Shown: in pieces, positions 1-64,000 of the stretch
Position numbering within the stretch: the stretch's first letter is position 1
Layout of the letters: every line of letters starts with the position of its first letter
Assembly: GCA_041750555.1 (NCBI GenBank)
Contig: JBGSZB010000011.1
Coordinates: 588 to 64,587, forward strand
Direction: 5' to 3'
Length of the DNA: 64,000 bases
Source: Candidatus Dojkabacteria bacterium
GTDB taxonomy: Bacteria > Patescibacteriota > Dojkabacteria > J137
Made by a program: the position numbers and the translations under genes
Notes under the pieces: model-generated
Told to the model about the DNA's origin: nothing
Database searches by the model: none
What the model saw: only the letters and a program-made list of their open reading frames with translations

Positions 1-645
1 TAATCTTTTAATTCTAACTACTCTCTTACATACCTCTATTAAGTCTTTAACTTCCTTAAATGGTGTGTCTTTTCTTTTAATAATTATTTCACTAACTAAA
101 AGATTATTAATTGATCCTCTAATATCTGAATACTTTTCAAACATTTTAGATAACTCTCTTTTACCTAATGCATTTAACAAATCTGATGCCTTAACATTAA
201 GATTTACATTAAATCTCATGTCTAAATCTTCAAATTCTCTTTCAAAAGATAAACCAGCTACACTTTGAAGTTGTGTCATTGACCAACCTAAATCAGCGAG
301 CAACCCATCTATCATATTTATTTCTAAAGAGCTTAATACTGAAAAGATATTAGAAAAATTATTATTTACTAAAATTACTTCTAAACCATCTTTTTTAAAG
401 TATTTAATTTCTGAGTTATTTCCTACTTCCTCTTTAAAGTTTAATGTTTTTAACTTCTCACTAAACTTTTTAATTTGATTTAAATCTATATCTAAACAAA
501 TTAATTTACCTCTACTTAGTTTATTTATTATCTCTAAACTATGTCCTCCTTCTCCTAGTGTTGCATCTATATATATACCTTCATTTTTAAAAATTAGGTT
601 TTCAACACTTTCTTGTAATAGAACGCTTTTATGTATCACTTTCAT
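1..645 (-). CDS. rsmH: 16S rRNA (cytosine1402-N4)-methyltransferase RsmH, partial (C-terminus runs off the window)
   Basis: Reverse-complement translation begins MKVIHKSVLLQESVENL...IYIDATLGEGGHSLEI...DGLLADLGWSMTQLQ...FSFEREFEDLDMRFN, which carries the RsmH SAM-binding and GGHS signatures. It lies directly downstream of mraZ in the conserved mraZ-rsmH order. No stop codon before the window edge. Confidence 0.85.
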   Translation of the reverse strand, partial: MKVIHKSVLLQESVENLIFKNEGIYIDATLGEGGHSLEIINKLSRGKLICLDIDLNQIKKFSEKLKTLNFKEEVGNNSEIKYFKKDGLEVILVNNNFSNIFSVLSSLEINMIDGLLADLGWSMTQLQSVAGLSFEREFEDLDMRFNVNLNVKASDLLNALGKRELSKMFEKYSDIRGSINNLLVSEIIIKRKDTPFKEVKDLIEVCKRVVRIKRL

Positions 646-1078
646 TTATACTTTTTGTTAATCTTTCTCCTAAATCTGATATTTCGTTACTTAATTTATC
701 TAGTTTCTTATTCCATTTCTCTAAGTCCCATATCTCTATCCATTCTCCAACTCCTAAAAAAACTATGTCGTTATTTAATTCACTAAAGTTTTTTAATTCT
801 TCACTTATTACAAATCTACCTTGTTTATCGTATTCAATCTCTATTGCTCCACTTAAAAGATATCTTTTTGTATCTCTTACATTTAAAGATAGTAATGGAT
901 TTTTATTTATCTCTTTAATTAGTGTATCCCAACTTTTACTATCTACCATTATTAAACATCTCTCGTATCCCCTTGTTAGAATAACCTTACCTTTAATTTC
1001 TTCTCTTAGTCTTTTAGGTATAGCTACTCTATTTTTTTCACCTATTACACTTTGATATTCTCCAATAAACATATACAA
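629..1078 (-). CDS. mraZ: Transcriptional regulator MraZ
   Basis: 149 aa. The N-terminus MYMFIGEYQSVIGEKNRVAIPKRLRE is typical of MraZ, and the protein has the duplicated MraZ domain arrangement. Its stop overlaps the rsmH start, as is usual. Confidence 0.8.
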   Translation of the reverse strand: MYMFIGEYQSVIGEKNRVAIPKRLREEIKGKVILTRGYERCLIMVDSKSWDTLIKEINKNPLLSLNVRDTKRYLLSGAIEIEYDKQGRFVISEELKNFSELNNDIVFLGVGEWIEIWDLEKWNKKLDKLSNEISDLGERLTKSINESDT

Positions 1079-1232
1079 CTTTAAATTCGTAATTATAAGT
1101 TATATTATTTATTTCTTCCACCTTTCACCACTTACTACCACTATAATAAAGATATTAAAAAAAAGTGTCAAGGGTATTGTATTAAGAAAATATATATTAT
1201 CAAAGTAATAATGATTTAGGGGCTTTTGGAAA

Positions 1233-3212
1233 TTAAATCTTCCACTCAGATATATTCTTAAACCTATCTTCAATACTAGATACGTTACTTAGATTAACGT
1301 TACTTAATTGGTTATTAGAATAATAAAGGAATTTAGGGTGATAAAGAAATATTACTGGAGAATCACTTGCAATTAAATCTTGAGCTTCAAAATAATCATC
1401 TAAACGTTTATCTTTTTCTAAAACAGGATCTCTAGCTCTTGCTCTATCAAGTAAATCATCTACTTTAGCAACATTTATGGTAGAGGGATCAGTAGCACTT
1501 GTTCTATTTGGATTAGGTTTTACTGTTTGAGCTAATCCAACATATGATGAAATATTTAACTTAGGATACTCACTTTGAGAACTATGAAATAACTCATATC
1601 TATCTGGGTCTAAGAATGTATTAACACCATAAAGAATTACATCAAAAGATTTAGGAGTTAAAACCTCGTTATTTAATTCCTCTAAACTCCAACCATTTTC
1701 TGCTCCCTCAACTTGAGATTGCCCACTTTGATCTAGTCTGTCAATAATAGCTTTTATACCTACTCTTTCTAAATTCTTTTGAATAACTCTAGCAACTACA
1801 GTTCTATCATATGAATTAACATAATACAGAGAGAAACTCATAACTTCACCTGCCTCGTTAGTTCTATACTTATCTCCACCCTTAATAGTCCAACCAGCTT
1901 CAGTTAATAATTGATTAGCTCTTGATTGATTAAATGTATACCAAGATGTTTTAGAATTGTAGAAAGGGGAATAACTAGATATTGGACCTAATGCTTCTTC
2001 ACCAGCACCTAATAGTCCAGTATTAATAACTTCTTCTCTACTAATTGCACTAGAGATTGCTCTTCTAACATTTACATCACCAAAAAAAGAAGGACCTTTT
2101 AAGTTACCATCATTATCTTTCGCTAAGTTAAAGTATAATGCCCAATACTGTTTAGATAACACAGAACTTAAATTAATATCTATATTTTTGTATTTATCCA
2201 TTTCAGATTCGTATTGAATAGAAGAAGTTGCTAGGGAGTGAACTTCACCATTCTTTAGGGCATCAATAGCATCTTGTAGAGATTTATAGTATTTAAACTG
2301 TATAGTATTAATATTAGGTTTAAAAGTCTCATGATAATCTTCATTTGTAGTTAAGGAAATTGAAAAATCATCTGAAGTTAAAAACTTAAACTTTCCTGTT
2401 CCTAGTGGGAACTTGTATATAGTTGGAATTAAAGAATCAAAATTTGATGAATTAATATCTTTAATCTTATGTTCAGGCAATATCTTAATACTTAATAGTT
2501 CTAAAAGATTAGATATCTTTTCTTTATCCTTTGTAATATTACAATTAGTTAATTCAGTATTATCTTCAGGTTTTGTACAAACTCTAACAGCATAATCACT
2601 AATCTTCATCCAAGTTAATCTTTTAATTGTTCTAATATATGAATTAGTATCAGGTAAACTAGATAATAGATTAAAGGTAGCAATAACATCATCTGCATTA
2701 AAATCAGTTCCATCATGCCATTTAACACCTCTTTTTAAATCAAATTGATAATCAGCACCTTGTTGAAATAAAACAATTTCAGAAGTTAAAACAGGAACAA
2801 CTTCAGTTGAATAATTACCCTCTTTATCTTGAACTGATTCATATTTAATTAGTGGTTCATAAACTAACTCAACAATATCTTTTTCTAATTGAACATTTGA
2901 GGGTATTAATGGATTAATTCTAGATAATTTCTGAGGTCTACCAAGAGCATCTGATCCTACAACTACTGCTTCTACTAATTTGATTGTATGAAATCCTAAT
3001 ATAGCTCCATTAAAGGGTGTGAAAAATATTAATGCTAAAAGTATAAAAACTAGGGCTCCTGAAAAAAAATGAGATAAGGGAACAGATTTATTATAATAAG
3101 AGATAAATCTTCTTTTATACCTATTATCTTCCAAAAATAAATCGGGGTATTTCCAGAAAAAATCCCTAATGAAATACATTAATTTTTCAATATATTTAAA
3201 CGGATTAAGCAT
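1233..3212 (-). CDS. ABC transporter substrate-binding protein, family 5 (peptide/nickel type), N-terminally membrane-anchored
   Basis: 659 aa with an N-terminal hydrophobic anchor. The length and overall pattern resemble OppA/DppA-like solute-binding proteins. No permease or ATPase genes are adjacent, so the assignment is tentative. Confidence 0.45.
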   Translation of the reverse strand: MLNPFKYIEKLMYFIRDFFWKYPDLFLEDNRYKRRFISYYNKSVPLSHFFSGALVFILLALIFFTPFNGAILGFHTIKLVEAVVVGSDALGRPQKLSRINPLIPSNVQLEKDIVELVYEPLIKYESVQDKEGNYSTEVVPVLTSEIVLFQQGADYQFDLKRGVKWHDGTDFNADDVIATFNLLSSLPDTNSYIRTIKRLTWMKISDYAVRVCTKPEDNTELTNCNITKDKEKISNLLELLSIKILPEHKIKDINSSNFDSLIPTIYKFPLGTGKFKFLTSDDFSISLTTNEDYHETFKPNINTIQFKYYKSLQDAIDALKNGEVHSLATSSIQYESEMDKYKNIDINLSSVLSKQYWALYFNLAKDNDGNLKGPSFFGDVNVRRAISSAISREEVINTGLLGAGEEALGPISSYSPFYNSKTSWYTFNQSRANQLLTEAGWTIKGGDKYRTNEAGEVMSFSLYYVNSYDRTVVARVIQKNLERVGIKAIIDRLDQSGQSQVEGAENGWSLEELNNEVLTPKSFDVILYGVNTFLDPDRYELFHSSQSEYPKLNISSYVGLAQTVKPNPNRTSATDPSTINVAKVDDLLDRARARDPVLEKDKRLDDYFEAQDLIASDSPVIFLYHPKFLYYSNNQLSNVNLSNVSSIEDRFKNISEWKI

Positions 3213-3438
3213 TTAATACAGCTATTGCAATAGATAATACTGCAAATAGTATACCTAAAATGATAGTAGAATTATATAGTAAACCCTCTAAACCTCTTTT
3301 AGATCTATAAAATTCTCCTCCTGACATTCCACCAAATACAGTTCCTAGTCCTCCACTTCTATTTTGTAAAACAACTGCAACACATAAAAGAATAGCAACT
3401 ACTGCTAATATATATTTTAAAATGTTTACAAGATCCAT
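3205..3438 (-). CDS. secG: Preprotein translocase subunit SecG
   Basis: 77 aa, two TM segments, and the SecG signature ...VVLQNRSGGLGTVFGGMSGGEFY... Confidence 0.7.
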   Translation of the reverse strand: MDLVNILKYILAVVAILLCVAVVLQNRSGGLGTVFGGMSGGEFYRSKRGLEGLLYNSTIILGILFAVLSIAIAVLNA

Positions 3439-3490
3439 AATTTAATAATAACTAGTTGGAATTTTATCAGAATAAACCTTTATAGTAAAA

Positions 3491-3889
3491 CTATCTTGCT
3501 TTATATAACATGTCTATCCCTATAGCTACTACACTTGAGACAATTGTTAAATAAACTAAATTCAGAGTTTGCTCAGTTACTGTAACAATACCAATTAATT
3601 TAAAAATATCAGGAGTATTACCTGTAAAGGTAATTATCTCTAAGATTAAGCCAACAACTAGAAAATATATAAAACAAAAAATAGCACCTAAAAGTAATTC
3701 AGATGCATTATTTAGTGGAATCTTAAAAAATCTTAAAGTAAATGGAATTGCATAAATCATGACTCCAAATGCTAGAGCTAACATTAATTTATATATCAAT
3801 TCAGTTGGTAATAAAATACTACTACCAAATAATGTAGTAACTAAAAAAAAGACTGAAGTGTTCCTTAAAATTAAATACATTTCTTTCAT
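3491..3889 (-). CDS. Small polytopic membrane protein, function unknown
   Basis: 132 aa with about four hydrophobic segments. Overlaps ftsX by 4 bp, so probably co-transcribed. Confidence 0.4.
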   Translation of the reverse strand: MKEMYLILRNTSVFFLVTTLFGSSILLPTELIYKLMLALAFGVMIYAIPFTLRFFKIPLNNASELLLGAIFCFIYFLVVGLILEIITFTGNTPDIFKLIGIVTVTEQTLNLVYLTIVSSVVAIGIDMLYKAR

Positions 3890-4977
3890 CTTATATACCT
3901 TTTAATAGATAAAAAGCTACTAATAGAGCCAATTAAAAATCCAGTTACCGTACTTAGTAAAATTAACCCAACCCAACCTAATGTACTAACATATGGCCAA
4001 GGTAGATTACTAAAATTCTCATAAATAAATGTTGATAATACAGAGTTAGAATCTGCTACGAAAACTACAAATATAACACTCGCTATAAAAATTGATGAGA
4101 TAAAGGAACCAATTAACCCATAAAATCCACCCTCTAATATATATGGAGCTCTAATAAATGTAAGACTACCTCCAACTAATTGCATAACACCAATCTCCTC
4201 CATTTGATTGTAAAGCCTAAATTCTACAGTCATAAATGTAAAAAAGAATATAACAATAAATAATAGGGTAATAATAAATATTCCAGCAATCCTTACAGAA
4301 GTTAAAACCTCTCTTAATTGATCTAAGTTTTTATCATCAACTCTTAATTCTATTGGTGGTCTATTAGGATCTGTTTGATACTTGTATGTAAATTCTTCTA
4401 AAGATAAATCATCTTCCAAAGTTACATCTTCAGTAGTTACCTCTGTTGCGTTATCACCCTCCTCTGTTGGTGTTTCTTCTACAACCTCTGTATCACTTTC
4501 TTCTGTTTTAATAATCTTTAATAAACCCAACTCTTCATCAATACTTGATTGTATAGAATTTTTAACGCTTTCTAAATCAGATAAAGACCAAATTTGAATA
4601 TCTAAACTAGATGGTAATATCTTCTCCTCTTTTGTTTTTAAAATCTCATAAGTTTCAGGTAAAACTTTAGCTGTATAATCAGCATATTGCTCATAAGCTT
4701 GGGCTTCAGTTGTATATTCTATATCTTTAATTTTTGGATTACTCTTCCAAGTATCTCTTAATCTATCTACAACCTCTCTATCCATTCCTTCTTCAAAGAA
4801 AACTAATAAGTTACTTTTAGTTTCAATAAATTGAATATATAAATTAGAGATATATGCTAATCCTCCGAATATAATAGCAACTAAAAATGCTAATGTCATA
4901 ACACTAACAGAAGCCCAACCTACCCAGCCACTTCTTTTAATTTGTTTTAGTGAGTTCGCTAATATTCTTCTAAACAT
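3886..4977 (-). CDS. ftsX: Cell-division permease-like protein FtsX
   Basis: N-terminus MFRRILANSLKQIKRSGWVGWASVSVMTLAFLV is typical of FtsX. It has a large extracytoplasmic loop carrying an acidic E/T/D-rich insert and C-terminal TM helices, and sits immediately downstream of ftsE. Confidence 0.75.
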   Translation of the reverse strand: MFRRILANSLKQIKRSGWVGWASVSVMTLAFLVAIIFGGLAYISNLYIQFIETKSNLLVFFEEGMDREVVDRLRDTWKSNPKIKDIEYTTEAQAYEQYADYTAKVLPETYEILKTKEEKILPSSLDIQIWSLSDLESVKNSIQSSIDEELGLLKIIKTEESDTEVVEETPTEEGDNATEVTTEDVTLEDDLSLEEFTYKYQTDPNRPPIELRVDDKNLDQLREVLTSVRIAGIFIITLLFIVIFFFTFMTVEFRLYNQMEEIGVMQLVGGSLTFIRAPYILEGGFYGLIGSFISSIFIASVIFVVFVADSNSVLSTFIYENFSNLPWPYVSTLGWVGLILLSTVTGFLIGSISSFLSIKRYIR

Positions 4978-4991
4978 AATTTATTATATAA

Positions 4992-6353
4992 CTATTTCTT
5001 TAACTTTTTTATAGACTTAGAAATTAATTTAATCTCCCCTTTATCAATTATCATATCCTCATTTAATTTTTCAGGACCAGCTCTTAAAATATCACCTACA
5101 TTTTTATATCCATTAGCTTTTAAATCACTCTTAATATTTTTAGGTAAATCTAACTTATCTACACTTAACTCACCTACTTCATTTAAAAACTTTTCGTCTT
5201 CAACTTCTGCCTCATCCTTAACTTTCTTAGCATTATCCTTTTCTTTAGAAGCCTTATCATTAGATTTACTTTCATTTTCAGTTTCATTATCGTTTTCATT
5301 TTCTTTAACTACTTCATTTTTTTCTTCACCTTCATCTATTAGATCTTCAACATTTTCTATAACATCTTTTTTTGATTCAACAGGTATTTTTACTTTATCT
5401 TCTTCACTATATATCTCATCATAACTCTTATCTAATACATCAGTTATTTTTTCCTTTTTATCTGATCTTCTTAAAAATCCAAAGAATCTTCTTTTTTCAG
5501 GTTCTTTAATATCTTCAACAATCTCACTAACCTGGGTTTCTTCTGGTAAATTATCTTCTAAATCATTTATTTTAAATTTAAAACTCTTTTTCTCATTATT
5601 TTTCTTACTCTTTTTCTTTGTATCCTTTGGAGATTCTTCGTTATCTAAAACTAACTTTTCAAAGTTCTTAGATACCATTTCGTACTGTCCTTTATTATCA
5701 TCTCTAATAATCTTACCTCCCTCCATTTGAATAACTCTTTTATTTAGAGAGTTAACAATATCGGTTCCATGAGTAGACATAATTACTGTAGTACCCCAAT
5801 TATTAATTTTAGTTAAAACTTGAACAATATCCCAAGCACTTGCAGGATCTAAGTTACCTGTTGGTTCATCAGCTATTAATATCTTTGGATTATTTGAAAT
5901 AGCTCTAGCAATTGCTACTCTTTGTTGTTCTCCACCTGATAACTGTCTTGGAAACGAATTTAATCTATTAGAAAGACCTACAATATCTAAAACATAGGGA
6001 ACAGTTTCTTTAATCTCTTTAGTTGTTTTACCTGCAGCTTCCATTGCAAATGCTACATTTTCAAAAGCAGTTTTATCTGGAATTAATTTAAAATCTTGAA
6101 ATATTACACCTATCTCTCTTCTTAATTTATATACCTTTCTTCTATTAATTTTTGTTATATCAACCTCATCAAAAAATATCCTTCCGCTTGATGGAAGTTC
6201 ATCTCTAATTAACATTTTAATTACTGTAGTTTTACCACTTCCAGATGGACCTATCAAAAAAAGAAATTCTCCTTCATTAATTGTAAAGTTTACATTATCT
6301 ACTGCAGTTATATTTCCATCATACACTTTAGAAACATTATTAAACTCAACCAT
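4992..6353 (-). CDS. ftsE: Cell-division ABC ATPase FtsE, fused to a ~220-aa Lys/Glu/Asp-rich linker and a C-terminal helix-hairpin-helix (RpoA alpha-CTD-like) domain
   Basis: Residues 1-225 carry Walker [10 protein letters not shown], the ABC signature [14 protein letters not shown] and Walker [13 protein letters not shown]. The C-terminus ...[32 protein letters not shown]...[14 protein letters not shown] aligns by eye with the RpoA alpha-CTD HhH fold. Confidence 0.8.
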
Positions 6354-8379
6354 GCTTTTTTCTATAATTCTTAAAAATTTTTGTCTTAAAAGTATACTTG
6401 CTTTTTAAATTCTTTAACAGTCTAAAATTTATCCTTTTAGTTACACTCTTTTTATATTTAATTAACAGCGTTATTAAAAGAATTAATATAACTAGTATAA
6501 GTATTACTTTATACAAATCTTTATTTACATAAATATTTAAATTAATTAACCCATTACTTTCAAAGTTTTCAGATTTAATTACGTAATTTAAATTAGTATT
6601 GTTTGTATCTATTAAAAATATTCCTGGATTAATTTCTCCATTAACCTCTACCTCTGATAGTGGTGGAATTATTAAATTAGTGTCATTAATCACTTCCTCC
6701 ACATTGTAACTGTTATTTGATATTAAAATATCTTTTGGATAAAAAAAGAAATTATTTGGGTTATATATTCTTAAACCTAAATAGTTGGATACTCCAGATT
6801 GTAGAGATATATTAGAATCTATACTTAAACTCAATGTTTTTAAGTTATTTGAGCTTTCATTAACTTCACTAACTTCGTTTATGTCACTTAAAGTATTTAC
6901 ATCATTTTTTCTAAATTTAGAAATTATTGGAGAAGATATATCACTTCTTAATCCTAAAAACCCTGAGTTACTATCAAGGGACCACATTCCATAAGTTATT
7001 CTATCTCTAGAATCCTTCATAAAGTATGTTAAAAGATTAACCTCTTCTAAGAGTGGATCTAATATATATTCAGTGTTATCTAACTTAAATTCACACCAAA
7101 CATGAGGAGTAGATGTTTCATTTAATAAATATCCATAAACTATTCTAAAAGGAATATTAAATTCTTTAGCAAAGCTTCCAATTATGTAACAGTATTCAAA
7201 AGAATTAAATTTATCACTTTCACTTAACTTCTCCCATATTAAATTAACACTTTCATTACTTATAACTTCATTTAAATTAGGGCTTAATTTGTTCTTTAAG
7301 TACTCATTAACAGCTCTTAACTTCTCTAATGGGGTATTTACTACCTCTACAAACTCCAAAGCCTCTAAATAGAAGTTTTTAGATTTATCAATATTAAATT
7401 CATTGTTAAATACATTAAAACTCTCTTTTTCTATTCTGCTATTAAAATATTTAACATTATTTGTATTATTTAAATTACTCTCACTCTCTAGAATATTTGC
7501 ACCATTAGAATATATATTCATTTCAAAATTAAATTCAGTATCTGATTTAGGTATTAATACATAGTTATTTAAATACTTATCATTAAAAGCATAACTTAGT
7601 GTTGGAGAATTAAGATATTCAAATGTAAAATCTCTTTCAAATGGCAAATTAAAAAGTAAGTATGAATTTAAATTTATAATACCAATCTCATTTTCTAATA
7701 TATCCTCTTCTGTATTTTCACTAATATTTAAATCATTATTAACCCCAATCTTAAAATTTGAATAAACATTATCTATCTCTCCCCATAATATTTTTAATGC
7801 ACCATTACTAGATCCGCTTATACTATTCCCAATTGAATTGTAATCATTGGAATATACTGTTAAGTTATTACCAAAACTCACGGGATAAGTAATATTAAAT
7901 TTAAAGCTTTGTAGAGAAAAATCATTTTCATAGTATGGGAAGTAAAATTGTTTTAAAGAAAAAAACTCTTTAACTAAAGATTTAGTATCAAATTCAATAT
8001 TAAGTATTGGATCTAAATTAAATATTGATAATTTATCTTTTAAACTAATTAATAAACTAGTGGTATTACCCTCAACCTCTTTATTAAAGTTAAACTCTCC
8101 AAAAGTATTATCTACCTTTAAGTTTTCAATATCTTTAAAGGGGAATACTACTCTAACCGATTCAAATACCTTAGTATCTGTTACATTAATATAGCTGATA
8201 TTTAGTTTAAAGTTAGAATTTAAATTCTCATCAATTGTAATATCTATACTACTATCACTGTTTGCTAGTGCCTTAACTTTATTTATTTTAAAGTTTAATA
8301 ACAGTGTTATTGAAATTAATAACAGTATAGTAATTAGTAATATTTTAAATTTATTAAGCTTTATAGTTTTAAACCCCAT
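6346..8379 (-). CDS. Transglutaminase-like (Cys-His-Asp) domain surface protein with N-terminal signal/anchor and C-terminal TM plus basic tail
   Basis: 677 aa. The core EYCYIIGSFAKEFNIPFRIVYGY...TPHVWCEFKLDNTEYILDP matches the transglutaminase-like cysteine protease Cys/His/Asp arrangement. There is a hydrophobic N-terminus and a C-terminal TM followed by a K/R-rich tail. Confidence 0.5.
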   Translation of the reverse strand: MGFKTIKLNKFKILLITILLLISITLLLNFKINKVKALANSDSSIDITIDENLNSNFKLNISYINVTDTKVFESVRVVFPFKDIENLKVDNTFGEFNFNKEVEGNTTSLLISLKDKLSIFNLDPILNIEFDTKSLVKEFFSLKQFYFPYYENDFSLQSFKFNITYPVSFGNNLTVYSNDYNSIGNSISGSSNGALKILWGEIDNVYSNFKIGVNNDLNISENTEEDILENEIGIINLNSYLLFNLPFERDFTFEYLNSPTLSYAFNDKYLNNYVLIPKSDTEFNFEMNIYSNGANILESESNLNNTNNVKYFNSRIEKESFNVFNNEFNIDKSKNFYLEALEFVEVVNTPLEKLRAVNEYLKNKLSPNLNEVISNESVNLIWEKLSESDKFNSFEYCYIIGSFAKEFNIPFRIVYGYLLNETSTPHVWCEFKLDNTEYILDPLLEEVNLLTYFMKDSRDRITYGMWSLDSNSGFLGLRSDISSPIISKFRKNDVNTLSDINEVSEVNESSNNLKTLSLSIDSNISLQSGVSNYLGLRIYNPNNFFFYPKDILISNNSYNVEEVINDTNLIIPPLSEVEVNGEINPGIFLIDTNNTNLNYVIKSENFESNGLINLNIYVNKDLYKVILILVILILLITLLIKYKKSVTKRINFRLLKNLKSKYTFKTKIFKNYRKKHG

Positions 8380-8434
8380 TATATGTAATAATCCAACTAA
8401 TATATTAAAATATCCTAGATTAATAATACATTAA

Positions 8435-9298
8435 ATGCATAGTTTTAAAAAAAGTTTTGGACAAAATTTTCTAAAAGGCCATAAGTTTCAATCTTTAATG
8501 GTTGAATATCTAGATCTTAAAGAAGATGATTTAGTTATAGAGATTGGTCCTGGAGATGGCTCTCTAACTCTTCATCTATTAGAAACTAATGCATTAGTTA
8601 ACTCTATTGAAATTGATTACTCCCTTCTTCCAACATTACTTAGAAAGTTTGATCGGAATAATAACTTTAATTTAATTAATGAAGATATATTAAAATTAGA
8701 CTTTAAAGAACTTTTAAATAATACTTTTAATAAAGATAGGTTTAGTGAGTTATTAAAGGATAATAGAGGAGTTAAGATATGTGGTTCTCTTCCATACAAT
8801 ATTTCTAAAAGGATTATCTCTAGCTTATTAGATTTAAATTTATCTTTTCATATTGATAATAAATATGGAATTAAAATTGAATCTATGTGTTTTATTGTTC
8901 AAGATGAAGTTGCTAAAGAATATGTATCAAGACCCCCACAAGCTGCAAAACTCTCTGTAATTTCTTCCCTTTATTCTGATATTAAAAAGGGATTAAGTAT
9001 TCCTAAAGACTATTTTTATCCAAAACCTAAGGTTGATGGTGGGATATTAATATTTAAACCTTTAAATAATTCTGATGATTTTAATGTATTAAACATTAAA
9101 GAGATTATTAAATTAGTAAATATTGGATATATATCTCCTAGAAAAACGTTATACAACAACTTAAAATCTAGTAATAAATGGGATAGTGATAATATTTTAA
9201 AAAGTATTGAAGCTATTGGATTTATAAATACTACTAGGGCATCTGAGTTATCCCGTGATAATTGGATTAAGCTCTATTCTCTTTTAATTAATTCTTAA
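8435..9298 (+). CDS. rsmA: 16S rRNA (adenine1518/1519-N6)-dimethyltransferase RsmA/KsgA
   Basis: Contains FGQNFL...VIEIGPGDGSLT, the KsgA SAM-binding motifs. Confidence 0.85.
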   Translation: MHSFKKSFGQNFLKGHKFQSLMVEYLDLKEDDLVIEIGPGDGSLTLHLLETNALVNSIEIDYSLLPTLLRKFDRNNNFNLINEDILKLDFKELLNNTFNKDRFSELLKDNRGVKICGSLPYNISKRIISSLLDLNLSFHIDNKYGIKIESMCFIVQDEVAKEYVSRPPQAAKLSVISSLYSDIKKGLSIPKDYFYPKPKVDGGILIFKPLNNSDDFNVLNIKEIIKLVNIGYISPRKTLYNNLKSSNKWDSDNILKSIEAIGFINTTRASELSRDNWIKLYSLLINS

Positions 9299-11050
9299 AC
9301 CACCAAGTTTTAATATTGGGTTTAAATATCTTTTTAATATCTTTAACTCTTCAACTCTAAACAGCAAAGATAGTAAGTAGTAACTAAGAAGTGCTGTAAT
9401 TACACTAACAATAGTTAATATTAAAAGATTAAGCGTTGTAGATCCAAATACACCTCCATCTCCTGAAACTGGTAATGCATTGGCAATGCTATTCCATGTT
9501 TTATATAAAAAGTATAGTATTACAAACATAATAGCTCCACTGTAAAACTTAGGTAGGGTTGATTTAATTAGTTTTTTAAAGTTAAATTTATACTTTGTAT
9601 AGTGATAAATAATTAATAGTATAAAAAACTCTAGAGAATAAGTAATGCTCATAGCTAATGCTATTCCACCAATTGATGCTGAACTTGTTGGGTTAGGATT
9701 TCTATTTAGTAAATGTTCTAAACTTAACTGTATATCACTTATTGCTAAAGTATTGTTGTAACTAAATAGATTAGTAAATGCTATTGATAAAATTATTGTA
9801 AAGACTAATGATACAAGAGAAACAAGGAATGGATACATTGTGTCTTTTGCAGCGTAAAACACTCTGTAAATAAACCATCTACCACAAATAAATACATGAC
9901 CTAATGTAAACCATAATAATATCCATGCAGTTAAACTTGTATCATCAAAACCAAATCTTGTATTTGGAATTATACCAAATACTAATCTAACTATTGGCAC
10001 TCTTAAAACTATTAAAATAATTATAAAAGGTAGGGATAAAAACAATATCTCATTTAGTGTCTTAATTATTACATCTTCAGCCCTTTTGTTATCATTTTCT
10101 TCATATAACTCAGCTAATATTGTATAAGATGGAACTGAAAAGGTATAGCCAAATAGCGTTGGGATAACTAATGATAGGGAATTAGCATAAGTTAGAGCTG
10201 CAATATTTCCTGAAATTCCATAAGCTAGAAATTTATTAAATGTAAAAGCAATATGTTCACTAGCTATAGCAAATATTCTTGGTAATCCAGTTCTTAATAT
10301 CTCTAGAACATATTTATTTAATATTGCAATTACCGGTACATATCCAAGTTTTAATTTAATAACTAGGGGTATTTGTACAAATAGATGTAAGAATGATCCT
10401 ACAAATACTCCGACAACTATTGCCCATGGACTGTAATTCATTAATGGAACAAGTATAAATAACATAACTACTCTTCCAATGTTATAAAACAATGGTGCTA
10501 ATTGAGGAACTAAATATCTGTTATGAACATTTAAACCACTTGATATAAATACACTAAATCCTAATACTACTTGAGGAATTAATAGCACTCTCATCATTGA
10601 GATAATTATCTCGTAATCTGCAATATTAATTACTGTATCTGGTTCAAATAGATTTAAAAGAAATGGTAGAGTTGTATCTGCAGTAACCGCCAAAATTATT
10701 GCAACTATTGAAAATATTAATATAGATAAATTAATTATTGAACTATATACTTTTCTAAATTCAATATTACCCTCTCTCTTTTTAACTGTTATAAGTGTTG
10801 GTATAACAATTGAACCTAGAGTACCAATTAAAAATACATTTGTAAGTAATTCTGGTATAGAACTCGCAACAAGAAATTGATTCCAACCTAATTCTTTAGT
10901 ACCAAAATATGAAGCTGCTATTAAATTAAAAAATAATCCAGAAAGTTTAGTTAAAAGAGCAGGTAACATTAAAAGTAGTGCTGTTTCTAATATCTCTGTT
11001 TGTTCTCTACTAAGTAATCTTCCAACTTTTTTTATTCCTCTATTAAGCAT
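9284..11050 (-). CDS. murJ: Lipid II flippase MurJ (MviN family)
   Basis: 588 aa with about 14 TM segments. The N-terminal region ...LSREQTEILETALLLMLPALLTKLSGLFFNLIAASYFG is typical of MurJ. Confidence 0.7.
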   Translation of the reverse strand: MLNRGIKKVGRLLSREQTEILETALLLMLPALLTKLSGLFFNLIAASYFGTKELGWNQFLVASSIPELLTNVFLIGTLGSIVIPTLITVKKREGNIEFRKVYSSIINLSILIFSIVAIILAVTADTTLPFLLNLFEPDTVINIADYEIIISMMRVLLIPQVVLGFSVFISSGLNVHNRYLVPQLAPLFYNIGRVVMLFILVPLMNYSPWAIVVGVFVGSFLHLFVQIPLVIKLKLGYVPVIAILNKYVLEILRTGLPRIFAIASEHIAFTFNKFLAYGISGNIAALTYANSLSLVIPTLFGYTFSVPSYTILAELYEENDNKRAEDVIIKTLNEILFLSLPFIIILIVLRVPIVRLVFGIIPNTRFGFDDTSLTAWILLWFTLGHVFICGRWFIYRVFYAAKDTMYPFLVSLVSLVFTIILSIAFTNLFSYNNTLAISDIQLSLEHLLNRNPNPTSSASIGGIALAMSITYSLEFFILLIIYHYTKYKFNFKKLIKSTLPKFYSGAIMFVILYFLYKTWNSIANALPVSGDGGVFGSTTLNLLILTIVSVITALLSYYLLSLLFRVEELKILKRYLNPILKLGGLRIN

Positions 11051-11063
11051 ATTTATATTTTAA

Positions 11064-11639
11064 CTAGAAACTCCAAGTAAGTAACCCTATTAATAACCCA
11101 ACTATAGTTCCCATAAACAATTGTAAAAGAGTGTGTTGATGTAGTGTTCTTCTTGACCAATAAACTAGGGGTATTAATAACATTAAAAAAATTAAATATA
11201 TTGATACTTTATCAATTAAGTAAATTATACAAAATGATAAAACACTACTATGTACACTAATCTTATCTAAATATTTATTTATTAAATACATTGAACTTCC
11301 AAGTATAAATAATACAAGGGAGTTATTAAACCAATAAACTAAACCTAAATGTAGGAATAAAATAGTAGTTAAAAATGACGTAAATATCCCAAATAAATAT
11401 ACTAAATCTCTTCTAACTCTTGTTAAGTTATGAAATTTAAAAAAACTTTTTTTATCACGAGATATAAAGTATGTATAAATTACAAATGGTAATAAAACTA
11501 CAAGAATTAGTAGAAATAGTGCAGGACCAAAAAGAGTATCACTTCTAGTTAAATTACCAAATATTAAAGTGAGTGTTAAAACCAAGAATGGGTTTAACAG
11601 CACACTAATAATACTTGCTATAAAGATTTTAAGTTTCAT
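11064..11639 (-). CDS. Polytopic membrane protein, possibly a divergent PAP2-family phosphatase
   Basis: 191 aa with five to six TM helices. SRRTLHQH resembles PAP2 motif 3 (SRx5H) and SVHSS resembles motif 2, but the catalytic Asp is not evident, so this is a weak call. Confidence 0.3.
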   Translation of the reverse strand: MKLKIFIASIISVLLNPFLVLTLTLIFGNLTRSDTLFGPALFLLILVVLLPFVIYTYFISRDKKSFFKFHNLTRVRRDLVYLFGIFTSFLTTILFLHLGLVYWFNNSLVLFILGSSMYLINKYLDKISVHSSVLSFCIIYLIDKVSIYLIFLMLLIPLVYWSRRTLHQHTLLQLFMGTIVGLLIGLLTWSF

Positions 11640-11685
11640 TTAATGATTTAGTCTTAAACCATTTAAACAGATAGAGAGAATATTA

Positions 11686-13962
11686 TCAATATCTTCTATC
11701 ATTACCCCTATTACCACCTCTACTATCTCTATTAAATCCTCTATCTCTGTCATTAAATCTTGGTTTGTTATAGTCATTAGTTGAGATAGGTGCATTAGAT
11801 ATCTTTGATGTTAAAGCTTCATCTTGTTCAACACCTTTAATAGTAAAGTTAATTCTTCCATCTTCCATTTTTAATACCTTTACTCTAATTTCATCTCCTA
11901 GATTAAATACTTTCTCAAGATCATAGTTACCCATTTTTTCAAAGATTTCTGAGTTGTGTAACAATCCTGAAATATTTGGTGTTACATCAACAAATACTCC
12001 ATAAGGCATTATTTTATCAACTCTTCCAATGTATTCTTCTCCAACTTCTGCTTCTCCAACCATTCCATCAATTAATCCTACTACAAATTCTAATTGTGAT
12101 TTATTTAGAGCAGTTACCATAACTCTACCTGTATCATCAATTTTTACATCTGCAGGACTTGAGGCATATTTATGAGACTTTTCAACTATCTCTTTAATGT
12201 TTTTACCACCTGGTCCTATAAGCATTCCAATGTTTTCTGTATCTATTTGTAATTTTTTAACAACAGGTGCAGTATCAGAAACTTCTTTTCTAGGAGTATC
12301 TATTGCTTTACTCATAACTTCTAATACTTCACTTCTTCCAGTCTTTGATAATCTAAAAGCTTCTTTCAAAACATCTATCTTTACACCTCTTAATTTGTTT
12401 TCGTATTGAATAGCAGTTATTCCATTCTTAGTTCCACAAACTTTAAAGTCCATATCACCATAAAAGTCTTCTATTCCTTCAATATCTAAAATTAATTTGT
12501 AATTATCTTCGTTATTATCTTCTGTAATTAATCCAACACCTATTCCACCAACTGCTTCTTTCATTGGAACTCCTGCAGCCATTAATGCCATACTAGCGGC
12601 ACTTGTTGCAGCCATTGAAGTTGATCCATTTGATGTTGTAATCTCTGATACCACTCTAATTGTATATGGAAACTCTTCAAGACTAGGAAGCATATGTTTT
12701 AATGCATTTTCTCCAATTGCTCCATGTCCAACCTCTCTTCTTCCAGGTTTATAGTTGTATCTTCCTGCTTCACCAGATGCGAATGGAGGCATATTGTAGT
12801 GATGAAAGAAGTTCTTTGTTCGTTCTCCCAACATATCATCTAAAGTTTGTTCTTTACCAATTGAACCTAATGTTACTATTGATAATGATTGTGTTAAACC
12901 TCTTTCAAACAATGCTGATCCATGAACTATAGGTAATAGATCTATCTCTGCATTTAATTCTCTAATTTGATTTAAATCTCTTTTAGTTACTCTTTTACCA
13001 TCTTTTAAGATTCCTTCTCTTAAAACTTTTTTAGCTACATATTCAACAGCCATATCTATATCAAATTCTGAAACTACACTTTCTTCTTTATTTAGTTCAG
13101 GATTTAATTTCTCCCATAGGGCTTTTTTTATAACTTTAAGATTCTCTTGTCTATTAGTATCCTTATCTTTTTCTACGTATAGTGCTTTTTTAATATCTTC
13201 TTTAGTTTCACTCTTAATTCTCTCTAATATTTCAACACTTACTGGTAGATCTGCTTCTTTTTCAATTACGTTATTTAATTTTGCCCCAACATGTTTTACA
13301 AAGTCTAATTGAATAGCATTCATTTCTCTAATAGATTTATCAGCTTCATCTAATATTTTATCCATATCATCTTCTACAACTTCCTTCCCCCATCCTTCTA
13401 AGTTTAGTAATCTACCATCTAAACCAGATATTGCAAATTCACAAAGATAGTTATGACTATCTGCAACTTTCGGATTAATTACTACTTTTCCATCTTTATC
13501 TAAACTTGCAATTACTCCTGAACTTGGTCCATAGAATGGTAGTCCTGAAAGTAATAATGAAAGGCTAGCTCCCATTACTGATAATATTTCAGGATTATTT
13601 ACTTGATCGTAAGTTAATACAGTTATCATGACCATTACAGGCTTTCTAAAACTTTTTGGAAAAAGGGATCTAATACTATGATCTACTTGTCTAGCTTTGA
13701 TTATTGCTTCTTCTGAAGGATATCCTTCTCTTTTCTCTATTCTTCCGCCAGAAATTGCACCTCTAGCATACATTTTTTCAATGTATTCTACAGATAATGG
13801 GAAGAAATCTTGTTGTGTTTCTACATTATCTATTGATGTTGTTGCTAATACTGTTGTATTACCTAGTTGTAGCATTACAGAACCAGATGCTAAATTAGCT
13901 AATTTACCTGTGGAGATTTTTAATTCAGTTTCCCCTAACTTATATGTTTTTACATACTCCAT
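11686..13962 (-). CDS. pnp: Polyribonucleotide nucleotidyltransferase (PNPase) with an Arg/Gly-rich C-terminal tail
   Basis: 758 aa with two RNase PH domains, a KH region (IGMLIGPGGKNIKEI) and an S1 domain. The C-terminus is ...RFNDRDRGFNRDSRGGNRGNDRRY. Confidence 0.9.
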   Translation of the reverse strand: MEYVKTYKLGETELKISTGKLANLASGSVMLQLGNTTVLATTSIDNVETQQDFFPLSVEYIEKMYARGAISGGRIEKREGYPSEEAIIKARQVDHSIRSLFPKSFRKPVMVMITVLTYDQVNNPEILSVMGASLSLLLSGLPFYGPSSGVIASLDKDGKVVINPKVADSHNYLCEFAISGLDGRLLNLEGWGKEVVEDDMDKILDEADKSIREMNAIQLDFVKHVGAKLNNVIEKEADLPVSVEILERIKSETKEDIKKALYVEKDKDTNRQENLKVIKKALWEKLNPELNKEESVVSEFDIDMAVEYVAKKVLREGILKDGKRVTKRDLNQIRELNAEIDLLPIVHGSALFERGLTQSLSIVTLGSIGKEQTLDDMLGERTKNFFHHYNMPPFASGEAGRYNYKPGRREVGHGAIGENALKHMLPSLEEFPYTIRVVSEITTSNGSTSMAATSAASMALMAAGVPMKEAVGGIGVGLITEDNNEDNYKLILDIEGIEDFYGDMDFKVCGTKNGITAIQYENKLRGVKIDVLKEAFRLSKTGRSEVLEVMSKAIDTPRKEVSDTAPVVKKLQIDTENIGMLIGPGGKNIKEIVEKSHKYASSPADVKIDDTGRVMVTALNKSQLEFVVGLIDGMVGEAEVGEEYIGRVDKIMPYGVFVDVTPNISGLLHNSEIFEKMGNYDLEKVFNLGDEIRVKVLKMEDGRINFTIKGVEQDEALTSKISNAPISTNDYNKPRFNDRDRGFNRDSRGGNRGNDRRY

Positions 13963-14104
13963 ATATATGTGTATAAAAAATTAAAATTTATTAAGGATTA
14001 ATTTGAGAGAAGCAAGAATTTAACATTACTGTAATATCAAATTTTTGCATCACTCTAAAACTTTTCCTCAATTAAGTGATTATATTATATTAATATCTTT
14101 TAAT

Positions 14105-15646
14105 CTACTTTTTCTTGGTTAATCTATTCTCTACCTTGTTTTCAAAGTTTTTTAAGGATCTATGTTTTTTATCTCTTTTCTTTTCTTTTCTTTTAAGATC
14201 TCTATCAATAGAGACATATTCTCCAAATAGTTTTAATGATTTTTGTGTTAAATCATATTTATAGAAGAGTATTCCAAGTATTATCGCTATAAAGCCTAAT
14301 GCTATTCTGTTATCTCTATCGTTATCAAATAATGCAGTTTCTGGTAATTCTCCAGGACATACTCCACCTAGTGCATCTTCACATTCACCTGCAGTTACTG
14401 TTGATCCTGCTGGACAACTATCATCTGTTGTTACAAATGATTCACATGTATTACCATCACTTAAACTGGTTGTACATCTATAGCATGTTAAGTTTTGTGA
14501 TGTTGTTACAGGACATGCTCCACCAACACTTTCTTCACAAGCTGATTGAGTTGTACTTCCTGCTGGACATACACTTCCATTTACACTAAATGATTCACAT
14601 TGATCATTATCACTTAATGTATCAGTACATTTATAACAGGTTGTAGTTACACTTTGTACAGGACACGCCCCACCAACAGCTTGAGAACATACTGAATTAG
14701 TTGTATATCCACTAGGACAACTACTTCCATTAATAGTAATACTTTCACAAGTGTTTACATCATCAACTCTATCAGTACATTTATAACAGGTTACTGTATC
14801 TGTAGGTGTTGTTGGAGGGTTACTTGTATCTTGACAATTATTATTATTAGCAGGGTCTCCAATATGACTACAATAGTTTGTACCAGCTCTAGCATCTGCA
14901 TCACTTGGATAGAAATCAACTTGGGCACATCCATTAGGTAAAACACAACCACTACCACTTGAGAAAGTTACACTTGCTCCTTCATCTGCTAGGGTACATT
15001 GATCATCTCCATTTGAATCAAAACTACATTTATATATTGCACAGTAATTACAAGTGGTAGTTGCACCTCCACAAGTTACTCCATTTGCAACATTTGCTCC
15101 ACTTCCTGCGCTACATACAGGATTAGTTGGGCATGTACAACCATCAACATCACTACATGTTGATGTACAACTACTTAATGATGTTCTTGAACCGTCACCT
15201 GTTGTTCCTGATGGACATGATGTATCATATTTACAACCCTTTGAAGTATTATCTCCCGTAGCTGTATTACATCTATACTCCATTCTTTGACCAGTTGGAC
15301 ACCCTTCTCCGCAAGCACCTGAAAAGTCAACACCTTGAGGGCACTTAGTTGTCTGAGTTTCAGTAGGACATTCAGAAGTATTGTACTCGGCACAATTAAC
15401 CACACTACCTCCAGTTACAGCAACACACTTACATACATAGCCTGTTCTATAGCTACCCCCATTTATTGGATGACTTGTATATTGACACTTTCTTCCATAT
15501 GATGCTGGATCACAAGTCTCTGCACTACTATCATCTGGAGCTTGATCTTGAGTTAGTCTTACAGCTATAAATACAGCTACACCACTAAGTATTAATAATA
15601 CTATTACTAATATAATTGAAATTAATCTTTTTCTATTAGGGTTCAT
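14105..15646 (-). CDS. Cysteine-rich cell-surface protein with three ~45-aa Cys repeats and a C-terminal LPETA sorting signal (putative sortase substrate)
   Basis: 513 aa. N-terminal signal/anchor, then a Cys/Thr/Gly/Ser-rich ectodomain with three tandem repeats TCYKCTD..D.C(E)S...NGS.CP.G.TT.S.C....GGACPV. The C-terminus is LPETA, about 10 residues, a hydrophobic helix and a long K/R-rich tail. Confidence 0.6.
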   Translation of the reverse strand: MNPNRKRLISIILVIVLLILSGVAVFIAVRLTQDQAPDDSSAETCDPASYGRKCQYTSHPINGGSYRTGYVCKCVAVTGGSVVNCAEYNTSECPTETQTTKCPQGVDFSGACGEGCPTGQRMEYRCNTATGDNTSKGCKYDTSCPSGTTGDGSRTSLSSCTSTCSDVDGCTCPTNPVCSAGSGANVANGVTCGGATTTCNYCAIYKCSFDSNGDDQCTLADEGASVTFSSGSGCVLPNGCAQVDFYPSDADARAGTNYCSHIGDPANNNNCQDTSNPPTTPTDTVTCYKCTDRVDDVNTCESITINGSSCPSGYTTNSVCSQAVGGACPVQSVTTTCYKCTDTLSDNDQCESFSVNGSVCPAGSTTQSACEESVGGACPVTTSQNLTCYRCTTSLSDGNTCESFVTTDDSCPAGSTVTAGECEDALGGVCPGELPETALFDNDRDNRIALGFIAIILGILFYKYDLTQKSLKLFGEYVSIDRDLKRKEKKRDKKHRSLKNFENKVENRLTKKK

Positions 15647-17001
15647 TTCCTTTTAAATATATCTACTCTGAAGTATAAAGATAATCCTAAGAATATCAAG
15701 AGTATCCCTACAATAATTGCATCTACTCTATCATTAATAATTGCAGTACCAGGTAGTGAGCCACAATCTGCAGGACATGTAATATTAGATTCACTACTAC
15801 CACATATTCCATCTCCACAAACAACAGATGTACCACTTCCAACAACAGTATTTTGACCACAAGCATCTAATAACAAATTAACATTAGTTACTCTACTTCC
15901 AGTACTAGTAGTTAAAAACACAGTATCAATATCTCCACATTGAGATAGTGTATATCCTCCTTGAGGAGCTAATGGTAAACATCTTTGATTAGTAGTATAT
16001 GCTTGTGATAAACAAGACTCTGCACTTACATTATTTGTATTAGGTAGTAAGAAACCACATGTAGAACCAGTTTGACATAATCCAACTTCATCACTACAAG
16101 GAGCTCCACAAGCATTTAAACTTCCACAAGCACAATTAGCTCCTGGAACTGTTTTACCACTAGGACATGCTGCATTTTCACACATACCATTCCTACAGGT
16201 AACTTCAATCCCTGCTGTAGCTGCTGGTTTACAATCTGCAACTGTAGTACATTTACCACCACATACAGATCTAGAATCTACTGTTGTACCACCTCCAGTA
16301 CTACCTTGTATAGCACAACATAAATCTCCACTACTTGAACAACTTCCACTTCCAGTAACTCTACCTACTGATCCACAATTGTTAACGGTTACCCCATTAT
16401 ATGTAGACCCAGGTGTAAAACATGCCCCACTACATGAACCACCTCCACTCGTTGATGTTCCACCACAAGTTACTCCATTATTAATATTTCCACTTGTATT
16501 ACAACCACTAGGACATGTACATCCATCACTATCATTACATGTTGCTGTACAACTAGTTAATGTTGTTCTACCTGATGTACCACCTCCTGTATTAGTAGGA
16601 ACACAACAGACCTTCACCGAACCTTCCTCACAATCTGTACCAGTTAAAGAAGTTTCATTTGTATTACATGCTGATTTACACGATCCACTAAATCCACCGC
16701 AATTCGTAAGAGTACCCTGACACGAGCAAATATAATTTGAGCCTGAAAGACCACCCTTGCAAATTCCTAAGGCACCACTATCTGTAGTACATGTACCACT
16801 TCCAGGAATTTTTCCACCACAACCATTAAATGAAAGTGTAGTTGAACATATTTCAAAACCGGCTCCAGGCTCTTCATCTGCACTACTATCCGTTGGAGAT
16901 TGTTGTAAAGTAACCTGATATGCTACATAAATAGCTATACCACCTAAGATAAGGGTTGCAAATACTAAAATACCTACAATTACATTTCTTCTATTCTTCA
17001 T
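15643..17001 (-). CDS. Cysteine/glycine/threonine-rich cell-surface protein, paralog of the downstream gene, C-terminal LPGTA sorting signal
   Basis: 452 aa. Its N-terminal anchor is homologous to that of the neighbouring protein (…VTLQQSPTDSSADE vs …LTQDQAPDDSSAE). It is extremely Cys/Gly/Thr/Ser rich. C-terminus is ...SLPGTAIINDRVDAIIVGILLIFLGLSLYFRVDIFKRK. Overlaps the downstream paralog by 4 bp. Confidence 0.6.
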   Translation of the reverse strand: MKNRRNVIVGILVFATLILGGIAIYVAYQVTLQQSPTDSSADEEPGAGFEICSTTLSFNGCGGKIPGSGTCTTDSGALGICKGGLSGSNYICSCQGTLTNCGGFSGSCKSACNTNETSLTGTDCEEGSVKVCCVPTNTGGGTSGRTTLTSCTATCNDSDGCTCPSGCNTSGNINNGVTCGGTSTSGGGSCSGACFTPGSTYNGVTVNNCGSVGRVTGSGSCSSSGDLCCAIQGSTGGGTTVDSRSVCGGKCTTVADCKPAATAGIEVTCRNGMCENAACPSGKTVPGANCACGSLNACGAPCSDEVGLCQTGSTCGFLLPNTNNVSAESCLSQAYTTNQRCLPLAPQGGYTLSQCGDIDTVFLTTSTGSRVTNVNLLLDACGQNTVVGSGTSVVCGDGICGSSESNITCPADCGSLPGTAIINDRVDAIIVGILLIFLGLSLYFRVDIFKRK

Positions 17002-17036
17002 AAGTAAATATATTATTATCTATTTAAAAAGAAATA

Positions 17037-18515
17037 TCAATTTCTTTTATCTAAATATTCTTTTGATAACTTTAATAGCTCTTCCTTTTTATTTAACATT
17101 GGTTCATCAGTTACCTTATCTAGTAAATACTTTAAAATATCTGAAATAACTGGGCCTGGAGTTAAATTAAAATTACTAATTAAATCATTACCTGAAATAT
17201 CTAAATCAGTAACCTTTATAGCCATGTCACTGGCTCTAACTTCAGAAATTCTTTGAGATAGAGCATCTAACTCTTTAGGATTAAATTCACTTTTAGGATT
17301 AGATGCAGCATCAGCAATTCTTAACTTCATTAAATCATCAATAGCATCTTCACCACCAACATTTTGAATTAAACGTCTAATAGCACTATCACTCCATCCT
17401 AATTTATTTCTTTCATCATTAAATTTTTCATACTCAATATTATTGTTATTCAATACCCTCCAATCACTTGATGGATAATAGAACATATGCCATCTAACTA
17501 ACCTTACTGTATTTTCAATCTCGATATTAGAGAACTTTAAACGTTTCATAATATTACGAGTCATTTCAGCACCCATAACATCATGACCATAAAAATGTAC
17601 TCCCTTAGAGTCAATAGTCATAGTTTTAGGTTTAGCAATATCATGAAAGAGAGCCGCTAATTTAATATCATCCTCAGCACAATCTACAGTTTTAATACTA
17701 TGCTCAAAAACATCATCAACATGGAAATTGGGTTGAGTAATACCAACTCCATCTAATAGTTCAGGAATAAATATTTGAAGTATCCCACTATCTTTAAGTA
17801 ATCTTAAACCAAGAGAGGGCTGTGGAGATTTAAGTAATATTTTCATTAATTCTTCTCTAAATCTCTCAATAGAAACTAACTTTGTAACATGTAGAGTTTC
17901 TTTAATAGCATCAAAAGTTGCTTTTTCAATATTAAAATCTAATTGAGAAGCTAATCTACAAGCTCTTACACTTCTTAAACCATCTTCACTAAATCTCTCT
18001 AATGGATCTCTAACAGCTCTAATAACCTTGTTATTTAAATCTCCTAAACCATTAAAATGATCAATAACAATTTCTTCAACTGCAACATTATCTTCATCAA
18101 ATCTTTGTAAATCTAGTGCTAATGCATTTATTGTAAAGTCACGTCTTTTTAAATCATCTTCAATATCTCTACTAAATTCAACTTTTGATGGCCACCTCCC
18201 TGAAATATAGTCAGCTTCAGATCTAAATGTTGTAACTTGTACTTCAAATCTTTCTCCTAAATCATCACTTGCTACTACTGTTACAGTTCCAAATTTAGCA
18301 CCTGTTGGTATTGATTTAACAAATATATCCATAATTTCTTCTGGATATGCATTAGTTGCAATATCAAAATCACTAGGTAACTTACCTAAGAATATATCTC
18401 TAATACTTCCACCAACTAAGTATGCACTAAAGCCTCCCTTTTGTAATTGTTCAGCAACATTAATTACATATTTAGGGATATATTTTAAAAATTCTCCTTT
18501 TTCTAATTTAATCAT
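17037..18515 (-). CDS. cca: CCA-adding tRNA nucleotidyltransferase with HD domain
   Basis: Pol-beta-type NT motif GGSIRDIFLGKLPSDFDIAT, and an HD motif (FHDIAKP) in the C-terminal half. 492 aa. Confidence 0.8.
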   Translation of the reverse strand: MIKLEKGEFLKYIPKYVINVAEQLQKGGFSAYLVGGSIRDIFLGKLPSDFDIATNAYPEEIMDIFVKSIPTGAKFGTVTVVASDDLGERFEVQVTTFRSEADYISGRWPSKVEFSRDIEDDLKRRDFTINALALDLQRFDEDNVAVEEIVIDHFNGLGDLNNKVIRAVRDPLERFSEDGLRSVRACRLASQLDFNIEKATFDAIKETLHVTKLVSIERFREELMKILLKSPQPSLGLRLLKDSGILQIFIPELLDGVGITQPNFHVDDVFEHSIKTVDCAEDDIKLAALFHDIAKPKTMTIDSKGVHFYGHDVMGAEMTRNIMKRLKFSNIEIENTVRLVRWHMFYYPSSDWRVLNNNNIEYEKFNDERNKLGWSDSAIRRLIQNVGGEDAIDDLMKLRIADAASNPKSEFNPKELDALSQRISEVRASDMAIKVTDLDISGNDLISNFNLTPGPVISDILKYLLDKVTDEPMLNKKEELLKLSKEYLDKRN

Positions 18516-18557
18516 AAGGATATTTTAGTATATCTCTGTATATATTGGAAATTGAAT

Positions 18558-19085
18558 TTAAGAAGCCATTGCTTCTACTTCATCTGAGGTGTACAAATCT
18601 AGAGGGTTTGGAATATATTTTAAAAAGAGTATTCCATCTAAATGATCTACTTCGTGTTGAATAATGTGTGATAAGAAGCCATTAGCTTTAATATTTTGTT
18701 TCTTACCATTTAAATCTATGTATTCTACCTCTATTTCATTTGATCTCTCTACTTCTCCAAATAGTTCACCATAGTTAATGCTTAAACATCCTTCCCATTT
18801 AGTAGACATTTCTCTACTTTTACTTAATATTTTAGGATTAATCATTATCTCCCATATTGGGTCTAATGAATTACTTTCTTCTTCTAAGTCAAATCTTCTA
18901 CATATTGCAATTCTTAAAAGTTTTCCAACTTGAGGAGCAGATAGACCTGCAGAGTGTTCTTTTTCTTTATCTAATACTTTTAACATCTCTTCTATTAAAG
19001 TATGTATCTTTTTATCTTTAACATCTTTAACCTTTAAAGATTTTTTTTCTAATGTTGGACTCCCGTATTGTAATATCTTTAACAT
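18558..19085 (-). CDS. def: Peptide deformylase
   Basis: Motifs GLSAPQVG, EGCLS and HEVDHLDG, the three canonical PDF motifs. Confidence 0.85.
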   Translation of the reverse strand: MLKILQYGSPTLEKKSLKVKDVKDKKIHTLIEEMLKVLDKEKEHSAGLSAPQVGKLLRIAICRRFDLEEESNSLDPIWEIMINPKILSKSREMSTKWEGCLSINYGELFGEVERSNEIEVEYIDLNGKKQNIKANGFLSHIIQHEVDHLDGILFLKYIPNPLDLYTSDEVEAMAS

Positions 19086-19138
19086 ACAAATATTTAATCT
19101 ATATGGATTATATCAAAAAGAAGTAAATACGGTGTAAA

Positions 19139-19489
19139 TTACATCCTAGTTAATAGGACAACAATTACAAAAATTGCTATTGAACTTAATATACAAATTA
19201 CAAGAGATATTGGAAGTGCAGCAATTCCTAGAAAAGAGGTAATTAATATTTTTAAAGTTTTTTTATTCCTCTCAATTTTACTTTTATATTCATCTTCATT
19301 TAACCAATACTTATTCCCTTCACTTTTAATAAATGGAGTATCTTTTATCTTACTATACGTAAATTTTAATATATCACTATTAAATTCAGTAGCAGTTTCC
19401 CTACTTAGTGCACCCTTTTCTCTTAGGTAACTAATTATCATTTCAGTATTTTGTTTATCTACTATCTGTTGAGCTTCAACGTATGACAT
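19139..19489 (-). CDS. Small tail-anchored membrane protein; paralog of the 19666..20004 ORF
   Basis: 116 aa with a C-terminal TM helix. Shares an ...NKYW(L/V)N.DE(Y/F)... block and overall architecture with the 19666..20004 ORF. Confidence 0.4.
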   Translation of the reverse strand: MSYVEAQQIVDKQNTEMIISYLREKGALSRETATEFNSDILKFTYSKIKDTPFIKSEGNKYWLNEDEYKSKIERNKKTLKILITSFLGIAALPISLVICILSSIAIFVIVVLLTRM

Positions 19490-19535
19490 ATCTATATATT
19501 TTAACTAATGGATTATATCAAAAAGGAGAGTTATT

Positions 19536-19618
19536 TACTGCGGGAGGGAGTCGAACCCTCACGACCTTAAGGCCAACGGATTTTAAGTCCGTCGTGTATA
19601 CCATTCCACCACCGCAGC
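19536..19618 (-). tRNA. tRNA-Leu (anticodon TAA), class II with long variable arm; CCA not encoded
   Basis: Reverse-complement reads GCTGCGGTGGTGGAATGGTATACACGACGGACTTAAAATCCGTTGGCCTTAAGGTCGTGAGGGTTCGACTCCCTCCCGCAGTA. The 7-bp acceptor stem has a G1-U72 pair, the anticodon loop is CTTAAAA and the discriminator is A73. Confidence 0.85.
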
Positions 19619-19665
19619 AACGTTTATGAATTATACTTAAAAGTAGTTAATTAGAAAAGAGCAAA

Positions 19666-20004
19666 TTAAATAATTGATAGAGCAATTAATATTAAAGGAA
19701 TACCTAAAAATATACAGAAGAAAACAATAAAAAATATTAAGGCATAAATCCACCTTTTATCCATTCTTTTACTAAAGGAATTAAACTCATCAATATTTAC
19801 CCAATACTTGTTATTCTCAAACTTAATATATGGATAAGTATTAAAGTATAAATTATCTACAGGACTTGAATCACTTAATAAATCTAAATACTCTTTAGGT
19901 AACTCAATAGCACTCTCCTTACTTACTGCATTTTGTGAAGTTAAATAGTCTTTAACTTGTAGCCCTAACATTCTTTTAGAATATACCCTGTTACTAAACC
20001 ACAT
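19666..20004 (-). CDS. Small tail-anchored membrane protein; paralog of the 19139..19489 ORF
   Basis: 112 aa with a C-terminal TM helix and the conserved NNKYWVNIDEF block. It flanks tRNA-Leu on the side opposite its paralog. Confidence 0.4.
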   Translation of the reverse strand: MWFSNRVYSKRMLGLQVKDYLTSQNAVSKESAIELPKEYLDLLSDSSPVDNLYFNTYPYIKFENNKYWVNIDEFNSFSKRMDKRWIYALIFFIVFFCIFLGIPLILIALSII

Positions 20005-20024
20005 AAAAGTATAAATAATAAATA

Positions 20025-21083
20025 TTATTTCTCTCTAAACTTATACATTGGTAATGGCTTTTCACCCACCTCAATTCTATAACTATGAAACTTAAGTGTT
20101 GGATGATTAATTAAAATATCGTAACTACCATTTTTTAATTCACCACTGTATTCAAACTTACCATTATCTAATACTTTAAACTTAACTTCTGATTTATCAC
20201 TCTCACTAATTAAAAGAACTTCACAATTACCTACAGGATTATTACTCTTATCTACAACTATACCTTTAATAACTTTAGGAGATTTAACTATGGGAACACC
20301 TAATTTAACATTTACATCACTTTGTGATTGTTGAACCATGTCTTTTCCTTGATTACCTTCATTTACCTTAACATCATTACTCTCTTTAGATGCTTTAATC
20401 TCATGATACAAATCATTCATCTTCCCCATTAATTCTTCTCTAACACCTGGATCTGTAGTTTTTGAAAATTCAAACTTTAATTTCTCAAATTCAGATTTGT
20501 AATCTCTAGTTTCACTTAAATTACTAACTTCATTACTAGGTTGTGTTAATGGATTAGTAGGTAAACTAACTTCATTAAATATACTTTCAAATTTATCATC
20601 AAAGTTTTTAGCCCTTAATTTATCTCCTTCTAAAAAGTCTTCTGCTAAAGATTCCTCATTATCTAATCCTCCTAAATCATTTTCTGCAGTAGTATCCATA
20701 ATACTATCTAGTGCATATTTCTTTTTATTTTTTAAACTAGACACTTTTTCATACTTAGGTACTTTTTTAATATCTTCACTAGTTTTTAAAATATCTGGAG
20801 TTGCCTTTTCTTTAACCCATACATATCTTGGTGCTACTATTAAAGCTTTAATAAAGCCTCCAAACCAAGTACCGAAGTTTGGAATAATTGCCATTAAAAG
20901 ACCAACTGCTATCGCTATAAATATTAGAGGTACTTTAACTATTAAAGGTATTAGAGGAATAAAATATACACCTACACCAACTAAACAACCTATTAATATC
21001 TTACCGAATTGTTTAAGTGTAAAAGCACCAAACAATTTAAATTCTACATCTATAATGTTTTGAGGTACTGGATGTGGTTCCAT
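20025..21083 (-). CDS. Membrane protein with N-terminal TM hairpin and C-terminal carboxypeptidase-regulatory-like/Ig-like beta domain
   Basis: 352 aa. The N-terminus MEPHPVPQNIIDVEFKLFGAFTLKQF is followed by 2-3 TM helices and the C-terminus is ...GIVVDKSNNPVGNCEVLLIS...GSYDILINHPTLKFHSYRIEV. It resembles PrgI-family T4SS membrane proteins, but the match is weak. Confidence 0.35.
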   Translation of the reverse strand: MEPHPVPQNIIDVEFKLFGAFTLKQFGKILIGCLVGVGVYFIPLIPLIVKVPLIFIAIAVGLLMAIIPNFGTWFGGFIKALIVAPRYVWVKEKATPDILKTSEDIKKVPKYEKVSSLKNKKKYALDSIMDTTAENDLGGLDNEESLAEDFLEGDKLRAKNFDDKFESIFNEVSLPTNPLTQPSNEVSNLSETRDYKSEFEKLKFEFSKTTDPGVREELMGKMNDLYHEIKASKESNDVKVNEGNQGKDMVQQSQSDVNVKLGVPIVKSPKVIKGIVVDKSNNPVGNCEVLLISESDKSEVKFKVLDNGKFEYSGELKNGSYDILINHPTLKFHSYRIEVGEKPLPMYKFREK

Positions 21084-21140
21084 AAATATACTTTAACACT
21101 ATAGTTTATATTTTATATTACTTTGGGTCAATTATTGATA

Positions 21141-21896
21141 TTAATTACGTATATCTAGGTTAGAAATAACTTTTAATAATTCGTTATTTAATTTATCTCT
21201 CTTTTCTAAATCACCACATACGTAAGTTAATAAATATTTATTACCTGGGAGTTCAATTACTGAGAAATATCCAAACAGATTAATATTTCTTTTACTTGAA
21301 TTAACTCTATCTTTATTTAAAAGATTAGGATTAATTTTAACCTTATTGTATATACAAGCTACAATTGAAGAGAAGTAATGAATTAATTTAATATCAAATT
21401 TATTGTATTTACTATCATCTATTTGTGTTGCCATTTCCCCATAGTAAATAACTTGATTGAATCCCTTTATTGATTCTTGAGAAACCTTTTTTAAAGATTT
21501 TATATTAAGTTGTGTTAAAGGCTTTCTAACCCCATATGATAATAACCAATAATTTTGATCTAATAGCGCACTATTACTTAGTAATATTACTTTTTCTAAC
21601 TCAGCTAAGCCTTTAAAATTTAAAAAACTTGTTAAATGATAAGTTCCAATCCACGATTGAAACCATATACTTTTATCATTAAATCTCTTTGAAAAACCAT
21701 TTTCTAACTTTGGTATTAAACATTTATTGTATCCTAAAAAACCTCTTTTAATCCAAAAAAGATCCATATGTAATAAAAGGAATATCTTTGAGTAACTTTC
21801 AGGTAGATATCTATATTTAATATCGTATCTCCATAAAGTTTCTCTTAACTTTATGGTTAGAAAATAAATATATGATAAAAATTTTATTACTATCAT
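21141..21896 (-). CDS. Hypothetical protein
   Basis: 251-aa ORF with no recognisable motif. Confidence 0.35.
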   Translation of the reverse strand: MIVIKFLSYIYFLTIKLRETLWRYDIKYRYLPESYSKIFLLLHMDLFWIKRGFLGYNKCLIPKLENGFSKRFNDKSIWFQSWIGTYHLTSFLNFKGLAELEKVILLSNSALLDQNYWLLSYGVRKPLTQLNIKSLKKVSQESIKGFNQVIYYGEMATQIDDSKYNKFDIKLIHYFSSIVACIYNKVKINPNLLNKDRVNSSKRNINLFGYFSVIELPGNKYLLTYVCGDLEKRDKLNNELLKVISNLDIRN

Positions 21897-22159
21897 TAAA
21901 CTTTATATGGCTCTATCATAGAATATCTACTACCGTGTTCCTCTACAAACTCTGTAGTCATATCTGTACCACAATTAAACATATCTCCACCTGTATGAGT
22001 ATTTCTTAATTGAGTAACATCATAACTATCACCACTAACAGTTATTAAACATCTGGAATCTAAAAGAAGAGCATTTTGATTATTTAAAACTACAAAAGAC
22101 ACTACCCCTATTACAACTATTAATACACCTAAACCTAAGATAACTAACTTAGTATTCAT
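21896..22159 (-). CDS. Small secreted or membrane-anchored protein
   Basis: 87 aa with an N-terminal signal/anchor and two Cys. Confidence 0.3.
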   Translation of the reverse strand: MNTKLVILGLGVLIVVIGVVSFVVLNNQNALLLDSRCLITVSGDSYDVTQLRNTHTGGDMFNCGTDMTTEFVEEHGSRYSMIEPYKV

Positions 22160-22201
22160 AGACTACTATTAAAAGATATATATAATGATATATTAAAATT
22201 A

Positions 22202-22867
22202 CTATGAAGACAAAGTGAAGTCATTATCTTTAAAGCTGTAAAAGCCATTTGTAGACACAATTACATGATCAAGTAGTTTAATACCTAATATCTCACCTGC
22301 TTTTACTAAAGTTTTAGTCATCTCACAATCTTCCCTTGATGGCTCATAATCTCCAGAAGGATGGTTATGAGAGATAATAATAGCAGTTGCATTACTTTTA
22401 ATAGCAAGTTCATATACTTCTCTTGGATGAAGCATTGCTTCATTAACAGTACCAATAGATACTAACTCTTTAGAGATTAAAATATTCCTAGAGTTTAATA
22501 TGAAAACAATTAAACATTCCTTTTTAGAAGATAGGTACTCACTCATTAAAGTATAAACCTCTTTAGGAGTTAAAATCTCAGGCTTTTGTGTTAAATTTAA
22601 CCTTTTAATAAGTTCAATTGAGGAGATAATTTGAGAAGCCTTAGTTATACCAATACCCTTAATATCAGTTAAATCACTTATAGTTATAGAATTAATTCCT
22701 TTTTTAAGTATTAAATTTAAAACTTTTTTAGAAAGATTAACAACGTTTTCTCCTTTTCTACCTGTTCTAATAATTAAACTTAAAAGTTCATCATCACTTA
22801 ATTTGGATAAACCATATTTAATTAATTTTTCTCTTGGATATTCTATCCTATTTAAATCTCTTAACAT
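22202..22867 (-). CDS. radC: RadC-like JAB/MPN-domain protein (UPF0758)
   Basis: An N-terminal HhH-like region is followed by the JAMM motif HNHPSGDYEPSREDCEMT. Confidence 0.8.
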   Translation of the reverse strand: MLRDLNRIEYPREKLIKYGLSKLSDDELLSLIIRTGRKGENVVNLSKKVLNLILKKGINSITISDLTDIKGIGITKASQIISSIELIKRLNLTQKPEILTPKEVYTLMSEYLSSKKECLIVFILNSRNILISKELVSIGTVNEAMLHPREVYELAIKSNATAIIISHNHPSGDYEPSREDCEMTKTLVKAGEILGIKLLDHVIVSTNGFYSFKDNDFTLSS

Positions 22868-22945
22868 TTAAATATATTAAGTGATTTAATTTACAAAGTT
22901 ATTACAGAAAAATATTTTAAGTATATAAATATTAAAGCAATTGAA

Positions 22946-23698
22946 TTATTCAAAAAGAATAAATAAATACATAACAGCTATACCAAGAATAAAACTTAAT
23001 ATCCTTAAGATATATTTAAAACTATTACTCTCCCTATGTATTTCTGGAACTAAATTTACTAATGCAATATATATAAATTGACCAGCTGCGAATGGTATTA
23101 AAAATGTTGATACACCATCAACTAATTCGTTAAGTAAAAATGTTATTACTACACCTATCATTGCCGTTAAACCAACTAAGAGATTTGCAATTAATACCTT
23201 TTTCTTATCCCACCCGCTATATATTAAAATACCTGCATCTGCTAATTCTTGAGGTATTTCATGCAATACTACAGCAATAGTTGTAGCTACTCCAACTGCA
23301 GGACTTACAATAAAAGATGTAGCAATTGCTATTCCATCTAAAATATTATGTACACTATCTCCTACTAAATTAATTTTAGCTAATTTCTTATTATGTTTAT
23401 GAGTAGTATGATCATCTTCTAATTCATGATGATGTTGATGAATAGTTGATTCAACAATTAACATAAATATTATTCCTAAGAATAAAGAAATCATAATATC
23501 TATACTAAATCCAAATTCTTCTATAGATTCCCCTAATAAATGAAAGAATGAATCTCCAAGTAATGTACCTGCTGCAAATGAAACTAATAGAGATATTATT
23601 AAAGATTTAGAACTAATCTTTCTAAAAAATAACAGAACTCCAATTAATGATATAAGACTAACTATTAGTGAAGCTAATAAACTATTTAGTAATTCCAT
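22946..23698 (-). CDS. zupT: ZIP-family zinc transporter ZupT
   Basis: 250 aa with about eight TM helices, a His-rich loop (HQHHHELEDDHTTHKH) and the ZIP signature HEIPQELADAGIL. Confidence 0.8.
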   Translation of the reverse strand: MELLNSLLASLIVSLISLIGVLLFFRKISSKSLIISLLVSFAAGTLLGDSFFHLLGESIEEFGFSIDIMISLFLGIIFMLIVESTIHQHHHELEDDHTTHKHNKKLAKINLVGDSVHNILDGIAIATSFIVSPAVGVATTIAVVLHEIPQELADAGILIYSGWDKKKVLIANLLVGLTAMIGVVITFLLNELVDGVSTFLIPFAAGQFIYIALVNLVPEIHRESNSFKYILRILSFILGIAVMYLFILFE

Positions 23699-23714
23699 AA
23701 ATGACTATTAAAAT

Positions 23715-24218
23715 TTAAAATATTTGCTTAATTAAATGAATTGTTTGAAATTCATCTTTTGATTCGTAGACTATTTCAAATCCCATTGAAACCCAGTATT
23801 CTAATGAACCAGGAATATTCCTTTGGGTATGTAAGTATATATAACTGTATCCTTTTCTTTTTGCGAATGACTCAATTTTTTTAAACATCTTTCTTCCTAA
23901 ACCTTTTCGCCTTAAAGATTTTAGAATATAATGTCTCCACAACGAAATAGTACTATCTCCGTTAAACACTTCTGGATCTAAAAATTCATAGTTTCTATCA
24001 TATGGTCTAGCTGCAATTGTACCAACTATAGTATTTTTATCTTTTAATACTAAAAATAGTTTTTTTTCACCTATGTAGAAGTTATTAACATCATCGATAT
24101 CTTTATGCCAGACAGGATTATATTTATATCCAAAGTCAGCTTCTAAAACACCGAAAATAAAATTTCTTACTTGTGGAATATCAAATTCTTCTAATTTTAC
24201 AATTTTTAGCTTATTCAT
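23715..24218 (-). CDS. GNAT-family N-acetyltransferase
   Basis: 167 aa with the acetyl-CoA-binding motif LRRKGLGRKMFKKIESFAKRKGYSYIYL. Overlaps the upstream NAS-like gene by 8 bp. Confidence 0.6.
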   Translation of the reverse strand: MNKLKIVKLEEFDIPQVRNFIFGVLEADFGYKYNPVWHKDIDDVNNFYIGEKKLFLVLKDKNTIVGTIAARPYDRNYEFLDPEVFNGDSTISLWRHYILKSLRRKGLGRKMFKKIESFAKRKGYSYIYLHTQRNIPGSLEYWVSMGFEIVYESKDEFQTIHLIKQIF

Positions 24219-24972
24219 TTCTTAAGATAACTGCTGAATTAACTACATCATTAAAAGGATCAACTCTAAGTATTGGCTTAAAGATTTTGAATATTGAACT
24301 ACTTAAAGGCCTATATAATATTCTCCTATTACCCCAGCTAGATCTAGCAACTATATGTGTTCCCGACTTAGAGGTAGCTTTAATTCTTAAGAAAATCTTT
24401 CTTTTTGTTGAAGAATTTAAGCCTGCCAATGCTGCAACAAATACTGTATTGTAATCTTTATAGTTAAATCTTTCACCACTTGATTTAATAATTTTAATAC
24501 TACTATCTAAATCTAGCTGTTTAATTAACTTTTCGGATAGGTTAACAGCATCCTCGTCCATGTCTATAATTGTTGATTTGATATTATGATAAAGAGATAG
24601 AACAATTGCAGTCATGGGGAGTGGACCACCTCCGATAAATACAACTTCATGATTATCATGTTTAGAGCACCCCATTAAAGTAAATATTTCTAATTTTGTT
24701 AAATCAATATAATTCTTTATATAAGGGAATTTTTTAAACTCTTCTATTGAGTTATTAGAGGAAATTATTCTAAGTGACCAATATTTTTCAAGCTCATATT
24801 CTGCCTTTGCAGATAGAATCTGCAATCTTGATATTTCATACCTTGTCAGCTTAGCATCTAAAGAATACTTAACCGATTTTTCTACAAGTTGAGTAAATAA
24901 TTCGTTTACTTCAGTGCTTGGAGTAAAATCCTTCAATTCCTCAATCTTTTTATATAATTCTCTTATTGTCAT
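24211..24972 (-). CDS. Nicotianamine synthase-like (NAS/CntL-family) aminobutyryl transferase
   Basis: 253 aa. Motifs VVFIGGGPLPMTAIVLS, FVAALAGLN, RSSWGNRRILYRP and NDVVNSAVI correspond to the plant and archaeal NAS signatures VAFVGSGPLPLTSIVLA, FLAALVGM, RSAHGxRxFLYP and DDVINSVV. Confidence 0.7.
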   Translation of the reverse strand: MTIRELYKKIEELKDFTPSTEVNELFTQLVEKSVKYSLDAKLTRYEISRLQILSAKAEYELEKYWSLRIISSNNSIEEFKKFPYIKNYIDLTKLEIFTLMGCSKHDNHEVVFIGGGPLPMTAIVLSLYHNIKSTIIDMDEDAVNLSEKLIKQLDLDSSIKIIKSSGERFNYKDYNTVFVAALAGLNSSTKRKIFLRIKATSKSGTHIVARSSWGNRRILYRPLSSSIFKIFKPILRVDPFNDVVNSAVILRNE

Positions 24973-24974
24973 AT

Positions 24975-25337
24975 TTATTTACAATCTCTACATTTACCAC
25001 TTAAATTTAATTCAATATTAGAAAACGATATTTCTTTAGGCAATATTTTTTTTAACTTTTTAATATCAACATCAACTGGTATAACTTTTTCACAATTTTT
25101 ACATATAAAGTGTTGATGATAATCTCCCTCTATATTTAATTCAAATGAGGATATACCTTTTTTAATATTTACCTCTCTTAATATTCCAAGGCTTGTTAAT
25201 AGTGTTAAATTTCTATATATTGTTACTTTATCAATTTGAGGTAGTTTATTAATTACATCATTAGCAGTTAATAGAGATCTATCTTTAAATAACTTTAATA
25301 TTAAATCTCTTTTTGTTGAATGTTTCATAAAATGCAA
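24975..25337 (-). CDS. Fur-family metalloregulator (Zur/Fur-like)
   Basis: About 118-120 aa with a winged-helix N-terminus and the C-terminal structural-metal Cys pairs HQHFICKNCEKV ... CRDCK. The annotated TTG start at 25337 overlaps the operator, so the ATG at 25326-25328 (MKHST...) may be the true start. Confidence 0.7.
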   Translation of the reverse strand: MHFMKHSTKRDLILKLFKDRSLLTANDVINKLPQIDKVTIYRNLTLLTSLGILREVNIKKGISSFELNIEGDYHQHFICKNCEKVIPVDVDIKKLKKILPKEISFSNIELNLSGKCRDCK

Positions 25338-25371
25338 TTAAGTTGCGAAATTATATTGCAACTAAGTTGCA
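25333..25371. promoter_or_regulatory. Two tandem inverted-repeat operator sites TGCAA-N5-TTGCA, candidate Zur/Fur box upstream of the regulator-NAS-GNAT-zupT operon
   Basis: TGCAATTAAGTTGC (25333-25346) and TGCAACTAAGTTGCA (25357-25371) are near-identical copies with 5-bp perfect inverted arms. They sit immediately 5' of the Fur-like gene on the transcribed side. Confidence 0.45.
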
Positions 25372-25423
25372 TTGTCAAACACTAATTAAATTTAGGTGGT
25401 ATTTATAGATGTTTAATTATTGG

Positions 25424-25990
25424 TTAATTATTCTTTAATTGTTCAATAATATGTTCTGGGAAGTTATCTCTATTTAAAATATTTTTAAATGAAGATATTT
25501 TAATTAAAGCTTCATCATAACTAGTTAATAAATCATAATCTCTACCTTGTACTAAACCAAAGTAACCTCGACTTACAAGTGATAAAAACTTAGTATATAG
25601 TCTTGGCAATATTCCAATTGTAGGTCCAAATACCATCTCTTCATTTTGTGCCATTCCTAATTTATATCTCATAAATAATCTAAAAGCTTTTAAATCTGGA
25701 GTAAAGTTAGTTCCTTTTCTCATTTCAATTACTAAATGAAATATACTATTAGTGTAACTATATTTAGGATTATTTTGTATAAAGTCTTTAATTGATAATG
25801 TTTGTTGATTTAATAAAAATTCTAAATCATGAAGTTTTAATCTGTTATTAAATATTATCCTTGTAATTATCTTATTCTTTTTTAAATCTTTATCGTATTT
25901 AAAAAAAAATGTAGAGATTAAAAGTGATCTCTTGTTATTAATTTTGACGACCTTGTAATCTTTTTCTTCAGGCATAAAATTAAACTTCAA
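25424..25990 (-). CDS. Hypothetical protein
   Basis: 188-aa ORF with no recognisable motif. Confidence 0.35.
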   Translation of the reverse strand: MKFNFMPEEKDYKVVKINNKRSLLISTFFFKYDKDLKKNKIITRIIFNNRLKLHDLEFLLNQQTLSIKDFIQNNPKYSYTNSIFHLVIEMRKGTNFTPDLKAFRLFMRYKLGMAQNEEMVFGPTIGILPRLYTKFLSLVSRGYFGLVQGRDYDLLTSYDEALIKISSFKNILNRDNFPEHIIEQLKNN

Positions 25991-26034
25991 TATATTTATT
26001 ATATATCATTGTGTGTATTTATTTAAAGATATGA

Positions 26035-26325
26035 TTGAACTTTAGTACAAAAGTAATAATATATTTATATAATTATTATTTTCATTCTATGTCATACTTA
26101 AACACACTAAAGGTTATTTTAGTTATATCTATAGCAGGAATACTGTTTTCTGGTTACTTATCTTATTATGAGCTCTTTTCTGTAAATGGTTGTAGCGATG
26201 CAATAATATCTTGTGGGACAAAGAATGTAACTATTGCAAATTTACCAGCATGCGTTTATGGTTTTGTAATGTATTTAATAGTGTTTATTCTTTCACTAAC
26301 TAGTTTATTAAAGAATAGGAAGTAA
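26035..26325 (+). CDS. VKOR (vitamin K epoxide reductase)-like N-terminal fragment; truncated, possibly a pseudogene
   Basis: 96 aa. TM1 is followed by the loop Cys pair and conserved pattern ...YYELFSVNGCSDAIISCGTKNV...LPACVYGFVMYL, matching the first half of VKOR. The ORF stops before the TM4 CXXC active site, and no continuation is seen in another frame. Confidence 0.35.
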   Translation: MNFSTKVIIYLYNYYFHSMSYLNTLKVILVISIAGILFSGYLSYYELFSVNGCSDAIISCGTKNVTIANLPACVYGFVMYLIVFILSLTSLLKNRK

Positions 26326-26350
26326 TAAAGATTTTAGTCAAAATTCTTAG

Positions 26351-26668
26351 TTAGGATTCTTCTTGAACTTTTAAATACAATACGTCTAGAGTGAGACAAT
26401 GTGGTTTACCAAAAGGTTTAGGGATTTCATGGGTATATACTCCCATACTAAGAACCCCTCTTGCAATTAATTCATCAATTAATCTAAGTACTCTTCCCTC
26501 ACTTAAGAATCTATTTTTAACACACTCAACAATTAACCAACTCTTAGTAACATAGTTTAAACCAGTAGAAGATGTATATGGAATAATTACCTCATTTAAT
26601 AAAAAGGAGATATCTCTTTCAATATCACTTTCTCTTCTCTCTATATATTTATCTATAATATTAGTCAT
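26351..26668 (-). CDS. Hypothetical protein (downstream partner of the 378-aa ORF)
   Basis: 105 aa. The upstream ORF's stop overlaps this ORF's start codon in an ATGA junction. Confidence 0.35.
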   Translation of the reverse strand: MTNIIDKYIERRESDIERDISFLLNEVIIPYTSSTGLNYVTKSWLIVECVKNRFLSEGRVLRLIDELIARGVLSMGVYTHEIPKPFGKPHCLTLDVLYLKVQEES

Positions 26669-27801
26669 ACTTCACAAAATAATGGGTGTTGATAAATAAA
26701 ATTTACTAATTCTACATCAATATTTGGATTATATACCCCTGAAACATCTTTACCACTTTTTAATCTATTATAGTAATCTCTACTGTTATTCATAATATCC
26801 ATAAGTAATGATAAACATTTTATTGCTTCAAATTGATCTACAAATACAGGTATTGGTTTTACTTCATTACCTATAAAGTATCTATAAGTTACATTAGATT
26901 CATTTTCATTTACTGGTAAGTGAGCTAATAAATCAAAAATATCATTAACTTCAATTTTAATATATTGTGCTTTACCCACTTTAATATTTTTCCTTAAAGA
27001 TAATATTTTTGTAACTATAGTTAATAGTACTATCTGTAATTTTTCATATATATTAAACTCTTTTGGATTAGTAAATTTATCATCTATACATTTAGAAGTT
27101 TTATCTCTATCAAGTTCTTTAGAATGTATAAAGCTATCTAATCTAATATATATTCTTAATTCCTTACCTCCAACACATAAATGAAGTATTACAGGCATTT
27201 CTAAATGAACATCACAACCAGATAATTCTTCTAATATTGCAGATCTATCTTCTACCTTTTTTAACAAAGATCTTTCTCTTAAACCCCTACGGGCAGTTTT
27301 CCACATCTCTTTTAATTTATCTAGCGATATTTCATTAGTTATGAAACTAGTTTGTCCATTAGCATTTAAATGATTACTAAACTCATTTAATCTAAACCAT
27401 TCTTCAAAAGCTATCTCTACTAAATCAGAAACTCTGGTATCAGGATTTTGTATTAGTGGTAAATATATACTCACGAATTCTTTAAAAAACTTTTTTAATT
27501 TATCATCATAAATTGGTATATCCTTTAGGGGATATTTGTAATCACCCCTATTTTTAATTAAAAACAATACTTTATACAGATAAAGTAACATATGACCCTG
27601 TACACCTCTAAAGGATCCATATAGTTTTTCAATATCATCTTCAGTTAAAAGAGATCTCTCTATTCCTTCATCTAATTCTCTAATAGCTTCAATACTACTT
27701 AAAGATATTAGAACAGATTTATCTCTTAGTGTTTCAACGCTAGTTACCTCATCTACTCTAGAAAATAGTGAGGATTGTCTTGTATATAATAGATGTGCCA
27801 T
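26665..27801 (-). CDS. Hypothetical protein
   Basis: 378 aa, soluble, no recognisable motif. Translationally coupled to the 105-aa ORF downstream. Confidence 0.4.
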   Translation of the reverse strand: MAHLLYTRQSSLFSRVDEVTSVETLRDKSVLISLSSIEAIRELDEGIERSLLTEDDIEKLYGSFRGVQGHMLLYLYKVLFLIKNRGDYKYPLKDIPIYDDKLKKFFKEFVSIYLPLIQNPDTRVSDLVEIAFEEWFRLNEFSNHLNANGQTSFITNEISLDKLKEMWKTARRGLRERSLLKKVEDRSAILEELSGCDVHLEMPVILHLCVGGKELRIYIRLDSFIHSKELDRDKTSKCIDDKFTNPKEFNIYEKLQIVLLTIVTKILSLRKNIKVGKAQYIKIEVNDIFDLLAHLPVNENESNVTYRYFIGNEVKPIPVFVDQFEAIKCLSLLMDIMNNSRDYYNRLKSGKDVSGVYNPNIDVELVNFIYQHPLFCEV

Positions 27802-27830
27802 AAAAAAAAGAGGCTTTAAGCCTCTCTTTT
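27802..27830. terminator. Bidirectional intrinsic-terminator-like hairpin (stem AGAGGC/GCCTCT, loop TTTAA) flanked by an A-run and a T-run
   Basis: Sequence AAAAAAAAGAGGCTTTAAGCCTCTCTTTT lies between the 3' end of tRNA-Asp (minus strand) and the start codon of the 378-aa ORF. On the minus strand the hairpin is followed by U8. Confidence 0.4.
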
Positions 27831-27928
27831 AAAAGTTAATTAAATAAACAATGCTGTTCAATAGTTAAATGTAACCAAATCAAGTTAGTCCTCTTACTAG
27901 TATTTATCAAACCCTATAGGAAATTTAA

Positions 27929-28005
27929 TGGCGGGATGGAAGGGGATCGAACCCTCAACCTTTCGCGTGACAGGCGAATGCTCTAACCAGTTGAGCTACC
28001 ACCCC
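27929..28005 (-). tRNA. tRNA-Asp (anticodon GTC), CCA encoded
   Basis: Reverse-complement reads GGGGTGGTAGCTCAACTGGTTAGAGCATTCGCCTGTCACGCGAAAGGTTGAGGGTTCGATCCCCTTCCATCCCGCCA. The anticodon loop is CTGTCAC, the discriminator is G73, and a 3' CCA follows. Confidence 0.9.
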
Positions 28006-28053
28006 ATTAACTGGGTAAATGAATTTTACCAAAAAGAAGTTGTTCTTACTACA

Positions 28054-28632
28054 CTAATCTTTAAAATATCCTACATAGAAGAAATCTATATGTGATTTAA
28101 TAGCAGCTCTCCTATCAAATGTACTATCCCCTATAAATAAATAGTCAATTAATTCATAATTACTATTCTTTATTAATTTAAATCCATCTATTTCAGGTTT
28201 GGATAATAATGTTTTACCTCTATCAATAATATCTTTAAAATATTTAAATACCTCATACTTTGTAAGTAATGGTTCTACAGTCTCTCTCATATTTAATGTC
28301 CATAAATATATTTCATACTCATTATGGTGTTCTTTAATAAATCTAATTAACTCCATATTAGTTTCATATCCTTCTAAATGTTCTTTTTCAAATCCCCTTG
28401 TTATATCTTCTACCTGTTTTTTAAATTCAATTCCTACTTTTCTAGTTACTCTGTTAATATTATCTACCATAGTAAGACTGGGTTTAATATGCATACCATA
28501 ACTCTCTATTAATTTAGTAATCTGGGATTCCCATATCTCCCATGGAAGATTTAATTGTATTAAGGTTTGATCAAAATCAAATATTAATACCTTTTTAGGA
28601 TTGTATTTTAAATATTCTTCAAGTAATACCAT
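28054..28632 (-). CDS. HAD-superfamily hydrolase
   Basis: Motif I VLIFDFDQTL (DxDxT) and motif IV-like FIGDSTFDRRAA. Confidence 0.6.
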   Translation of the reverse strand: MVLLEEYLKYNPKKVLIFDFDQTLIQLNLPWEIWESQITKLIESYGMHIKPSLTMVDNINRVTRKVGIEFKKQVEDITRGFEKEHLEGYETNMELIRFIKEHHNEYEIYLWTLNMRETVEPLLTKYEVFKYFKDIIDRGKTLLSKPEIDGFKLIKNSNYELIDYLFIGDSTFDRRAAIKSHIDFFYVGYFKD

Positions 28633-28688
28633 AATTAAAGTATATCAAATATTTATTGAATATATATATCGGGGTATAATTAAAAATT

Positions 28689-28770
28689 GCTGATGTGGCG
28701 GAATTGGTATACGCGCTAGCTTGAGGTGTTAGTCCCGTAAGGGGTGCAGGTTCGAGTCCTGTCATCAGCA
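28689..28770 (+). tRNA. tRNA-Leu (anticodon GAG), class II; CCA not encoded
   Basis: GCTGATGTGGCGGAATTGGTATACGCGCTAGCTTGAGGTGTTAGTCCCGTAAGGGGTGCAGGTTCGAGTCCTGTCATCAGCA, with anticodon loop TTGAGGT, a long variable arm and A73. A TATAAT-like -10 element sits about 10 nt upstream. Confidence 0.85.
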
Positions 28771-28779
28771 AAAATCAGA

Positions 28780-30009
28780 TTAATAATATATTGAAGAATT
28801 CTTTAGGGTAATATGCAGTTCAATTAGTCCTGGGACCCACTTTCCATCCTCTAATATCCAACATAAGTCAAATTGCAATTCACAGATATCTCCTATAATT
28901 TTATTCGCAGAAGTAAGACTAGATGCATAATGATGAAAGCCATCGGCTAAAGATTCATTTAATTGGCTCCAAAATTCTTCTTTCATTTCTGGTGTAAAAT
29001 TATTTATTCTAAAAAACTCATCAAACATCTTATCAGCATCTATAGTGTAACCCTTTTCAGGATCTGCTAAATACGTTAAGTTACCAAAATAAGATGATCC
29101 ACCAACTTTAGTATACAGATTTTGTATTCTAGATATCTCTGGTACTTGTAGGTTACCTTCTATTACATGTCTAGTTTCAAAAGTATGACCGTCCAAATAA
29201 AAAATATTTTCAAATCTCTTTTCTATCATCCCAGGATCAATAGACAATCCTTTTGCTTTTTGTGCTGGTCCACTATAGTCAAAGTCTAAAAAATGAATTG
29301 AGGATATGGCACTTAATAAAAATATCTCTTCAAGTGCTCCTCTAGCTAGCGCAATAGGAATCCTATATTTTTCTACATTCGTGTTTTCATCCTTTGTTTT
29401 TGACAAGGTATAAGGTTCATCAATATCTAAATCTCCAGTTGAGGATCTGTCTCTAAAGAATTTGATTAAGGGAGGTAAATGTCTTGGATTATCTACATAA
29501 TTATTTATCATAGTTAACACCAAGTCTTGACCATCTCTTTCTAAGAAAAAGATTCCAATTCCAAGAGCACTATATGCTGGTTTAAACACTAAGGGTAATT
29601 CTATCCGACTATCTAATATTTTTTCAACAATAACTTTAATATCTAAGGCTTCTTGCTCTATTGTTTCATATAAACTTAATTTATTATTAACTGAGAAATC
29701 GTCTAAATCCTCTGGAAGTCTTTGCGACTCTTGGGATCTTTGTAAATAATCTAAATATCTTCTAAAGGTACTATCTTCATATCCTATAGGGTAAAAATAT
29801 TGTGGTTGTCTAAATGGCCCCCCTTTCATTATATGACGCCCTACATATTTATTACTTAAAAATTCATTTACAGACCTTCTTAAGTCAACTAAGTTAATTT
29901 CCCTCCTCCAATCAACAACCCTTATTCCCCTATAAATACGAATACTTTCTGCAGTATCTCTTCTAATAACAGGTAGTGTAGCTTCTAAGATATTTTTTGG
30001 CTGATTCAT
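28780..30009 (-). CDS. Hypothetical protein, possibly ATP-grasp-like
   Basis: 409 aa. The segment ELPLVFKPAYSALGIGIFFLER is loosely reminiscent of the ATP-grasp (RimK-like) K-P...G..G.G motif. Codons appear more G/C-rich than in neighbours. Its stop is 10 nt from the tRNA-Leu 3' end. Confidence 0.35.
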   Translation of the reverse strand: MNQPKNILEATLPVIRRDTAESIRIYRGIRVVDWRREINLVDLRRSVNEFLSNKYVGRHIMKGGPFRQPQYFYPIGYEDSTFRRYLDYLQRSQESQRLPEDLDDFSVNNKLSLYETIEQEALDIKVIVEKILDSRIELPLVFKPAYSALGIGIFFLERDGQDLVLTMINNYVDNPRHLPPLIKFFRDRSSTGDLDIDEPYTLSKTKDENTNVEKYRIPIALARGALEEIFLLSAISSIHFLDFDYSGPAQKAKGLSIDPGMIEKRFENIFYLDGHTFETRHVIEGNLQVPEISRIQNLYTKVGGSSYFGNLTYLADPEKGYTIDADKMFDEFFRINNFTPEMKEEFWSQLNESLADGFHHYASSLTSANKIIGDICELQFDLCWILEDGKWVPGLIELHITLKNSSIYY

Positions 30010-30173
30010 ATATAACCTTTACTACTTTATTTTATAACTATTATTTACCAATATCCAATAAAACTAAGATTTTATTAAATAGTATTTACAAGAACCTGAT
30101 TATTGAGATACCAGTTTAGAATTATTTAAGATAAAACTGTTGTAATACTTTCAACCTATTTCATTTGATGACT

Positions 30174-31307
30174 TTATCTCTCATCCTTATAACTCCCTAC
30201 AGCCTCCATTATACTTGTATAACCATCTCTCTTTAAAAGATCCACTAATCCTTTATTAATCTCTCCAATTAACTGTGGACCTTCATATATCATTCCTGTA
30301 ATTAATTCAATTAATGTTGAACCTCTTTTAATCTTTTCATAAGCATCTTCTGCATTAAATATACCACCAACACCTTTAATAATTAATTTATCACCATATT
30401 CACTATACGTTTTAGAGATAAGGGAATTACTTAAATTAACTGTTGGTTTACCACTAATACCACCCTTAATGTTTTTAGGAATATTATCTTTAATTAAAGA
30501 ATCAGAATAATCTTTATTTAAATTACCAATAGTAACTCCACTAATATATTTAAACTCTACAATAACATTTAATAATTTTTTAAAATCACTCCATTCTAAA
30601 TTAATAGGCATTTTAATAAATACAGGTTTATTAATCTTTAATGAATTAATCTTAAGTAATAATTTTTTTAATTTAATAGGAGTAGTAAATGGTTCACCTC
30701 CAAAAGTATTAGGACAAGAGATATTAATTTCATAAAAATCCCCTGTATTGTTATTTAGTAATTCTAAAAAACATAAATAGTAATCATTTATTCCATTAAA
30801 TTCTGATTTAGTTCTCTCACAATTAGTTTTAGCAATTGATATACAAACTGGGAAATCATTAACAACACCTTTTGATTTTAAAATTTTAGGAATAATATTT
30901 TTAACACCAATATTTTTTAAACCATAATATACAACTAATGCCTTTGATTTTTTAAGTCTATATAGCCTTGGGTTTGGGTTACCAATGTAACTCTCATAAG
31001 TAATTGACCCTATTGTTCCAAAACCAAACCCAACGGAGGGCAATATATTAATTAAATTAGCATCTTTATCAAACCCTGCACTAAGTCCTACAGGATTTTT
31101 AAACTTTATACCATTAATACAAAGACTCAAAATATCATTATTGTATGAAAATATAATAGAAGTTAATTTTCTAAATAATTTGTACTTACCTAAAGTTTTA
31201 CCAAAGTCCGTAATAAAGTCATGAATAACCTCTGGGTCAAATAGAAAGAAAATATGTTTTAAAAAGTTTTTGTAAAAAAATTTAATAATAGTTCTATGCA
31301 TATACAT
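30174..31307 (-). CDS. pyrD: Dihydroorotate dehydrogenase (quinone), class 2
   Basis: N-terminal extension with DPEVIHDF, the motif KFKNPVGLSAGFDKD, and the NISCPNT active-site region. 377 aa. Confidence 0.7.
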   Translation of the reverse strand: MYMHRTIIKFFYKNFLKHIFFLFDPEVIHDFITDFGKTLGKYKLFRKLTSIIFSYNNDILSLCINGIKFKNPVGLSAGFDKDANLINILPSVGFGFGTIGSITYESYIGNPNPRLYRLKKSKALVVYYGLKNIGVKNIIPKILKSKGVVNDFPVCISIAKTNCERTKSEFNGINDYYLCFLELLNNNTGDFYEINISCPNTFGGEPFTTPIKLKKLLLKINSLKINKPVFIKMPINLEWSDFKKLLNVIVEFKYISGVTIGNLNKDYSDSLIKDNIPKNIKGGISGKPTVNLSNSLISKTYSEYGDKLIIKGVGGIFNAEDAYEKIKRGSTLIELITGMIYEGPQLIGEINKGLVDLLKRDGYTSIMEAVGSYKDER

Positions 31308-31361
31308 TTTAAAAGTATTTAATTCTACTCCCTGTTTTTAAATTTTGAAATATATATGCGT

Positions 31362-33044
31362 TTAAACCAGTTCAGTTGGACTTATAGCTAATTCTACTTC
31401 ACCTGTTTTATCTGCCATACCCTCTAATGGAATAGTAAAGTAAAATGTTGATCCTTTATTCTCCTCACTCTCAAACCACATTCTACCGTGATATGTATTA
31501 ACAATAAGTTTAACAACATATAAGCCTAAACCTGTACCATTAATTTTTTTATCAGCTACATTTTTAGCTCTAAAGTTTTTAGAAAATACTTTATCTTGTT
31601 GATCCTTAGGAATACCAAAACCTGAGTCTTTAACTGAGATTATTATGTTTTTATCATCTTTAGTGTAATCAACAATAATTGGTGCGTTTTCAGGAGAATA
31701 TTTAATAGCATTTGTAATTAAATTGGTAAGAATAAGTCTAATTAAACTTGGATCAATATGTAAATTTAAATAATCACTTTTATTAAATTGTATTCTACTT
31801 ACATCAATTTTATATGATTGTGCAGCATCTGAAATAACATCTTTAATTAAATTATTTAATTCAATATCTTTAGTACTTACATATAATCTTCCAAATTCCA
31901 TTCTAGTAATATTTAATAAGCTGTCTACATATGCAATTAAACTTTTATTTGAAGCGATTACTGTATCCATAGTAACTTTACCTTCACTACTTAATTTATC
32001 ATATACTTCATCTTTAATTAATTCTAAATTCCAACTAATACTAGTCATTGGTGTTTTTAATTGATGAGCAGTAACTGATACAAAATCAGTTTTCATTTGA
32101 TCACTTTTTTTAGCTAATGTAATATCTTCTTCTGTACCAATAAACCCTATTAAATCCTTTTTACTATCAAATATTGGAGATATAACGCTTCTTGCAGTAT
32201 ATAACTCACCATTCTTTCTTTTGTTAACTAACTCTCCTTTAAAAACCTCTTTTTTTTCTTTAATAATATGCCACATCTCCTGATAAAACTCTTTAGGCAT
32301 TTGGCCTCCCCAAAGACTAGGATTTTTACCTAAAACTTCTTGTTGAGTATATCCTGTAATTCTAGTAACAGAGGGATTAGCAAAAATAATTTTACCATCT
32401 AAATCAGTAATAACTATATGGTTAAATGAACTTAGTACTGCGAGTTTAAATACATCTGAATTAGCTAAATCTATTAAACTTTTTACTTTGTATACTAAAC
32501 CTTTATTAGTTTCAATAACATTATCTAACCTCTTTTTATTAACATCACTTAGGTTTTGATATGCCTCATTTTTTATCTCTTCTAAATCTTTAGTATTTAA
32601 TGTAATAGGAGTTTCAACTTCTTTAGCAGTATGTGTTAAAAAATCACTTGTGCTGCTTCCTGCAGCTTTAGCTAAGGTAACATCTTCTTCTGTACTTAAA
32701 AACCCTATTAAAGTGCCATTAGAATCAATTAAAGGAGTAATTACTACCCTCGCATTATATATCTCACCATTCTTTCTTTTATTTATTAATTCACCTTTAA
32801 ATACTTGTCTTTTATTTTTAATTGTATCCCATAAATTTAAGTAATATTCAGAGGGCATCTGTCTTCCCCAAAGTCTTGGTGTTTGTCCAATCATTTCTTC
32901 CTTAGAATACCCTGTAATTCTCTCTGCAGATGGATTTGCAAATACAATTTTGCCATCTAGATCAGTAATTACTACATGGTTAAAAATATCGTTAACAGCT
33001 ATTTGAAATATTGAAGGATTTATATTACTACTAGAGAGATTCAT
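31362..33044 (-). CDS. Cytoplasmic sensor histidine kinase with two PAS domains
   Basis: Duplicated PAS blocks (ITDLDGKI(V/I)FANPS..ITGY...E(M/V)(I/L)G). H-box TAHQLKTPMTSI and HATPase_c motifs NLITNAIKYS, DSGFGIP, GTGLGL. No TM segments. Confidence 0.8.
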   Translation of the reverse strand: MNLSSSNINPSIFQIAVNDIFNHVVITDLDGKIVFANPSAERITGYSKEEMIGQTPRLWGRQMPSEYYLNLWDTIKNKRQVFKGELINKRKNGEIYNARVVITPLIDSNGTLIGFLSTEEDVTLAKAAGSSTSDFLTHTAKEVETPITLNTKDLEEIKNEAYQNLSDVNKKRLDNVIETNKGLVYKVKSLIDLANSDVFKLAVLSSFNHIVITDLDGKIIFANPSVTRITGYTQQEVLGKNPSLWGGQMPKEFYQEMWHIIKEKKEVFKGELVNKRKNGELYTARSVISPIFDSKKDLIGFIGTEEDITLAKKSDQMKTDFVSVTAHQLKTPMTSISWNLELIKDEVYDKLSSEGKVTMDTVIASNKSLIAYVDSLLNITRMEFGRLYVSTKDIELNNLIKDVISDAAQSYKIDVSRIQFNKSDYLNLHIDPSLIRLILTNLITNAIKYSPENAPIIVDYTKDDKNIIISVKDSGFGIPKDQQDKVFSKNFRAKNVADKKINGTGLGLYVVKLIVNTYHGRMWFESEENKGSTFYFTIPLEGMADKTGEVELAISPTELV

Positions 33045-33181
33045 ATTATATTATTAAAAATACAACTTTATTATCACATATCAAAAATTAATTTGGAACT
33101 TAATTTATTAAATTCTTTACTTATGTTTTAACAAAACCTATCATTATTTAAGCACTTTTCTTATCTTTAAAATTTAACTTA

Positions 33182-33757
33182 ATGAAACATAAAGAGAATT
33201 TAGATACTGTTTTAGTTGCATTAATATCAAGTATTTATGTAACTTTTTGTTACGTTAAATACGTTATTTTACTTCCTTCAACTATATATACTTTAATATT
33301 TTTTGTACTAATTACATTTTTAGGATTAGTTTTAATATATTTATCGTATAAAGATATATACTCCATGGAAGTACCATCTCATTTACTATACATTCTATTA
33401 GGTGTATTTGTAGCTATAAATATATTATTACTTCCCTTCGATTTTAGTTTAACTTTTGGTAATTTATACTTTTTCCCAATTAACAATCTATTTATAGGAT
33501 TAATTTGTGGAGGTATTGCTCTATTAATATATCTATTAACTAAAAGAAAAGGTTTAGGAGAAGCTGACATCTATTTATTCACATTAATGGGATTAGTGTT
33601 AGGTAGTAATAAAACAATATTAGGTTTCTATTTAACACTAATTTCAGCAAGTATTTACTCAATATATATATTAATTAAAATTAAAAAGTTTAAAGAAGTT
33701 AAAATACCCCTAATTCCATTTATCACTTATGGAATACTAGCTAGTTTAATACTTTAA
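33182..33757 (+). CDS. pilD: Prepilin peptidase (A24 family), short form without the N-terminal zinc-finger/methyltransferase domain
   Basis: 191 aa, polytopic, with Asp-containing loops (KDIYSME ... GEADIYLF) consistent with an A24 aspartyl peptidase. It is convergent with the pilin operon. Confidence 0.5.
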   Translation: MKHKENLDTVLVALISSIYVTFCYVKYVILLPSTIYTLIFFVLITFLGLVLIYLSYKDIYSMEVPSHLLYILLGVFVAINILLLPFDFSLTFGNLYFFPINNLFIGLICGGIALLIYLLTKRKGLGEADIYLFTLMGLVLGSNKTILGFYLTLISASIYSIYILIKIKKFKEVKIPLIPFITYGILASLIL

Positions 33758-33847
33758 TACCTTCATCCAATACAAAACGTTAGAAGATTATAGTAATCTT
33801 TACCGATTTTGAGATATTAAAGAGTAATTAATTAATCTTAAGAATAA

Positions 33848-33874
33848 CAAATCCCCCAATTGCTTGGGGGATTT
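33848..33874. terminator. Bidirectional Rho-independent terminator between convergent pilD and the pilin operon
   Basis: AAATCCCCCAA-TTGC-TTGGGGGATTT is a perfect 11-bp stem with a 4-nt loop, followed by a T-run on the plus strand and by GTTATTCTT on the minus strand. Confidence 0.6.
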
Positions 33875-33897
33875 TAAGTCTAATTAAAATAATGAAC

Positions 33898-34356
33898 TTA
33901 TCTTTTAACAGATATTGTTGCACTATTCTCAGCATCTGGAGATGCTACTGTTACTCTTCCATTAGATTCTGAACAAATAGTATAACCTGTATCTAATGCA
34001 GTTCCAGTTGAAGGATCTTGAGGAATTCCAACAATATATTCAGGTACCAAGTCCGTTGCTAAATTTAAATTACCTACATCTGTTCCAATAGCTGTAACTG
34101 TTGGACAAGTTGAAATTGTTCCTAAATCTCCTAATGTATTTCCATCTTCAGATGTAAATTGAGTTACAGCATTTAATATTTGTAATACATCAGAACTTCT
34201 TTGAGTATTTCTAGCATCAGCAAAGTTTTTAGCAGGATTAATTGCAATAAAAGTAATTGCAGCTAAGACAGCAATAAGACCAACTACCACTAATACCTCA
34301 ATAAGAGTGAATCCCTTCTTAACTTGATCCATAATTTTTTTTATAATATTTAACAT
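33898..34356 (-). CDS. Type IV (ComGC/PilA-like) major pilin
   Basis: Class III signal MLNIIKKIMDQVKKG|FTLIEVLVVVGLIAVLAAI with Glu+5. 152 aa. It is the last gene of the pilus operon and is followed by the terminator. Confidence 0.75.
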   Translation of the reverse strand: MLNIIKKIMDQVKKGFTLIEVLVVVGLIAVLAAITFIAINPAKNFADARNTQRSSDVLQILNAVTQFTSEDGNTLGDLGTISTCPTVTAIGTDVGNLNLATDLVPEYIVGIPQDPSTGTALDTGYTICSESNGRVTVASPDAENSATISVKR

Positions 34357-34394
34357 TTTTATTAAATCATAATTTATAAAAGATTAAAAGTTTT

Positions 34395-34814
34395 TTATAC
34401 TTCATTCCAACTTTGAATTACCATATCTGGATTTATTGTTTGAATCGTTATATCTATTCTAAAGTAATATCCTTCTTTATCTGAACTTACTTGAAATGAT
34501 CTATTAGTATTCCCACTTCCACTAATTGTTCCAATGACACAATCTCCAAAACTTAAATTTCTTGTTTCATTACCAATATATGTATCACTAATCTTTAATT
34601 CATTTAGAGCTATCTCTGCACAACTTTCTGCTAATGCTTTTGATTGTTTACCTTTTTCAATTGAAGATATTGCAACTATATTTTCAATATTAATAGATAA
34701 TGAACTATATACTACTAATAATCCTACAACTGAGATAATTATTACACTTACTAATGTAACAAAACCTCTCTTTTGTTTGTTATTTAATTTTTTATCTAAA
34801 GTATGCACTTCCAT
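34395..34814 (-). CDS. Minor pilin-like protein (ComGG/PilX-like), lacks Glu+5
   Basis: N-terminus ...NKQKRGFVTLVSVIIISVVGLLVVYSS is prepilin-like with a hydrophobic helix but without the conserved E5. Confidence 0.4.
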   Translation of the reverse strand: MEVHTLDKKLNNKQKRGFVTLVSVIIISVVGLLVVYSSLSINIENIVAISSIEKGKQSKALAESCAEIALNELKISDTYIGNETRNLSFGDCVIGTISGSGNTNRSFQVSSDKEGYYFRIDITIQTINPDMVIQSWNEV

Positions 34815-35310
34815 AAAATGTTTTTGAATAATTTAAATCTGATCTATTATCTGGATTAACATGGGTTAGAATAAATTCGTAATGGATTACTTCATTTAAA
34901 CCAGTTGGTGTTAAATTTTTAAAAGTTAAGTTACTAGCTATTACATTACTTGAGGTTAATGATATTGCAGGGTTAGCGCCTTCTGTAATTTGAATAGCTC
35001 CTGAAGTAATATTTACAACTACAGGATTTATTACTCCATTAACAAGAGATAAAGAATTAGCACTATTACCTGCTGTTGGAGAATTAATACTATCACTTGA
35101 TCTGAAATAGTTATTTAAATAATCAACTACAATAGCTCCATTTTGATTAACTTCATTAATTGTTAATGTTTTATTCTGACTCTCTACAATTGCTGTTATA
35201 AAGCCAATAAATGATAATAAAACAACACTTACTAAAGATATATATAGTAGGGATTCAATAAGAGTAAATCCTTTAATTTTCTTTTTTAAACTTATTCTAT
35301 TTTTTATCAT
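34792..35310 (-). CDS. Type IV minor pilin
   Basis: N-terminus MIKNRISLKKKIKG|FTLIESLLYISLVSVVLL. Confidence 0.6.
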   Translation of the reverse strand: MIKNRISLKKKIKGFTLIESLLYISLVSVVLLSFIGFITAIVESQNKTLTINEVNQNGAIVVDYLNNYFRSSDSINSPTAGNSANSLSLVNGVINPVVVNITSGAIQITEGANPAISLTSSNVIASNLTFKNLTPTGLNEVIHYEFILTHVNPDNRSDLNYSKTFYGSAYFR

Positions 35311-35320
35311 TTAATTTCTT

Positions 35321-36763
35321 TTATTGTTCATTTATTCTTAAAAATTCAGCTGAGTTACTAGAGAATGCAACATATGATTTATCTCTATCATAGTCATATA
35401 CAACGCCTGATGCAGTTGATGACAAATTCAGTTCTCCTCTTATGGTTAAGTCTGATGGGTCAGAAATATTAATCGTTGTAAATTCTCTTGGACCTGAGTC
35501 AAGAGCCAGGAAAGCAATAGTTCCTGTAGGGTTAATATCTATATCGTTAACATCATCATCAACATCTAGACTATCTAAAAACGTAGGAGAAAGAGGATTT
35601 GTTACATCAATAGAATATATAATTTCATCCTCACAACCTAAGTAAACCGTATTTGAATAATATGCTACAGTTAAACAATTAGAATTCCCTGGCTTGTCAT
35701 ATGATGCTACTTCGTTTGGATTAGCCTTATCACTTACATCATAAACTACCAGTTCCTCTGAATTACTCGAAGTGGAAACATACGCATAATTTCCACTTAC
35801 AACTACTTCATACATTGTTCCCCCAGAATAATTATCTGAACCAATAAATGTTGGTGCAATGTTTGGGTTATTAACTTGAACGATAAAAAATTCATCACCA
35901 CCACCTGCCGAAGATCTTACAAAATATACATAGTTTGAAGAATCAATAAAAACTCCATTTGCATCATGATTACTACTAGCATTGTAAGTAGATGACATAG
36001 TTGGGTTAGATGGACTAGATAAATTAAATATTTGTAGCTCTGAAGAATTACTACTAGATGCAATAGCTCCAAAGTTTCCATTAGGAGATACTGCAATATT
36101 TATTGGTGCAGAAGTTATCGTTTGAGAATTAGTTACACTTAAAGCTCCATCAACATCAATTGTTAAAAAATTAGGAGATCCTCCATTTCTAATAATATAT
36201 GAATAATCATTAATATATGTAATCTTAGTTCCCCCTCCATTATTTAATAAATTAAAACTATCTGCTAGGGTTGGATTTGTCCAATAATCTAAAATTACTG
36301 TTCTTAACCAATTAGTAAAATAACTAGATATTACTACACTATTATTTGCACTAAAAAACGATGGCCAAGTTACAGTTGAAGTAACTAACTTAGTTTCAGA
36401 ATCAACTGTTGAAATATCAACACTTCTAACATACTCTCCATTTAAATCAGATGATCCACTAGTTACCCAATTACTTCCTGCTAAACTTAATCCATAACTA
36501 CCATCTGTTAAGTTTGAATAATCAATATCTCTAATACTTCTAATTGCTTCTAATCCCTCTTCAGCTAAAAATATAGCCCCTGTCCTATAACTACTTAATT
36601 CTGAATTTTGAATAGATACAACTAGTCCTGAAGCTAAACCTAAACTCACTATTCCAAATAGTGAAATTGATAATATTACTTCAACTAAAGAAAATCCTTT
36701 TTTATTTCTTCTTACTTTTTTTAAGTTTAATCCTTTTAGAATTTTTAAAACTTTAATTCTCAT
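35321..36763 (-). CDS. Prepilin fused to an LVIVD-repeat beta-propeller domain (candidate pilus-tip adhesin)
   Basis: 480 aa. N-terminus ...RRNKKG|FSLVEVILSISLFGIVSLGLASG carries the class III signal with Glu+5. The C-terminal ~350 aa contain repeated ...SGNYAYVSTSSNSEELVVYDVSDKANP..., ...VYLGCEDEIIYSIDVTNPLSP..., ...IAFLALDSGPREFTTINISDPSDL... blocks matching the LVIVD repeat consensus. Confidence 0.6.
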   Translation of the reverse strand: MRIKVLKILKGLNLKKVRRNKKGFSLVEVILSISLFGIVSLGLASGLVVSIQNSELSSYRTGAIFLAEEGLEAIRSIRDIDYSNLTDGSYGLSLAGSNWVTSGSSDLNGEYVRSVDISTVDSETKLVTSTVTWPSFFSANNSVVISSYFTNWLRTVILDYWTNPTLADSFNLLNNGGGTKITYINDYSYIIRNGGSPNFLTIDVDGALSVTNSQTITSAPINIAVSPNGNFGAIASSSNSSELQIFNLSSPSNPTMSSTYNASSNHDANGVFIDSSNYVYFVRSSAGGGDEFFIVQVNNPNIAPTFIGSDNYSGGTMYEVVVSGNYAYVSTSSNSEELVVYDVSDKANPNEVASYDKPGNSNCLTVAYYSNTVYLGCEDEIIYSIDVTNPLSPTFLDSLDVDDDVNDIDINPTGTIAFLALDSGPREFTTINISDPSDLTIRGELNLSSTASGVVYDYDRDKSYVAFSSNSAEFLRINEQ

Positions 36764-36802
36764 TATTTAATATACTTATCTATTAACTCTATAAATTTTC
36801 AA

Positions 36803-37225
36803 TTAATAATCAACAATACCTAATGAATTAATTGTAATAACATCACTATTTACCTCTCCATTAACATTAATAGTTGCACTTGTATTTGGAATACCACTAA
36901 ATTTAACAAAATTAACTTCATTATTACCACTAAAGGATACTCCATCAAAAGAATATACTTGATCAAGAGTTACATCCCTTGATACATAATCATTCCCACT
37001 ATAAATTGTTACACTGTTTCCACTAAGATATACTCCCCAATTAGAATCATTTTTTTGTGATCGAGCCAAAATATTTGCACTTCTAATTGAAGTAATTGTA
37101 AGGGTTGTTGCATTCTCTACTTCAGATCTATATAGAAAGGAATTAAAAAATGGTACTGAGAATCCAGCTATTATGGAAACTAATGCAATTGATAACAATA
37201 CTTCTACTAGTGTAAATCCTTTCAT
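36803..37225 (-). CDS. Type IV minor pilin / pseudopilin
   Basis: N-terminus MKG|FTLVEVLLSIALVSIIAGFSVPFF. 140 aa. Confidence 0.65.
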   Translation of the reverse strand: MKGFTLVEVLLSIALVSIIAGFSVPFFNSFLYRSEVENATTLTITSIRSANILARSQKNDSNWGVYLSGNSVTIYSGNDYVSRDVTLDQVYSFDGVSFSGNNEVNFVKFSGIPNTSATINVNGEVNSDVITINSLGIVDY

Positions 37226-37239
37226 ATTTTATTTACTAA

Positions 37240-38391
37240 TTAATTAGTTTGAACAGTTCTACCTCTTGCTGCATCATTTATATTTCCAACTAAATTATAT
37301 ATTGGAAGAATAATAGATAGGGCTACAAATGCTACTCCTAACCATACAATAATTAGTAATATAGGTTCTATTAAAACACTTAAGTTCTTTAAAGTATTCT
37401 CATTTTTTAATTCATAAACCTCCCCTATCTTTGAAAGAGATTTACTTAGTGACCCAGATTTCTCTGAAGAAATTAATAACTGTCTAGAGTAAGGTGGTAA
37501 GACATGCCCTATATATTTATATTTATCAACAATCTGACTAAAGGTATACCCCATTTCTAATTGAGATTTCATAAACTCATAAAAAACTTTATACCTTTTA
37601 TACACAGTTGAAGATATTAATAAATCCATAGCATTTAATAATGGATAACCAGTTTGTAATAGAGAACCTAATAAAAATCCAAATCTAGCTACTTCTACTT
37701 CTGTTAACATTCTTCCTAATAGTGGAATTCTAAACATAATTTCTTGACCAATGTGTTTACTTCTTTTAAATATAAAGAGAAAAAAGTATATAATTCCAAA
37801 AACAATAAAGATTAGTGGAATAACTATACCCCCATATGCATCTAGAAAATCTCCTAAACTAATTAATGCTTTAGTAACCCCTGGTAATTCAATGTTTAAT
37901 CCTTTATACACTGATGTTATTCTAGGTAATACAAAAAGTATCATTGAAAACCCTACAATAAAGATTAGTATTAAAACTAATACAGGATACAGACTAGCTG
38001 ATCTTATCTTGTTTTTAAACTCTCTCTCCTTTTGCATTTGAGATAAAACTATTAATGTATTTTCTTTAAGTTTTCCACTTCTTTCTCCAATTTGAATTAC
38101 AGATAAAAGATGACTAGGTAAAAGGTTTACTCTTTCTATACTTTTCCAAATACTACTTCCATCTTTAATATCTTTTTCTATTGATTCAACTGTATGTTGT
38201 AAACTTTTAGAAGATGATTCTGCTTTTAATACTTGAAGAGATGAAGATATATCTAAATCTGATGAAATAATTAAACCAAAATTCTCAAAAAATATCTCTT
38301 TTTCTTTTTGAGTTAACCTTTGTTTAAATAGAAACTCTAATATTTTATTTCTCTTTTTGATAGCCATAGATTTTTCTAGAATCAACTTCAC
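37240..38391 (-). CDS. pilC: Type IV pilus / type II secretion platform protein PilC/ComGB (GspF family)
   Basis: 383 aa with two T2SSF-like repeats and three TM segments. Directly downstream of the PilB-like ATPase; the annotated start overlaps pilB, so the true start may be an internal Met. Confidence 0.8.
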   Translation of the reverse strand: MKLILEKSMAIKKRNKILEFLFKQRLTQKEKEIFFENFGLIISSDLDISSSLQVLKAESSSKSLQHTVESIEKDIKDGSSIWKSIERVNLLPSHLLSVIQIGERSGKLKENTLIVLSQMQKEREFKNKIRSASLYPVLVLILIFIVGFSMILFVLPRITSVYKGLNIELPGVTKALISLGDFLDAYGGIVIPLIFIVFGIIYFFLFIFKRSKHIGQEIMFRIPLLGRMLTEVEVARFGFLLGSLLQTGYPLLNAMDLLISSTVYKRYKVFYEFMKSQLEMGYTFSQIVDKYKYIGHVLPPYSRQLLISSEKSGSLSKSLSKIGEVYELKNENTLKNLSVLIEPILLIIVWLGVAFVALSIILPIYNLVGNINDAARGRTVQTN

Positions 38392-40021
38392 TTGGAGCTA
38401 CTCTTATTAATTCATCAATATCAATTAAACCCTCTTTTACCTTTTCTATACCATCATCAAACATAGTTCTTGCTCCATTCTTTGTAGCTAGTTCTCTAAC
38501 TTCTAAACTTGATGGATTTTTTAAAATTACATTCTTAATATCTTCAGTTATGTATATTAATTCAAATAGTCCGATTCTTCCTTTATATCCTGTGTTATTA
38601 CATGCAGAACATCCTTTACCTTTAAATAGCGTTAATTGATCTTTATTAAAATACTTTTTAGGATCTGGGAAAAACTTTTCTAATTCATTAAAGCTTGTTT
38701 CATAACTATATCTACAGGTAGAACATATTCTTCTGGATAATCTTTGAGCAATTATTAAATTTAAGGTTGAAGCGAGTAAGAATGGCTCTACCCCCATATC
38801 TAAAAGTCTAGGGATAACTGTTGCTGCATCATTTGCATGAAATGTAGATAGCATTAAGTGTCCTGTAAGGGATGCATTTATTGCTATTTCAGAAGTCTCT
38901 CTATCTCTAATTTCTCCAACTAAAATTACATCTGGATCTTGTCTAACAATTGATCTTAAACCTCTAGCAAATGTTACTTCAGTTTCTAGATTAACTTGAA
39001 TTTGATTAACTCCATCAATTTTATATTCTACTGGGTCTTCAATTGTTGTTATATTAATCTTTGGATCTTTAAGTTTTTTAATTACAGAATACAAAGTTGT
39101 AGTTTTACCACTTCCTGTAGGTCCAACAGTTAATATCATTCCAAATGGTCTGCTGGAAGCTTCTTCTAATATTTTATGATCAGCTTCTCCTAAACCTAAA
39201 TCATTTAAACTTAGAGTTCTAATGTATCTAGATAAAATTCTAATAACTACATTCTGTCCATTAATTGTAGGTGCAATTGATATTCTTAAGTCAATTCCAT
39301 TATCTCCTGTTTTAACTCTAATTGCTCCATCTTGAGATGAAAAATGATCATCTATTCTTAAATTAGAAAGTACTTTAACTCTGTTTATTAAGTTTTCAAA
39401 GATATCTCTTGAAGTACTACCAACCTCATGCATAACTCCATCTATTCTAAATCTAATATCTACAGATTCTTCTTGTGGTTCGAAATGAATATCACTTGCT
39501 TCTAAATCTAGAGCTTCTTTTAATACTTCGTTAAATATTTCAGAAGCTACTCCGTATTCTTTTCTCTCTATAGTTTGAAATTTTTTTTCAAGAGATACTT
39601 TATATATATTTAGTACTTCATTCACTACATTGTTATCAGAATATCCAACCTCAATTGTTTTACCTTTAAATACTTCTTTAGCTTTCAATTTAATATCTTC
39701 TAAATATTCTACTTTTGAAGTTGTTAATAGAAATCTTTTTGGAGTTTCTTTTACAAATACACAGTTGTATCTTCTAGCAAATTTCTCAGGTAATCTTAAA
39801 ACATCTTCATTAGATGGTTTAGATACTTCTAAGTCAATAAATCTAACATTGTTTTCTTCTGCAATAGCTTCTAATACAAGTTTTCTAGTTAATAGCTCTT
39901 TTTCAATTAATGTATTAATTATCTCTTCATTGGATCTACCTTCTAAGCCTTTTAAATCAGACTCTTCAATGTAGTTATGTTTAATTAAATACGTTATTAA
40001 GTTTTTATCACTTAGATCCAT
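38345..40021 (-). CDS. pilB: Type IV pilus assembly ATPase PilB/ComGA (GspE family)
   Basis: N-terminal GSPII-like domain. Walker A GPTGSGKTT, Asp box, Walker B ILVGEIRD, His box, and the tetracysteine motif CSTC...CSAC. Confidence 0.9.
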   Translation of the reverse strand: MDLSDKNLITYLIKHNYIEESDLKGLEGRSNEEIINTLIEKELLTRKLVLEAIAEENNVRFIDLEVSKPSNEDVLRLPEKFARRYNCVFVKETPKRFLLTTSKVEYLEDIKLKAKEVFKGKTIEVGYSDNNVVNEVLNIYKVSLEKKFQTIERKEYGVASEIFNEVLKEALDLEASDIHFEPQEESVDIRFRIDGVMHEVGSTSRDIFENLINRVKVLSNLRIDDHFSSQDGAIRVKTGDNGIDLRISIAPTINGQNVVIRILSRYIRTLSLNDLGLGEADHKILEEASSRPFGMILTVGPTGSGKTTTLYSVIKKLKDPKINITTIEDPVEYKIDGVNQIQVNLETEVTFARGLRSIVRQDPDVILVGEIRDRETSEIAINASLTGHLMLSTFHANDAATVIPRLLDMGVEPFLLASTLNLIIAQRLSRRICSTCRYSYETSFNELEKFFPDPKKYFNKDQLTLFKGKGCSACNNTGYKGRIGLFELIYITEDIKNVILKNPSSLEVRELATKNGARTMFDDGIEKVKEGLIDIDELIRVAPSEVDSRKIYGYQKEK

Positions 40022-40547
40022 TTTTACTTATTAATTCAAAAATAGTGGTTACCATTTTAGCGAGTGGAGTACTCCCTTTGTTTATATACTCAACTCCATA
40101 TGATATTGCCTTTTCTCTATCTTCTGGTTGACTTAAACTAGTTGCAACTAATATATTTAATTTTTTACCTTGTTTTTTTAATTCATCTAATACTTCAAAG
40201 CCACCCATTTCAGGCATTACAATATCTAATACAATTAAGTTGTATTTATTACTTTTTAAAAATTCTAGGGCTTCTAAACCATTAGCTGCTGTATCAACAT
40301 ATACTCCTAGACTATTAAGTTTTAATTTTAATACTCTAGATAATGCTTTTTCATCATCTACTACTAATACCCTGTATTTAAATTCTTTAGGTTTTTCAAT
40401 TACAACCTTTTCCCTAGATTCAACTGGTTTAACTTCAGGTGTTTTAACTTCAGTATCCAAAGATTCTGTTTCAACTGGTGTAACTTCTTTAGGTGGTTGA
40501 TTAGCCTTATCTCCAAATTTAGAAAATATTAATTTAGGTGGCTCCAC
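40008..40547 (-). CDS. Stand-alone response-regulator receiver (CheY-like REC) with a Pro/Glu/Lys/Val-rich N-terminal extension
   Basis: REC signature ...RVLVVDDEKALSRVLKLKL...LIVLDIVMPEMGGFEVL...LVATSL.. with no output domain. Overlaps the pilB start by 14 bp. Confidence 0.75.
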   Translation of the reverse strand: MEPPKLIFSKFGDKANQPPKEVTPVETESLDTEVKTPEVKPVESREKVVIEKPKEFKYRVLVVDDEKALSRVLKLKLNSLGVYVDTAANGLEALEFLKSNKYNLIVLDIVMPEMGGFEVLDELKKQGKKLNILVATSLSQPEDREKAISYGVEYINKGSTPLAKMVTTIFELISKNGSK

Positions 40548-40704
40548 AATTATTTAATTATATATAGTACACATCTATACTACTTAAATTTAAAATTGAT
40601 TGCAATTTTAATTTTCTTTATAAACTATAAATAATTATTGGTAATATTATTCCCTTCATTATTTCTTAATTACTAGTTAAAATAGATTAGTTATATTTTT
40701 ATAA

Positions 40705-41247
40705 ATGAACAAAAACTATTTATACATTCTAGTTACAGTATTTGTATTATCTTTTGGGGTAATAGCAATAATGCTAATCGTTGAGAATGAAAACAATAGA
40801 ATATTAAGAGTAGATAATGATTCAAAAGATGTTATTTCAATGAATGATAGTGCAGATAATACAGTAGATGATCCAGAACAAGATAACGGTAGTGATGATA
40901 TTAAAGGTGAAGAGTATGTAGATAATGGAAGTAAATATCAAGAGTTTTCTGTTAGTAAATTAATTGCAAATAAGGATAAGAAGCAAATATTGTTTTACCA
41001 TGCATCATGGTGTCCTACGTGTAAAATATTAAATGACAACTTAAATAGTAATTTAGTGAGCATCCCAAGTGATGTAGTAATATATAGAGTGGATTATGAT
41101 GATACTCAATATAATCAAATGAAAAGAGATCATGGTATAACATATCAACATACCCTAGTTTATGTTAATGAAAATGGAGAATTAATTGATAAATGGGCAG
41201 GAAGTTTAAATGTTGATGAGGTAATTGATAAATTAAATAATGTATAA
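40705..41247 (+). CDS. Membrane-anchored thioredoxin-like thiol:disulfide oxidoreductase
   Basis: N-terminal TM anchor and a Trx fold with active site WCPTC (…FYHASWCPTCKIL…). Confidence 0.6.
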   Translation: MNKNYLYILVTVFVLSFGVIAIMLIVENENNRILRVDNDSKDVISMNDSADNTVDDPEQDNGSDDIKGEEYVDNGSKYQEFSVSKLIANKDKKQILFYHASWCPTCKILNDNLNSNLVSIPSDVVIYRVDYDDTQYNQMKRDHGITYQHTLVYVNENGELIDKWAGSLNVDEVIDKLNNV

Positions 41248-41254
41248 TCAATAA

Positions 41255-41698
41255 ATGACTTTAAAGAAATCTTCACTTAAAAAATATGGTGTAATTACAA
41301 TAGTTAGTATTGGTTTACTTACGTTAATATTAGTTGTATCTCCATTTTTACAAAACCTATTAAAAGTTAATAATTCACTACCATATGATGTAGCAACTTA
41401 TGTTGAATACAAACAAGATCAGAAGTTTTTAAATGATAAGAATGTTTTATTCTTTAAAGCTAATTGGTGTGGAACTTGTCATGTAGCTGAAACTAATATA
41501 TTAAATAGTTTAAGTAGTATTCCAAAAACTCTAACTATATATTCGCTTGATTTTGAAAATAGTAAGAATAATGATTTAAAAAAGAAATATGGAGTAACTA
41601 CACAACATACATTTGTACAGGTAGATAGAAATGGTAATTTAATTAAAAAATGGGAATTAAGTTATACAGTTAATGAAATTTTAGAGCAGTTAGTTTAG
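41255..41698 (+). CDS. Membrane-anchored thioredoxin-like thiol:disulfide oxidoreductase (paralog of the upstream gene)
   Basis: N-terminal TM anchor and active site WCGTC (…[13 protein letters not shown]…). Confidence 0.6.
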
Positions 41699-42042
41699 TA
41701 TTTCTTTTGAGTTTCTTTTGCTTCCTCTACTTCAACCACTTTTACACTAGGTTTCTTAGTAGTTTTAATAGCTACTTCTACTTGAGGTAATATATCTACA
41801 TACTTTTTAGCTCTTTTGTATCCTGTCATTCTTCTAAAGAAAACTAAACCTTCAATTTTAGAAAAAATTGTATGATCTTTACCCATATCAGTATTCTTAC
41901 CTGGGTAGAATCTTGTACCTCTTTGTCTAACAATTATTTCTCCGGATTTAACAACTTGACCTCCAAATCTTTTAATACCAAGTCTTTTACCAGCTACATC
42001 TACTGTTCGTTTTGCTGATCCGGTTGAGGCTGAATGTGCCAT
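41695..42042 (-). CDS. rpmA: 50S ribosomal protein bL27, with a ~30-aa Lys/Glu-rich C-terminal extension
   Basis: [48 protein letters not shown]... Confidence 0.9.
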
Positions 42043-42045
42043 TTA

Positions 42046-42360
42046 TTAGTATTTAATAGATATTACTTTAAACTGTAACAACTCTTTTCTAAATCCTTTT
42101 GTCTTTCTATATCTAGATTTAGCTTTAAATGTTCTACTTGTTATCTTTTCTCCATTTACAACACCACTTACTTCAATATTAACTAGAGCTTTTTCAAGGT
42201 ATGGTTTACCAACTATCATATCCTTTTCATCACCAGCTGCTAATACTTTATCTAGTGATATTTTACCTGTCTCCATAATTACTTTAGGTAATTTGTATTC
42301 TTTTCCTTCTTCTAGGTTGTATTGGGATTTGCCCAACTCCACTATTGCAAACTTACTCAT
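42046..42360 (-). CDS. rplU: 50S ribosomal protein bL21
   Basis: MSKFAIVELGKSQYNLEEGKEYKLPKV...; conserved rplU-rpmA arrangement. Confidence 0.85.
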   Translation of the reverse strand: MSKFAIVELGKSQYNLEEGKEYKLPKVIMETGKISLDKVLAAGDEKDMIVGKPYLEKALVNIEVSGVVNGEKITSRTFKAKSRYRKTKGFRKELLQFKVISIKY

Positions 42361-42563
42361 ATATATTTATTTAGTACCTCGAAGGATACTATAAAATCGC
42401 TAAAATCTCAAGTAGTAACTAAGTATTTCTAGATAGTGAATTAACATGAAATTATATAAAAATTTAAAGTGTTAGAACTTTGTAAGTTAAGTGTTTTAAA
42501 ATATTATTTATTAATTAAGTTTGAGAGTAGTATAATATTAGTATTATTTAACTACTTTTAAAC

Positions 42564-42884
42564 ATGAAGAAAAAGAAAATGATTAAAACATCTAAGTTTC
42601 AAGTTGTATTACCTACTGAGGTTTTAGAAAAAAGTTATAACAAAGCCTTAGGGTTAGGTTTTAACTCTGTACAAGATATGGTTAGAGTATTTTTAGTAAG
42701 TGTTACTAAAAACAATATTGATTTATCGTTCAAGGAGGATCCACTTAGCGAGAAAATATCTCCTGAATATGAAGCTTTTTTAAATAAAAGATTAGAAGAA
42801 ACCTTAAAAGCTATTGAGGATGGGACTGCATATAGCGCAAATAGTGGAGAAGAGTTAATTAAGATTCTTGATTCCGATGATTAA
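42564..42884 (+). CDS. Putative antitoxin of the RelE/ParE-type TA pair
   Basis: 106 aa. It overlaps the downstream toxin-like ORF by 17 bp, as in classic type II TA modules. No strong family motif. Confidence 0.4.
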   Translation: MKKKKMIKTSKFQVVLPTEVLEKSYNKALGLGFNSVQDMVRVFLVSVTKNNIDLSFKEDPLSEKISPEYEAFLNKRLEETLKAIEDGTAYSANSGEELIKILDSDD

Positions 42885-43155
42885 GAAAGTTTATCTACAT
42901 AAAAAATTTAAAGAGTCATACAAGAAAAGAGGTTTTAAGGAAAACGAATACATCAAATCATTAATTTCATATGTTTCAAATTTATTAATATATAATCTTA
43001 ATGATAAAGCTTTAAGAGTACATGATTTAAAAGGGAGTATGAAAGGAAAAAAGTCCCTAAGCTTAACAGATGATATTAGAATAATATTTATTGAAACTGA
43101 AACCCAATATATATTTCTAGATATTGGGTCTCACAGTGATGTATATAATCCTTAA
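42868..43155 (+). CDS. RelE/ParE (YafQ-like) family toxin
   Basis: 95 aa. ...RVHDLKGSMKGKKSLSLTDDIRIIFIE...FLDIGSHSDVY matches the RelE/ParE consensus H.L.G...G..........R.I.... Confidence 0.55.
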   Translation: MIPMIKKVYLHKKFKESYKKRGFKENEYIKSLISYVSNLLIYNLNDKALRVHDLKGSMKGKKSLSLTDDIRIIFIETETQYIFLDIGSHSDVYNP

Positions 43156-44912
43156 AGATCTAATGATTTTTCAGAGTTTTTCTCCATTACTCTTTTACTA
43201 AAATCTTCAAGACTCATTTCACCTAAAGTTTCTCCATTTCTTAGCCTTACATTTACACTATTGTTATCTATTTCTTTTTGTCCAATAACTAAAATATATG
43301 GGACTTTCATTTCTTGTGCTTTTCTAATCCTATTTCCTAATGTTTCATTACTACTATCTATTTCAACTCTAATACCACTTTCTCTAAGTGTTTTTACAAC
43401 ATTTTCTGAATACTCTAAATGTTTTTCACTAGATATTGGTATAACATTTACTTGTACAGGAGAAAGCCATACAGGGAAACTTCCTGCAAAGTGTTCTATT
43501 AAAATCATCATAAATCTTTCAACTGATCCTAATATTGCTCTATGAAGCATTATTGGAGTTTTCATACTTCCATCACTATCTCTGTATTCCAATTCAAATC
43601 TAGATGGCATTACATAGTCAATCTGAACAGTTGATAATTGCCATTCTCTACCTAATGCATCTGTAGCCATTAAATCCATTTTAGGTGCATAGAATGCTGC
43701 TTCACCAACTCCATCATAGTACTCAATATCATTTCTTTTCATAATATCTATAGCCCAATTTTCTACTTTATCCCAAATTTGTGGATCACCTAAATACTTT
43801 TCAGGAGTTTTTGGATCTCTTGTAGATAATCTATACCTATACTTAAATCCAAATGTAGATAATATTTTTTTAGTCATTTGTAGTGCTCTATCAATTTCTG
43901 CATCTACCTGATCTTCTCTACAAAACACATGGCAATCATCTTGAGAAAACGATCTAACTCTAGCTAGTCCACTTAATTCTCCAGGTTTCTCATCTCTGTA
44001 AAGCATAGCGAAATCAGTGTATCTTATTGGTAAATCTTTATAGCTTCTTGGTTTACTTGCATATATTTGTGTATGTTGAGGACAGTTCATTGGTTTCAAA
44101 TACATCTCATCTTCAGTATGGTGAGAATGTAGTCTAAACATATCTTCATGATACTTATCGTAATGGCCAGATTTTTTAAATAATTCTGCTTTTGCAACTT
44201 GTGGTGTCCAAACTTGTTCATATCCTTCTCTAGTTTGCAACTCTTCTACATAACCTTGTAATAATCTTCTAAGCAATGCTCCTTTTGGTGTATAAAGTGG
44301 AAATCCAGAACCTACTAAATCAGAGAAAGTAAATAAATCCATATCTCTACCAATTTTTCTATGATCTCTTTTCTTAGCCTCCTCAAGCATTAATAAATAG
44401 CTATCTAATTCCTCTTGAGAACTAAATGCTACACCATATACTCTAGTTAGCATCTCCCTTTTCTCATCCCCTCTCCAGTAAGCTCCTGAAATACTCATTA
44501 ATTTAAATGCCCTAATTTCAGAAGTACTATTTACATGGGGACCCTTACATAAATCATAATATTCTTCACCTGTATAAAAGAAAGTAATAGTTTTATCCTC
44601 ACTAACAAATTGTTCTAACCATTCTAATTTAAAAGAATTATTCTTTAATAACTCACGAGCTTCTTCAATACTCACTTCTCTTTTAGTTATTGGTAAATCC
44701 TTATCAATAATCTCTTGCATCTTTTTTTCAATCTTTGGAAAATCCTCTTCAGTTAGTTTAATATTCCATAAAGAATCATTTGAAAAACTATCCTCTGTTA
44801 TATGTGCTACAGCTAATTTAACATCCTCTCCATAAAGCTCTTTAATAGCTTGAGCAAATACATGTTCTGCTGAATGCATTATTTTGTATTTATTTGATTT
44901 ATCTTTATCCAT
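43152..44912 (-). CDS. thrS: Threonyl-tRNA synthetase, lacking the N-terminal TGS domain
   Basis: 586 aa. It starts at the N2/editing-domain HSAEHV motif and has the class II core (RDHRKIGRDMDLF...) and anticodon-binding domain. Confidence 0.9.
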   Translation of the reverse strand: MDKDKSNKYKIMHSAEHVFAQAIKELYGEDVKLAVAHITEDSFSNDSLWNIKLTEEDFPKIEKKMQEIIDKDLPITKREVSIEEARELLKNNSFKLEWLEQFVSEDKTITFFYTGEEYYDLCKGPHVNSTSEIRAFKLMSISGAYWRGDEKREMLTRVYGVAFSSQEELDSYLLMLEEAKKRDHRKIGRDMDLFTFSDLVGSGFPLYTPKGALLRRLLQGYVEELQTREGYEQVWTPQVAKAELFKKSGHYDKYHEDMFRLHSHHTEDEMYLKPMNCPQHTQIYASKPRSYKDLPIRYTDFAMLYRDEKPGELSGLARVRSFSQDDCHVFCREDQVDAEIDRALQMTKKILSTFGFKYRYRLSTRDPKTPEKYLGDPQIWDKVENWAIDIMKRNDIEYYDGVGEAAFYAPKMDLMATDALGREWQLSTVQIDYVMPSRFELEYRDSDGSMKTPIMLHRAILGSVERFMMILIEHFAGSFPVWLSPVQVNVIPISSEKHLEYSENVVKTLRESGIRVEIDSSNETLGNRIRKAQEMKVPYILVIGQKEIDNNSVNVRLRNGETLGEMSLEDFSKRVMEKNSEKSLDL

Positions 44913-45275
44913 TTTAAAAATTTAATTACTAATTATTCTATTGATTATATGCCAATATGGCAAAGTTATGAAGATATTCCCCTTTAAGGGGTTGTAGTTG
45001 TAGTATTTGTTAACTTAATTACTTTGTGTGTTAACATATCCTGATTATATTACAAATATCTTAAATTTTAAATTAATATTATTAGCTTACAAATACTTAA
45101 ACAACTTGCAACAACTGGGGTAGAAACTTTTAGTGATAATCCTAAAATTAAAGAGGCATTTGCTAGATGGCTTAATGAGTTAGAAGATAGCGAATATGGC
45201 TTAGTTGAACTAAATGGTTTTATTCAATCATTAAACAATAGAAAAGTTGTTACGAATGAAGATATATCATTATTT

Positions 45276-45656
45276 TTGCATTTAGTAGGACATAGGATAC
45301 TGGGTTTAGCTAAACTAGATCCAGAATATTCCACCGATAGATTTGATGAATATGAAGTTTTACTAAGAGTTATTGAAAACATGGAAAGATCAAGGATTAC
45401 TTCAGTAGAACACACTAAAGAATTAATTTCATTATTTAGTTTAAGAATGAGAATTATCTTTGAAATCTACTATAATCCAGATAACCAGGAGTTAAATGCT
45501 AAATTAATAGCTTTGCATAGTTTATTAACTAATTTCTTGTTAGAGGCTGATGAGGATACTAAAAGTAAAGGTATCTATGTACAAGCAGCAAGAATATATG
45601 AGGCCATTAATATTATATTTGAAATGATGAATTCAAAGAGTTCAAAATATAGTTAA
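45276..45656 (+). CDS. Hypothetical protein; the in-frame open reading extends upstream to ~45083 without a canonical start
   Basis: 126 aa from a TTG start. Upstream in-frame translation (LQILKQLATTGVETFSDNPKIKEAFARWLNELEDSEYGLVELNGFIQSLNNRK...) looks protein-like, but no ATG/GTG/TTG is present before 45276. Confidence 0.3.
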   Translation: MHLVGHRILGLAKLDPEYSTDRFDEYEVLLRVIENMERSRITSVEHTKELISLFSLRMRIIFEIYYNPDNQELNAKLIALHSLLTNFLLEADEDTKSKGIYVQAARIYEAINIIFEMMNSKSSKYS

Positions 45657-45666
45657 TAGATTATTT

Positions 45667-46026
45667 ATGAACAATAATCCTAAGAAATGGGGGGAAGAAG
45701 ATCATTATTTGTCTGATAAAGAATTTAAGCAATCACATGATGATTTGATTGATCTTTTGGATCGCTACATAGAGGGGGATCCAAGTATTTCACCTACCGA
45801 AGCTTTATTAGCACAAATTAGAACAATTTCGATTTATCATCTTAGTCAACAACATATTTCAGAAACAGTAGGAGGAGATGTTACAAAATACTATAGATAT
45901 CTTACAGATATATCCAAAGTTCTTGAGAACCTAATCAGGAAGCTTGAGAATGAGCTTTCTAGAGAAACTCTTGATAGTATGATTAAATATTTAAGATTCC
46001 AAGGTTTTGTAATTTTTGGAAGTTAG
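45667..46026 (+). CDS. Hypothetical protein
   Basis: 119 aa. Codon usage (ctt, gag, cgc) is less AT-biased than in neighbours. Confidence 0.3.
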   Translation: MNNNPKKWGEEDHYLSDKEFKQSHDDLIDLLDRYIEGDPSISPTEALLAQIRTISIYHLSQQHISETVGGDVTKYYRYLTDISKVLENLIRKLENELSRETLDSMIKYLRFQGFVIFGS

Positions 46027-46078
46027 ATTTCTTACATATATATTTTCTGTGTATAATAAAGTTATTTAAAATTTAAAT

Positions 46079-47878
46079 ATGTGCGGTCTAGTTGGATTTA
46101 GTGGAGTTAGGGATAGTAAAACACTTAGATCAATGGCAGATCTAATTAAACATAGAGGACCAGATGACGCTGCTTACTTAGAGAATAATAACTTCTCAAT
46201 AGGATTTAGAAGACTTGCAATAATAGACTTAAGTAAAAATATATATCCAATTACAAATGAAGATGAAAGTATAAAAGTATTTTTAAATGGAGAGATATAT
46301 AACTATAAAGAATTAAAGAGTGAATTAATTAAACTGGGACATAGATTTAAAACAGAATCAGATACAGAAACAATAGCTCATGGATATGAAGAATGGGGAG
46401 TAGAAGTTTTTAAAAAACTAAGAGGCATGTTTGGAATAGCAATATATGACTCACGTAAAGATATATTAATATTATCTCGTGATAGATTAGGTATAAAGCC
46501 AATATATTATGCTCAAGTTGATAATAGAATTGTCTTTGGATCTGAAATTAAACCACTAATTAAATTATTTAATATAAATAGAGAAGCCGATGACTTAGAA
46601 GTTGAAAAGTTTTTAAGATATAGGGTACATGATAATAGTGATAATACATTTTTTAAAAATGTTAAAAAGTTACATCAAGGAAGTTACATGATAATAAATC
46701 CTAATGCTAGTTTTAAAATTAAAAGCTATTGGGAACCTAAGTTTAATTCTAAATTTGAATCTACTAAAAGCGATTTAGAATACTCAGAAGAGTTTAAAAA
46801 TATATTTACAGAAGCTATAGATTTACACTTAGTAGGAGATGTTCCTGTAGGAGTAACGCTATCTGGAGGATTAGATTCAAGTGGTATTACATCAATTGCT
46901 ACAAAGTTATACAAAGAGAAACATTCTAATCAACCCTTTTTTGCTTTTTCAGCAATACACCCTGGAGAAAGCATTAATGAAGAGGAATATATTGATGAAG
47001 TTGTAAAATTTACTAATGCAGATTCAATTAAAATTATTCCTAAAGTAAATACTTTTTGGGAAGACTTTGATAATTGGTTAAACTTTCAAGAAGAACCTGT
47101 AATTAGTGGAGCACCATATGCATACTATGTAGTAATGAGAGAAGCTAGAAAAAAAGTTACAGTTTTATTAAGTGGACAAGGTGGAGATGAATTATTAGCC
47201 GGATACATTCCATATTTTCAAACATATATTAAATCTGCTCTTGATAATGGTAAATACTTAGAAATACTTAGAGAAACAATAGCCGGTAGAGATTTATACT
47301 CTAAATATTTCTTTGATAAATTAGTTGGTAATTTAAAATTAAAAAGTAATATTCCAATTCAAAGTATCGTTAAAAAAAATAGTGAATTAAAAATGAATTT
47401 TAAAAACTTTAGAAACTTAAACGAAAGACTATTTGAAGATGTAACATCCCTTACAACACCTTCACTTTTAAGATACGAAGATAAAAATTCAATGGCTAAT
47501 TCATTAGAATCTAGAGTACCATTCTTTGATCATAAAGTTGTTGAATATATATTTAATTTACCAATTGATCAAAAAATTAAACATGGGTGGAATAGATATA
47601 TTTATAGGAATGCTGTTAAAGGTTTAATTCCTGATAAAAATCGTTTAAGAAGATCAAAGGTTGGATTTACTAACCCTGAATGGGAATGGATTGAAAGAAA
47701 AAAGGATAAATTTATAGAGATATTTGAATCAGATAGTTTTAAATCTAGAAAGTATTGGGATGCAAATTTAGCTTTAAGTGAGTTTATTGAATGTTTAAAA
47801 AACAAAAGAGGTGGGGATATTATGTTCTTCTGGAGGTTATTTATAACTGAGATGTGGCTTAGAAAGTTTGTAGATTGA
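46079..47878 (+). CDS. asnB: Asparagine synthetase (glutamine-hydrolysing)
   Basis: Starts MCGLVGF (N-terminal nucleophile Cys2). The PP-loop SGGLDSS is in the synthetase domain. Confidence 0.85.
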   Translation: MCGLVGFSGVRDSKTLRSMADLIKHRGPDDAAYLENNNFSIGFRRLAIIDLSKNIYPITNEDESIKVFLNGEIYNYKELKSELIKLGHRFKTESDTETIAHGYEEWGVEVFKKLRGMFGIAIYDSRKDILILSRDRLGIKPIYYAQVDNRIVFGSEIKPLIKLFNINREADDLEVEKFLRYRVHDNSDNTFFKNVKKLHQGSYMIINPNASFKIKSYWEPKFNSKFESTKSDLEYSEEFKNIFTEAIDLHLVGDVPVGVTLSGGLDSSGITSIATKLYKEKHSNQPFFAFSAIHPGESINEEEYIDEVVKFTNADSIKIIPKVNTFWEDFDNWLNFQEEPVISGAPYAYYVVMREARKKVTVLLSGQGGDELLAGYIPYFQTYIKSALDNGKYLEILRETIAGRDLYSKYFFDKLVGNLKLKSNIPIQSIVKKNSELKMNFKNFRNLNERLFEDVTSLTTPSLLRYEDKNSMANSLESRVPFFDHKVVEYIFNLPIDQKIKHGWNRYIYRNAVKGLIPDKNRLRRSKVGFTNPEWEWIERKKDKFIEIFESDSFKSRKYWDANLALSEFIECLKNKRGGDIMFFWRLFITEMWLRKFVD

Positions 47879-47933
47879 TTAAAATATTAAACTCTGTAAA
47901 ATATTTAAGTAAATTATTAATTATAAATATTAT

Positions 47934-48743
47934 ATGAAAATAGTAGCTACTATAAGTCTAATAGTTTTAACAGTTGCACTTATTGGATTAGGACTTCTTA
48001 GCTTTTTAAATTATACAAGTGTTAATGGATTAAAAAACGATTTAAATAATTACGCACTTAAAGATGAAGGGGTTTCAGATTCACTATTAATTAATACTGA
48101 ATACAACGATACTTACTTTGCTAGTTGTGGTAATAGTATTCTTCACAAAACACAAAGTTTTATTAAAAACTACACAGGAGATGATTTAATAGGGGATGAT
48201 TGGTTTATATCAGCAGATGGTAATGAAATTTTAAATAATCAATTAAAACAATCTTCCCTAGAACCATTTGATGCTAGTTGGACTACTTCAAAAAAATATT
48301 TTGCAGGAGATTTTTCAATAGAGGTAGATTTTAGTAAATTAGATACTCCAGTTAAAACTGATGGTGTTGATACGATATTTTTTGTTAAAGGTATTACTAA
48401 AGATTTAGATTTCTTTAACTTTATCTTAGGTAAAAACTTTAGGGGTATTCATTTATCAATAGGTGGAACTAACAATATTGATTCAGGAGATGCTTTTGTA
48501 TCTAGTGGACCATTGTTTTACTCTAGTTTTGAAGATTTAAAGATAAAAATGACTAGAATCTATTCAACTATTACTGTATTTGTTGATGATGGAACAGGCT
48601 TTAGAGAAGTTCTTAAAAAAACTGAAACTACAACTGATCCTGTATCATTAGGTATTGGTAATCAAAACTTTAGTGTAGAAGACTTCAATGTAACTAGCTA
48701 TGTAAATGGTGTAAAGATTATTGGGTGTGAGAAATTAGATTAA
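47934..48743 (+). CDS. Hypothetical membrane-anchored/secreted protein
   Basis: 269 aa with an N-terminal TM or signal; no motif recognised. Confidence 0.35.
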   Translation: MKIVATISLIVLTVALIGLGLLSFLNYTSVNGLKNDLNNYALKDEGVSDSLLINTEYNDTYFASCGNSILHKTQSFIKNYTGDDLIGDDWFISADGNEILNNQLKQSSLEPFDASWTTSKKYFAGDFSIEVDFSKLDTPVKTDGVDTIFFVKGITKDLDFFNFILGKNFRGIHLSIGGTNNIDSGDAFVSSGPLFYSSFEDLKIKMTRIYSTITVFVDDGTGFREVLKKTETTTDPVSLGIGNQNFSVEDFNVTSYVNGVKIIGCEKLD

Positions 48744-48767
48744 GAATTAATTACTTATTCTAAATAA

Positions 48768-50009
48768 TTAAACAATATCTTTTAATTCAACTATCTTAAA
48801 TTCTTTAGAATCTCTTCTTTTTAATTCAATACCACCCTTTTCAATTGATCTAACACTTACAACTAACCTTATTGGTAGTCCTATTAAATCACTATCATTT
48901 AATTTTTCTCCAATTGAAACATCTACTCTATCATCAAATAGAACTTCAATATTGTTATCACTTAAATATTTATATACCTCTTCAGCTTTAGCTGTAACAT
49001 TACTATCTTCAGGATTTAAATTTATTAAATGATATTTATATGGAGCTACACTTTCAGGCCAAATAATACCTTTATCATCTGAAAACTTTTCTACAATTAC
49101 ACCCATAACTCTAGTAATCCCTATTCCATATGATCCAAGAATTACTGGTTTAGAATTACCTTCATTATCAGTAAAGTATAAATCTAACTGTTCAGATTTA
49201 GTTGACCCAAAACTAAATATATTACCGACTTCTGCAGTTTTAACCTTTTCTAGTGTATCTCTATTTAATCCTAATTGATTAACTACTTCAGTAGTATATA
49301 CTTCTTCATTAATTGCAATTTGTTTCTCTCTATCTAAATAAACAATATCCTCTCCTGCATCTGTTATTGTTTGAAATTCATGACTAAATTGTGTAAATGC
49401 TCCACCTGATGCAAATGTAAAGAATGTATCATCTCCTAATCCTAATCTTTTAAAAGAATTTAAATATGCATCTTTAGTTTTGTTATAGAATTCTTCATGA
49501 GCTTCGTTACTCAAACTAAAAGAATACATATCATTCATTACAAACTCTCTACCTCTCATTATTCCACTTTTAGCTCTTAATTCATTTCTTAACTTAGTTT
49601 GGAATTGATAAACATATACAGGTAGATCTTTATAGCTTTTAATAAATGATCTCATCATGTCAGTTATTGGTTCTTCATGACTCCATCCAAAACCTACCTC
49701 TGTATCATTCTTTAATTTTGATTTAAACCATACATCTACATTTTCATCATTCCATCTATCTGTTTTCTCCCAAAGCTCTTTTCTTTGAAGAGATGTCATT
49801 ATAAATTCAAGACCACCAACTTTATTCATCTCTTCTCTTACAATTTGTTTAATTTTTTCAATTACTCTTAATCCTAATGGTAAATATGCATATACTCCTG
49901 CCATCTCTTTATTTACAAACCCTGCTTTAATTAACAATTGTGCATTCTTTGAAACCTCATCTGATGGAATATCTTTTCTAGTTTTTGAAAATAGTTTTGA
50001 ATATCTCAT
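48768..50009 (-). CDS. proS: Prolyl-tRNA synthetase (compact form without the insertion editing domain)
   Basis: N-terminus MRYSKLFSKTRKDIPSDEVSKNAQLLIKAGFV...GVYAYLPLGLRV is typical of ProRS. Class II motifs are present. 413 aa. Confidence 0.8.
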   Translation of the reverse strand: MRYSKLFSKTRKDIPSDEVSKNAQLLIKAGFVNKEMAGVYAYLPLGLRVIEKIKQIVREEMNKVGGLEFIMTSLQRKELWEKTDRWNDENVDVWFKSKLKNDTEVGFGWSHEEPITDMMRSFIKSYKDLPVYVYQFQTKLRNELRAKSGIMRGREFVMNDMYSFSLSNEAHEEFYNKTKDAYLNSFKRLGLGDDTFFTFASGGAFTQFSHEFQTITDAGEDIVYLDREKQIAINEEVYTTEVVNQLGLNRDTLEKVKTAEVGNIFSFGSTKSEQLDLYFTDNEGNSKPVILGSYGIGITRVMGVIVEKFSDDKGIIWPESVAPYKYHLINLNPEDSNVTAKAEEVYKYLSDNNIEVLFDDRVDVSIGEKLNDSDLIGLPIRLVVSVRSIEKGGIELKRRDSKEFKIVELKDIV

Positions 50010-50066
50010 AAATTTATTTATTAATGTCTTGATTTTATAATGATTTAATAAATATATCTAGGAGAA

Positions 50067-51149
50067 TTATGCTTCTCTTCCCCTAGCATCACCATTGCGT
50101 GTTTTAAAGAAAGCTTGGAGAAATGGATCATCTGTCAATAAAGGATTTCCTATAGCAGAATATTCTCCTAAGTAATAAGTATCATCACCATAAGTATATA
50201 GAAAATAAAATGTATATAATCCATCTGAATTAATTCTATATCTTATGGTAAAACTATCTTTGCTGTCTCTTATATAATTTTCCAAAAGATAGCGACTTAG
50301 ATTAGGGAATTGATAAGCTGTTAAATCCATCATCCTTACTAAGAACTCTCTATATGTATCTTCATATCCTGGATTAGTTTCAATCTCGCCAGAATCATTG
50401 ACTAGAGCCCTAAAATCCTCAGCTTTTAAAATTCTACCCCTTGGATTATTAGTGTTGTATCTTTTTAAATAATACTGTGGATAAGACATCTGATCATAAA
50501 AAAACTTTACTTGGAGAATAACATTTAGTCCCTGATATTCATTAAACTCAGGTTGTTCAATTGTATAGTTAATCATAGTTCTCCTTTCTAGAAAGAAATA
50601 TACATTAATGTTATCGTTATTAAAGACTAACTGCATAAATTCTGTATATACATTCTTAACCTTGTCATAGATATAAAAACTTAATTTATGATTCATAATT
50701 CCCATTGATTCTGATACAAAATCAATAATTTTTACTTCACAATTCTCATTAAGGTGATCTCCCAATATTTCAATTATTTGGGGGTTACTTTTACTAATTA
50801 GATTTAAAAATCCCTGTGTATTCATTTGATCAAGGAATCTTGAGTTTAATGCCGTTCTCATAACTTCCTCTGTGATTCCAGATTGGACAACATTATCTAA
50901 CGGAGAACTAATTAGATTGCCTTCAGAGAAGTTAAGAATTGGGGTTGGAGTGGGGTTAAATACAGCATAAAACAAGCTTATTTCATTGTTAGTCAAAGGA
51001 TTATCAAAATCAATACCGCAGTTGCTTGGCTCAGATTGGTTAGTCTTTGCAACGTTATATAAACTACCACCTGCATTAGTAGTAATTCCAGAACCTCCAA
51101 TTAAACTGGCTACCATAACTCCTCTTGTTAATGCCTTTTTAAAGCCCAT
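50067..51149 (-). CDS. Hypothetical secreted protein
   Basis: 360 aa with an N-terminal signal-like segment; no motif recognised. Confidence 0.35.
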   Translation of the reverse strand: MGFKKALTRGVMVASLIGGSGITTNAGGSLYNVAKTNQSEPSNCGIDFDNPLTNNEISLFYAVFNPTPTPILNFSEGNLISSPLDNVVQSGITEEVMRTALNSRFLDQMNTQGFLNLISKSNPQIIEILGDHLNENCEVKIIDFVSESMGIMNHKLSFYIYDKVKNVYTEFMQLVFNNDNINVYFFLERRTMINYTIEQPEFNEYQGLNVILQVKFFYDQMSYPQYYLKRYNTNNPRGRILKAEDFRALVNDSGEIETNPGYEDTYREFLVRMMDLTAYQFPNLSRYLLENYIRDSKDSFTIRYRINSDGLYTFYFLYTYGDDTYYLGEYSAIGNPLLTDDPFLQAFFKTRNGDARGREA

Positions 51150-51254
51150 CTGTCACTAAAGATAACTAACAGATTATATCATTGATATATATAATCTCAC
51201 TATCTTTTAAACTTGTAGTAAAATGAACTTTGCAACTAACTATTAATTATATTT

Positions 51255-52517
51255 ATGAAGAATTTAACTTACTTTATAGTTGGAGGACATGGAGGACAAG
51301 CTTTTGTTAATTTATGGCTTAACGATAAATTTAATCATAACTTAGTATTTAATGTTGTAGATTGGGGAGGACATAGTGGGTTAATGGGAAGAATACTACT
51401 AGATGAGCATTTTAACTACTTACCTATTGGAGATTTAAGAAACAATTTAGCTATTATCTCAAGACTTAGATTCAATTCTAATGGTATTAATTTAGAGAAT
51501 TTATTACAAGAACAGGTTTCAAATTTAGATGAAATTGATTTAAAAATAAATGAGATATTTGCTCTACTTTCAGAGATAAATGATGAAAAAATAAATTTAG
51601 ATATCTCTAAAATATATAAGTTTACTGATATATATAGAAAAAGATATAAAAGAGCTGATAACAGAATTAAATATAAATTTGATGAAGGGAAAAGGGTAAA
51701 ACTAAAGCATAAGATCGGTAATATCTTTTTAACAGCTATAGCTTACTCAATAGATAGCGATAATGGGTTTAAACTACTTAACGATAAGCTACAAGAATTA
51801 AATTTATTACCAAATAATATAAATATTAGTTTTATTGAAGATAAAAGATATATCCAAAAAGTTGTTAAAACCAGATTTGGACAATTAGAAACATTAGCTG
51901 ATGGAGAAGACATGATAGATGAATTACAAATCCCTATAGATCTAGAAAGCTTTAGTATAATTGACCCACTAACTAATTTACCAATTGTTAGTAAAAACTC
52001 TGATATTGTTAAATTAATAGAAAATAGTGATTTAATATTAATACCCCCTGGAAGTGAATCTAACTCGTATCCATGGATATTCTTTTACGCTAGTGAGTTA
52101 AAAACTAAAGAGATAATTAGAATATCAAATATATGGGTAGAATCTAAATCATATGGAGTTGGACATGAAATAGCCTTACTTGATAAATACAAAATATATC
52201 CTAAATTCTTTATAGCTAAAATTGATGAAAAAGATAAAAAGAAATATTTAAAAGCTTTAGGAAGGTATGGATTAGAGAATAAAAAATTACAAAGTAGTAA
52301 TATAGAAGATATTAAAAATCAAATAACATTCTTTAATCCTAATTGTGATATTAATAAACTAGAGAACAATTTAAAGATAAATATGGATGTCTTATACTTT
52401 AATGGTCAATCAATTAAAAATAGATTACCTAGAGATGTAAGTGTTTTAGAACAAGGATTTAGACATGATAGAGAGCAAATTAATAATGTAATATCTACCC
52501 TTTATTCAAATAACTAA
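51255..52517 (+). CDS. CofD/YvcK (UPF0052) family protein
   Basis: ...YFIVGGHGGQAFVNL...FNVVDWGGHSGLMGRILLDEHFNYLPIGDLRNNLAII... parallels the YvcK/CofD N-terminal motifs (GGGTG...DDGGSSG.LR...PGD.RN.L). Confidence 0.5.
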   Translation: MKNLTYFIVGGHGGQAFVNLWLNDKFNHNLVFNVVDWGGHSGLMGRILLDEHFNYLPIGDLRNNLAIISRLRFNSNGINLENLLQEQVSNLDEIDLKINEIFALLSEINDEKINLDISKIYKFTDIYRKRYKRADNRIKYKFDEGKRVKLKHKIGNIFLTAIAYSIDSDNGFKLLNDKLQELNLLPNNINISFIEDKRYIQKVVKTRFGQLETLADGEDMIDELQIPIDLESFSIIDPLTNLPIVSKNSDIVKLIENSDLILIPPGSESNSYPWIFFYASELKTKEIIRISNIWVESKSYGVGHEIALLDKYKIYPKFFIAKIDEKDKKKYLKALGRYGLENKKLQSSNIEDIKNQITFFNPNCDINKLENNLKINMDVLYFNGQSIKNRLPRDVSVLEQGFRHDREQINNVISTLYSNN

Positions 52518-52521
52518 ACAT

Positions 52522-53502
52522 ATGGTAGATATTAGTAAAAAAATTAAAAGAGATAACTATACAAAAGATCATTCTGAGGGACTTTTTCATGAAATAGCAA
52601 TTACAGTTATAGGAATATTAATAGATTTAACACCTATAATTCTTATATCATTCTCTATCTCACTTTTAAGTTTAAATATTATTACACTTAATACTTTTGT
52701 AATTTTAATAATCCCTTTAATACTTTTAACCCTCTACTTTGTTTACTTAATCTTTATTAAATTCTATAAATTTAAAATTAATGAATTTAAGCTAAAAGAT
52801 AAAAGAATTAATGAGAATACAACTATAGTATTTATTTCAGACTTACATACAGGAAATGGTTTTTATGAAACTAATAAATTTAGATTAAAAAGAATTATCA
52901 ATATATTAAATACACTAAATTACGATCTTTTAATAATTGGAGGAGATATTTTTAATTTTAAACCCGATATTAACTTAATAACACAATTAAAAGATATTAA
53001 GGGTAGTAAACTCACTGTATTAGGTAATCATGATCATAAATTTAAATTTCATAATATAAAATTAAATGGATTTAAAAGTGTTGATAAATTAATTAATGAA
53101 GTTATTCCTGTATTACATAACGAAGGTAAATATTTAAATAATATACATATAATAGGTATTGATGATATGTGGGAGAGGGATTTTAATATAAAAGAAATTA
53201 ATAAAAAATTAATTGAGAAAGACTTTAATATTTTAATTTCACATAACCCAGATATTATTGACCATATACAGTTAGAGAGTCCAATTGATTTAATATTATC
53301 AGGGCATTTACATTCAGGACAGATTAATATTAATAAATTAAGCCTACCAATGCCTACACGTTATCAATGGTTAAGAAGAGGGTTATACAAGGTTGGTAAT
53401 AGAACTAAGTTACTACTAAGTCAGGGTATTGGTGTTAGTAGAAGTAGATTAAGAATCAATACAGATAATGAAATTTGTGTTATTAGGTTAATTAAAGGTT
53501 AA
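52522..53502 (+). CDS. Membrane-anchored metallophosphoesterase (calcineurin-like)
   Basis: N-terminal TM helices, then IVFISDLHTGNG, IIGGDIF, GNHDH and GHLHSG motifs. Confidence 0.7.
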   Translation: MVDISKKIKRDNYTKDHSEGLFHEIAITVIGILIDLTPIILISFSISLLSLNIITLNTFVILIIPLILLTLYFVYLIFIKFYKFKINEFKLKDKRINENTTIVFISDLHTGNGFYETNKFRLKRIINILNTLNYDLLIIGGDIFNFKPDINLITQLKDIKGSKLTVLGNHDHKFKFHNIKLNGFKSVDKLINEVIPVLHNEGKYLNNIHIIGIDDMWERDFNIKEINKKLIEKDFNILISHNPDIIDHIQLESPIDLILSGHLHSGQININKLSLPMPTRYQWLRRGLYKVGNRTKLLLSQGIGVSRSRLRINTDNEICVIRLIKG

Positions 53503-53858
53503 GATTCTTCTTGAAAATTTTGTATACTCAAGCCTAAAAGCTTATGACCTACTATGTGTGTAGTTACTTCCTCACCATTTTCATTTATATGATTTACTAT
53601 AAATCCACTTTGAATAGGCTTAATTGATCTTACATTATTTATCTCTCCTGTCTTAGCAATATTAAAATAATATGATAAAGAAATGGTATCTTCAAAAACT
53701 ACCTCTTGATTAATCTCCCATCCATTTTTATTGCAAATACCTATTACATTATTAGTTACAGTTGTATCATAATCTTCGGTATCAATTTCAATGATATCTC
53801 CTCCTGATGTAATGTTAGATATTTCTAACTTAAGATCTGCTAATCTATTATTGCTCAT
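53499..53858 (-). CDS. Hypothetical protein
   Basis: 119-aa ORF; no motif recognised. Confidence 0.3.
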   Translation of the reverse strand: MSNNRLADLKLEISNITSGGDIIEIDTEDYDTTVTNNVIGICNKNGWEINQEVVFEDTISLSYYFNIAKTGEINNVRSIKPIQSGFIVNHINENGEEVTTHIVGHKLLGLSIQNFQEES

Positions 53859-53911
53859 AAAGAATATTTAATTATTTGATTATACCCCCATAACCCTAAT
53901 TACGTATATTA

Positions 53912-55048
53912 ATGTTAAAATCCAGTATGAAGAAGATATTAAATTTACAAAACCCTGTAATTGGATTATCCCCTATGGATGGAGTAAGTGATTTTAGTTT
54001 TAGAGAGATAACTAAAAAATATGGTAATCCAGATATTATCTACACAGAATTTGTAAATGTAATGGGGTTATGTATAGCAGGATTTAACACATTAAAAGAA
54101 TTAGACTTTAGTGAAAATCAAAGACCAATAATTGCACAAATATATGGTAATAACCCTGAATACTTTTATCACGCAGCTAAAGTAATAGTTGCATTAGGAT
54201 TTGATGGAGTAGATATAAATATGGGGTGTCCTGCAAAAACTGTAACACAAAGTGGAAGTGGAGCTGCATTAATTAAAAACCCAACACTCGCTATTGAAAT
54301 AATAGATGCTGTAAAAAAGGGAGTAAGAGACTTTGTTGATAATGGAGAATTAAGTGGATTAAGTAGTAAAACATTAAAAGCAGTAAATTTAAAAATTAAA
54401 AGCAATTTTAAACAACTTGAGAAATTAAAAATTAGTGATACTAAGTTAAGTAGTGGACAATTAAATATCTATGCAGGAGAAGATGGTTCTAAATTTCAAA
54501 GAGTTTTAATACCTGTGTCTGTAAAAACTAGAATTGGATATGATAAGCCTGTAACTGAAGATTGGATATCAACACTTGATAGTGCTAATCCAGATTGGAT
54601 AGCAGTACATGGTAGAACATTAAAACAGATGTATAGTGGGACTTCTGATAGAAATGAATTAATTAAAGCAGTTAATTCAACATCAAAAGCTGTATTAATT
54701 AATGGTGATATTAAAAACTATACTGACGCATTAAATGTTATTAAAGAAACTAACGCTTATGGAGTTTTAATTGGAAGAGCGTCCCTAGGTAATCCATGGA
54801 TATTTAATAGGGAATACAATGAGGATTTAGTTACATTTGAAGAGAGAGTAAAAGTTATGATTGAACACACTAAACTATTTGTTAAACATAACCCAGATGA
54901 AAGAGCTTTCTTTCAAATGAGAAAACACTTTGGTTGGTATATGAAAGGATTTGATGGTGCTAAAGAATTAAGAGAAAAACTATTTAGATGTAGTAGTTTA
55001 GAAGAGGTTAAAACCATTGTTAATGATTTTAAAAATATTGATATTTAA
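53912..55048 (+). CDS. dus: tRNA-dihydrouridine synthase
   Basis: N-terminus ...NPVIGLSPMDGVSDFSFREI... with a TIM-barrel Dus signature; the catalytic Cys region is present (NMGCPAK). Confidence 0.8.
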   Translation: MLKSSMKKILNLQNPVIGLSPMDGVSDFSFREITKKYGNPDIIYTEFVNVMGLCIAGFNTLKELDFSENQRPIIAQIYGNNPEYFYHAAKVIVALGFDGVDINMGCPAKTVTQSGSGAALIKNPTLAIEIIDAVKKGVRDFVDNGELSGLSSKTLKAVNLKIKSNFKQLEKLKISDTKLSSGQLNIYAGEDGSKFQRVLIPVSVKTRIGYDKPVTEDWISTLDSANPDWIAVHGRTLKQMYSGTSDRNELIKAVNSTSKAVLINGDIKNYTDALNVIKETNAYGVLIGRASLGNPWIFNREYNEDLVTFEERVKVMIEHTKLFVKHNPDERAFFQMRKHFGWYMKGFDGAKELREKLFRCSSLEEVKTIVNDFKNIDI

Positions 55049-56400
55049 CCAACACTACCCTTCATACTCATTTTAATTAAATCATTCATTTCCATTGCAT
55101 ATTCTAGAGGTAATTCTTTAGTAATTGGTTCAATAAAGCCTGAAACTATTAACCCATTAGCTTCTTCCTCATTTAAACCTCTAGATAATAGATAGTGTAA
55201 TTGTTTTTGTGATACTCTACTCACTGAAGCTTCATGTTCAATTTTAGAAAATTTTTCATAAACTTCATTGTATGGATAAGTATCTGTTTGAGAAATATTA
55301 TCTAATATTAGTGCATCACAAGAGATTTTAGCTCTAGCATATTTAGCATTCTTTGTAACTTTAACTAATCCCCTGTAACTCGTTCTACCACCATTTTTAC
55401 ATATAGATTTTGTTTTAATAATGCCACTAGTATTTTTCCCTATATGTATTAATTTCCCACCACTATCTAAATGTTGATTTTTATCAGCTAACGACATAGA
55501 TAATATTTCTCCTTTTGAATTATTACCCACTAATACAACACTTGGATACTTCATTGTAGATTTAGATCCAATATTACAATCAATCCATTCTATCTTTGCA
55601 TTATCGTAAGCTAAACCTCTTTGTGTTACCAAGTTATATACATTTCTACTCCAATTTTGAACTGTAGTATATCTAATACTACTGTTTTTTAATGCAATTA
55701 ACTCTATTACTCCAGAATGAAGTATACTTTTAGAATATATTGGAGAACTACACCCTTCAATGTAACTAACACTGCTTCCCTCTTCAGTAATAATTAATGT
55801 TCTTTCAAATTGTCCTAAAGCTTTAGTTTTAATATAGAAGTATGCTTGTAATGGAATATCTAATTTAACGTTTTTAGGTATATATACAAAACTTCCTCCA
55901 CTCCAAAATGCTGTATTTAATGCAGCATATTTATTATCACTAAAGGGTATACTTTTACCAAAATATTTTTTAAATATTTCAGGATAAAGTTTTAATCCAC
56001 TATCAGTATCAGTAAAAATTACACCTCTACTCTCCCATTTTTCTTTAATTTTTCCATATACAACATTTGAATCAAATTGAGTTTCTACACCTGCTAAAAA
56101 CTTTCTTTCAGCTTCAGGTATTTTTAATTCTTCAAATGTCTTTTTAATATCATCTGGTACTTCATCCCAATTATTCTTTTTTAAATCTTCTGGTAATACA
56201 AAGTACTCTATTTCATTTTCATTTAATCCTGATAAATCCACTCCCCAGTTAGGGACACTTCGAGAGAAGTAGTGATCTAATGCTTTTAAACGTAAATCCA
56301 ACATCCATTCAGGTTCTTCTTTGTATACCGATATGGCAGTAACAGTTTCTATATTTAATTTAGGGTTTTTTAATATCCTTATGGCTTCAGTTTTAGTCAT
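55045..56400 (-). CDS. sufB: Fe-S cluster assembly protein SufB
   Basis: ...ISVYKEEPEWMLDLRLKALDHYF... and the C-terminal beta-helix region are typical of SufB. 451 aa. No sufC or sufS is adjacent. Confidence 0.75.
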   Translation of the reverse strand: MTKTEAIRILKNPKLNIETVTAISVYKEEPEWMLDLRLKALDHYFSRSVPNWGVDLSGLNENEIEYFVLPEDLKKNNWDEVPDDIKKTFEELKIPEAERKFLAGVETQFDSNVVYGKIKEKWESRGVIFTDTDSGLKLYPEIFKKYFGKSIPFSDNKYAALNTAFWSGGSFVYIPKNVKLDIPLQAYFYIKTKALGQFERTLIITEEGSSVSYIEGCSSPIYSKSILHSGVIELIALKNSSIRYTTVQNWSRNVYNLVTQRGLAYDNAKIEWIDCNIGSKSTMKYPSVVLVGNNSKGEILSMSLADKNQHLDSGGKLIHIGKNTSGIIKTKSICKNGGRTSYRGLVKVTKNAKYARAKISCDALILDNISQTDTYPYNEVYEKFSKIEHEASVSRVSQKQLHYLLSRGLNEEEANGLIVSGFIEPITKELPLEYAMEMNDLIKMSMKGSVG

Positions 56401-56593
56401 AAGGTAATTTTAACATCTTCGTCAGCAGATACTTAACTCTCAACAAAAGTATACATACTGTATAGACTATATAAGTACAAAGGAAAAAACTCTAAAAAGA
56501 AAAAGCTAGGATAATCTTATAACACTTAGTTACAAGGTACCTAGCTATCGTGATTAAAATAATTATACCATATCTTTTTTATTGATTAGTAAT

Positions 56594-57631
56594 TTAATCA
56601 AAATCACTTGGTAATTCTGTAGTAAATGTTTTAATGGAATTATCTAAAAGTTTTAATTTAATAGATTTAGCATGTAACATCATTCTTTTAAAAGTAGATT
56701 CAGAATAAATAATGTCCCCTAATATTGGGAATCCAGATTCTGATAAATGAACTCTAATTTGATGAGTTCTACCAGTTTTAGGTTCAACCCTTAAAAGAGA
56801 GAACTTAGTATTTTTATATATTCTATTTAACCTTTCGTATTCCCAATATCTAACAAAAGAAACATTAGTAATAGAGATATCTCCCTTTTGATCATTAGTA
56901 CTTACATATTTTCTTTTTAATGAATCTCCCATTCTTTTAATATATGAAATTATTTCAATAGAATCTTTATGCTTTTTATTTAAATACTCCTTAAAGTCTC
57001 CAATAACTACTGCATAGTATATTTTACTAATTTCTCTTTTAACAAATTGACTACTTAATGCTTCATGAGCTTTTAAATTTTTAGAAAATACTATTACTCC
57101 TGAAGTTTCTTTATCTAATCTATGTACTGCTCTAATTTTTACATTCTCTCGTTTTTTAGAGAAGTAATATGCTAATCCATTAATTAATGTATCATCCATA
57201 TGTTTATACACAGGATGAACAACTACTCCAGCCTTTTTATCAATAACTATTATGTCATTATCCTCATATATTATTCTTAGAGGTAACTTAGTTGCTTTAA
57301 TAGTTTTTAAATCTAAGTCATCTATATCGAAGTTAGTATTAGGAAAAGCTTTAAAATTATTCTTAACATCTTTATTACTAGCAAGTTTAGATCTATTACT
57401 GTCATTATTGGAATTAAGAGTAGATGTATTAGCATTATCTTGCTTTAACAGTATTTCAATAACATCTCCATTTCTAACCCTATAGTTAGATAACTTAATT
57501 TCATTATTTACTAAAACTCTTTGGTTAATTACAATCTTTTTAGCACTTGATCTGGTTAATGTGGGATTAATTGTAAGGATGTATAAATCTAATCTTGTAG
57601 GTATTTCTAAATTTTCAACTTTGTATTTCAT
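56594..57631 (-). CDS. rluD: 23S rRNA pseudouridine synthase, RluA family (RluD-like) with N-terminal S4 domain
   Basis: S4-like N-terminus, the catalytic motif HRLDKETSGVIVFSKN, and a low-complexity Asn/Ser insert. Confidence 0.8.
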   Translation of the reverse strand: MKYKVENLEIPTRLDLYILTINPTLTRSSAKKIVINQRVLVNNEIKLSNYRVRNGDVIEILLKQDNANTSTLNSNNDSNRSKLASNKDVKNNFKAFPNTNFDIDDLDLKTIKATKLPLRIIYEDNDIIVIDKKAGVVVHPVYKHMDDTLINGLAYYFSKKRENVKIRAVHRLDKETSGVIVFSKNLKAHEALSSQFVKREISKIYYAVVIGDFKEYLNKKHKDSIEIISYIKRMGDSLKRKYVSTNDQKGDISITNVSFVRYWEYERLNRIYKNTKFSLLRVEPKTGRTHQIRVHLSESGFPILGDIIYSESTFKRMMLHAKSIKLKLLDNSIKTFTTELPSDFD

Positions 57632-57680
57632 TTAATAAAGTAGTATATAATTAAGTGTATTTTAACTTATTAAAACGCTT

Positions 57681-58439
57681 ATGAACATTATTATCTCAGG
57701 TTGGCCTGGGGCTGGTAGTTCAACACTATCTATGATTTTATCTAATAAATTAAATTATAGGTTACTTAGAGGTAGTGAGTCTTTTAGATATTTAGGAGAA
57801 AAATTAGGTTACTCTGATTTAGGAAAAGATAGAGTTTTAGTAGATACAATGTTAGAAAACTATTGGGGAGCTATTTATGATAAATATATAGATTATTGTA
57901 TTTTAAATAGAGATAATTTAGTAATAGAGAGTGATATAGGGGCTTTTAGAGTAGATATGGGAAAAACTCACATATCAATATTCTTAGCTCCATCAATTGA
58001 AGAGAGAAAGGATAGGTTAATTAATGATGGAAGAGAAAAGGATGTAGAAGAGTTAATTAATAGAGAAAAACAATTACAACAAAGTTATTTAAAACTACAT
58101 AATATTGATTGGTTAGATTTAAATGAAGTTAAAAAACATTACGATATTATTATTACAAATTCTAAGACCTCAATCTCTCAAGAATTAGATTTAGTCTATG
58201 AACTATTGTTTAAAAAGAATTCTATAACACCTGATCAATACAAGATCTTTATGGATAATTCTAAATTAGATGAAGAAAGTTATTGGAGTAATGGTAAAAA
58301 GTATTATTTAAGCCTTATTGAAAAGAATAATTTACTCACAACTGGAGCTGAAGTATTAAAAGAATGTATTGAATTATTCCCTTTAGAGATAAGTCATATG
58401 CCGAGGCAATTACGATCAATTATTGAAGATGTTACTTAA
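57681..58439 (+). CDS. P-loop kinase, probable archaeal-type (type 2) cytidylate kinase with a C-terminal extension
   Basis: MNIIISGWPGAGSSTLS (P-loop) ... IFLAPSIEERKDRL parallels archaeal CMP kinase (ISGPPGSGKTT ... VFLDASPEVRAERI). Confidence 0.45.
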   Translation: MNIIISGWPGAGSSTLSMILSNKLNYRLLRGSESFRYLGEKLGYSDLGKDRVLVDTMLENYWGAIYDKYIDYCILNRDNLVIESDIGAFRVDMGKTHISIFLAPSIEERKDRLINDGREKDVEELINREKQLQQSYLKLHNIDWLDLNEVKKHYDIIITNSKTSISQELDLVYELLFKKNSITPDQYKIFMDNSKLDEESYWSNGKKYYLSLIEKNNLLTTGAEVLKECIELFPLEISHMPRQLRSIIEDVT

Positions 58440-58473
58440 AGGTGATAATATATCTCCACTAATCAATTTCTAA

Positions 58474-58929
58474 ATGAAAAAGAAAAAAAAGAGTAAGATT
58501 TCTAAAATATTACTTCCAGTGTTTCTTCTTTTCATATTACTTTTCTCCCTTTTATTCATTAAAGCTATTAGAATTGATGTTAATTCAGAAGTTGAGTTAG
58601 AAGATATTAATGATAACTTTGTTAATTTAGAGAGTTATAAGTTACTGGATTTAGAGCAATTAGGAGAAGGTAAAAACGTTATACTCTTTAGTGCTAATTG
58701 GTGTGGATCATGTTTAAATATTAAAGCTACTCTTAATAAATTATCAAGTGAATATCTTGATACTAGATTCTTTATCCTAAATTTAGATTCTAATAGAGAT
58801 ATAGCGGGTAATTATGGGATTGGTGTTGTACCTGCCCTTATTACTAAATATGGTAAGGATGTAGAGATATTTAATGAAGTTAGACCTGAACAAATTGAAG
58901 AGATTGTTTTAAACTTTAGTTACTTATAA
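58474..58929 (+). CDS. Membrane-anchored thioredoxin-like thiol:disulfide oxidoreductase
   Basis: N-terminal TM anchor and active site WCGSC (…LFSANWCGSCLNIK…). Confidence 0.55.
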   Translation: MKKKKKSKISKILLPVFLLFILLFSLLFIKAIRIDVNSEVELEDINDNFVNLESYKLLDLEQLGEGKNVILFSANWCGSCLNIKATLNKLSSEYLDTRFFILNLDSNRDIAGNYGIGVVPALITKYGKDVEIFNEVRPEQIEEIVLNFSYL

Positions 58930-58988
58930 ATTATTTCCTAACCCTAAGTTTTTAATTTTAATATAATGTTTAATAACTATATTAAAAT

Positions 58989-59636
58989 ATGTATCTAATT
59001 TTACTAATTTCAATCCTATTAATATTTATCCAATTAACTATTGCCCTTTATGCATGGAGTTTAAAACCCTCTATTGTTAGGAAATATAAAAATATCATAA
59101 GTAGTCAATTAGATCCCTCCCTTGTATTAGAGAAATATAGTAAGAAATTTAAAAATATAACAATTAGAGTTAATAACGCTCTTGATGATGTAGCTTTTAG
59201 TGAAAAGGGTTATGTAATGTTTAGACAGAAATCGTTGTATAAAAAGGATTTATATACTAACTTTATGTCACTTTATTATCTATATTTATCTCAGAATAGA
59301 TACTATAGGTTATCTAAAATTAATTATTTACCTAATTTATTATTTCCACTTCAAATTATTACTCTTATTGCGGGATTAGTTACAACTTTTGAATTAATTA
59401 ATCCATTTATTATCTTAACCTTTGTTATTCAGATATTTTTATTACTTTTATCTTTAGTTAATTTTTATACTTTAAATAGCTTTTTAAATAAGTTACATAA
59501 AGATGCAACTAAGATATTAGAGTTAGATGATTTAGAAGAGGAACGAGCTAAGTCGTTAAAAAGTGATTTGAGTTATAGAGTATTTGAATACCCCTACGAA
59601 ATTATTTGGAGAGTAATACAGTTTATTAAGCCTTAA
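58989..59636 (+). CDS. Hypothetical membrane protein
   Basis: 215 aa with several TM helices. Confidence 0.35.
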   Translation: MYLILLISILLIFIQLTIALYAWSLKPSIVRKYKNIISSQLDPSLVLEKYSKKFKNITIRVNNALDDVAFSEKGYVMFRQKSLYKKDLYTNFMSLYYLYLSQNRYYRLSKINYLPNLLFPLQIITLIAGLVTTFELINPFIILTFVIQIFLLLLSLVNFYTLNSFLNKLHKDATKILELDDLEEERAKSLKSDLSYRVFEYPYEIIWRVIQFIKP

Positions 59637-59639
59637 ATT

Positions 59640-60024
59640 TAGTCCATTCAATAAGCCGGATTCTGTTACTATTTCTAGTATGAGAATTATTTATCTAAGC
59701 CCTAATTATATTAGGTTGCTCCAGCTAGGGGTTACAAGCATTCTATTATTACTAATAGAACCGGTGGTCTCTTACACTTATTCCTCTAATTCCAATTGGT
59801 TGATAGAGGACACCTTTTCACCATTGCACTTACAATGTAAGTAAGCTGTAATATTTCTGTTGCCCTTTTATCCCTAAGATTACTCCCAGCCAGTCATTAA
59901 TATTGCTATTAATTACGTGGTAGCTATTTCGTTTTTAAAAGATCTAAAGTACGAAACCAAAACGGAGTCCGGACTTTCCTCTATATTAATTTCTTAATAC
60001 AGCAATTCTCTTGAATGGACTCTC
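59640..60024 (-). ncRNA. rnpB: RNase P RNA (bacterial type A), ~385 nt
   Basis: Minus-strand sequence contains GAGGAAAGUCCGGACUC (P4 5' strand; plus 59965-59981), GGUGAAAAGGUG (plus 59817-59837), GUAAGAGACCACCGG (plus 59758-59775) and ACAGAAUCCGGCUUAU (P4 3' strand; plus 59651-59666). A P1 helix pairs 60011-60021 with 59641-59651. The interval is ORF-free and GC-elevated. The ends are approximate. Confidence 0.75.
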
Positions 60025-60090
60025 TAATTATATCATTTTATATATGTTATTAGTAGTTGATAACGATTGCATAGATGATATAATGCCCGA

Positions 60091-60606
60091 ATGCTTGAAG
60101 AAAATAACGACAGACTTTTAAACCACTTGTCAGATAAAATCACAGGAATAATTGGATCAATAAATACTGTATTAATAGGGACAGATCCATTAACCGGAGT
60201 AAATTTTGTTCTTGCATGGGTTGAAAAAGAATATATTGAATCTCATGAAAAACAGCTTATCCTAAAAACTTTTAAAGTAATACAACACATTATTCTTAAC
60301 TTTTTCCCTGAATCAATAAATAATATTGACGAAAGTATAGATCAATCAATGGATCAACTTTATGGAAAAGAATTAAGTATTGACGATAGAGATCTACTTA
60401 AAGAATTAATTTTTTATGCATTTTGTTACTTTAAAGATCGTTACTATAGAGTCTTCTATCCTGATACAGAATATGTAACAACTGACAAACTTAGAAAAGG
60501 TGATCGTTTAATTACACTATTCGTTGGTTCTCAGATTTTAAAGGATCTTAATACTATGTTAAATTTCGGTATAGATCCACTTAATCCTAGTAATGGTAAA
60601 AAATAG
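60091..60606 (+). CDS. Hypothetical protein (first gene of a two-gene module)
   Basis: 171 aa. Leu/Asp/Arg codon choice (ctt, gac, cgt) is atypical for this window. Overlaps the downstream ORF by 14 bp. Confidence 0.3.
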   Translation: MLEENNDRLLNHLSDKITGIIGSINTVLIGTDPLTGVNFVLAWVEKEYIESHEKQLILKTFKVIQHIILNFFPESINNIDESIDQSMDQLYGKELSIDDRDLLKELIFYAFCYFKDRYYRVFYPDTEYVTTDKLRKGDRLITLFVGSQILKDLNTMLNFGIDPLNPSNGKK

Positions 60607-60913
60607 GGATCTTGCTAACTATATAACAGAGAGCGTATCAGCTACAAGGGTTCTGAAATTATTCAAGGATAGATTTTGGGGCTCAAGAATGCCTGAAAAA
60701 AAGATTAGATATTATTCTGTTACAGAGGAGCTTAATAGAAGTATTTTGATAGAAAAAGTTCAACAAATTATGATAGAAATTGGATATGGAGATTTTAATA
60801 ATGGATACAATGCAAGTATACTAATTGCATGTGTTACATTCTTAGAAAATAAGTATATATACAAAGAAGACGCAGTTATTTCAAAAGAACTTGCTTTTAT
60901 ACAAGAAAATTAA
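60593..60913 (+). CDS. Hypothetical protein (second gene of the module)
   Basis: 106 aa; no motif recognised. Confidence 0.3.
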   Translation: MVKNRDLANYITESVSATRVLKLFKDRFWGSRMPEKKIRYYSVTEELNRSILIEKVQQIMIEIGYGDFNNGYNASILIACVTFLENKYIYKEDAVISKELAFIQEN

Positions 60914-63290
60914 TTACCTTATTCTTAACAAATATAGTTTTTTTAATATTACCCTCTAAATATTTACTAACATTTTTATCACCTCTAGCTAATTTACTTA
61001 CCTCTTCTTCTGTAGAATCTAGTGGAACACTCACTACTCCTCTAACTTTTCCATTAACTTGAATGGCCATAGATACATTATCTAAAATTAATTTAGAATC
61101 ATCTACTATTGGCCAACTTTGTGTATGTATAGAATAAGCATTTCCCATTAAACTCCATAATTCTTCAGTAATGTATGGTGCAAATGGAGCTAGAATTATT
61201 AAAAATTTAGACCATACCTCTTTAGATATACTTTCCTCACGAGTTATGAAGTTAATAAACTCCATAAACTTAGCAATAGCAGTATTAAAGCTCAAGTGCT
61301 CTATATCGCTTTCTACCTTTTTAATTAATTTATTAATCTCAATATCTTGTGTATTTGAATTAATATCACGAACCTTCTCATTTAAATCCCATACTCTACT
61401 TAAAAATCTAAACACACCATTCTCAGCTCTATCATTCCAAGCTTTAGCGTCTTCTAATGGTCCCATAAACATTTCATATATTCTTAATGTGTCTGCACCA
61501 TATTTATCAATTTCATCATTAGGATTTAATACATTACCCCATCTTTTACTCATCTTTCTATTATCACTTCCTAATATTGTTCCCATATGTCTCATCTTAA
61601 AGAAAGGTTCATCAAAGTTAATTAAACCTTGATCATAGAAGAACTTAGTAAAAAATCTTGAATACAATAAATGTAGGACTGTATGTTCTTGACCTATCAT
61701 GTATAAATCTGTGGGAAGCCAGAAGTTTAAGGTTTCACTATCAAATATCTTTGTATCATCATTAACATTAAAATATCTTAAAAAATACCAACTACTATCT
61801 ACAAATGTATCCATTGTATCTACTTCATAATGCCAACCTTTACCATATTTATCCTCAGCTCTTTTTTTAAATTCTTCACTTCTCTCAATTGGAGATTCAC
61901 CTGTTGGTTTAAAGTCTACATCTTCTGGTAAAACTAATGGTAAATCAGATTCATCAATTGGATGTGCATTACCCTCTGGATCATAAACTATTGGGATTGG
62001 ACAACCCCAGTATCTTTGTCTACTTAATAGCCAATCTCTTAATTTAAAATTAACTTCACTACTACCTAGATTATTATTCTTTAACCACTCCTGCATTTTA
62101 TTAATTGCCTCTTTTGAAGTTAACCCGCTATATTCTCCTGAGTTAATTAAAGTACCATAGTCAGTATACATTTCACTTTCAACATCTCCTTTAATAACTT
62201 CAATAATCTCAATATTATGTTTTTTTGCAAATTCCATATCTCTTTCATCGTGAGCTGGGACTGCCATAATAGCTCCACTACCATAGTTACTTAAAACATA
62301 ATCAGCAACATATATTGGTATTTCTTCGTTATTAAATGGATTAATAGCTAATAATCCCTCAACTTTAATACCACTTTTCTCTTTAGATGTTTGTCTATCT
62401 AATTCACTTTTATGTTTAGTATCGTTAATATATCCCTTAACCTCTTCAATGTTTAATATGCTACTATCCTCAAGAATTGGATGTTCAGGGGCAATTACCA
62501 TGAATGTAGCTCCAAATATGGTATCTATTCTTGTGGTAAACACCTCTAAATATTTATCTAATTCACTTTCACTTTTTAACTTAAATTTTAACTTTGTACC
62601 TTCACTTCTTCCTATCCAATTTCTTTGCATTGATTTAGTACTTTCTGGCCAATCAACTTTATCTAAATCTTTATACAATCTTTCATTAAAATCAGTAATT
62701 TTAAAAAACCATTGATCCATATCTTTTTGAACCACTTCACTATCACATCTTTCACATTTACCATTAATAACTTGTTCATTAGCTAAAACAGTTTCATCCT
62801 TAGGACACCAATTAACAGGTGCATTCTTTTTATATGCTAATCCAGCTTTAAATAGTTGTAAAAAGATCCATTGAGTCCATTTATAGTAACGAGGTTCATG
62901 GCTTCCCACTTCCATATCCCAATCAACACTTATTCCAATATTATTTATCTGTTCAATAAATGTTTTAATTGCAGTATCAGTGTTTTCCCTTGGTGCAATA
63001 CCTGTTTTAATAGCATAGTTTTCAGCAGGTAATCCAAAAGCATCCCACCCCATAGGTAGAGTAACTGATCTTCCTTTATGTCTATAGTATCTAGCTACAA
63101 TATCATTAGCTACCATTCCTTCTACATGACCAACATAAAGTCCTGCTCCAGATGGATATGGATATGAATAAAGTGAATAGAATTTACCATTAGGATTATT
63201 AGAAACTCCCGTTTTATATATCTTATCCTTGAGCCACTTCTCCTGCCACTTCTTTTCAAAGTTTAGGGGATTGTATGAAACATTAGACAT
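60897..63290 (-). CDS. leuS: Leucyl-tRNA synthetase
   Basis: 797 aa. HIGH-region PYPSGAGLYVGH, KMSKS as KMSKRWGN, and a conserved LeuRS N-terminus (...LPMGWDAFGLPAEN...). Confidence 0.9.
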   Translation of the reverse strand: MSNVSYNPLNFEKKWQEKWLKDKIYKTGVSNNPNGKFYSLYSYPYPSGAGLYVGHVEGMVANDIVARYYRHKGRSVTLPMGWDAFGLPAENYAIKTGIAPRENTDTAIKTFIEQINNIGISVDWDMEVGSHEPRYYKWTQWIFLQLFKAGLAYKKNAPVNWCPKDETVLANEQVINGKCERCDSEVVQKDMDQWFFKITDFNERLYKDLDKVDWPESTKSMQRNWIGRSEGTKLKFKLKSESELDKYLEVFTTRIDTIFGATFMVIAPEHPILEDSSILNIEEVKGYINDTKHKSELDRQTSKEKSGIKVEGLLAINPFNNEEIPIYVADYVLSNYGSGAIMAVPAHDERDMEFAKKHNIEIIEVIKGDVESEMYTDYGTLINSGEYSGLTSKEAINKMQEWLKNNNLGSSEVNFKLRDWLLSRQRYWGCPIPIVYDPEGNAHPIDESDLPLVLPEDVDFKPTGESPIERSEEFKKRAEDKYGKGWHYEVDTMDTFVDSSWYFLRYFNVNDDTKIFDSETLNFWLPTDLYMIGQEHTVLHLLYSRFFTKFFYDQGLINFDEPFFKMRHMGTILGSDNRKMSKRWGNVLNPNDEIDKYGADTLRIYEMFMGPLEDAKAWNDRAENGVFRFLSRVWDLNEKVRDINSNTQDIEINKLIKKVESDIEHLSFNTAIAKFMEFINFITREESISKEVWSKFLIILAPFAPYITEELWSLMGNAYSIHTQSWPIVDDSKLILDNVSMAIQVNGKVRGVVSVPLDSTEEEVSKLARGDKNVSKYLEGNIKKTIFVKNKVINFLV

Positions 63291-63380
63291 AAGATATTAA
63301 TTAAAAAGTTAATACCCTGATTTTATAATATTTTTAAGAAATTTACTTAGTTTTTTAAAAATATTTCGTATAATCCATAT

Positions 63381-63836
63381 ATGTTTAATAAATTAATTAA
63401 TATCTTTTTAAAATTATTTACTTTTTTAAGTATATTTATACTCTTAAATATATTTTTAAATATTAATTTACAAACTTTTAAAGGTAATATTGTATTCTCT
63501 CAAAGTATCTCTACAGGACTTAATATTTCAAAAGAAGAATTAGATAAAGGGGTTACAAATAGTGGTCATAGTTTAGAAGGTTTTAAAAAATCTAGTCTTA
63601 ATCAAGAAAATATATTAAATACTTTTAAATGGAGTGCAACTAATTATGTCGAAAAAGATATATTATCAAATATATATACTGTTCAATTAGGAGATACATT
63701 ATGGGAAATTAGTGAAGCATTTTATGGATCTGGATTTAATTGGGTAAATATATTAGATAAAAATATTAATTCTATAGGTTTTTTATATGATGGTACTCAA
63801 GCTTTAATAGTTGAGGGTCAAATACTAAACTTATGA
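63381..63836 (+). CDS. LysM-domain protein (peptidoglycan-binding), N-terminally anchored
   Basis: N-terminal TM or signal and a C-terminal LysM motif YTVQLGDTLWEISEAFYGSGFNWVNILDKN. Confidence 0.55.
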   Translation: MFNKLINIFLKLFTFLSIFILLNIFLNINLQTFKGNIVFSQSISTGLNISKEELDKGVTNSGHSLEGFKKSSLNQENILNTFKWSATNYVEKDILSNIYTVQLGDTLWEISEAFYGSGFNWVNILDKNINSIGFLYDGTQALIVEGQILNL

Positions 63837-64000
63837 TTCTTGAATAGCAGAAACCCCCATATATCTCATTGATAAATTAATATGTTGGGTCATCATATGA
63901 GATAAGGCATCTTCCATTTTATCCTCATTTTCTATTAATACTCTGTAAAGTGCTTTTAAATCTTCAAATTCCCCCTCCTTACCTTGTTGTAAATAATAGT
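63830..64000 (-). CDS. Partial CDS (C-terminal end only), unknown product
   Basis: Minus-strand frame reads ...YYLQQGKEGEFEDLKALYRVLIENEDKMEDALSHMMTQHINLSMRYMGVSAIQES*. It runs off the window and cannot be identified. Confidence 0.25.

Follow-up and report, generated by a model that had tools for sequence, protein, structure and literature searches.

A Patescibacteria type IV pilus operon flanked by a predicted two-component system

Introduction

The type IV pilus (T4P) operon of Patescibacteria (CPR) is an already known kind of locus and the standard cluster of these ultra-small bacteria. The question raised by the copy described here is what the gene for a stand-alone response-regulator receiver (REC) does at its head, in front of the gene of the extension ATPase PilB, and whether this receiver and a histidine kinase (HK) encoded nearby could together control the building of the pilus. 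From its gene content, the region is classified as a T4P operon of the Patescibacteria/CPR type, bordered by a two-component system of its own. The window, i.e., the whole 64-kb stretch of DNA analysed (GC ~27%), was submitted to domain assignment with Pfam and NCBIfam profiles run over its open reading frames, and the locus was compared with 80 related loci, the position of REC being counted over 76 of them and the occurrence of a downstream HK over 42 assessable ones.

Organization of the locus

The minus-strand run from 40547 to 33898 successively encodes REC, PilB, PilC, four minor pilins and a major pilin (Table 1), and all of the elements listed by the first-pass annotation occur at the coordinates that it had given. 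The transcript would extend from REC through the major pilin and end at a hairpin shared with the convergent gene of the prepilin peptidase PilD. This hairpin, located 24 nt past the major pilin gene and 92 nt past pilD and flanked on both sides by T-rich tails, is strong on both strands (-18.7 and -17.6 kcal/mol; z -4.7 and -3.9; 0/200 shuffles as stable), in agreement with the shared bidirectional terminator previously suggested for the operon and the prepilin peptidase gene. PilD consists of the A24 aspartic-protease core only; aligned to CPR PilDs carrying the A24_N_bact domain, it lacks the N-terminal Cys-rich A24_N domain and retains the G-x-G-x-x-D motif, so that it probably cleaves prepilins without N-methylating them. 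The REC and the HK that border the operon are the sole REC and the sole HK of the window. As previously claimed for PilT, no PilB/PilT paralogue besides PilB occurs anywhere in the 64 kb, and neither PilT nor PilMNO was found within this stretch of the contig.

Table 1. Features of the pilus locus and of its immediate surroundings (positions in the window)
Feature	Coordinates	Strand	Length	Assignment
Histidine kinase	31362..33044	-	560 aa	PAS_9 twice, HisKA, HATPase_c
Short prepilin peptidase (PilD)	33182..33757	+	191 aa	Peptidase_A24, E 4e-10, above Pfam cut-off
Bidirectional intrinsic terminator hairpin	33849..33874	.	11-bp stem, 5 G-C pairs	Terminator scan
Probable major pilin	33898..34356	-	152 aa	N_methyl, E 2.5e-7; signal KKG/FTLIEV
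Minor pilin 4, PilX/GspK/ComGG-like position	34395..34814	-	139 aa	Pilin-like N-terminus
Minor pilin 3, PilW/ComGF-like	34792..35310	-	172 aa	N_methyl, E 1.4e-4
Minor pilin 2, modular	35321..36763	-	480 aa	N_methyl; LVIVD repeats; PilV TIGR02523, E 1e-4
Minor pilin 1, GspH/FimU/ComGD-like	36803..37225	-	140 aa	N_methyl, E 1.5e-5; leader MKG/FTLVE
PilC/GspF platform protein	37240..38391	-		Two T2SSF domains, E 1.1e-37; GspF, E 4.9e-51
PilB-type extension ATPase	38345..40021	-	558 aa	T2SSE, E 7.5e-121
REC, single-domain response regulator	40008..40547	-	179 aa	Pfam Response_reg only, E 2e-22

The PilB/PilC motor

PilB is assigned to the full-length ATPases of the T4aP/GspE type: an MshEN-like domain occupies its N-terminus, the Walker A motif reads GPTGSGKTT and a tetra-Cys motif stands in its C-terminal part. 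It scores 469 bits on the PilB model TIGR02538 and 476 bits on the GspE model, and 251 bits on the ComGA model, the cut-off of which is 300. The closest solved relatives are PilB from Geobacter and GspE (best PDB matches PilB 5zfr/5tsg and GspE). The 44-52% identity that PilB shares with the PilBs of Microgenomates, Parcubacteria, Saccharibacteria, Peregrinibacteria, Gracilibacteria and Dojkabacteria MAGs, i.e., with those of many Patescibacteria/CPR lineages, points to a CPR origin of the operon. The true start of PilC is likely the ATG at 38367, which yields a protein of 375 aa whose gene overlaps the end of pilB; in the closest relative, L082, PilC is called as a 375-aa protein.

The pilin set

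The N_methyl prepilin motif K-G-F-[ST]-L-[IV]-E occurs in four open reading frames, namely minor pilins 1, 2 and 3 and the major pilin. The minor pilins follow each other in the order FimU/GspH-like, PilV-like, PilW-like and PilX-like, and minor-pilin sets of such a kind form a priming or tip complex in other systems. Minor pilin 1, with weak matches to ComGD and GspH, and minor pilin 3, with weak matches to ComGD, ComGE and ComGF, keep their position in related loci. Minor pilin 4, whose gene overlaps that of minor pilin 3 by 23 nt, possesses a hydrophobic N-terminus (G-F-V-T-L-V-S) devoid of Glu5 and two Cys residues (65 and 92); it has no match in Pfam, NCBIfam or the PDB, and phmmer identified 63 orthologous ORFs at the same position of related loci. 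The probable major pilin contains a Cys84-Cys128 pair, has the highest Gly+Ala+Ser+Thr content of the pilin set (34.9%) and matches the N-terminal helices of PilA from Geobacter and of PilE in the PDB; in related loci, its position is occupied by tandem paralogues.

Minor pilin 2 is built up from a PilV-like pilin (helix 26-77, head 88-150) and a C-terminal LVIVD β-propeller (165-478). In the AlphaFold2 model (mean pLDDT 90.7), the pilin helix and its head likewise precede a β-propeller, which Foldseek aligns with seven-bladed WD40 and G-beta propellers (TM to target ~0.75-0.83). The protein, which has 44 full-length homologues of 24-39% identity, is probably a tip adhesin, and the propeller pilin at the tip would mediate adhesion to a host cell or a surface.

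The receiver and the kinase

The receiver domain of REC spans residues 59-157 and is preceded by a low-complexity extension of ~58 residues rich in Pro, Glu, Val and Lys. The GTG start codon is uncertain, and so is the extension; the public gene call likewise gives 179 aa, and the 72% identical REC of the relative P0002 has a shorter extension and 144 aa overall. The residues of the acceptor site are present (D64/D65, D108, T136 and K157), D65, D108 and K157 being invariant and S/T136 conserved in the alignment of REC orthologues, and REC is accordingly predicted to be a canonical, phosphorylatable single-domain receiver. The overlap with the start of the ATPase gene noticed in the first-pass annotation does exist: the stop codon of REC (40008-40010) sits inside pilB, which starts at 40021, and the resulting overlap of 14 nt tightly couples the receiver to pilB.

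The HK corresponds to an internal tandem duplication, in which a PAS domain with a degenerate DHp domain is followed by a PAS, HisKA and HATPase_c module. No transmembrane segment occurs, as expected from the cytoplasmic dual-PAS kinase previously announced beside the operon. This kinase is the probable partner of REC.

Conservation across related loci

The order PilB, PilC, 140, 480, 172, 139 and 152 (pilins designated by their length in the window), in some cases followed by the HK, is kept in most of the 80 related loci, which indicates that the arrangement is not due to chance. In 59 of 76 loci, the gene immediately preceding pilB on the same strand encodes a single-domain REC, and the count rises to ~67 of 76 with displaced orthologues included. 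Of the 59 loci with an adjacent REC, 43 have a gap to pilB of no more than 25 nt. A family motif, [ST]xLxQxxD, is shared by 58 of 62 pilB-adjacent RECs versus 10 of 29 other RECs, and 8 of these 10 come from loci devoid of an adjacent REC. In L010, a paralogous PilB also has an overlapping REC, in reversed order.

An HK is encoded within 2.5 kb downstream in half of the assessable loci (21/42) and directly upstream in 10 more. The sensor domains of these operon-flanking kinases vary (PAS, dCache-HAMP, MASE3). From these comparisons, the linkage between REC, pilus and kinase is regarded as conserved across CPR lineages, and it appears to be undescribed in the literature searched. In most of the 80 loci, neither PilT nor PilMNO was found; PilT is almost never near the operon, and a PilT-like ATPase is encoded two genes upstream of REC in one related locus.

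Proposed mechanism and alternatives

The preferred reading, to which a probability of roughly 0.6 is given, is that the kinase phosphorylates REC and that REC then acts on PilB, mirroring EmvR in Xanthomonas, a single-domain regulator under the control of a sensor kinase, which binds to PilB and reduces its ATPase activity, an effect that requires the phospho-acceptor Asp of EmvR (PMC11973254). The kinase would phosphorylate REC at Asp108 upon an intracellular cue sensed by its PAS domains. Since REC has no output domain, its phosphorylated form would act by protein-protein contact, most likely with PilB, and would alter either the ATPase activity of PilB or its recruitment to PilC, thus gating pilus extension. 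The conservation of REC suggests that Patescibacteria switch pilus building on and off via a sensor kinase. The phosphorylation-controlled pilus activity proposed in the first-pass annotation is thus favoured by the frequent adjacency of REC to pilB, by its acceptor residues and by the HK that about half of the loci have in or beside the operon, and the mechanism itself keeps its predicted status. Several observations weigh against it. About half of the related loci have no such kinase, and in the window kinase and operon are separated by the terminator and by pilD, which runs in the opposite direction. The closest profile matches of REC are generic receivers (RR468, CheY, OmpR-family) rather than PilG/PilH. 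L082 has kept REC, PilB and PilC intact but lost its pilins, its pilD and the sensor part of the kinase, which suggests either that this relative can do without the pilus set or that the three proteins serve other pilins.

Alternatively, REC could be co-expressed with the pilus genes and not act on PilB, but serve as a phosphate sink, as one branch of a pathway in which a single kinase has two regulators, or act on another target such as the retraction ATPase PilT, PilC, or a polarity/localisation factor as proposed for PilG/PilH. A second REC adjoins the kinase in several related loci (e.g., L019, L022, L030, L034, L049 and L062), so that the pilB-adjacent REC may be such a branch or sink; PilH is thought to be a phosphate sink and a direct interaction of PilG/PilH with PilB is unreported (PMC11656802), and no REC-PilB fusion protein was found among the best 120 matches to a chimeric query. 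This explanation is nevertheless judged unlikely, taking into account that the window contains a single REC and a single HK, that the adjacency is specific to pilB, often with overlapping genes, and recurs with the paralogous PilB of L010, and that PilT is so seldom in the vicinity.

The nature of the fibre has also been read differently. The succession of an ATPase, a platform protein and five pilins, the weak ComGD, ComGE and ComGF matches of the minor pilins and the missing PilT/PilMNO, in the window as in most related loci, would suit a minimal ComG-type competence pseudopilus, requiring neither PilT nor PilMNO and devoted with ComEC to DNA uptake rather than to adhesion or motility; natural competence and ComEC are known in CPR bacteria (PMC10187176). 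However, PilB and PilC do not reach the cut-offs of the ComGA and ComGB models and match those of PilB/GspE and GspF better. PilB has kept its N-terminal domain, the gene of the major pilin stands at the end, and a propeller pilin of 480 aa speaks for adhesion; in Southlakia, comEC is not essential, unlike the T4P genes. Homologues of pilT and pilM have, moreover, been reported in most CPR phyla. A competence pseudopilus is quite improbable. Of the ComG-like character initially attributed to the operon, only the gene order holds, and the archaellum-like character is contradicted by the FlaI model (67 bits versus a cut-off of 550). A minimal pilus lacking PilT and PilM does not follow from this single contig of the genome, given the pilT and pilM homologues of the literature and the PilT-like ATPase near REC in one related locus. 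The comparison was superficially right only, the minor pilins looking like a FimU/GspH, PilV, PilW and PilX set. Finally, a type II secretion-like pseudopilus pushing proteins across the envelope without any external pilus is considered very improbable: the GspE, GspF and GspH models score at least as high as the PilB and PilC models and the minor pilins resemble the H-I-J-K quartet, but neither secretin nor GspC/L/M was found in the window, CPR cells have been described with surface T4P and homologous systems make pili, and both the tandem major-pilin paralogues and the adhesin-like propeller pilin are in keeping with a fibre that is exposed.

Comparison with known systems

Like REC, EmvR from Xanthomonas oryzae is a stand-alone receiver with the canonical Asp/Thr residues, their sequence relationship being seen only at the level of the REC fold; however, EmvR is an orphan gene located outside the pilB operon, in a diderm T4aP system subjected to c-di-GMP/FimX/PilZ control. 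PilG/PilH (Pil-Chp, Pseudomonas) and PixG/PixH (PatA-type, Synechocystis) are also CheY-like and act post-translationally on the activity or localisation of the T4P motor. They are outputs of CheA-type chemosensory arrays, those of the PixG type carrying a PATAN domain, whereas the present locus combines a classical HisKA kinase with a plain REC, without Che genes.

The ComG operon (comGA-GG) of Bacillus and Streptococcus shares with the present locus its compactness (ATPase, platform and pilins), a cell without outer membrane, a final pilin-like protein devoid of Glu5 (ComGG-like) and a separately encoded prepilin peptidase. In contrast to PilB, ComGA has no N-terminal domain; among the pilin genes, that of the major pilin ComGC comes first instead of last, and comG contains neither a receiver gene nor a large modular pilin.

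An adhesive module associated with the minor-pilin complex also occurs in the modular pilins of Streptococcus sanguinis (PilB with a vWA domain, PilC with a lectin domain) and in PilY1 of T4aP, the C-terminal domain of which is likewise a β-propeller. Here, unlike in these proteins, a seven-bladed WD40-like fold made of LVIVD repeats is directly fused to a PilV-like pilin, and the 50 best Foldseek matches listed comprise generic WD40/G-beta propellers only, to the exclusion of PilY1 and the S. sanguinis modular pilins.

The Saccharibacteria/CPR pili of TM7x, TM7i and Southlakia epibionticum belong to the same phylum-level group as the window. Locus one of TM7x consists of pilMNO, the unnamed TM7x_00430, pilB, pilT, pilC, pilA, pilD and the minor pilins, and differs from the present locus, which has no pilT/pilMNO nearby, a major pilin in last position and a short, convergent pilD. 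TM7x_00430 is presumably an orthologue of REC. Neither a response regulator nor a kinase is mentioned in the papers on Saccharibacteria pili (PMC12206443, PMC9894109, PMC10187176). As in the present locus, TM7x (T4P-1/T4P-2), TM7i and S. epibionticum possess a PilB/PilC motor, five pilins and PilD, their pilins are rich in Gly, Ala, Ser and Thr, and the minor pilin PilX2 of TM7x bears a seven-bladed β-propeller (same three papers). This propeller-bearing pilin is needed by TM7x for host binding.

Organization of the pilus locus

The genes and signals collected in the table almost certainly encode a type IV pilus system, and the locus belongs, as an ordinary representative, to the type IV pilus operons of Patescibacteria, a gene cluster family already known from hundreds of public genomes. 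Within this window of approximately 27% G+C, read with the standard code 11, ORF listing and profile searches recovered all the genes reported in the first-pass annotation, in the same order and with the same convergent prepilin peptidase gene (pilD), as well as the PAS kinase located beyond the operon. The overlap of the receiver gene (REC) with the start of the ATPase gene was read directly from the sequence, the REC stop codon lying 14 nt inside the start of pilB (ATGGATCTAAGTGA), and the bidirectional terminator common to the operon and pilD corresponds to a hairpin that folds far better than shuffled sequence on both strands. The pilins are designated here by their length in amino acids.

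Features of the pilus locus and of the adjacent histidine kinase gene
Feature	Coordinates	Strand	Evidence
REC, 179 aa, receiver as sole domain (aa 59-157)	40547-40008	-	ORF listing and profile search
PilB/GspE-class ATPase, 558 aa	40021-38345	-	T2SSE, E 7.5e-121
PilC/GspF platform protein	38391/38367-37240	-	two T2SSF stretches, E 1.1e-37
pilin-140, pilin-480, pilin-172, pilin-152, in that order		-	prepilin signal K-G-F-[ST]-L-[IV]-E in all four
pilin-139, pilin-like, between the pilin-172 and pilin-152 genes		-	G-F-V-T-L N-terminus, without Glu5
Hairpin, 11-bp stem, between the major pilin gene and pilD	33849-33874	both	T-rich tails on either side
Peptidase_A24 protein (pilD), 191 aa, convergent with the operon	33182-33757	+	Peptidase_A24, E 4e-10
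Histidine kinase, 560 aa, two PAS, HisKA and HATPase_c, no membrane segment	33044-31362	-	

Affiliation of the pilus machinery

The components found in the window are those of a type IVa-like pilus. The PilB/GspE-class ATPase possesses a Walker A and a tetra-Cys motif and aligns from end to end with the type IVa PilB model TIGR02538, with a score of 469 bits that remains under the equivalog cut-off of 675.65, and it reaches 476 bits on the GspE model. Used as a query against the PDB, it matches PilB and GspE at E 1e-104, its nearest solved relatives being Geobacter PilB, GspE and Thermus PilF. The platform protein is polytopic and contains two T2SSF domains, and pilins with a class III signal (Gly-1, hydrophobic helix, Glu5) occur together with an A24 peptidase.

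The locus had previously been described as ComG-like or archaellum-like. With respect to the gene order, the resemblance to the comG operons of the Bacillus/Streptococcus type holds, but the parts themselves fall outside that family: the ATPase scores 251 bits on the ComGA model (cut-off 300), over residues 165-429 only, and the platform protein 118 on the ComGB model (cut-off 240). The comG layout, with the major pilin ComGC as the first pilin gene followed by ComGD-GG, does not occur in the window, where the first pilin is GspH/ComGD-like and the probable major pilin, pilin-152, is encoded by the last gene. The archaellum-like part of the description has to be abandoned, the FlaI model for archaella and archaeal pili giving 66.6 bits against a cut-off of 550. 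The label "ComG-like/archaellum-like minimal" denotes a surface resemblance.

The window PilB shares 44-52% identity with PilBs of metagenome-assembled genomes distributed across the Patescibacteria/CPR, including Microgenomates, Parcubacteria lineages, Saccharibacteria, Peregrinibacteria/Peribacteria, Gracilibacteria and Dojkabacteria. Conservation was assessed in the 80 best related loci, in which ORFs were called and searched with ten window proteins. The most common order is PilB, PilC, pilin-140, pilin-480, pilin-172, pilin-139 and pilin-152, the positions of pilin-172 and pilin-139 being exchanged in Peribacteria.

In agreement with the first-pass annotation, no PilB or PilT paralogue was detected in the 64 kb by blastp and tblastn with PilB, and neither PilM, PilN nor PilO was recognised in the window upon reading the other ORFs by eye and scanning ten unknown ORFs. 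Similarly, the clustering of 539 unassigned ORFs flanking the operon in the 80 related loci yielded no widely recurrent family of the PilM/N/O type; the recurrent families consist of kinase sensor domains, NMT1-type binding proteins, PilD (in Peribacteria), SmpB, RecR and similar proteins. The sole PilT-like ATPase encoded near the operon among these loci occurs two genes upstream of REC in one of them (L008). A "minimal pilus" is nevertheless not established, because homologues of pilT and pilM are known from most CPR phyla according to published surveys, and locus one of TM7x, the Saccharibacteria model strain, encodes both pilMNO and pilT.

Pilins and prepilin peptidase

Pilin-152 is small, contains a Cys84-Cys128 pair and shows the highest Gly+Ala+Ser+Thr content of the pilin set; tandem paralogues occupy the same position in other related loci. 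The four preceding pilins give weak profile matches, in order GspH/ComGD-like, PilV-like, ComGF-like and, for the member devoid of Glu5, none. Since the assignment relies on weak similarity and position, these four minor pilins may be equated, with caution, to the FimU/GspH, PilV/GspI, PilW/GspJ and PilX/GspK core set.

The model of pilin-480, built from 44 homologues (mean pLDDT of 90.7), predicts an extended helix at the N-terminus, followed by a small pilin head and, from residue 165 to the end, a β-propeller. Foldseek matched it solely to generic seven-bladed WD40 and G-beta propellers, hence the term seven-bladed, with no more specific structural relative among the matches listed. The TM7x minor pilin PilX2, which bears a seven-bladed propeller, is needed for normal host binding and competition (PMC12206443); a role as a host-recognition adhesin is therefore plausible, by analogy, for pilin-480.

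The window prepilin peptidase is devoid of the Cys-rich A24_N domain carried by other CPR PilDs, and it probably performs cleavage only. As a phmmer query it found no match in the 80 related loci, where the PilDs identified by Pfam are longer and of the bifunctional type.

Three membrane-anchored thioredoxin-like proteins are also encoded in the window (40705-41247, 41255-41698 and 58474-58929; motifs WCPTC, WCGTC and WCGSC), the genes of two of them adjoining the pilus operon in divergent orientation, and pilin-152, pilin-139 and pilin-480 contain one Cys pair each. This adjacency is retained in the closest relative contig (L082, Logan SRR34411018). A participation of the genes at 40705-41698 in pilin disulfide formation was considered and dropped because they do not co-occur with the pilus genes elsewhere, no homologue of the window thioredoxins being found in any other of the 80 related loci.

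The receiver family and its linkage to pilB

In 59 of the 76 related loci with enough upstream sequence, the gene just before pilB, in the same orientation, encodes a single-domain REC, and 43 of these 59 show a gap of at most 25 nt or an overlap. The window REC possesses all the residues expected of a canonical receiver, namely the acidic pair D64/D65, the phospho-acceptor D108, T136 and K157, and among its orthologues D65, D108 and K157 are invariant and S/T136 is conserved in 62 of the 63 aligned sequences. A motif [ST]xLxQxxD following strand β4 occurs in 58 of 62 pilB-adjacent RECs versus 10 of 29 other RECs from the same loci, the pilB-adjacent RECs forming a recognisable orthologous family. 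Eight of the ten motif-bearing but non-adjacent RECs belong to loci without an adjacent one, which suggests slightly displaced orthologues; approximately 67 of the 76 loci would then carry REC. In one locus (L010), a second, paralogous PilB also overlaps a REC, located there downstream. No specific relative was found among solved structures, which offered generic receivers only.

The N-terminus of the window REC (40395-40547) consists of a 58-aa extension rich in Pro, Glu, Val and Lys that starts with a GTG for which no ribosome-binding site is obvious. Conservation with the 144-aa protein of the closest relative contig is lowest in this extension, and the RECs of other lineages exhibit disordered tails, unrelated to it, at either the N- or the C-terminus. 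Translation may in fact begin internally, at the TTG of codon 30 or at the ATT of codon 50, the latter preceded by AGGGAAAAGG.

The histidine kinase

The kinase contains an intact H-box, with its His, within HisKA (E 4e-12, SVTAHQLKTP) and an intact HATPase_c domain (E 4e-26), and together with REC it forms the sole histidine kinase and sole receiver of the 64-kb window. Histidine kinases flank the operon in 37 of the 80 related loci. A kinase homologous over the PAS, HisKA and HATPase regions lies within 2.5 kb after the last pilin in 21 of 42 assessable loci, and ten more loci have one just upstream of REC/pilB. Depending on the locus, the sensor part consists of PAS only, dCache with HAMP, or MASE3.

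The window kinase results from an internal tandem duplication, the second PAS being near-identical to the first. The first half (residues ~17-195) associates a PAS with a DHp-like segment in which a Lys occupies the position of the phospho-acceptor His, and the second half comprises a PAS, an apparently functional HisKA and HATPase_c.

Other features of the window and of related loci

The closest relative contig shares the flanking synteny and ~80% nucleotide identity with the window. Comparison of its positions 13220-13747 with window 31654-36992 reveals a clean 5.3-kb deletion that begins halfway through pilin-140 and ends within the C-terminal part of the kinase. Four pilins, pilD and the kinase sensor are missing as a result, REC, PilB and PilC remaining intact, and the junction encodes an in-frame 175-aa pilin-HATPase_c chimera. 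The deletion may reflect a genuine loss, variation within the population or an error of assembly. In an Uhrbacteria locus (L005, 1716-7782), a second, shorter pilus operon devoid of REC, with a 442-aa PilB lacking the N-terminal domain, PilC and pilins, occurs directly upstream of the main one. A full-length PilD (A24_N and A24) is encoded between both operons on the opposite strand, and a kinase and a motif-bearing REC follow downstream of the main operon.

Elsewhere in the window, two adjacent genes (14105-15646 and 15643-17001) encode large proteins rich in Cys, Gly, Ser and Thr, anchored in the membrane by their N-terminus and hydrophobic near their C-terminus, which may be surface or S-layer-like proteins; neither has a Pfam match, and both genes lie within the only stretch of raised G+C in the window (0.34 versus ~0.27). 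The gene at 20025-21083 combines an N-terminus of the PrgI family, a VirB2/TrbC-like family of monoderm conjugation/T4SS systems, with a carboxypeptidase-regulatory-like β-sandwich; no other T4SS genes were recognised nearby. Beside tRNA-Leu (28688-28771), a 409-aa ORF without family match (28780-30009) gives way in the closest relative to a HEPN_LA2681 protein together with a 247-aa ORF, and looks like a small variable island next to a tRNA gene. Two small overlapping genes located between rplU and thrS (42564-43155) resemble an antitoxin gene paired with a toxin gene of the YafQ/RelE type, and their counterpart in the same relative gives a weak YafQ_toxin match. The window also contains a bacterial class A RNase P RNA (59636-60022, 112.5 bits) and three tRNAs (Leu-TAA, Asp-GTC and Leu-GAG).

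Proposed control of the pilus motor and comparison with known systems

Few of the gene sets enriched in the CPR have been shown to be essential for life as an epibiont; type IV pili are among them, and Saccharibacteria are now genetically manipulable. REC is welded to pilB in ~80-90% of the related loci. Taken together, a phosphorylatable receiver, its linkage to pilB and a kinase often present in the operon provide a concrete hypothesis for how host-seeking is switched, which is open to test in Saccharibacteria owing to their genetic tractability.

The coupling of the assembly ATPase to a receiver, with a PAS kinase encoded close by, is strongly backed by the comparative data and appears undescribed in the searchable literature. 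No response regulator, receiver or kinase tied to pil genes is mentioned in the CPR pilus papers PMC12206443/PMC11623550, PMC9894109 and PMC10187176, and full-text searches for a link between CPR/Patescibacteria pili and two-component systems retrieved nothing relevant. A preprint announcing a "novel pilus system in CPR" deals with the unrelated Pam pili, assembled by donor-strand exchange. The TM7x supplementary table defines locus one as TM7x_00415 to 00475 without an entry for TM7x_00430, directly upstream of pilB1, which may be a REC orthologue.

The idea of a phosphorylation-controlled pilus, already proposed in the first-pass annotation, finds support in a canonical REC, its frequent position next to pilB and the kinase often encoded near it, and we assign a probability of roughly 0.6 to control of the window pilus by this two-component system. 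The kinase would phosphorylate REC, and phosphorylated REC would gate pilus extension by contacting another protein, in the simplest case PilB. Genomic linkage is what points to phosphotransfer between the two proteins; REC is devoid of any output domain in profile searches, and its association with the pilus genes, often joined by the kinase, has been conserved throughout a very deep radiation.

That PilB itself is the direct target is a more tentative proposal, held at somewhat below even odds. The conserved adjacency and overlap of REC and pilB count in its favour, but the sequence of REC is generic, a second REC occurs beside the kinase in some loci, a nearby kinase is missing from many, and no REC-PilB fusion protein was found: a chimeric query made of REC and the PilB N-terminus, of limited sensitivity, gave no protein combining Response_reg and T2SSE among its best 120 matches. 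Broader and more speculative still, with perhaps one chance in three, is the view that REC constitutes an ancient phospho-switch, common to the CPR and dedicated to the pilus extension motor, which would probably include the TM7x gene upstream of pilB1. Kinases whose sensors (PAS, Cache, MASE3) are swapped between lineages would feed this switch, and obligate epibionts would thereby time the extension of host-finding and host-binding pili through a direct kinase-to-motor circuit, without c-di-GMP or chemosensory arrays.

Among known systems, the nearest precedent for a stand-alone regulator with PilB as target comes from Xanthomonas oryzae, in which the single-domain regulator EmvR binds to PilB and decreases its ATPase activity, effects that require the phospho-acceptor Asp (PMC11973254). 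PilG/PilH and the cyanobacterial PixG/PixH represent looser analogues.

What the first reader, a model, noticed from the sequence alone, without database searches (positions are those of the whole stretch)
35321..36763. Prepilin N-terminus fused to an LVIVD-repeat beta-propeller: candidate pilus-tip adhesin
The 480-aa protein starts with a bona fide class III signal (G|FSLVE, Glu+5) and hydrophobic pilin helix. It then carries ~350 aa of LVIVD-type repeats (…SGNYAYVSTSSNSEELVVYDVSDKANP…, …IIYSIDVTNPLSP…, …FTTINISDPSDL…) that form beta-propellers in archaeal and bacterial surface proteins. A propeller displayed on a pilin is a plausible adhesin, possibly for host-cell attachment in an episymbiotic lifestyle. 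I am not aware of a characterised pilin-LVIVD fusion.
Basis: seen in the sequence. Interest (0 to 1): 0.65.

Follow-up and report, generated by a model that had tools for sequence, protein, structure and literature searches.

The report
Pilus minor pilin carrying a beta-propeller
This gene encodes a type IV pilus subunit with a seven-bladed LVIVD beta-propeller attached, probably a pilus-tip adhesin of an ultrasmall (CPR) bacterium; this type of protein has been catalogued before, and a related case has been tested experimentally.

Summary
ORF 35321-36763 (-) encodes a 480-aa protein. It has a prepilin signal (G23|FSLVE; Pfam N_methyl 29 bits, cutoff 21.2) and an LVIVD repeat (36.7 bits, cutoff 20.2). 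AlphaFold (pLDDT 90) shows a complete pilin (52-residue helix plus beta-sheet head, aa 24-152), a short linker, and a seven-bladed propeller (aa 165-480).

The gene is second of four minor-pilin genes in the operon RR-pilB-pilC-H-I-J-K-major pilin, next to a prepilin peptidase. At family level its pilin module resembles I-type core minor pilins (ComGE/XpsI/PilV/GspI).

The operon is conserved across many Patescibacteria lineages. The same slot holds a bare pilin, pilin+LVIVD (1 to many propellers), pilin+LVIVD+CBM2, pilin+FN3, or modules with no Pfam match.

So this is a modular minor pilin, most likely showing a binding module at the pilus tip.

It is not new in kind. Raynaud et al. 2021 list 30 pilin-LVIVD (IPR012902-IPR013211) proteins. 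Grossman et al. 2025 showed that a propeller-bearing minor pilin (PilX2, RCC1-type) promotes host binding in Saccharibacteria. The ligand and the tip location remain inferred.

What is added here is the I-slot assignment and the module swapping. Interest is moderate to low.

The parts
35321..36763 (-). Whole gene: 480-aa modular minor pilin (I-type pilin module + LVIVD seven-bladed propeller)
   Evidence: ORF list; Pfam N_methyl + LVIVD above cutoffs; AF2 model pLDDT 90.2; 40-member family A1
36695..36763 (-). Leader peptide, aa 1-23 (MRIKVLKILKGLNLKKVRRNKKG), basic, ending in the cleavage-site Gly23
   Evidence: Sequence; G|FSLVE conserved in most homologues; low pLDDT
36524..36694 (-). Pilin alpha1 helix, aa 24-80: hydrophobic N-half with Glu28 (= +5), then the conserved LAEEGLEAxRxIRD motif
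   Evidence: Model helix 26-77/80; invariant E28, A67, E69, G70; 48-56% mean pairwise identity
36308..36523 (-). Pilin globular head, aa 81-152: antiparallel beta-sheet with invariant W99, R113, W133
   Evidence: Strands 88-150 with pLDDT >90; conservation; homologous to bare 146-300-aa pilins in the same operon slot of other CPR genomes
36272..36307 (-). Linker, aa 153-164, between the pilin module and the propeller
   Evidence: pLDDT falls to about 59 for aa 151-160; N-terminal-only homologues stop matching at aa ~152-157
35324..36271 (-). Seven-bladed LVIVD-type beta-propeller, aa 165-480 (blades approx. 163-206, 207-252, 253-302, 303-347, 348-391, 392-437, 438-480)
   Evidence: 28 strands; seven self-aligning ~44-aa repeats; Foldseek hits to 7-bladed propellers, TMt 0.75-0.81, rmsd ~3; LVIVD 40/40, Beta_propel 36/40; choice_anch_B TIGR04312 39/40
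35696..35821 (-). The one LVIVD repeat that Pfam detects in this sequence (aa 315-356, blade 4: ...SGNYAYVSTSSNSEELVVYDVSDKANP...)
   Evidence: PF08309, 36.7 bits, E 2.6e-9
36803..37225 (-). Upstream minor pilin, 140 aa, H-type (GspH/ComGD-like)
   Evidence: N_methyl 24.8 bits; family scan: GspH 33/36, ComGD 32/36
34792..35310 (-). Downstream minor pilin, 172 aa, probably J-type (ComGF / PRK10557-like)
   Evidence: N_methyl 21.7 bits; family scan: PRK10557 28/35, ComGF 24/35
34395..34814 (-). Pilin-like protein, 139 aa, lacking Glu+5 (RG|FVTLV); probably K-type (GspK/ComGG-like) tip subunit
   Evidence: Family scan: ComGG 8/33, GspK 2/33, weak; Glu5 absent across the family; conserved position
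33898..34356 (-). 152-aa pilin, probable major pilin
   Evidence: N_methyl 30.4 bits, TIGR02532 31.5 bits; last pilin gene in the conserved operon
37240..38391 (-). PilC/GspF platform protein
   Evidence: T2SSF, 129 bits
38345..40021 (-). PilB/GspE assembly ATPase
   Evidence: T2SSE, 404 bits
33182..33757 (+). Prepilin peptidase (Peptidase_A24 only, 191 aa)
   Evidence: PF01478, 40.5 bits
40008..40547 (-). Response regulator at the head of the operon
   Evidence: Response_reg, 79.9 bits; conserved position in CPR loci
31362..33044 (-). PAS-PAS histidine kinase downstream of the pilin genes
   Evidence: Sequence; PAS/HisKA/HATPase_c kinase in the same position in L001 and L002-type loci

Best explanation
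The protein is a modular type IV minor pilin. The neighbouring A24 prepilin peptidase probably cleaves its N-terminal class III signal after Gly23. The mature protein then has a full pilin module (hydrophobic alpha1 helix plus small beta-sheet head) of the I type, the positional and sequence-level counterpart of GspI/PilV/ComGE. A ~12-residue linker joins this to a seven-bladed LVIVD ('choice-of-anchor B'-like) beta-propeller.

Together with the H-, J- and K-type minor pilins encoded beside it, it would form the priming complex that starts pilus assembly on the PilB/PilC machine and ends up at the filament tip. The ~35-kDa propeller would then sit at the pilus tip as a ligand-binding (adhesin) module, most plausibly for a cell-surface glycan or protein of a host bacterium or a substrate.

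Shown: the architecture, the fold prediction, the operon position, the conservation across CPR, and module swapping at this slot. Inferred: cleavage, incorporation at the tip, and adhesion. Unknown: the ligand.
For: Prepilin motif and LVIVD repeat score above curated cutoffs. The AF2 model (pLDDT 90.2) shows helix 26-77, sheet 88-150, a linker, and 28 strands forming 7 blades. Foldseek matches 7-bladed propellers at TMt 0.75-0.81.

Family scans of the pilin module hit only I-type models: ComGE 27/40, XpsI 19/40, PRK10332 17/40, PilV 9/40, GspI 4/40. The neighbours scan as H-type, J-type, and K-type lacking Glu5. PilB, PilC and a prepilin peptidase lie alongside.

The order RR-PilB-PilC-H-[this slot]-J-K-pilin-(HK) recurs in about 80 loci from many Patescibacteria lineages. 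The same slot holds bare 146-300-aa pilins, LVIVD pilins, LVIVD+CBM2 (88.6 bits), FN3, or modules with no Pfam match, and pilins with 2 to many propellers. This is what one expects of an exchangeable effector or binding module on a conserved carrier.

The pilin module is more conserved (47% mean pairwise identity) than the propeller (38%), and the putative top-face loops are the least conserved part.

Precedents: the modular pilins PilB and PilC of S. sanguinis are adhesins, and such pilins are argued to be tip-exposed (PMC8179133). Deleting the propeller-bearing minor pilin PilX2 of TM7x halves host binding (10.6% to 4.6%) (PMC11623550 / PMC12206443).
Against: There is no direct evidence for cleavage, assembly, tip location or binding. 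All I/H/J/K assignments rest on sub-threshold hits to equivalog models (for example PilV 22.7 bits against a cutoff of 52.2), which the shared N-terminal helix partly drives.

Structure searches with the isolated pilin module were not significant (best E 0.05; EpsI/GspI only rank 18, E 0.28). PDB profile searches were also uninformative.

The propeller fold is generic, and no ligand-binding site could be identified. Residues conserved across the family are mostly structural (G, P, Y, and the repeated E of the motif). The conservation difference between loop classes is small, and the top/bottom assignment comes from canonical propeller topology, not from coordinates. No PilT or PilM/N/O lies within the 64-kb window.
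Confidence: 0.62

Rival explanations
1. The propeller is mainly a structural or priming element, analogous to the C-terminal propeller of PilY1. It would cap or stabilise the minor-pilin complex, control extension and retraction, or sense surfaces, rather than act as a specific adhesin.
For: The gene sits in the core minor-pilin cluster that primes assembly in other systems. PilY1 is a seven-bladed propeller protein bound to the minor-pilin tip complex (discussed in PMC8179133, and PMC11623550). The single-propeller form is well conserved in length and sequence across many CPR lineages.
Against: Many CPR genomes carry a bare I-type pilin, or a quite different module, in the same otherwise identical operon. 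So the propeller is dispensable for the machine. TM7x lacking PilX2 still makes filaments but binds hosts poorly. There is no PilY1-type (PF05567) signature.
Confidence: 0.14
2. The propeller is an enzyme, such as a glycoside hydrolase or phosphoesterase, carried on the pilus to modify the host surface.
For: Foldseek and profile hits include the Sphingobium phosphotriesterase propeller 5hrm (E 3e-11; E 0.003). Raynaud et al. found pilins fused to peptidase modules. The WS6 orthologue with CBM2 is annotated as an endoglucanase.
Against: The hits are generic propeller similarity at 9-13% identity, with WD40/G-beta proteins scoring equally well. No His/Asp/Glu constellation is invariant in the family; the invariant residues are structural. 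No hydrolase family was detected by Pfam or NCBIfam. The endoglucanase name comes only from the CBM2 domain.
Confidence: 0.08
3. The protein is not polymerised into a filament. The class III signal and helix would serve only as a membrane anchor and export route for a cell-surface propeller, as in archaeal 'bindosome' substrate-binding proteins.
For: LVIVD / choice-of-anchor B propellers occur with many different anchoring devices, for example the T9SS sorting domains on the more distant hits. The propeller is bulky for a thin CPR pilus.
Against: A complete pilin head domain is retained and conserved, not just the signal and helix. The position between H- and J-type minor pilins is fixed across about 80 loci. 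Bare orthologues exist in the same slot.
Confidence: 0.08
4. The operon encodes a Com-like DNA-uptake pilus, and the propeller is its DNA receptor.
For: The best family-level matches of the minor pilins are to ComGD/GE/GF/GG. CPR type IV pili have been proposed to take up DNA (discussion in PMC11623550).
Against: The mature protein is strongly acidic (D+E 52, K+R 16), which does not favour DNA binding. The alternative modules at this slot (CBM2, FN3) are not DNA binders. TM7x T4P-2 mutants keep wild-type competence.
Confidence: 0.05

Closest known systems
Modular type IV pilins (Raynaud et al. 2021, PNAS; S. sanguinis PilB = pilin+vWA, PilC = pilin+lectin), including the catalogued architecture IPR012902-IPR013211 (pilin-LVIVD)
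   Same: A class III signal and a small pilin module are joined by a short linker to a bulky module that is not specific to pilus biology. These are minor pilins predicted to be tip-exposed. Dataset S1 of that paper lists 30 proteins with IPR012902 followed by 1-13 IPR013211 (= LVIVD) repeats. The text mentions an 860-aa Falkowbacteria example.
   Different: The LVIVD class was only counted there ('motif of unknown function'). It was not modelled, placed in an operon, or tested. PilB and PilC carry vWA and lectin modules, not propellers. The present work adds that the carrier is the I-type core minor pilin of a CPR-wide operon and that the module at this slot is exchangeable.
PilX2 of Nanosynbacter lyticus TM7x (Grossman et al., ISME J 2025, PMC12206443)
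   Same: It is a CPR minor pilin with a C-terminal seven-bladed beta-propeller. It is proposed as the adhesin of a type IV pilus, and its deletion halves host binding and abolishes competitive fitness.
   Different: The PilX2 propeller is described as RCC1-type, and the protein lacks a predicted PilD signal. It is encoded in a pilin-only locus separate from the machinery. The protein here has a canonical G|FSLVE signal and an LVIVD-type propeller, with no RCC1 hit. It also lies inside the pilB-pilC operon.
PilY1 / PilC tip-associated adhesin of Pseudomonas, Neisseria and Myxococcus T4aP
   Same: A seven-bladed propeller is presented at the pilus tip through the core minor pilins. It is encoded within the fimU-pilV-pilW-pilX-pilY1 minor-pilin cluster.
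   Different: PilY1 is not a pilin. It has no class III signal and docks non-covalently onto the minor pilins. Its propeller belongs to PF05567/IPR008707, which was not detected here. Here the propeller is covalently fused to the PilV-equivalent subunit.
GspI / PilV / ComGE / XpsI (I-type core minor pilins of type IV filaments)
   Same: It shares the N-terminal motif, the alpha1C motif (A..LAEEGLEA.R) and the gene position between the H- and J-type subunits. Family-level sub-threshold hits go only to I-type models.
   Different: Classical I-type pilins are the smallest minor pilins (about 100-140 aa) and carry no extra domain. No model reached its curated cutoff, and fold search was inconclusive.
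Choice-of-anchor B / LVIVD-repeat surface proteins (TIGR04312, PF08309)
   Same: The propeller is homologous: 39/40 family members hit TIGR04312 (best E 1.5e-17), and LVIVD is found in 40/40. Both are extracytoplasmic surface proteins of unknown ligand.
   Different: Those proteins are anchored by C-terminal sorting signals (T9SS tails in the more distant hits) or are giant multi-propeller proteins. Here the 'anchor' is an N-terminal pilin.

Membership tests
Type IV pilin (class III signal peptide; PF07963 / TIGR02532 / IPR012902) | N-terminal motif: short hydrophilic leader ending in Gly, then about 20 hydrophobic residues with Glu at +5, scoring above the curated cutoff | tested here: met
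   KKG23|FSLVEVILSISLFGIVSLGLA; PF07963 29.0 bits (cutoff 21.2), TIGR02532 20.7 bits (cutoff 16.3). At 23 aa the leader is long.
Type IV pilin (class III signal peptide; PF07963 / TIGR02532 / IPR012902) | Lollipop fold: an extended alpha1 helix of about 50 residues packed on an antiparallel beta-sheet | tested here: met
   AF2 models show helix 26-77/80 and strands 88-150, with pLDDT 88-97 in this region. This is a prediction, not an experiment.
Type IV pilin (class III signal peptide; PF07963 / TIGR02532 / IPR012902) | Cognate prepilin peptidase and assembly machinery (PilB/PilC) encoded in the genome | tested here: met
   Peptidase_A24 40.5 bits at 33182-33757; T2SSE 404 bits; T2SSF 129 bits, in the same locus.
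Type IV pilin (class III signal peptide; PF07963 / TIGR02532 / IPR012902) | Actual cleavage and polymerisation into a filament | not testable with these tools
   Needs biochemistry or microscopy.
LVIVD-repeat beta-propeller (PF08309 / IPR013211) | PF08309 match above the gathering threshold | tested here: met
   36.7 bits against 20.2, aa 315-356; 40/40 family members, best E 1.7e-52.
LVIVD-repeat beta-propeller (PF08309 / IPR013211) | Tandem four-strand repeats of about 40-45 aa forming a closed propeller | tested here: met
   Seven self-aligning repeats; 28 strands in the AF2 model; Foldseek hits to 7-bladed propellers at TMt 0.75-0.81.
Choice-of-anchor B (TIGR04312) | Match to TIGR04312 at or above its curated cutoff | tested here: inconclusive
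   39/40 family members match at E<=0.01 (best 1.5e-17), but the window protein itself does not. Cutoff scores for the members were not displayed.
Modular type IV pilin (sensu Raynaud et al. 2021) | [quoted passage not shown] | tested here: met
   The architecture IPR012902-IPR013211 is listed in their Dataset S1, and IPR013211 = LVIVD.
I-type core minor pilin (GspI / PilV / ComGE) | Match to an I-type equivalog model above its curated cutoff | tested here: not met
   PilV TIGR02523 22.7 bits (cutoff 52.2); ComGE 14.6 bits (cutoff 49). Across the family only I-type models are hit (ComGE 27/40, XpsI 19/40, PilV 9/40, GspI 4/40), all below the cutoffs. So this is a positional and distant-sequence counterpart, not a formal member.
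I-type core minor pilin (GspI / PilV / ComGE) | Gene order H-I-J-K within the minor-pilin cluster | tested here: met
   p140 = GspH/ComGD-like; p172 = ComGF/PRK10557-like; p139 = ComGG/GspK-like and lacking Glu5. The order is conserved in about 80 loci.
I-type core minor pilin (GspI / PilV / ComGE) | Structural similarity of the head domain to GspI/PilV | tested here: inconclusive
PilY1 / PilC tip adhesin (PF05567 / IPR008707) | PilY1-type C-terminal propeller domain | tested here: not met
   No PF05567 hit at E<=1, and none among family members.
PilY1 / PilC tip adhesin (PF05567 / IPR008707) | A non-pilin protein (ordinary signal peptide) that docks onto minor pilins | tested here: not met
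   This protein is itself a pilin.
TM7x PilX2-type propeller minor pilin | RCC1-repeat propeller | tested here: not met
   No RCC1 family appears among the Pfam hits of the query (E<=1) or among the families matched by the 40 members.
TM7x PilX2-type propeller minor pilin | Direct sequence homology to PilX2 | not tested

The most novel reading that the evidence does not exclude
The I-type minor-pilin slot of a pan-Patescibacteria type IV pilus operon may be an exchangeable 'receptor-binding cassette'. The same conserved pilin carrier is found bare, or fused to LVIVD propellers (one to many), propeller+CBM2, FN3, or modules with no Pfam match. The module identity would set which host cell or surface an episymbiont can attach to, much as receptor-binding proteins do on phage tails. 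The LVIVD propeller would be the commonest such host-recognition module in environmental CPR.
Probability: 0.3. Interest if true: 0.6.

Novelty: new member of a known kind. Interest (0 to 1): 0.35.

Why it matters
How ultrasmall CPR/Patescibacteria recognise and attach to their hosts is largely unknown. Type IV pili are the leading candidates, and only one system (TM7x) has been studied genetically.

This locus shows that a very widespread CPR pilus operon carries its variable, probably ligand-binding, module on one defined subunit: the I-type core minor pilin. The LVIVD propeller is a frequent choice of module. That yields a concrete, expressible domain (aa 163-480) and a comparative framework (bare, propeller, FN3 and CBM2 variants of the same slot) for testing host or substrate specificity.

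It would also give the LVIVD repeat a first functional context; its function is otherwise unknown. The concept itself, modular pilins acting as tip adhesins, is already established.

Tried and rejected
(1) Sequence search of the full protein against the PDB found nothing significant (bromoperoxidase, E 0.02-0.1, judged chance). The profile search found only generic propellers.

(3) The PDB profile search with a pilin-module alignment gave only N-terminal helix matches and a sub-threshold LT-IIB similarity.

(4) The search for related loci with the 40-sequence alignment failed because no stretch was conserved enough. It worked with the tighter A2 alignment.

(5) An exact look-up of the window protein's contig found no record, so the source organism could not be named. 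No rRNA lies in the window.

(6) The exhaustive profile search could not size the pilin-LVIVD family. The propeller alone matches 77,074 representatives, and giant multi-propeller proteins dominate the list.

(7) Code 25 (Gracilibacteria) was considered and rejected: TGA ends 7 of 35 long ORFs, and all operon genes are intact under table 11.

(8) A PilY1 homologue was considered and rejected (no PF05567 hit). An RCC1-type propeller as in PilX2 was also rejected (no RCC1 hit).

(9) A conserved functional leader peptide was considered. The apparent leader similarity among homologues (MK.E.LQS.QK.W) may come from the 25-50-nt overlap with the upstream gene in those loci, so it was not pursued.
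Full report
**Observation**

The window has an ORF at exactly 35321..36763 on the minus strand (480 aa, ATG). The only plausible start is the ATG at 36763, because no other start codon lies before the cleavage motif. This gives a 23-residue basic leader ending in Gly23, followed by FSLVEVILSISLFGIVSLGLA with Glu at +5.

Pfam scores the N-terminus as N_methyl (29.0 bits, cutoff 21.2) and aa 315-356 as an LVIVD repeat (36.7 bits, E 2.6e-9, cutoff 20.2). NCBIfam TIGR02532 also passes its cutoff.

Two refinements are needed:
- Pfam sees only one LVIVD unit in this sequence. The other six are divergent but align to it as ~44-aa repeats.
- The region between the signal and the repeats is not a spacer. 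It is a complete pilin domain.

**Structure**

An AlphaFold2 model built on 40 homologues is confident (mean pLDDT 90.2, pTM 0.70). It has these parts:
- a 52-residue alpha1 helix (26-77);
- an antiparallel sheet (88-150);
- a short, less confident linker (pLDDT about 59 around 151-160);
- 28 strands between 165 and 478, which is seven four-stranded blades.

The first strand probably completes the last blade; this follows from the repeat register and was not read from coordinates. Foldseek against the PDB returns more than 1,000 seven-bladed propellers (G-beta, WD40, a Sphingobium phosphotriesterase) with TM about 0.75-0.81 on the target, rmsd about 3 Å, and 9-13% identity. This confirms the fold but points to no ligand. 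The mature protein is acidic and rich in Ser/Thr/Asn.

**Family**

The word-indexed search found 89 relatives. About 49 are full-length (450-492 aa, 24-39% identity) with the same architecture. Across 40 aligned members:
- LVIVD is detected in 40/40 (best E 1.7e-52);
- Beta_propel PF09826 is detected in 36/40;
- N_methyl is detected in 31/40;
- the NCBIfam 'choice-of-anchor B' model TIGR04312 is detected in 39/40.

G|FSLVE is conserved, as is a downstream helix motif RA..LAEEGLEA.R.IRD. More distant hits are LVIVD proteins with T9SS sorting tails from other phyla. The exhaustive profile search shows the propeller type is extremely common (77,074 representatives at E<=1e-3), including giant multi-propeller proteins. 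Some proteins begin with the same pilin module and carry two to many propellers (791, 1266 and 1998 aa).

**Genomic context**

The gene lies in a tightly packed minus-strand operon with short gaps or overlaps:
- response regulator (40008-40547);
- PilB ATPase (38345-40021, T2SSE 404 bits);
- PilC platform (37240-38391);
- a 140-aa pilin;
- this gene;
- a 172-aa pilin;
- a 139-aa pilin-like protein;
- a 152-aa pilin.

A divergent 191-aa A24 prepilin peptidase (33182-33757) and a PAS histidine kinase (31362-33044) follow.

Each minor-pilin family was collected from related loci and scanned against NCBIfam:
- **140-aa protein:** GspH 33/36, ComGD 32/36.
- **This protein:** only I-type models, namely ComGE 27/40, XpsI 19/40, PRK10332 17/40, PilV 9/40 and GspI 4/40.
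- **172-aa protein:** PRK10557 28/35, ComGF 24/35.
- **139-aa protein:** weakly ComGG 8/33 and GspK 2/33.

The 139-aa protein also lacks Glu5 throughout its family. By my own knowledge this is the hallmark of GspK-type tip subunits.

The order is therefore H-I-J-K followed by the probable major pilin. This matches gspHIJK, fimU-pilVWX and comGD-GG.

These assignments are all below the curated equivalog cutoffs, and the shared helix partly drives them. Fold search with the isolated pilin module (model pLDDT 88.2) was not significant, and PDB profile searches were uninformative. So 'I-type' is a supported inference from convergent weak hits plus gene order. It is not a demonstrated membership.

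**Distribution and module swapping**

A scan of one genome per species found 181 confirmed relatives. The 80 best loci come from Komeili-, Morani-, Pacei-, Sacchari-, Staskawicz-, Magasanik-, Uhr-, Doudna-, Kaiser-, Jackson-, Kuenen-, Falkow-, Gracili- and Peribacteria, and from WWE3 and WS6/Dojkabacteria. A few MAGs are labelled as other phyla; I suspect those labels are wrong, but I did not check them.

tblastn with all ten window proteins shows the same gene order in almost every locus. The slot occupied by this gene is variable:
- In about 17 loci it is a bare pilin of 146-300 aa.
- In about 54 loci it is pilin+LVIVD. Most are 458-513 aa; some are 600-800 aa.
- In WS6 OLB20 it is pilin+LVIVD+CBM2 (88.6 bits). 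NCBI names that protein 'Endoglucanase D precursor'.
- In Buchananbacteria it is pilin+FN3.
- In about 8 loci it carries 400-840-aa extensions with no Pfam match.

The sample is biased towards LVIVD forms because loci were ranked by similarity to the query.

The pilin module is more conserved than the propeller (47% against 38% mean pairwise identity). Within the propeller, the loops expected on the 'top' face are slightly less conserved (0.48-0.50) than bottom loops (0.54-0.59) and strands (0.58). This trend is weak.

**Most likely mechanism**

Shown:
- the domain architecture;
- the predicted fold;
- the presence of the processing and assembly genes;
- the conserved operon position;
- the exchangeability of the C-terminal module.

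Inferred: the peptidase cleaves after Gly23. The pilin module joins the H, J and K subunits in the priming complex on PilC/PilB. The complex is pushed out at the filament tip. The propeller, which is too bulky for the filament body, is displayed there and binds a surface ligand.

The CBM2 and FN3 variants of the same slot support a binding role, as do published precedents. S. sanguinis PilB (vWA) and PilC (lectin) are modular minor-pilin adhesins (PMC8179133). In the CPR bacterium N. lyticus TM7x, deleting the propeller-bearing minor pilin PilX2 halves host binding and abolishes competitive fitness while filaments still form (PMC11623550 / ISME J 2025 PMC12206443).

The rivals are listed with their tests, and none is excluded outright. 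They are a PilY1-like structural or priming role, an enzymatic propeller, a non-polymerised surface anchor, and a DNA receptor of a Com-like pilus. The existence of bare and alternative-module orthologues in otherwise identical operons argues against an essential structural role. The lack of conserved catalytic-type residues, the absence of enzyme family hits, and the acidic charge argue against the enzyme and DNA-receptor ideas.

**Comparison with what is known**

The protein meets the definition of a modular type IV pilin. The specific architecture IPR012902-IPR013211 is already in Dataset S1 of Raynaud et al. 2021. Counts are 8 proteins with one repeat, 8 with two, 4 with four, 7 with five, 1 with six, 1 with thirteen, and 1 with an added IPR019198, which makes 30 of 1,219. 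The text cites an 860-aa Falkowbacteria protein with 12 copies of this 'motif of unknown function'. IPR013211 is the LVIVD repeat.

The protein is not a PilY1 homologue (no PF05567 hit, and it is itself a pilin). It also does not match the description of PilX2, which is RCC1-type, lacks a PilD signal and lies in a separate pilin locus. Direct comparison with PilX2 could not be run.

It probably works like PilY1 or PilX2, as a propeller at the tip. But it belongs to a different family, and the propeller is covalently fused to the PilV/GspI-equivalent subunit.

**Verdict**

It is a further member of a kind that has been catalogued (pilin-LVIVD) and, for a sister architecture, tested experimentally in CPR.

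What is modestly new here is the assignment of the carrier to the I position of a pan-CPR H-I-J-K operon, and the evidence that this slot is a site of module exchange. Tip location, adhesion and the ligand remain untested.

Noticed in passing
window 33182-33757 (+): The prepilin peptidase is only 191 aa and matches Peptidase_A24 alone, with no N-terminal methyltransferase region. Pilins here may be cleaved but not N-methylated.
   Followed up: partly
window 31362-33044 (-) and 40008-40547 (-); L001, L002 and most loci L003-L082: A PAS-PAS histidine kinase and a single-domain response regulator flank the pilus operon in this window and in most CPR loci. This suggests conserved two-component control of the pilus.
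   Followed up: partly
window 40705-41247 (+) and 41255-41698 (+); L001 2694-3131: Two adjacent membrane-anchored thioredoxin-like ORFs (WCPTC and WCGTC motifs) sit next to the operon. L001 has a VKOR gene upstream of the same operon. The K-type pilin family has two conserved Cys. There may be a link between disulfide formation and pilin maturation.
   Followed up: no
window 34395-34814 (-): The 139-aa pilin-like protein and all its orthologues have G|F/Y-[IV]-T-L-hydrophobic instead of Glu at +5, as in GspK-type tip subunits. Pfam and NCBIfam do not recognise the window copy at all.
   Followed up: yes
L038 8001-9875 (WS6 bacterium OLB20; P0040): The orthologous slot encodes pilin + LVIVD propeller + C-terminal CBM2 (88.6 bits). 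NCBI names the protein 'Endoglucanase D precursor', which is probably a misannotation driven by the CBM.
   Followed up: partly
P0124 (791 aa), P0123 (1266 aa), P0121 (1998 aa), P0191 (1676 aa): Proteins that start with the same I-type pilin module (GFSL[IV]E ... EG[LI]EA.R.IRD ... TNW) carry two to many LVIVD propellers and further domains. These would be very large loads for a pilus subunit.
   Followed up: partly
window aa ~67-115 of the target (about 36419-36565); family A1/A7: There is a sub-threshold similarity between the end of alpha1 plus the first strands and the B chain of heat-labile enterotoxin IIB. Pfam PF06453 hits 7/40 members (best E 4e-4), and PDB E is 0.03-0.07. It is probably chance.
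   Followed up: no
L080 1565-3079 against 9305-10775 (WWE3 bacterium CSP1-7); L022: In these genomes the LVIVD pilin is not in the canonical slot. In L080 it lies about 6 kb upstream of the operon, and the gap at the operon slot is large enough for a short pilin gene. In L022 PilB follows the pilins. So paralogous or relocated copies exist.
   Followed up: no
window 35524-35568 (aa 399-413, blade 6): An Asp-rich stretch DVDDDVNDIDINPTG resembles a Ca-binding loop but is not conserved in the family, where only VNDI is conserved.
   Followed up: no
window 14105-15646 and 15643-17001 (-): Two adjacent, apparently paralogous ORFs (513 and 452 aa) with similar N-terminal membrane anchors lie in the only stretch of raised G+C (0.34 against about 0.27). 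They were not examined.
   Followed up: no
window 59636-60022 (-): A bacterial class A RNase P RNA (112.5 bits) and three tRNAs are present, but no rRNA, so the organism could not be named. TGA is used as a stop codon, so the standard code applies.
   Followed up: partly
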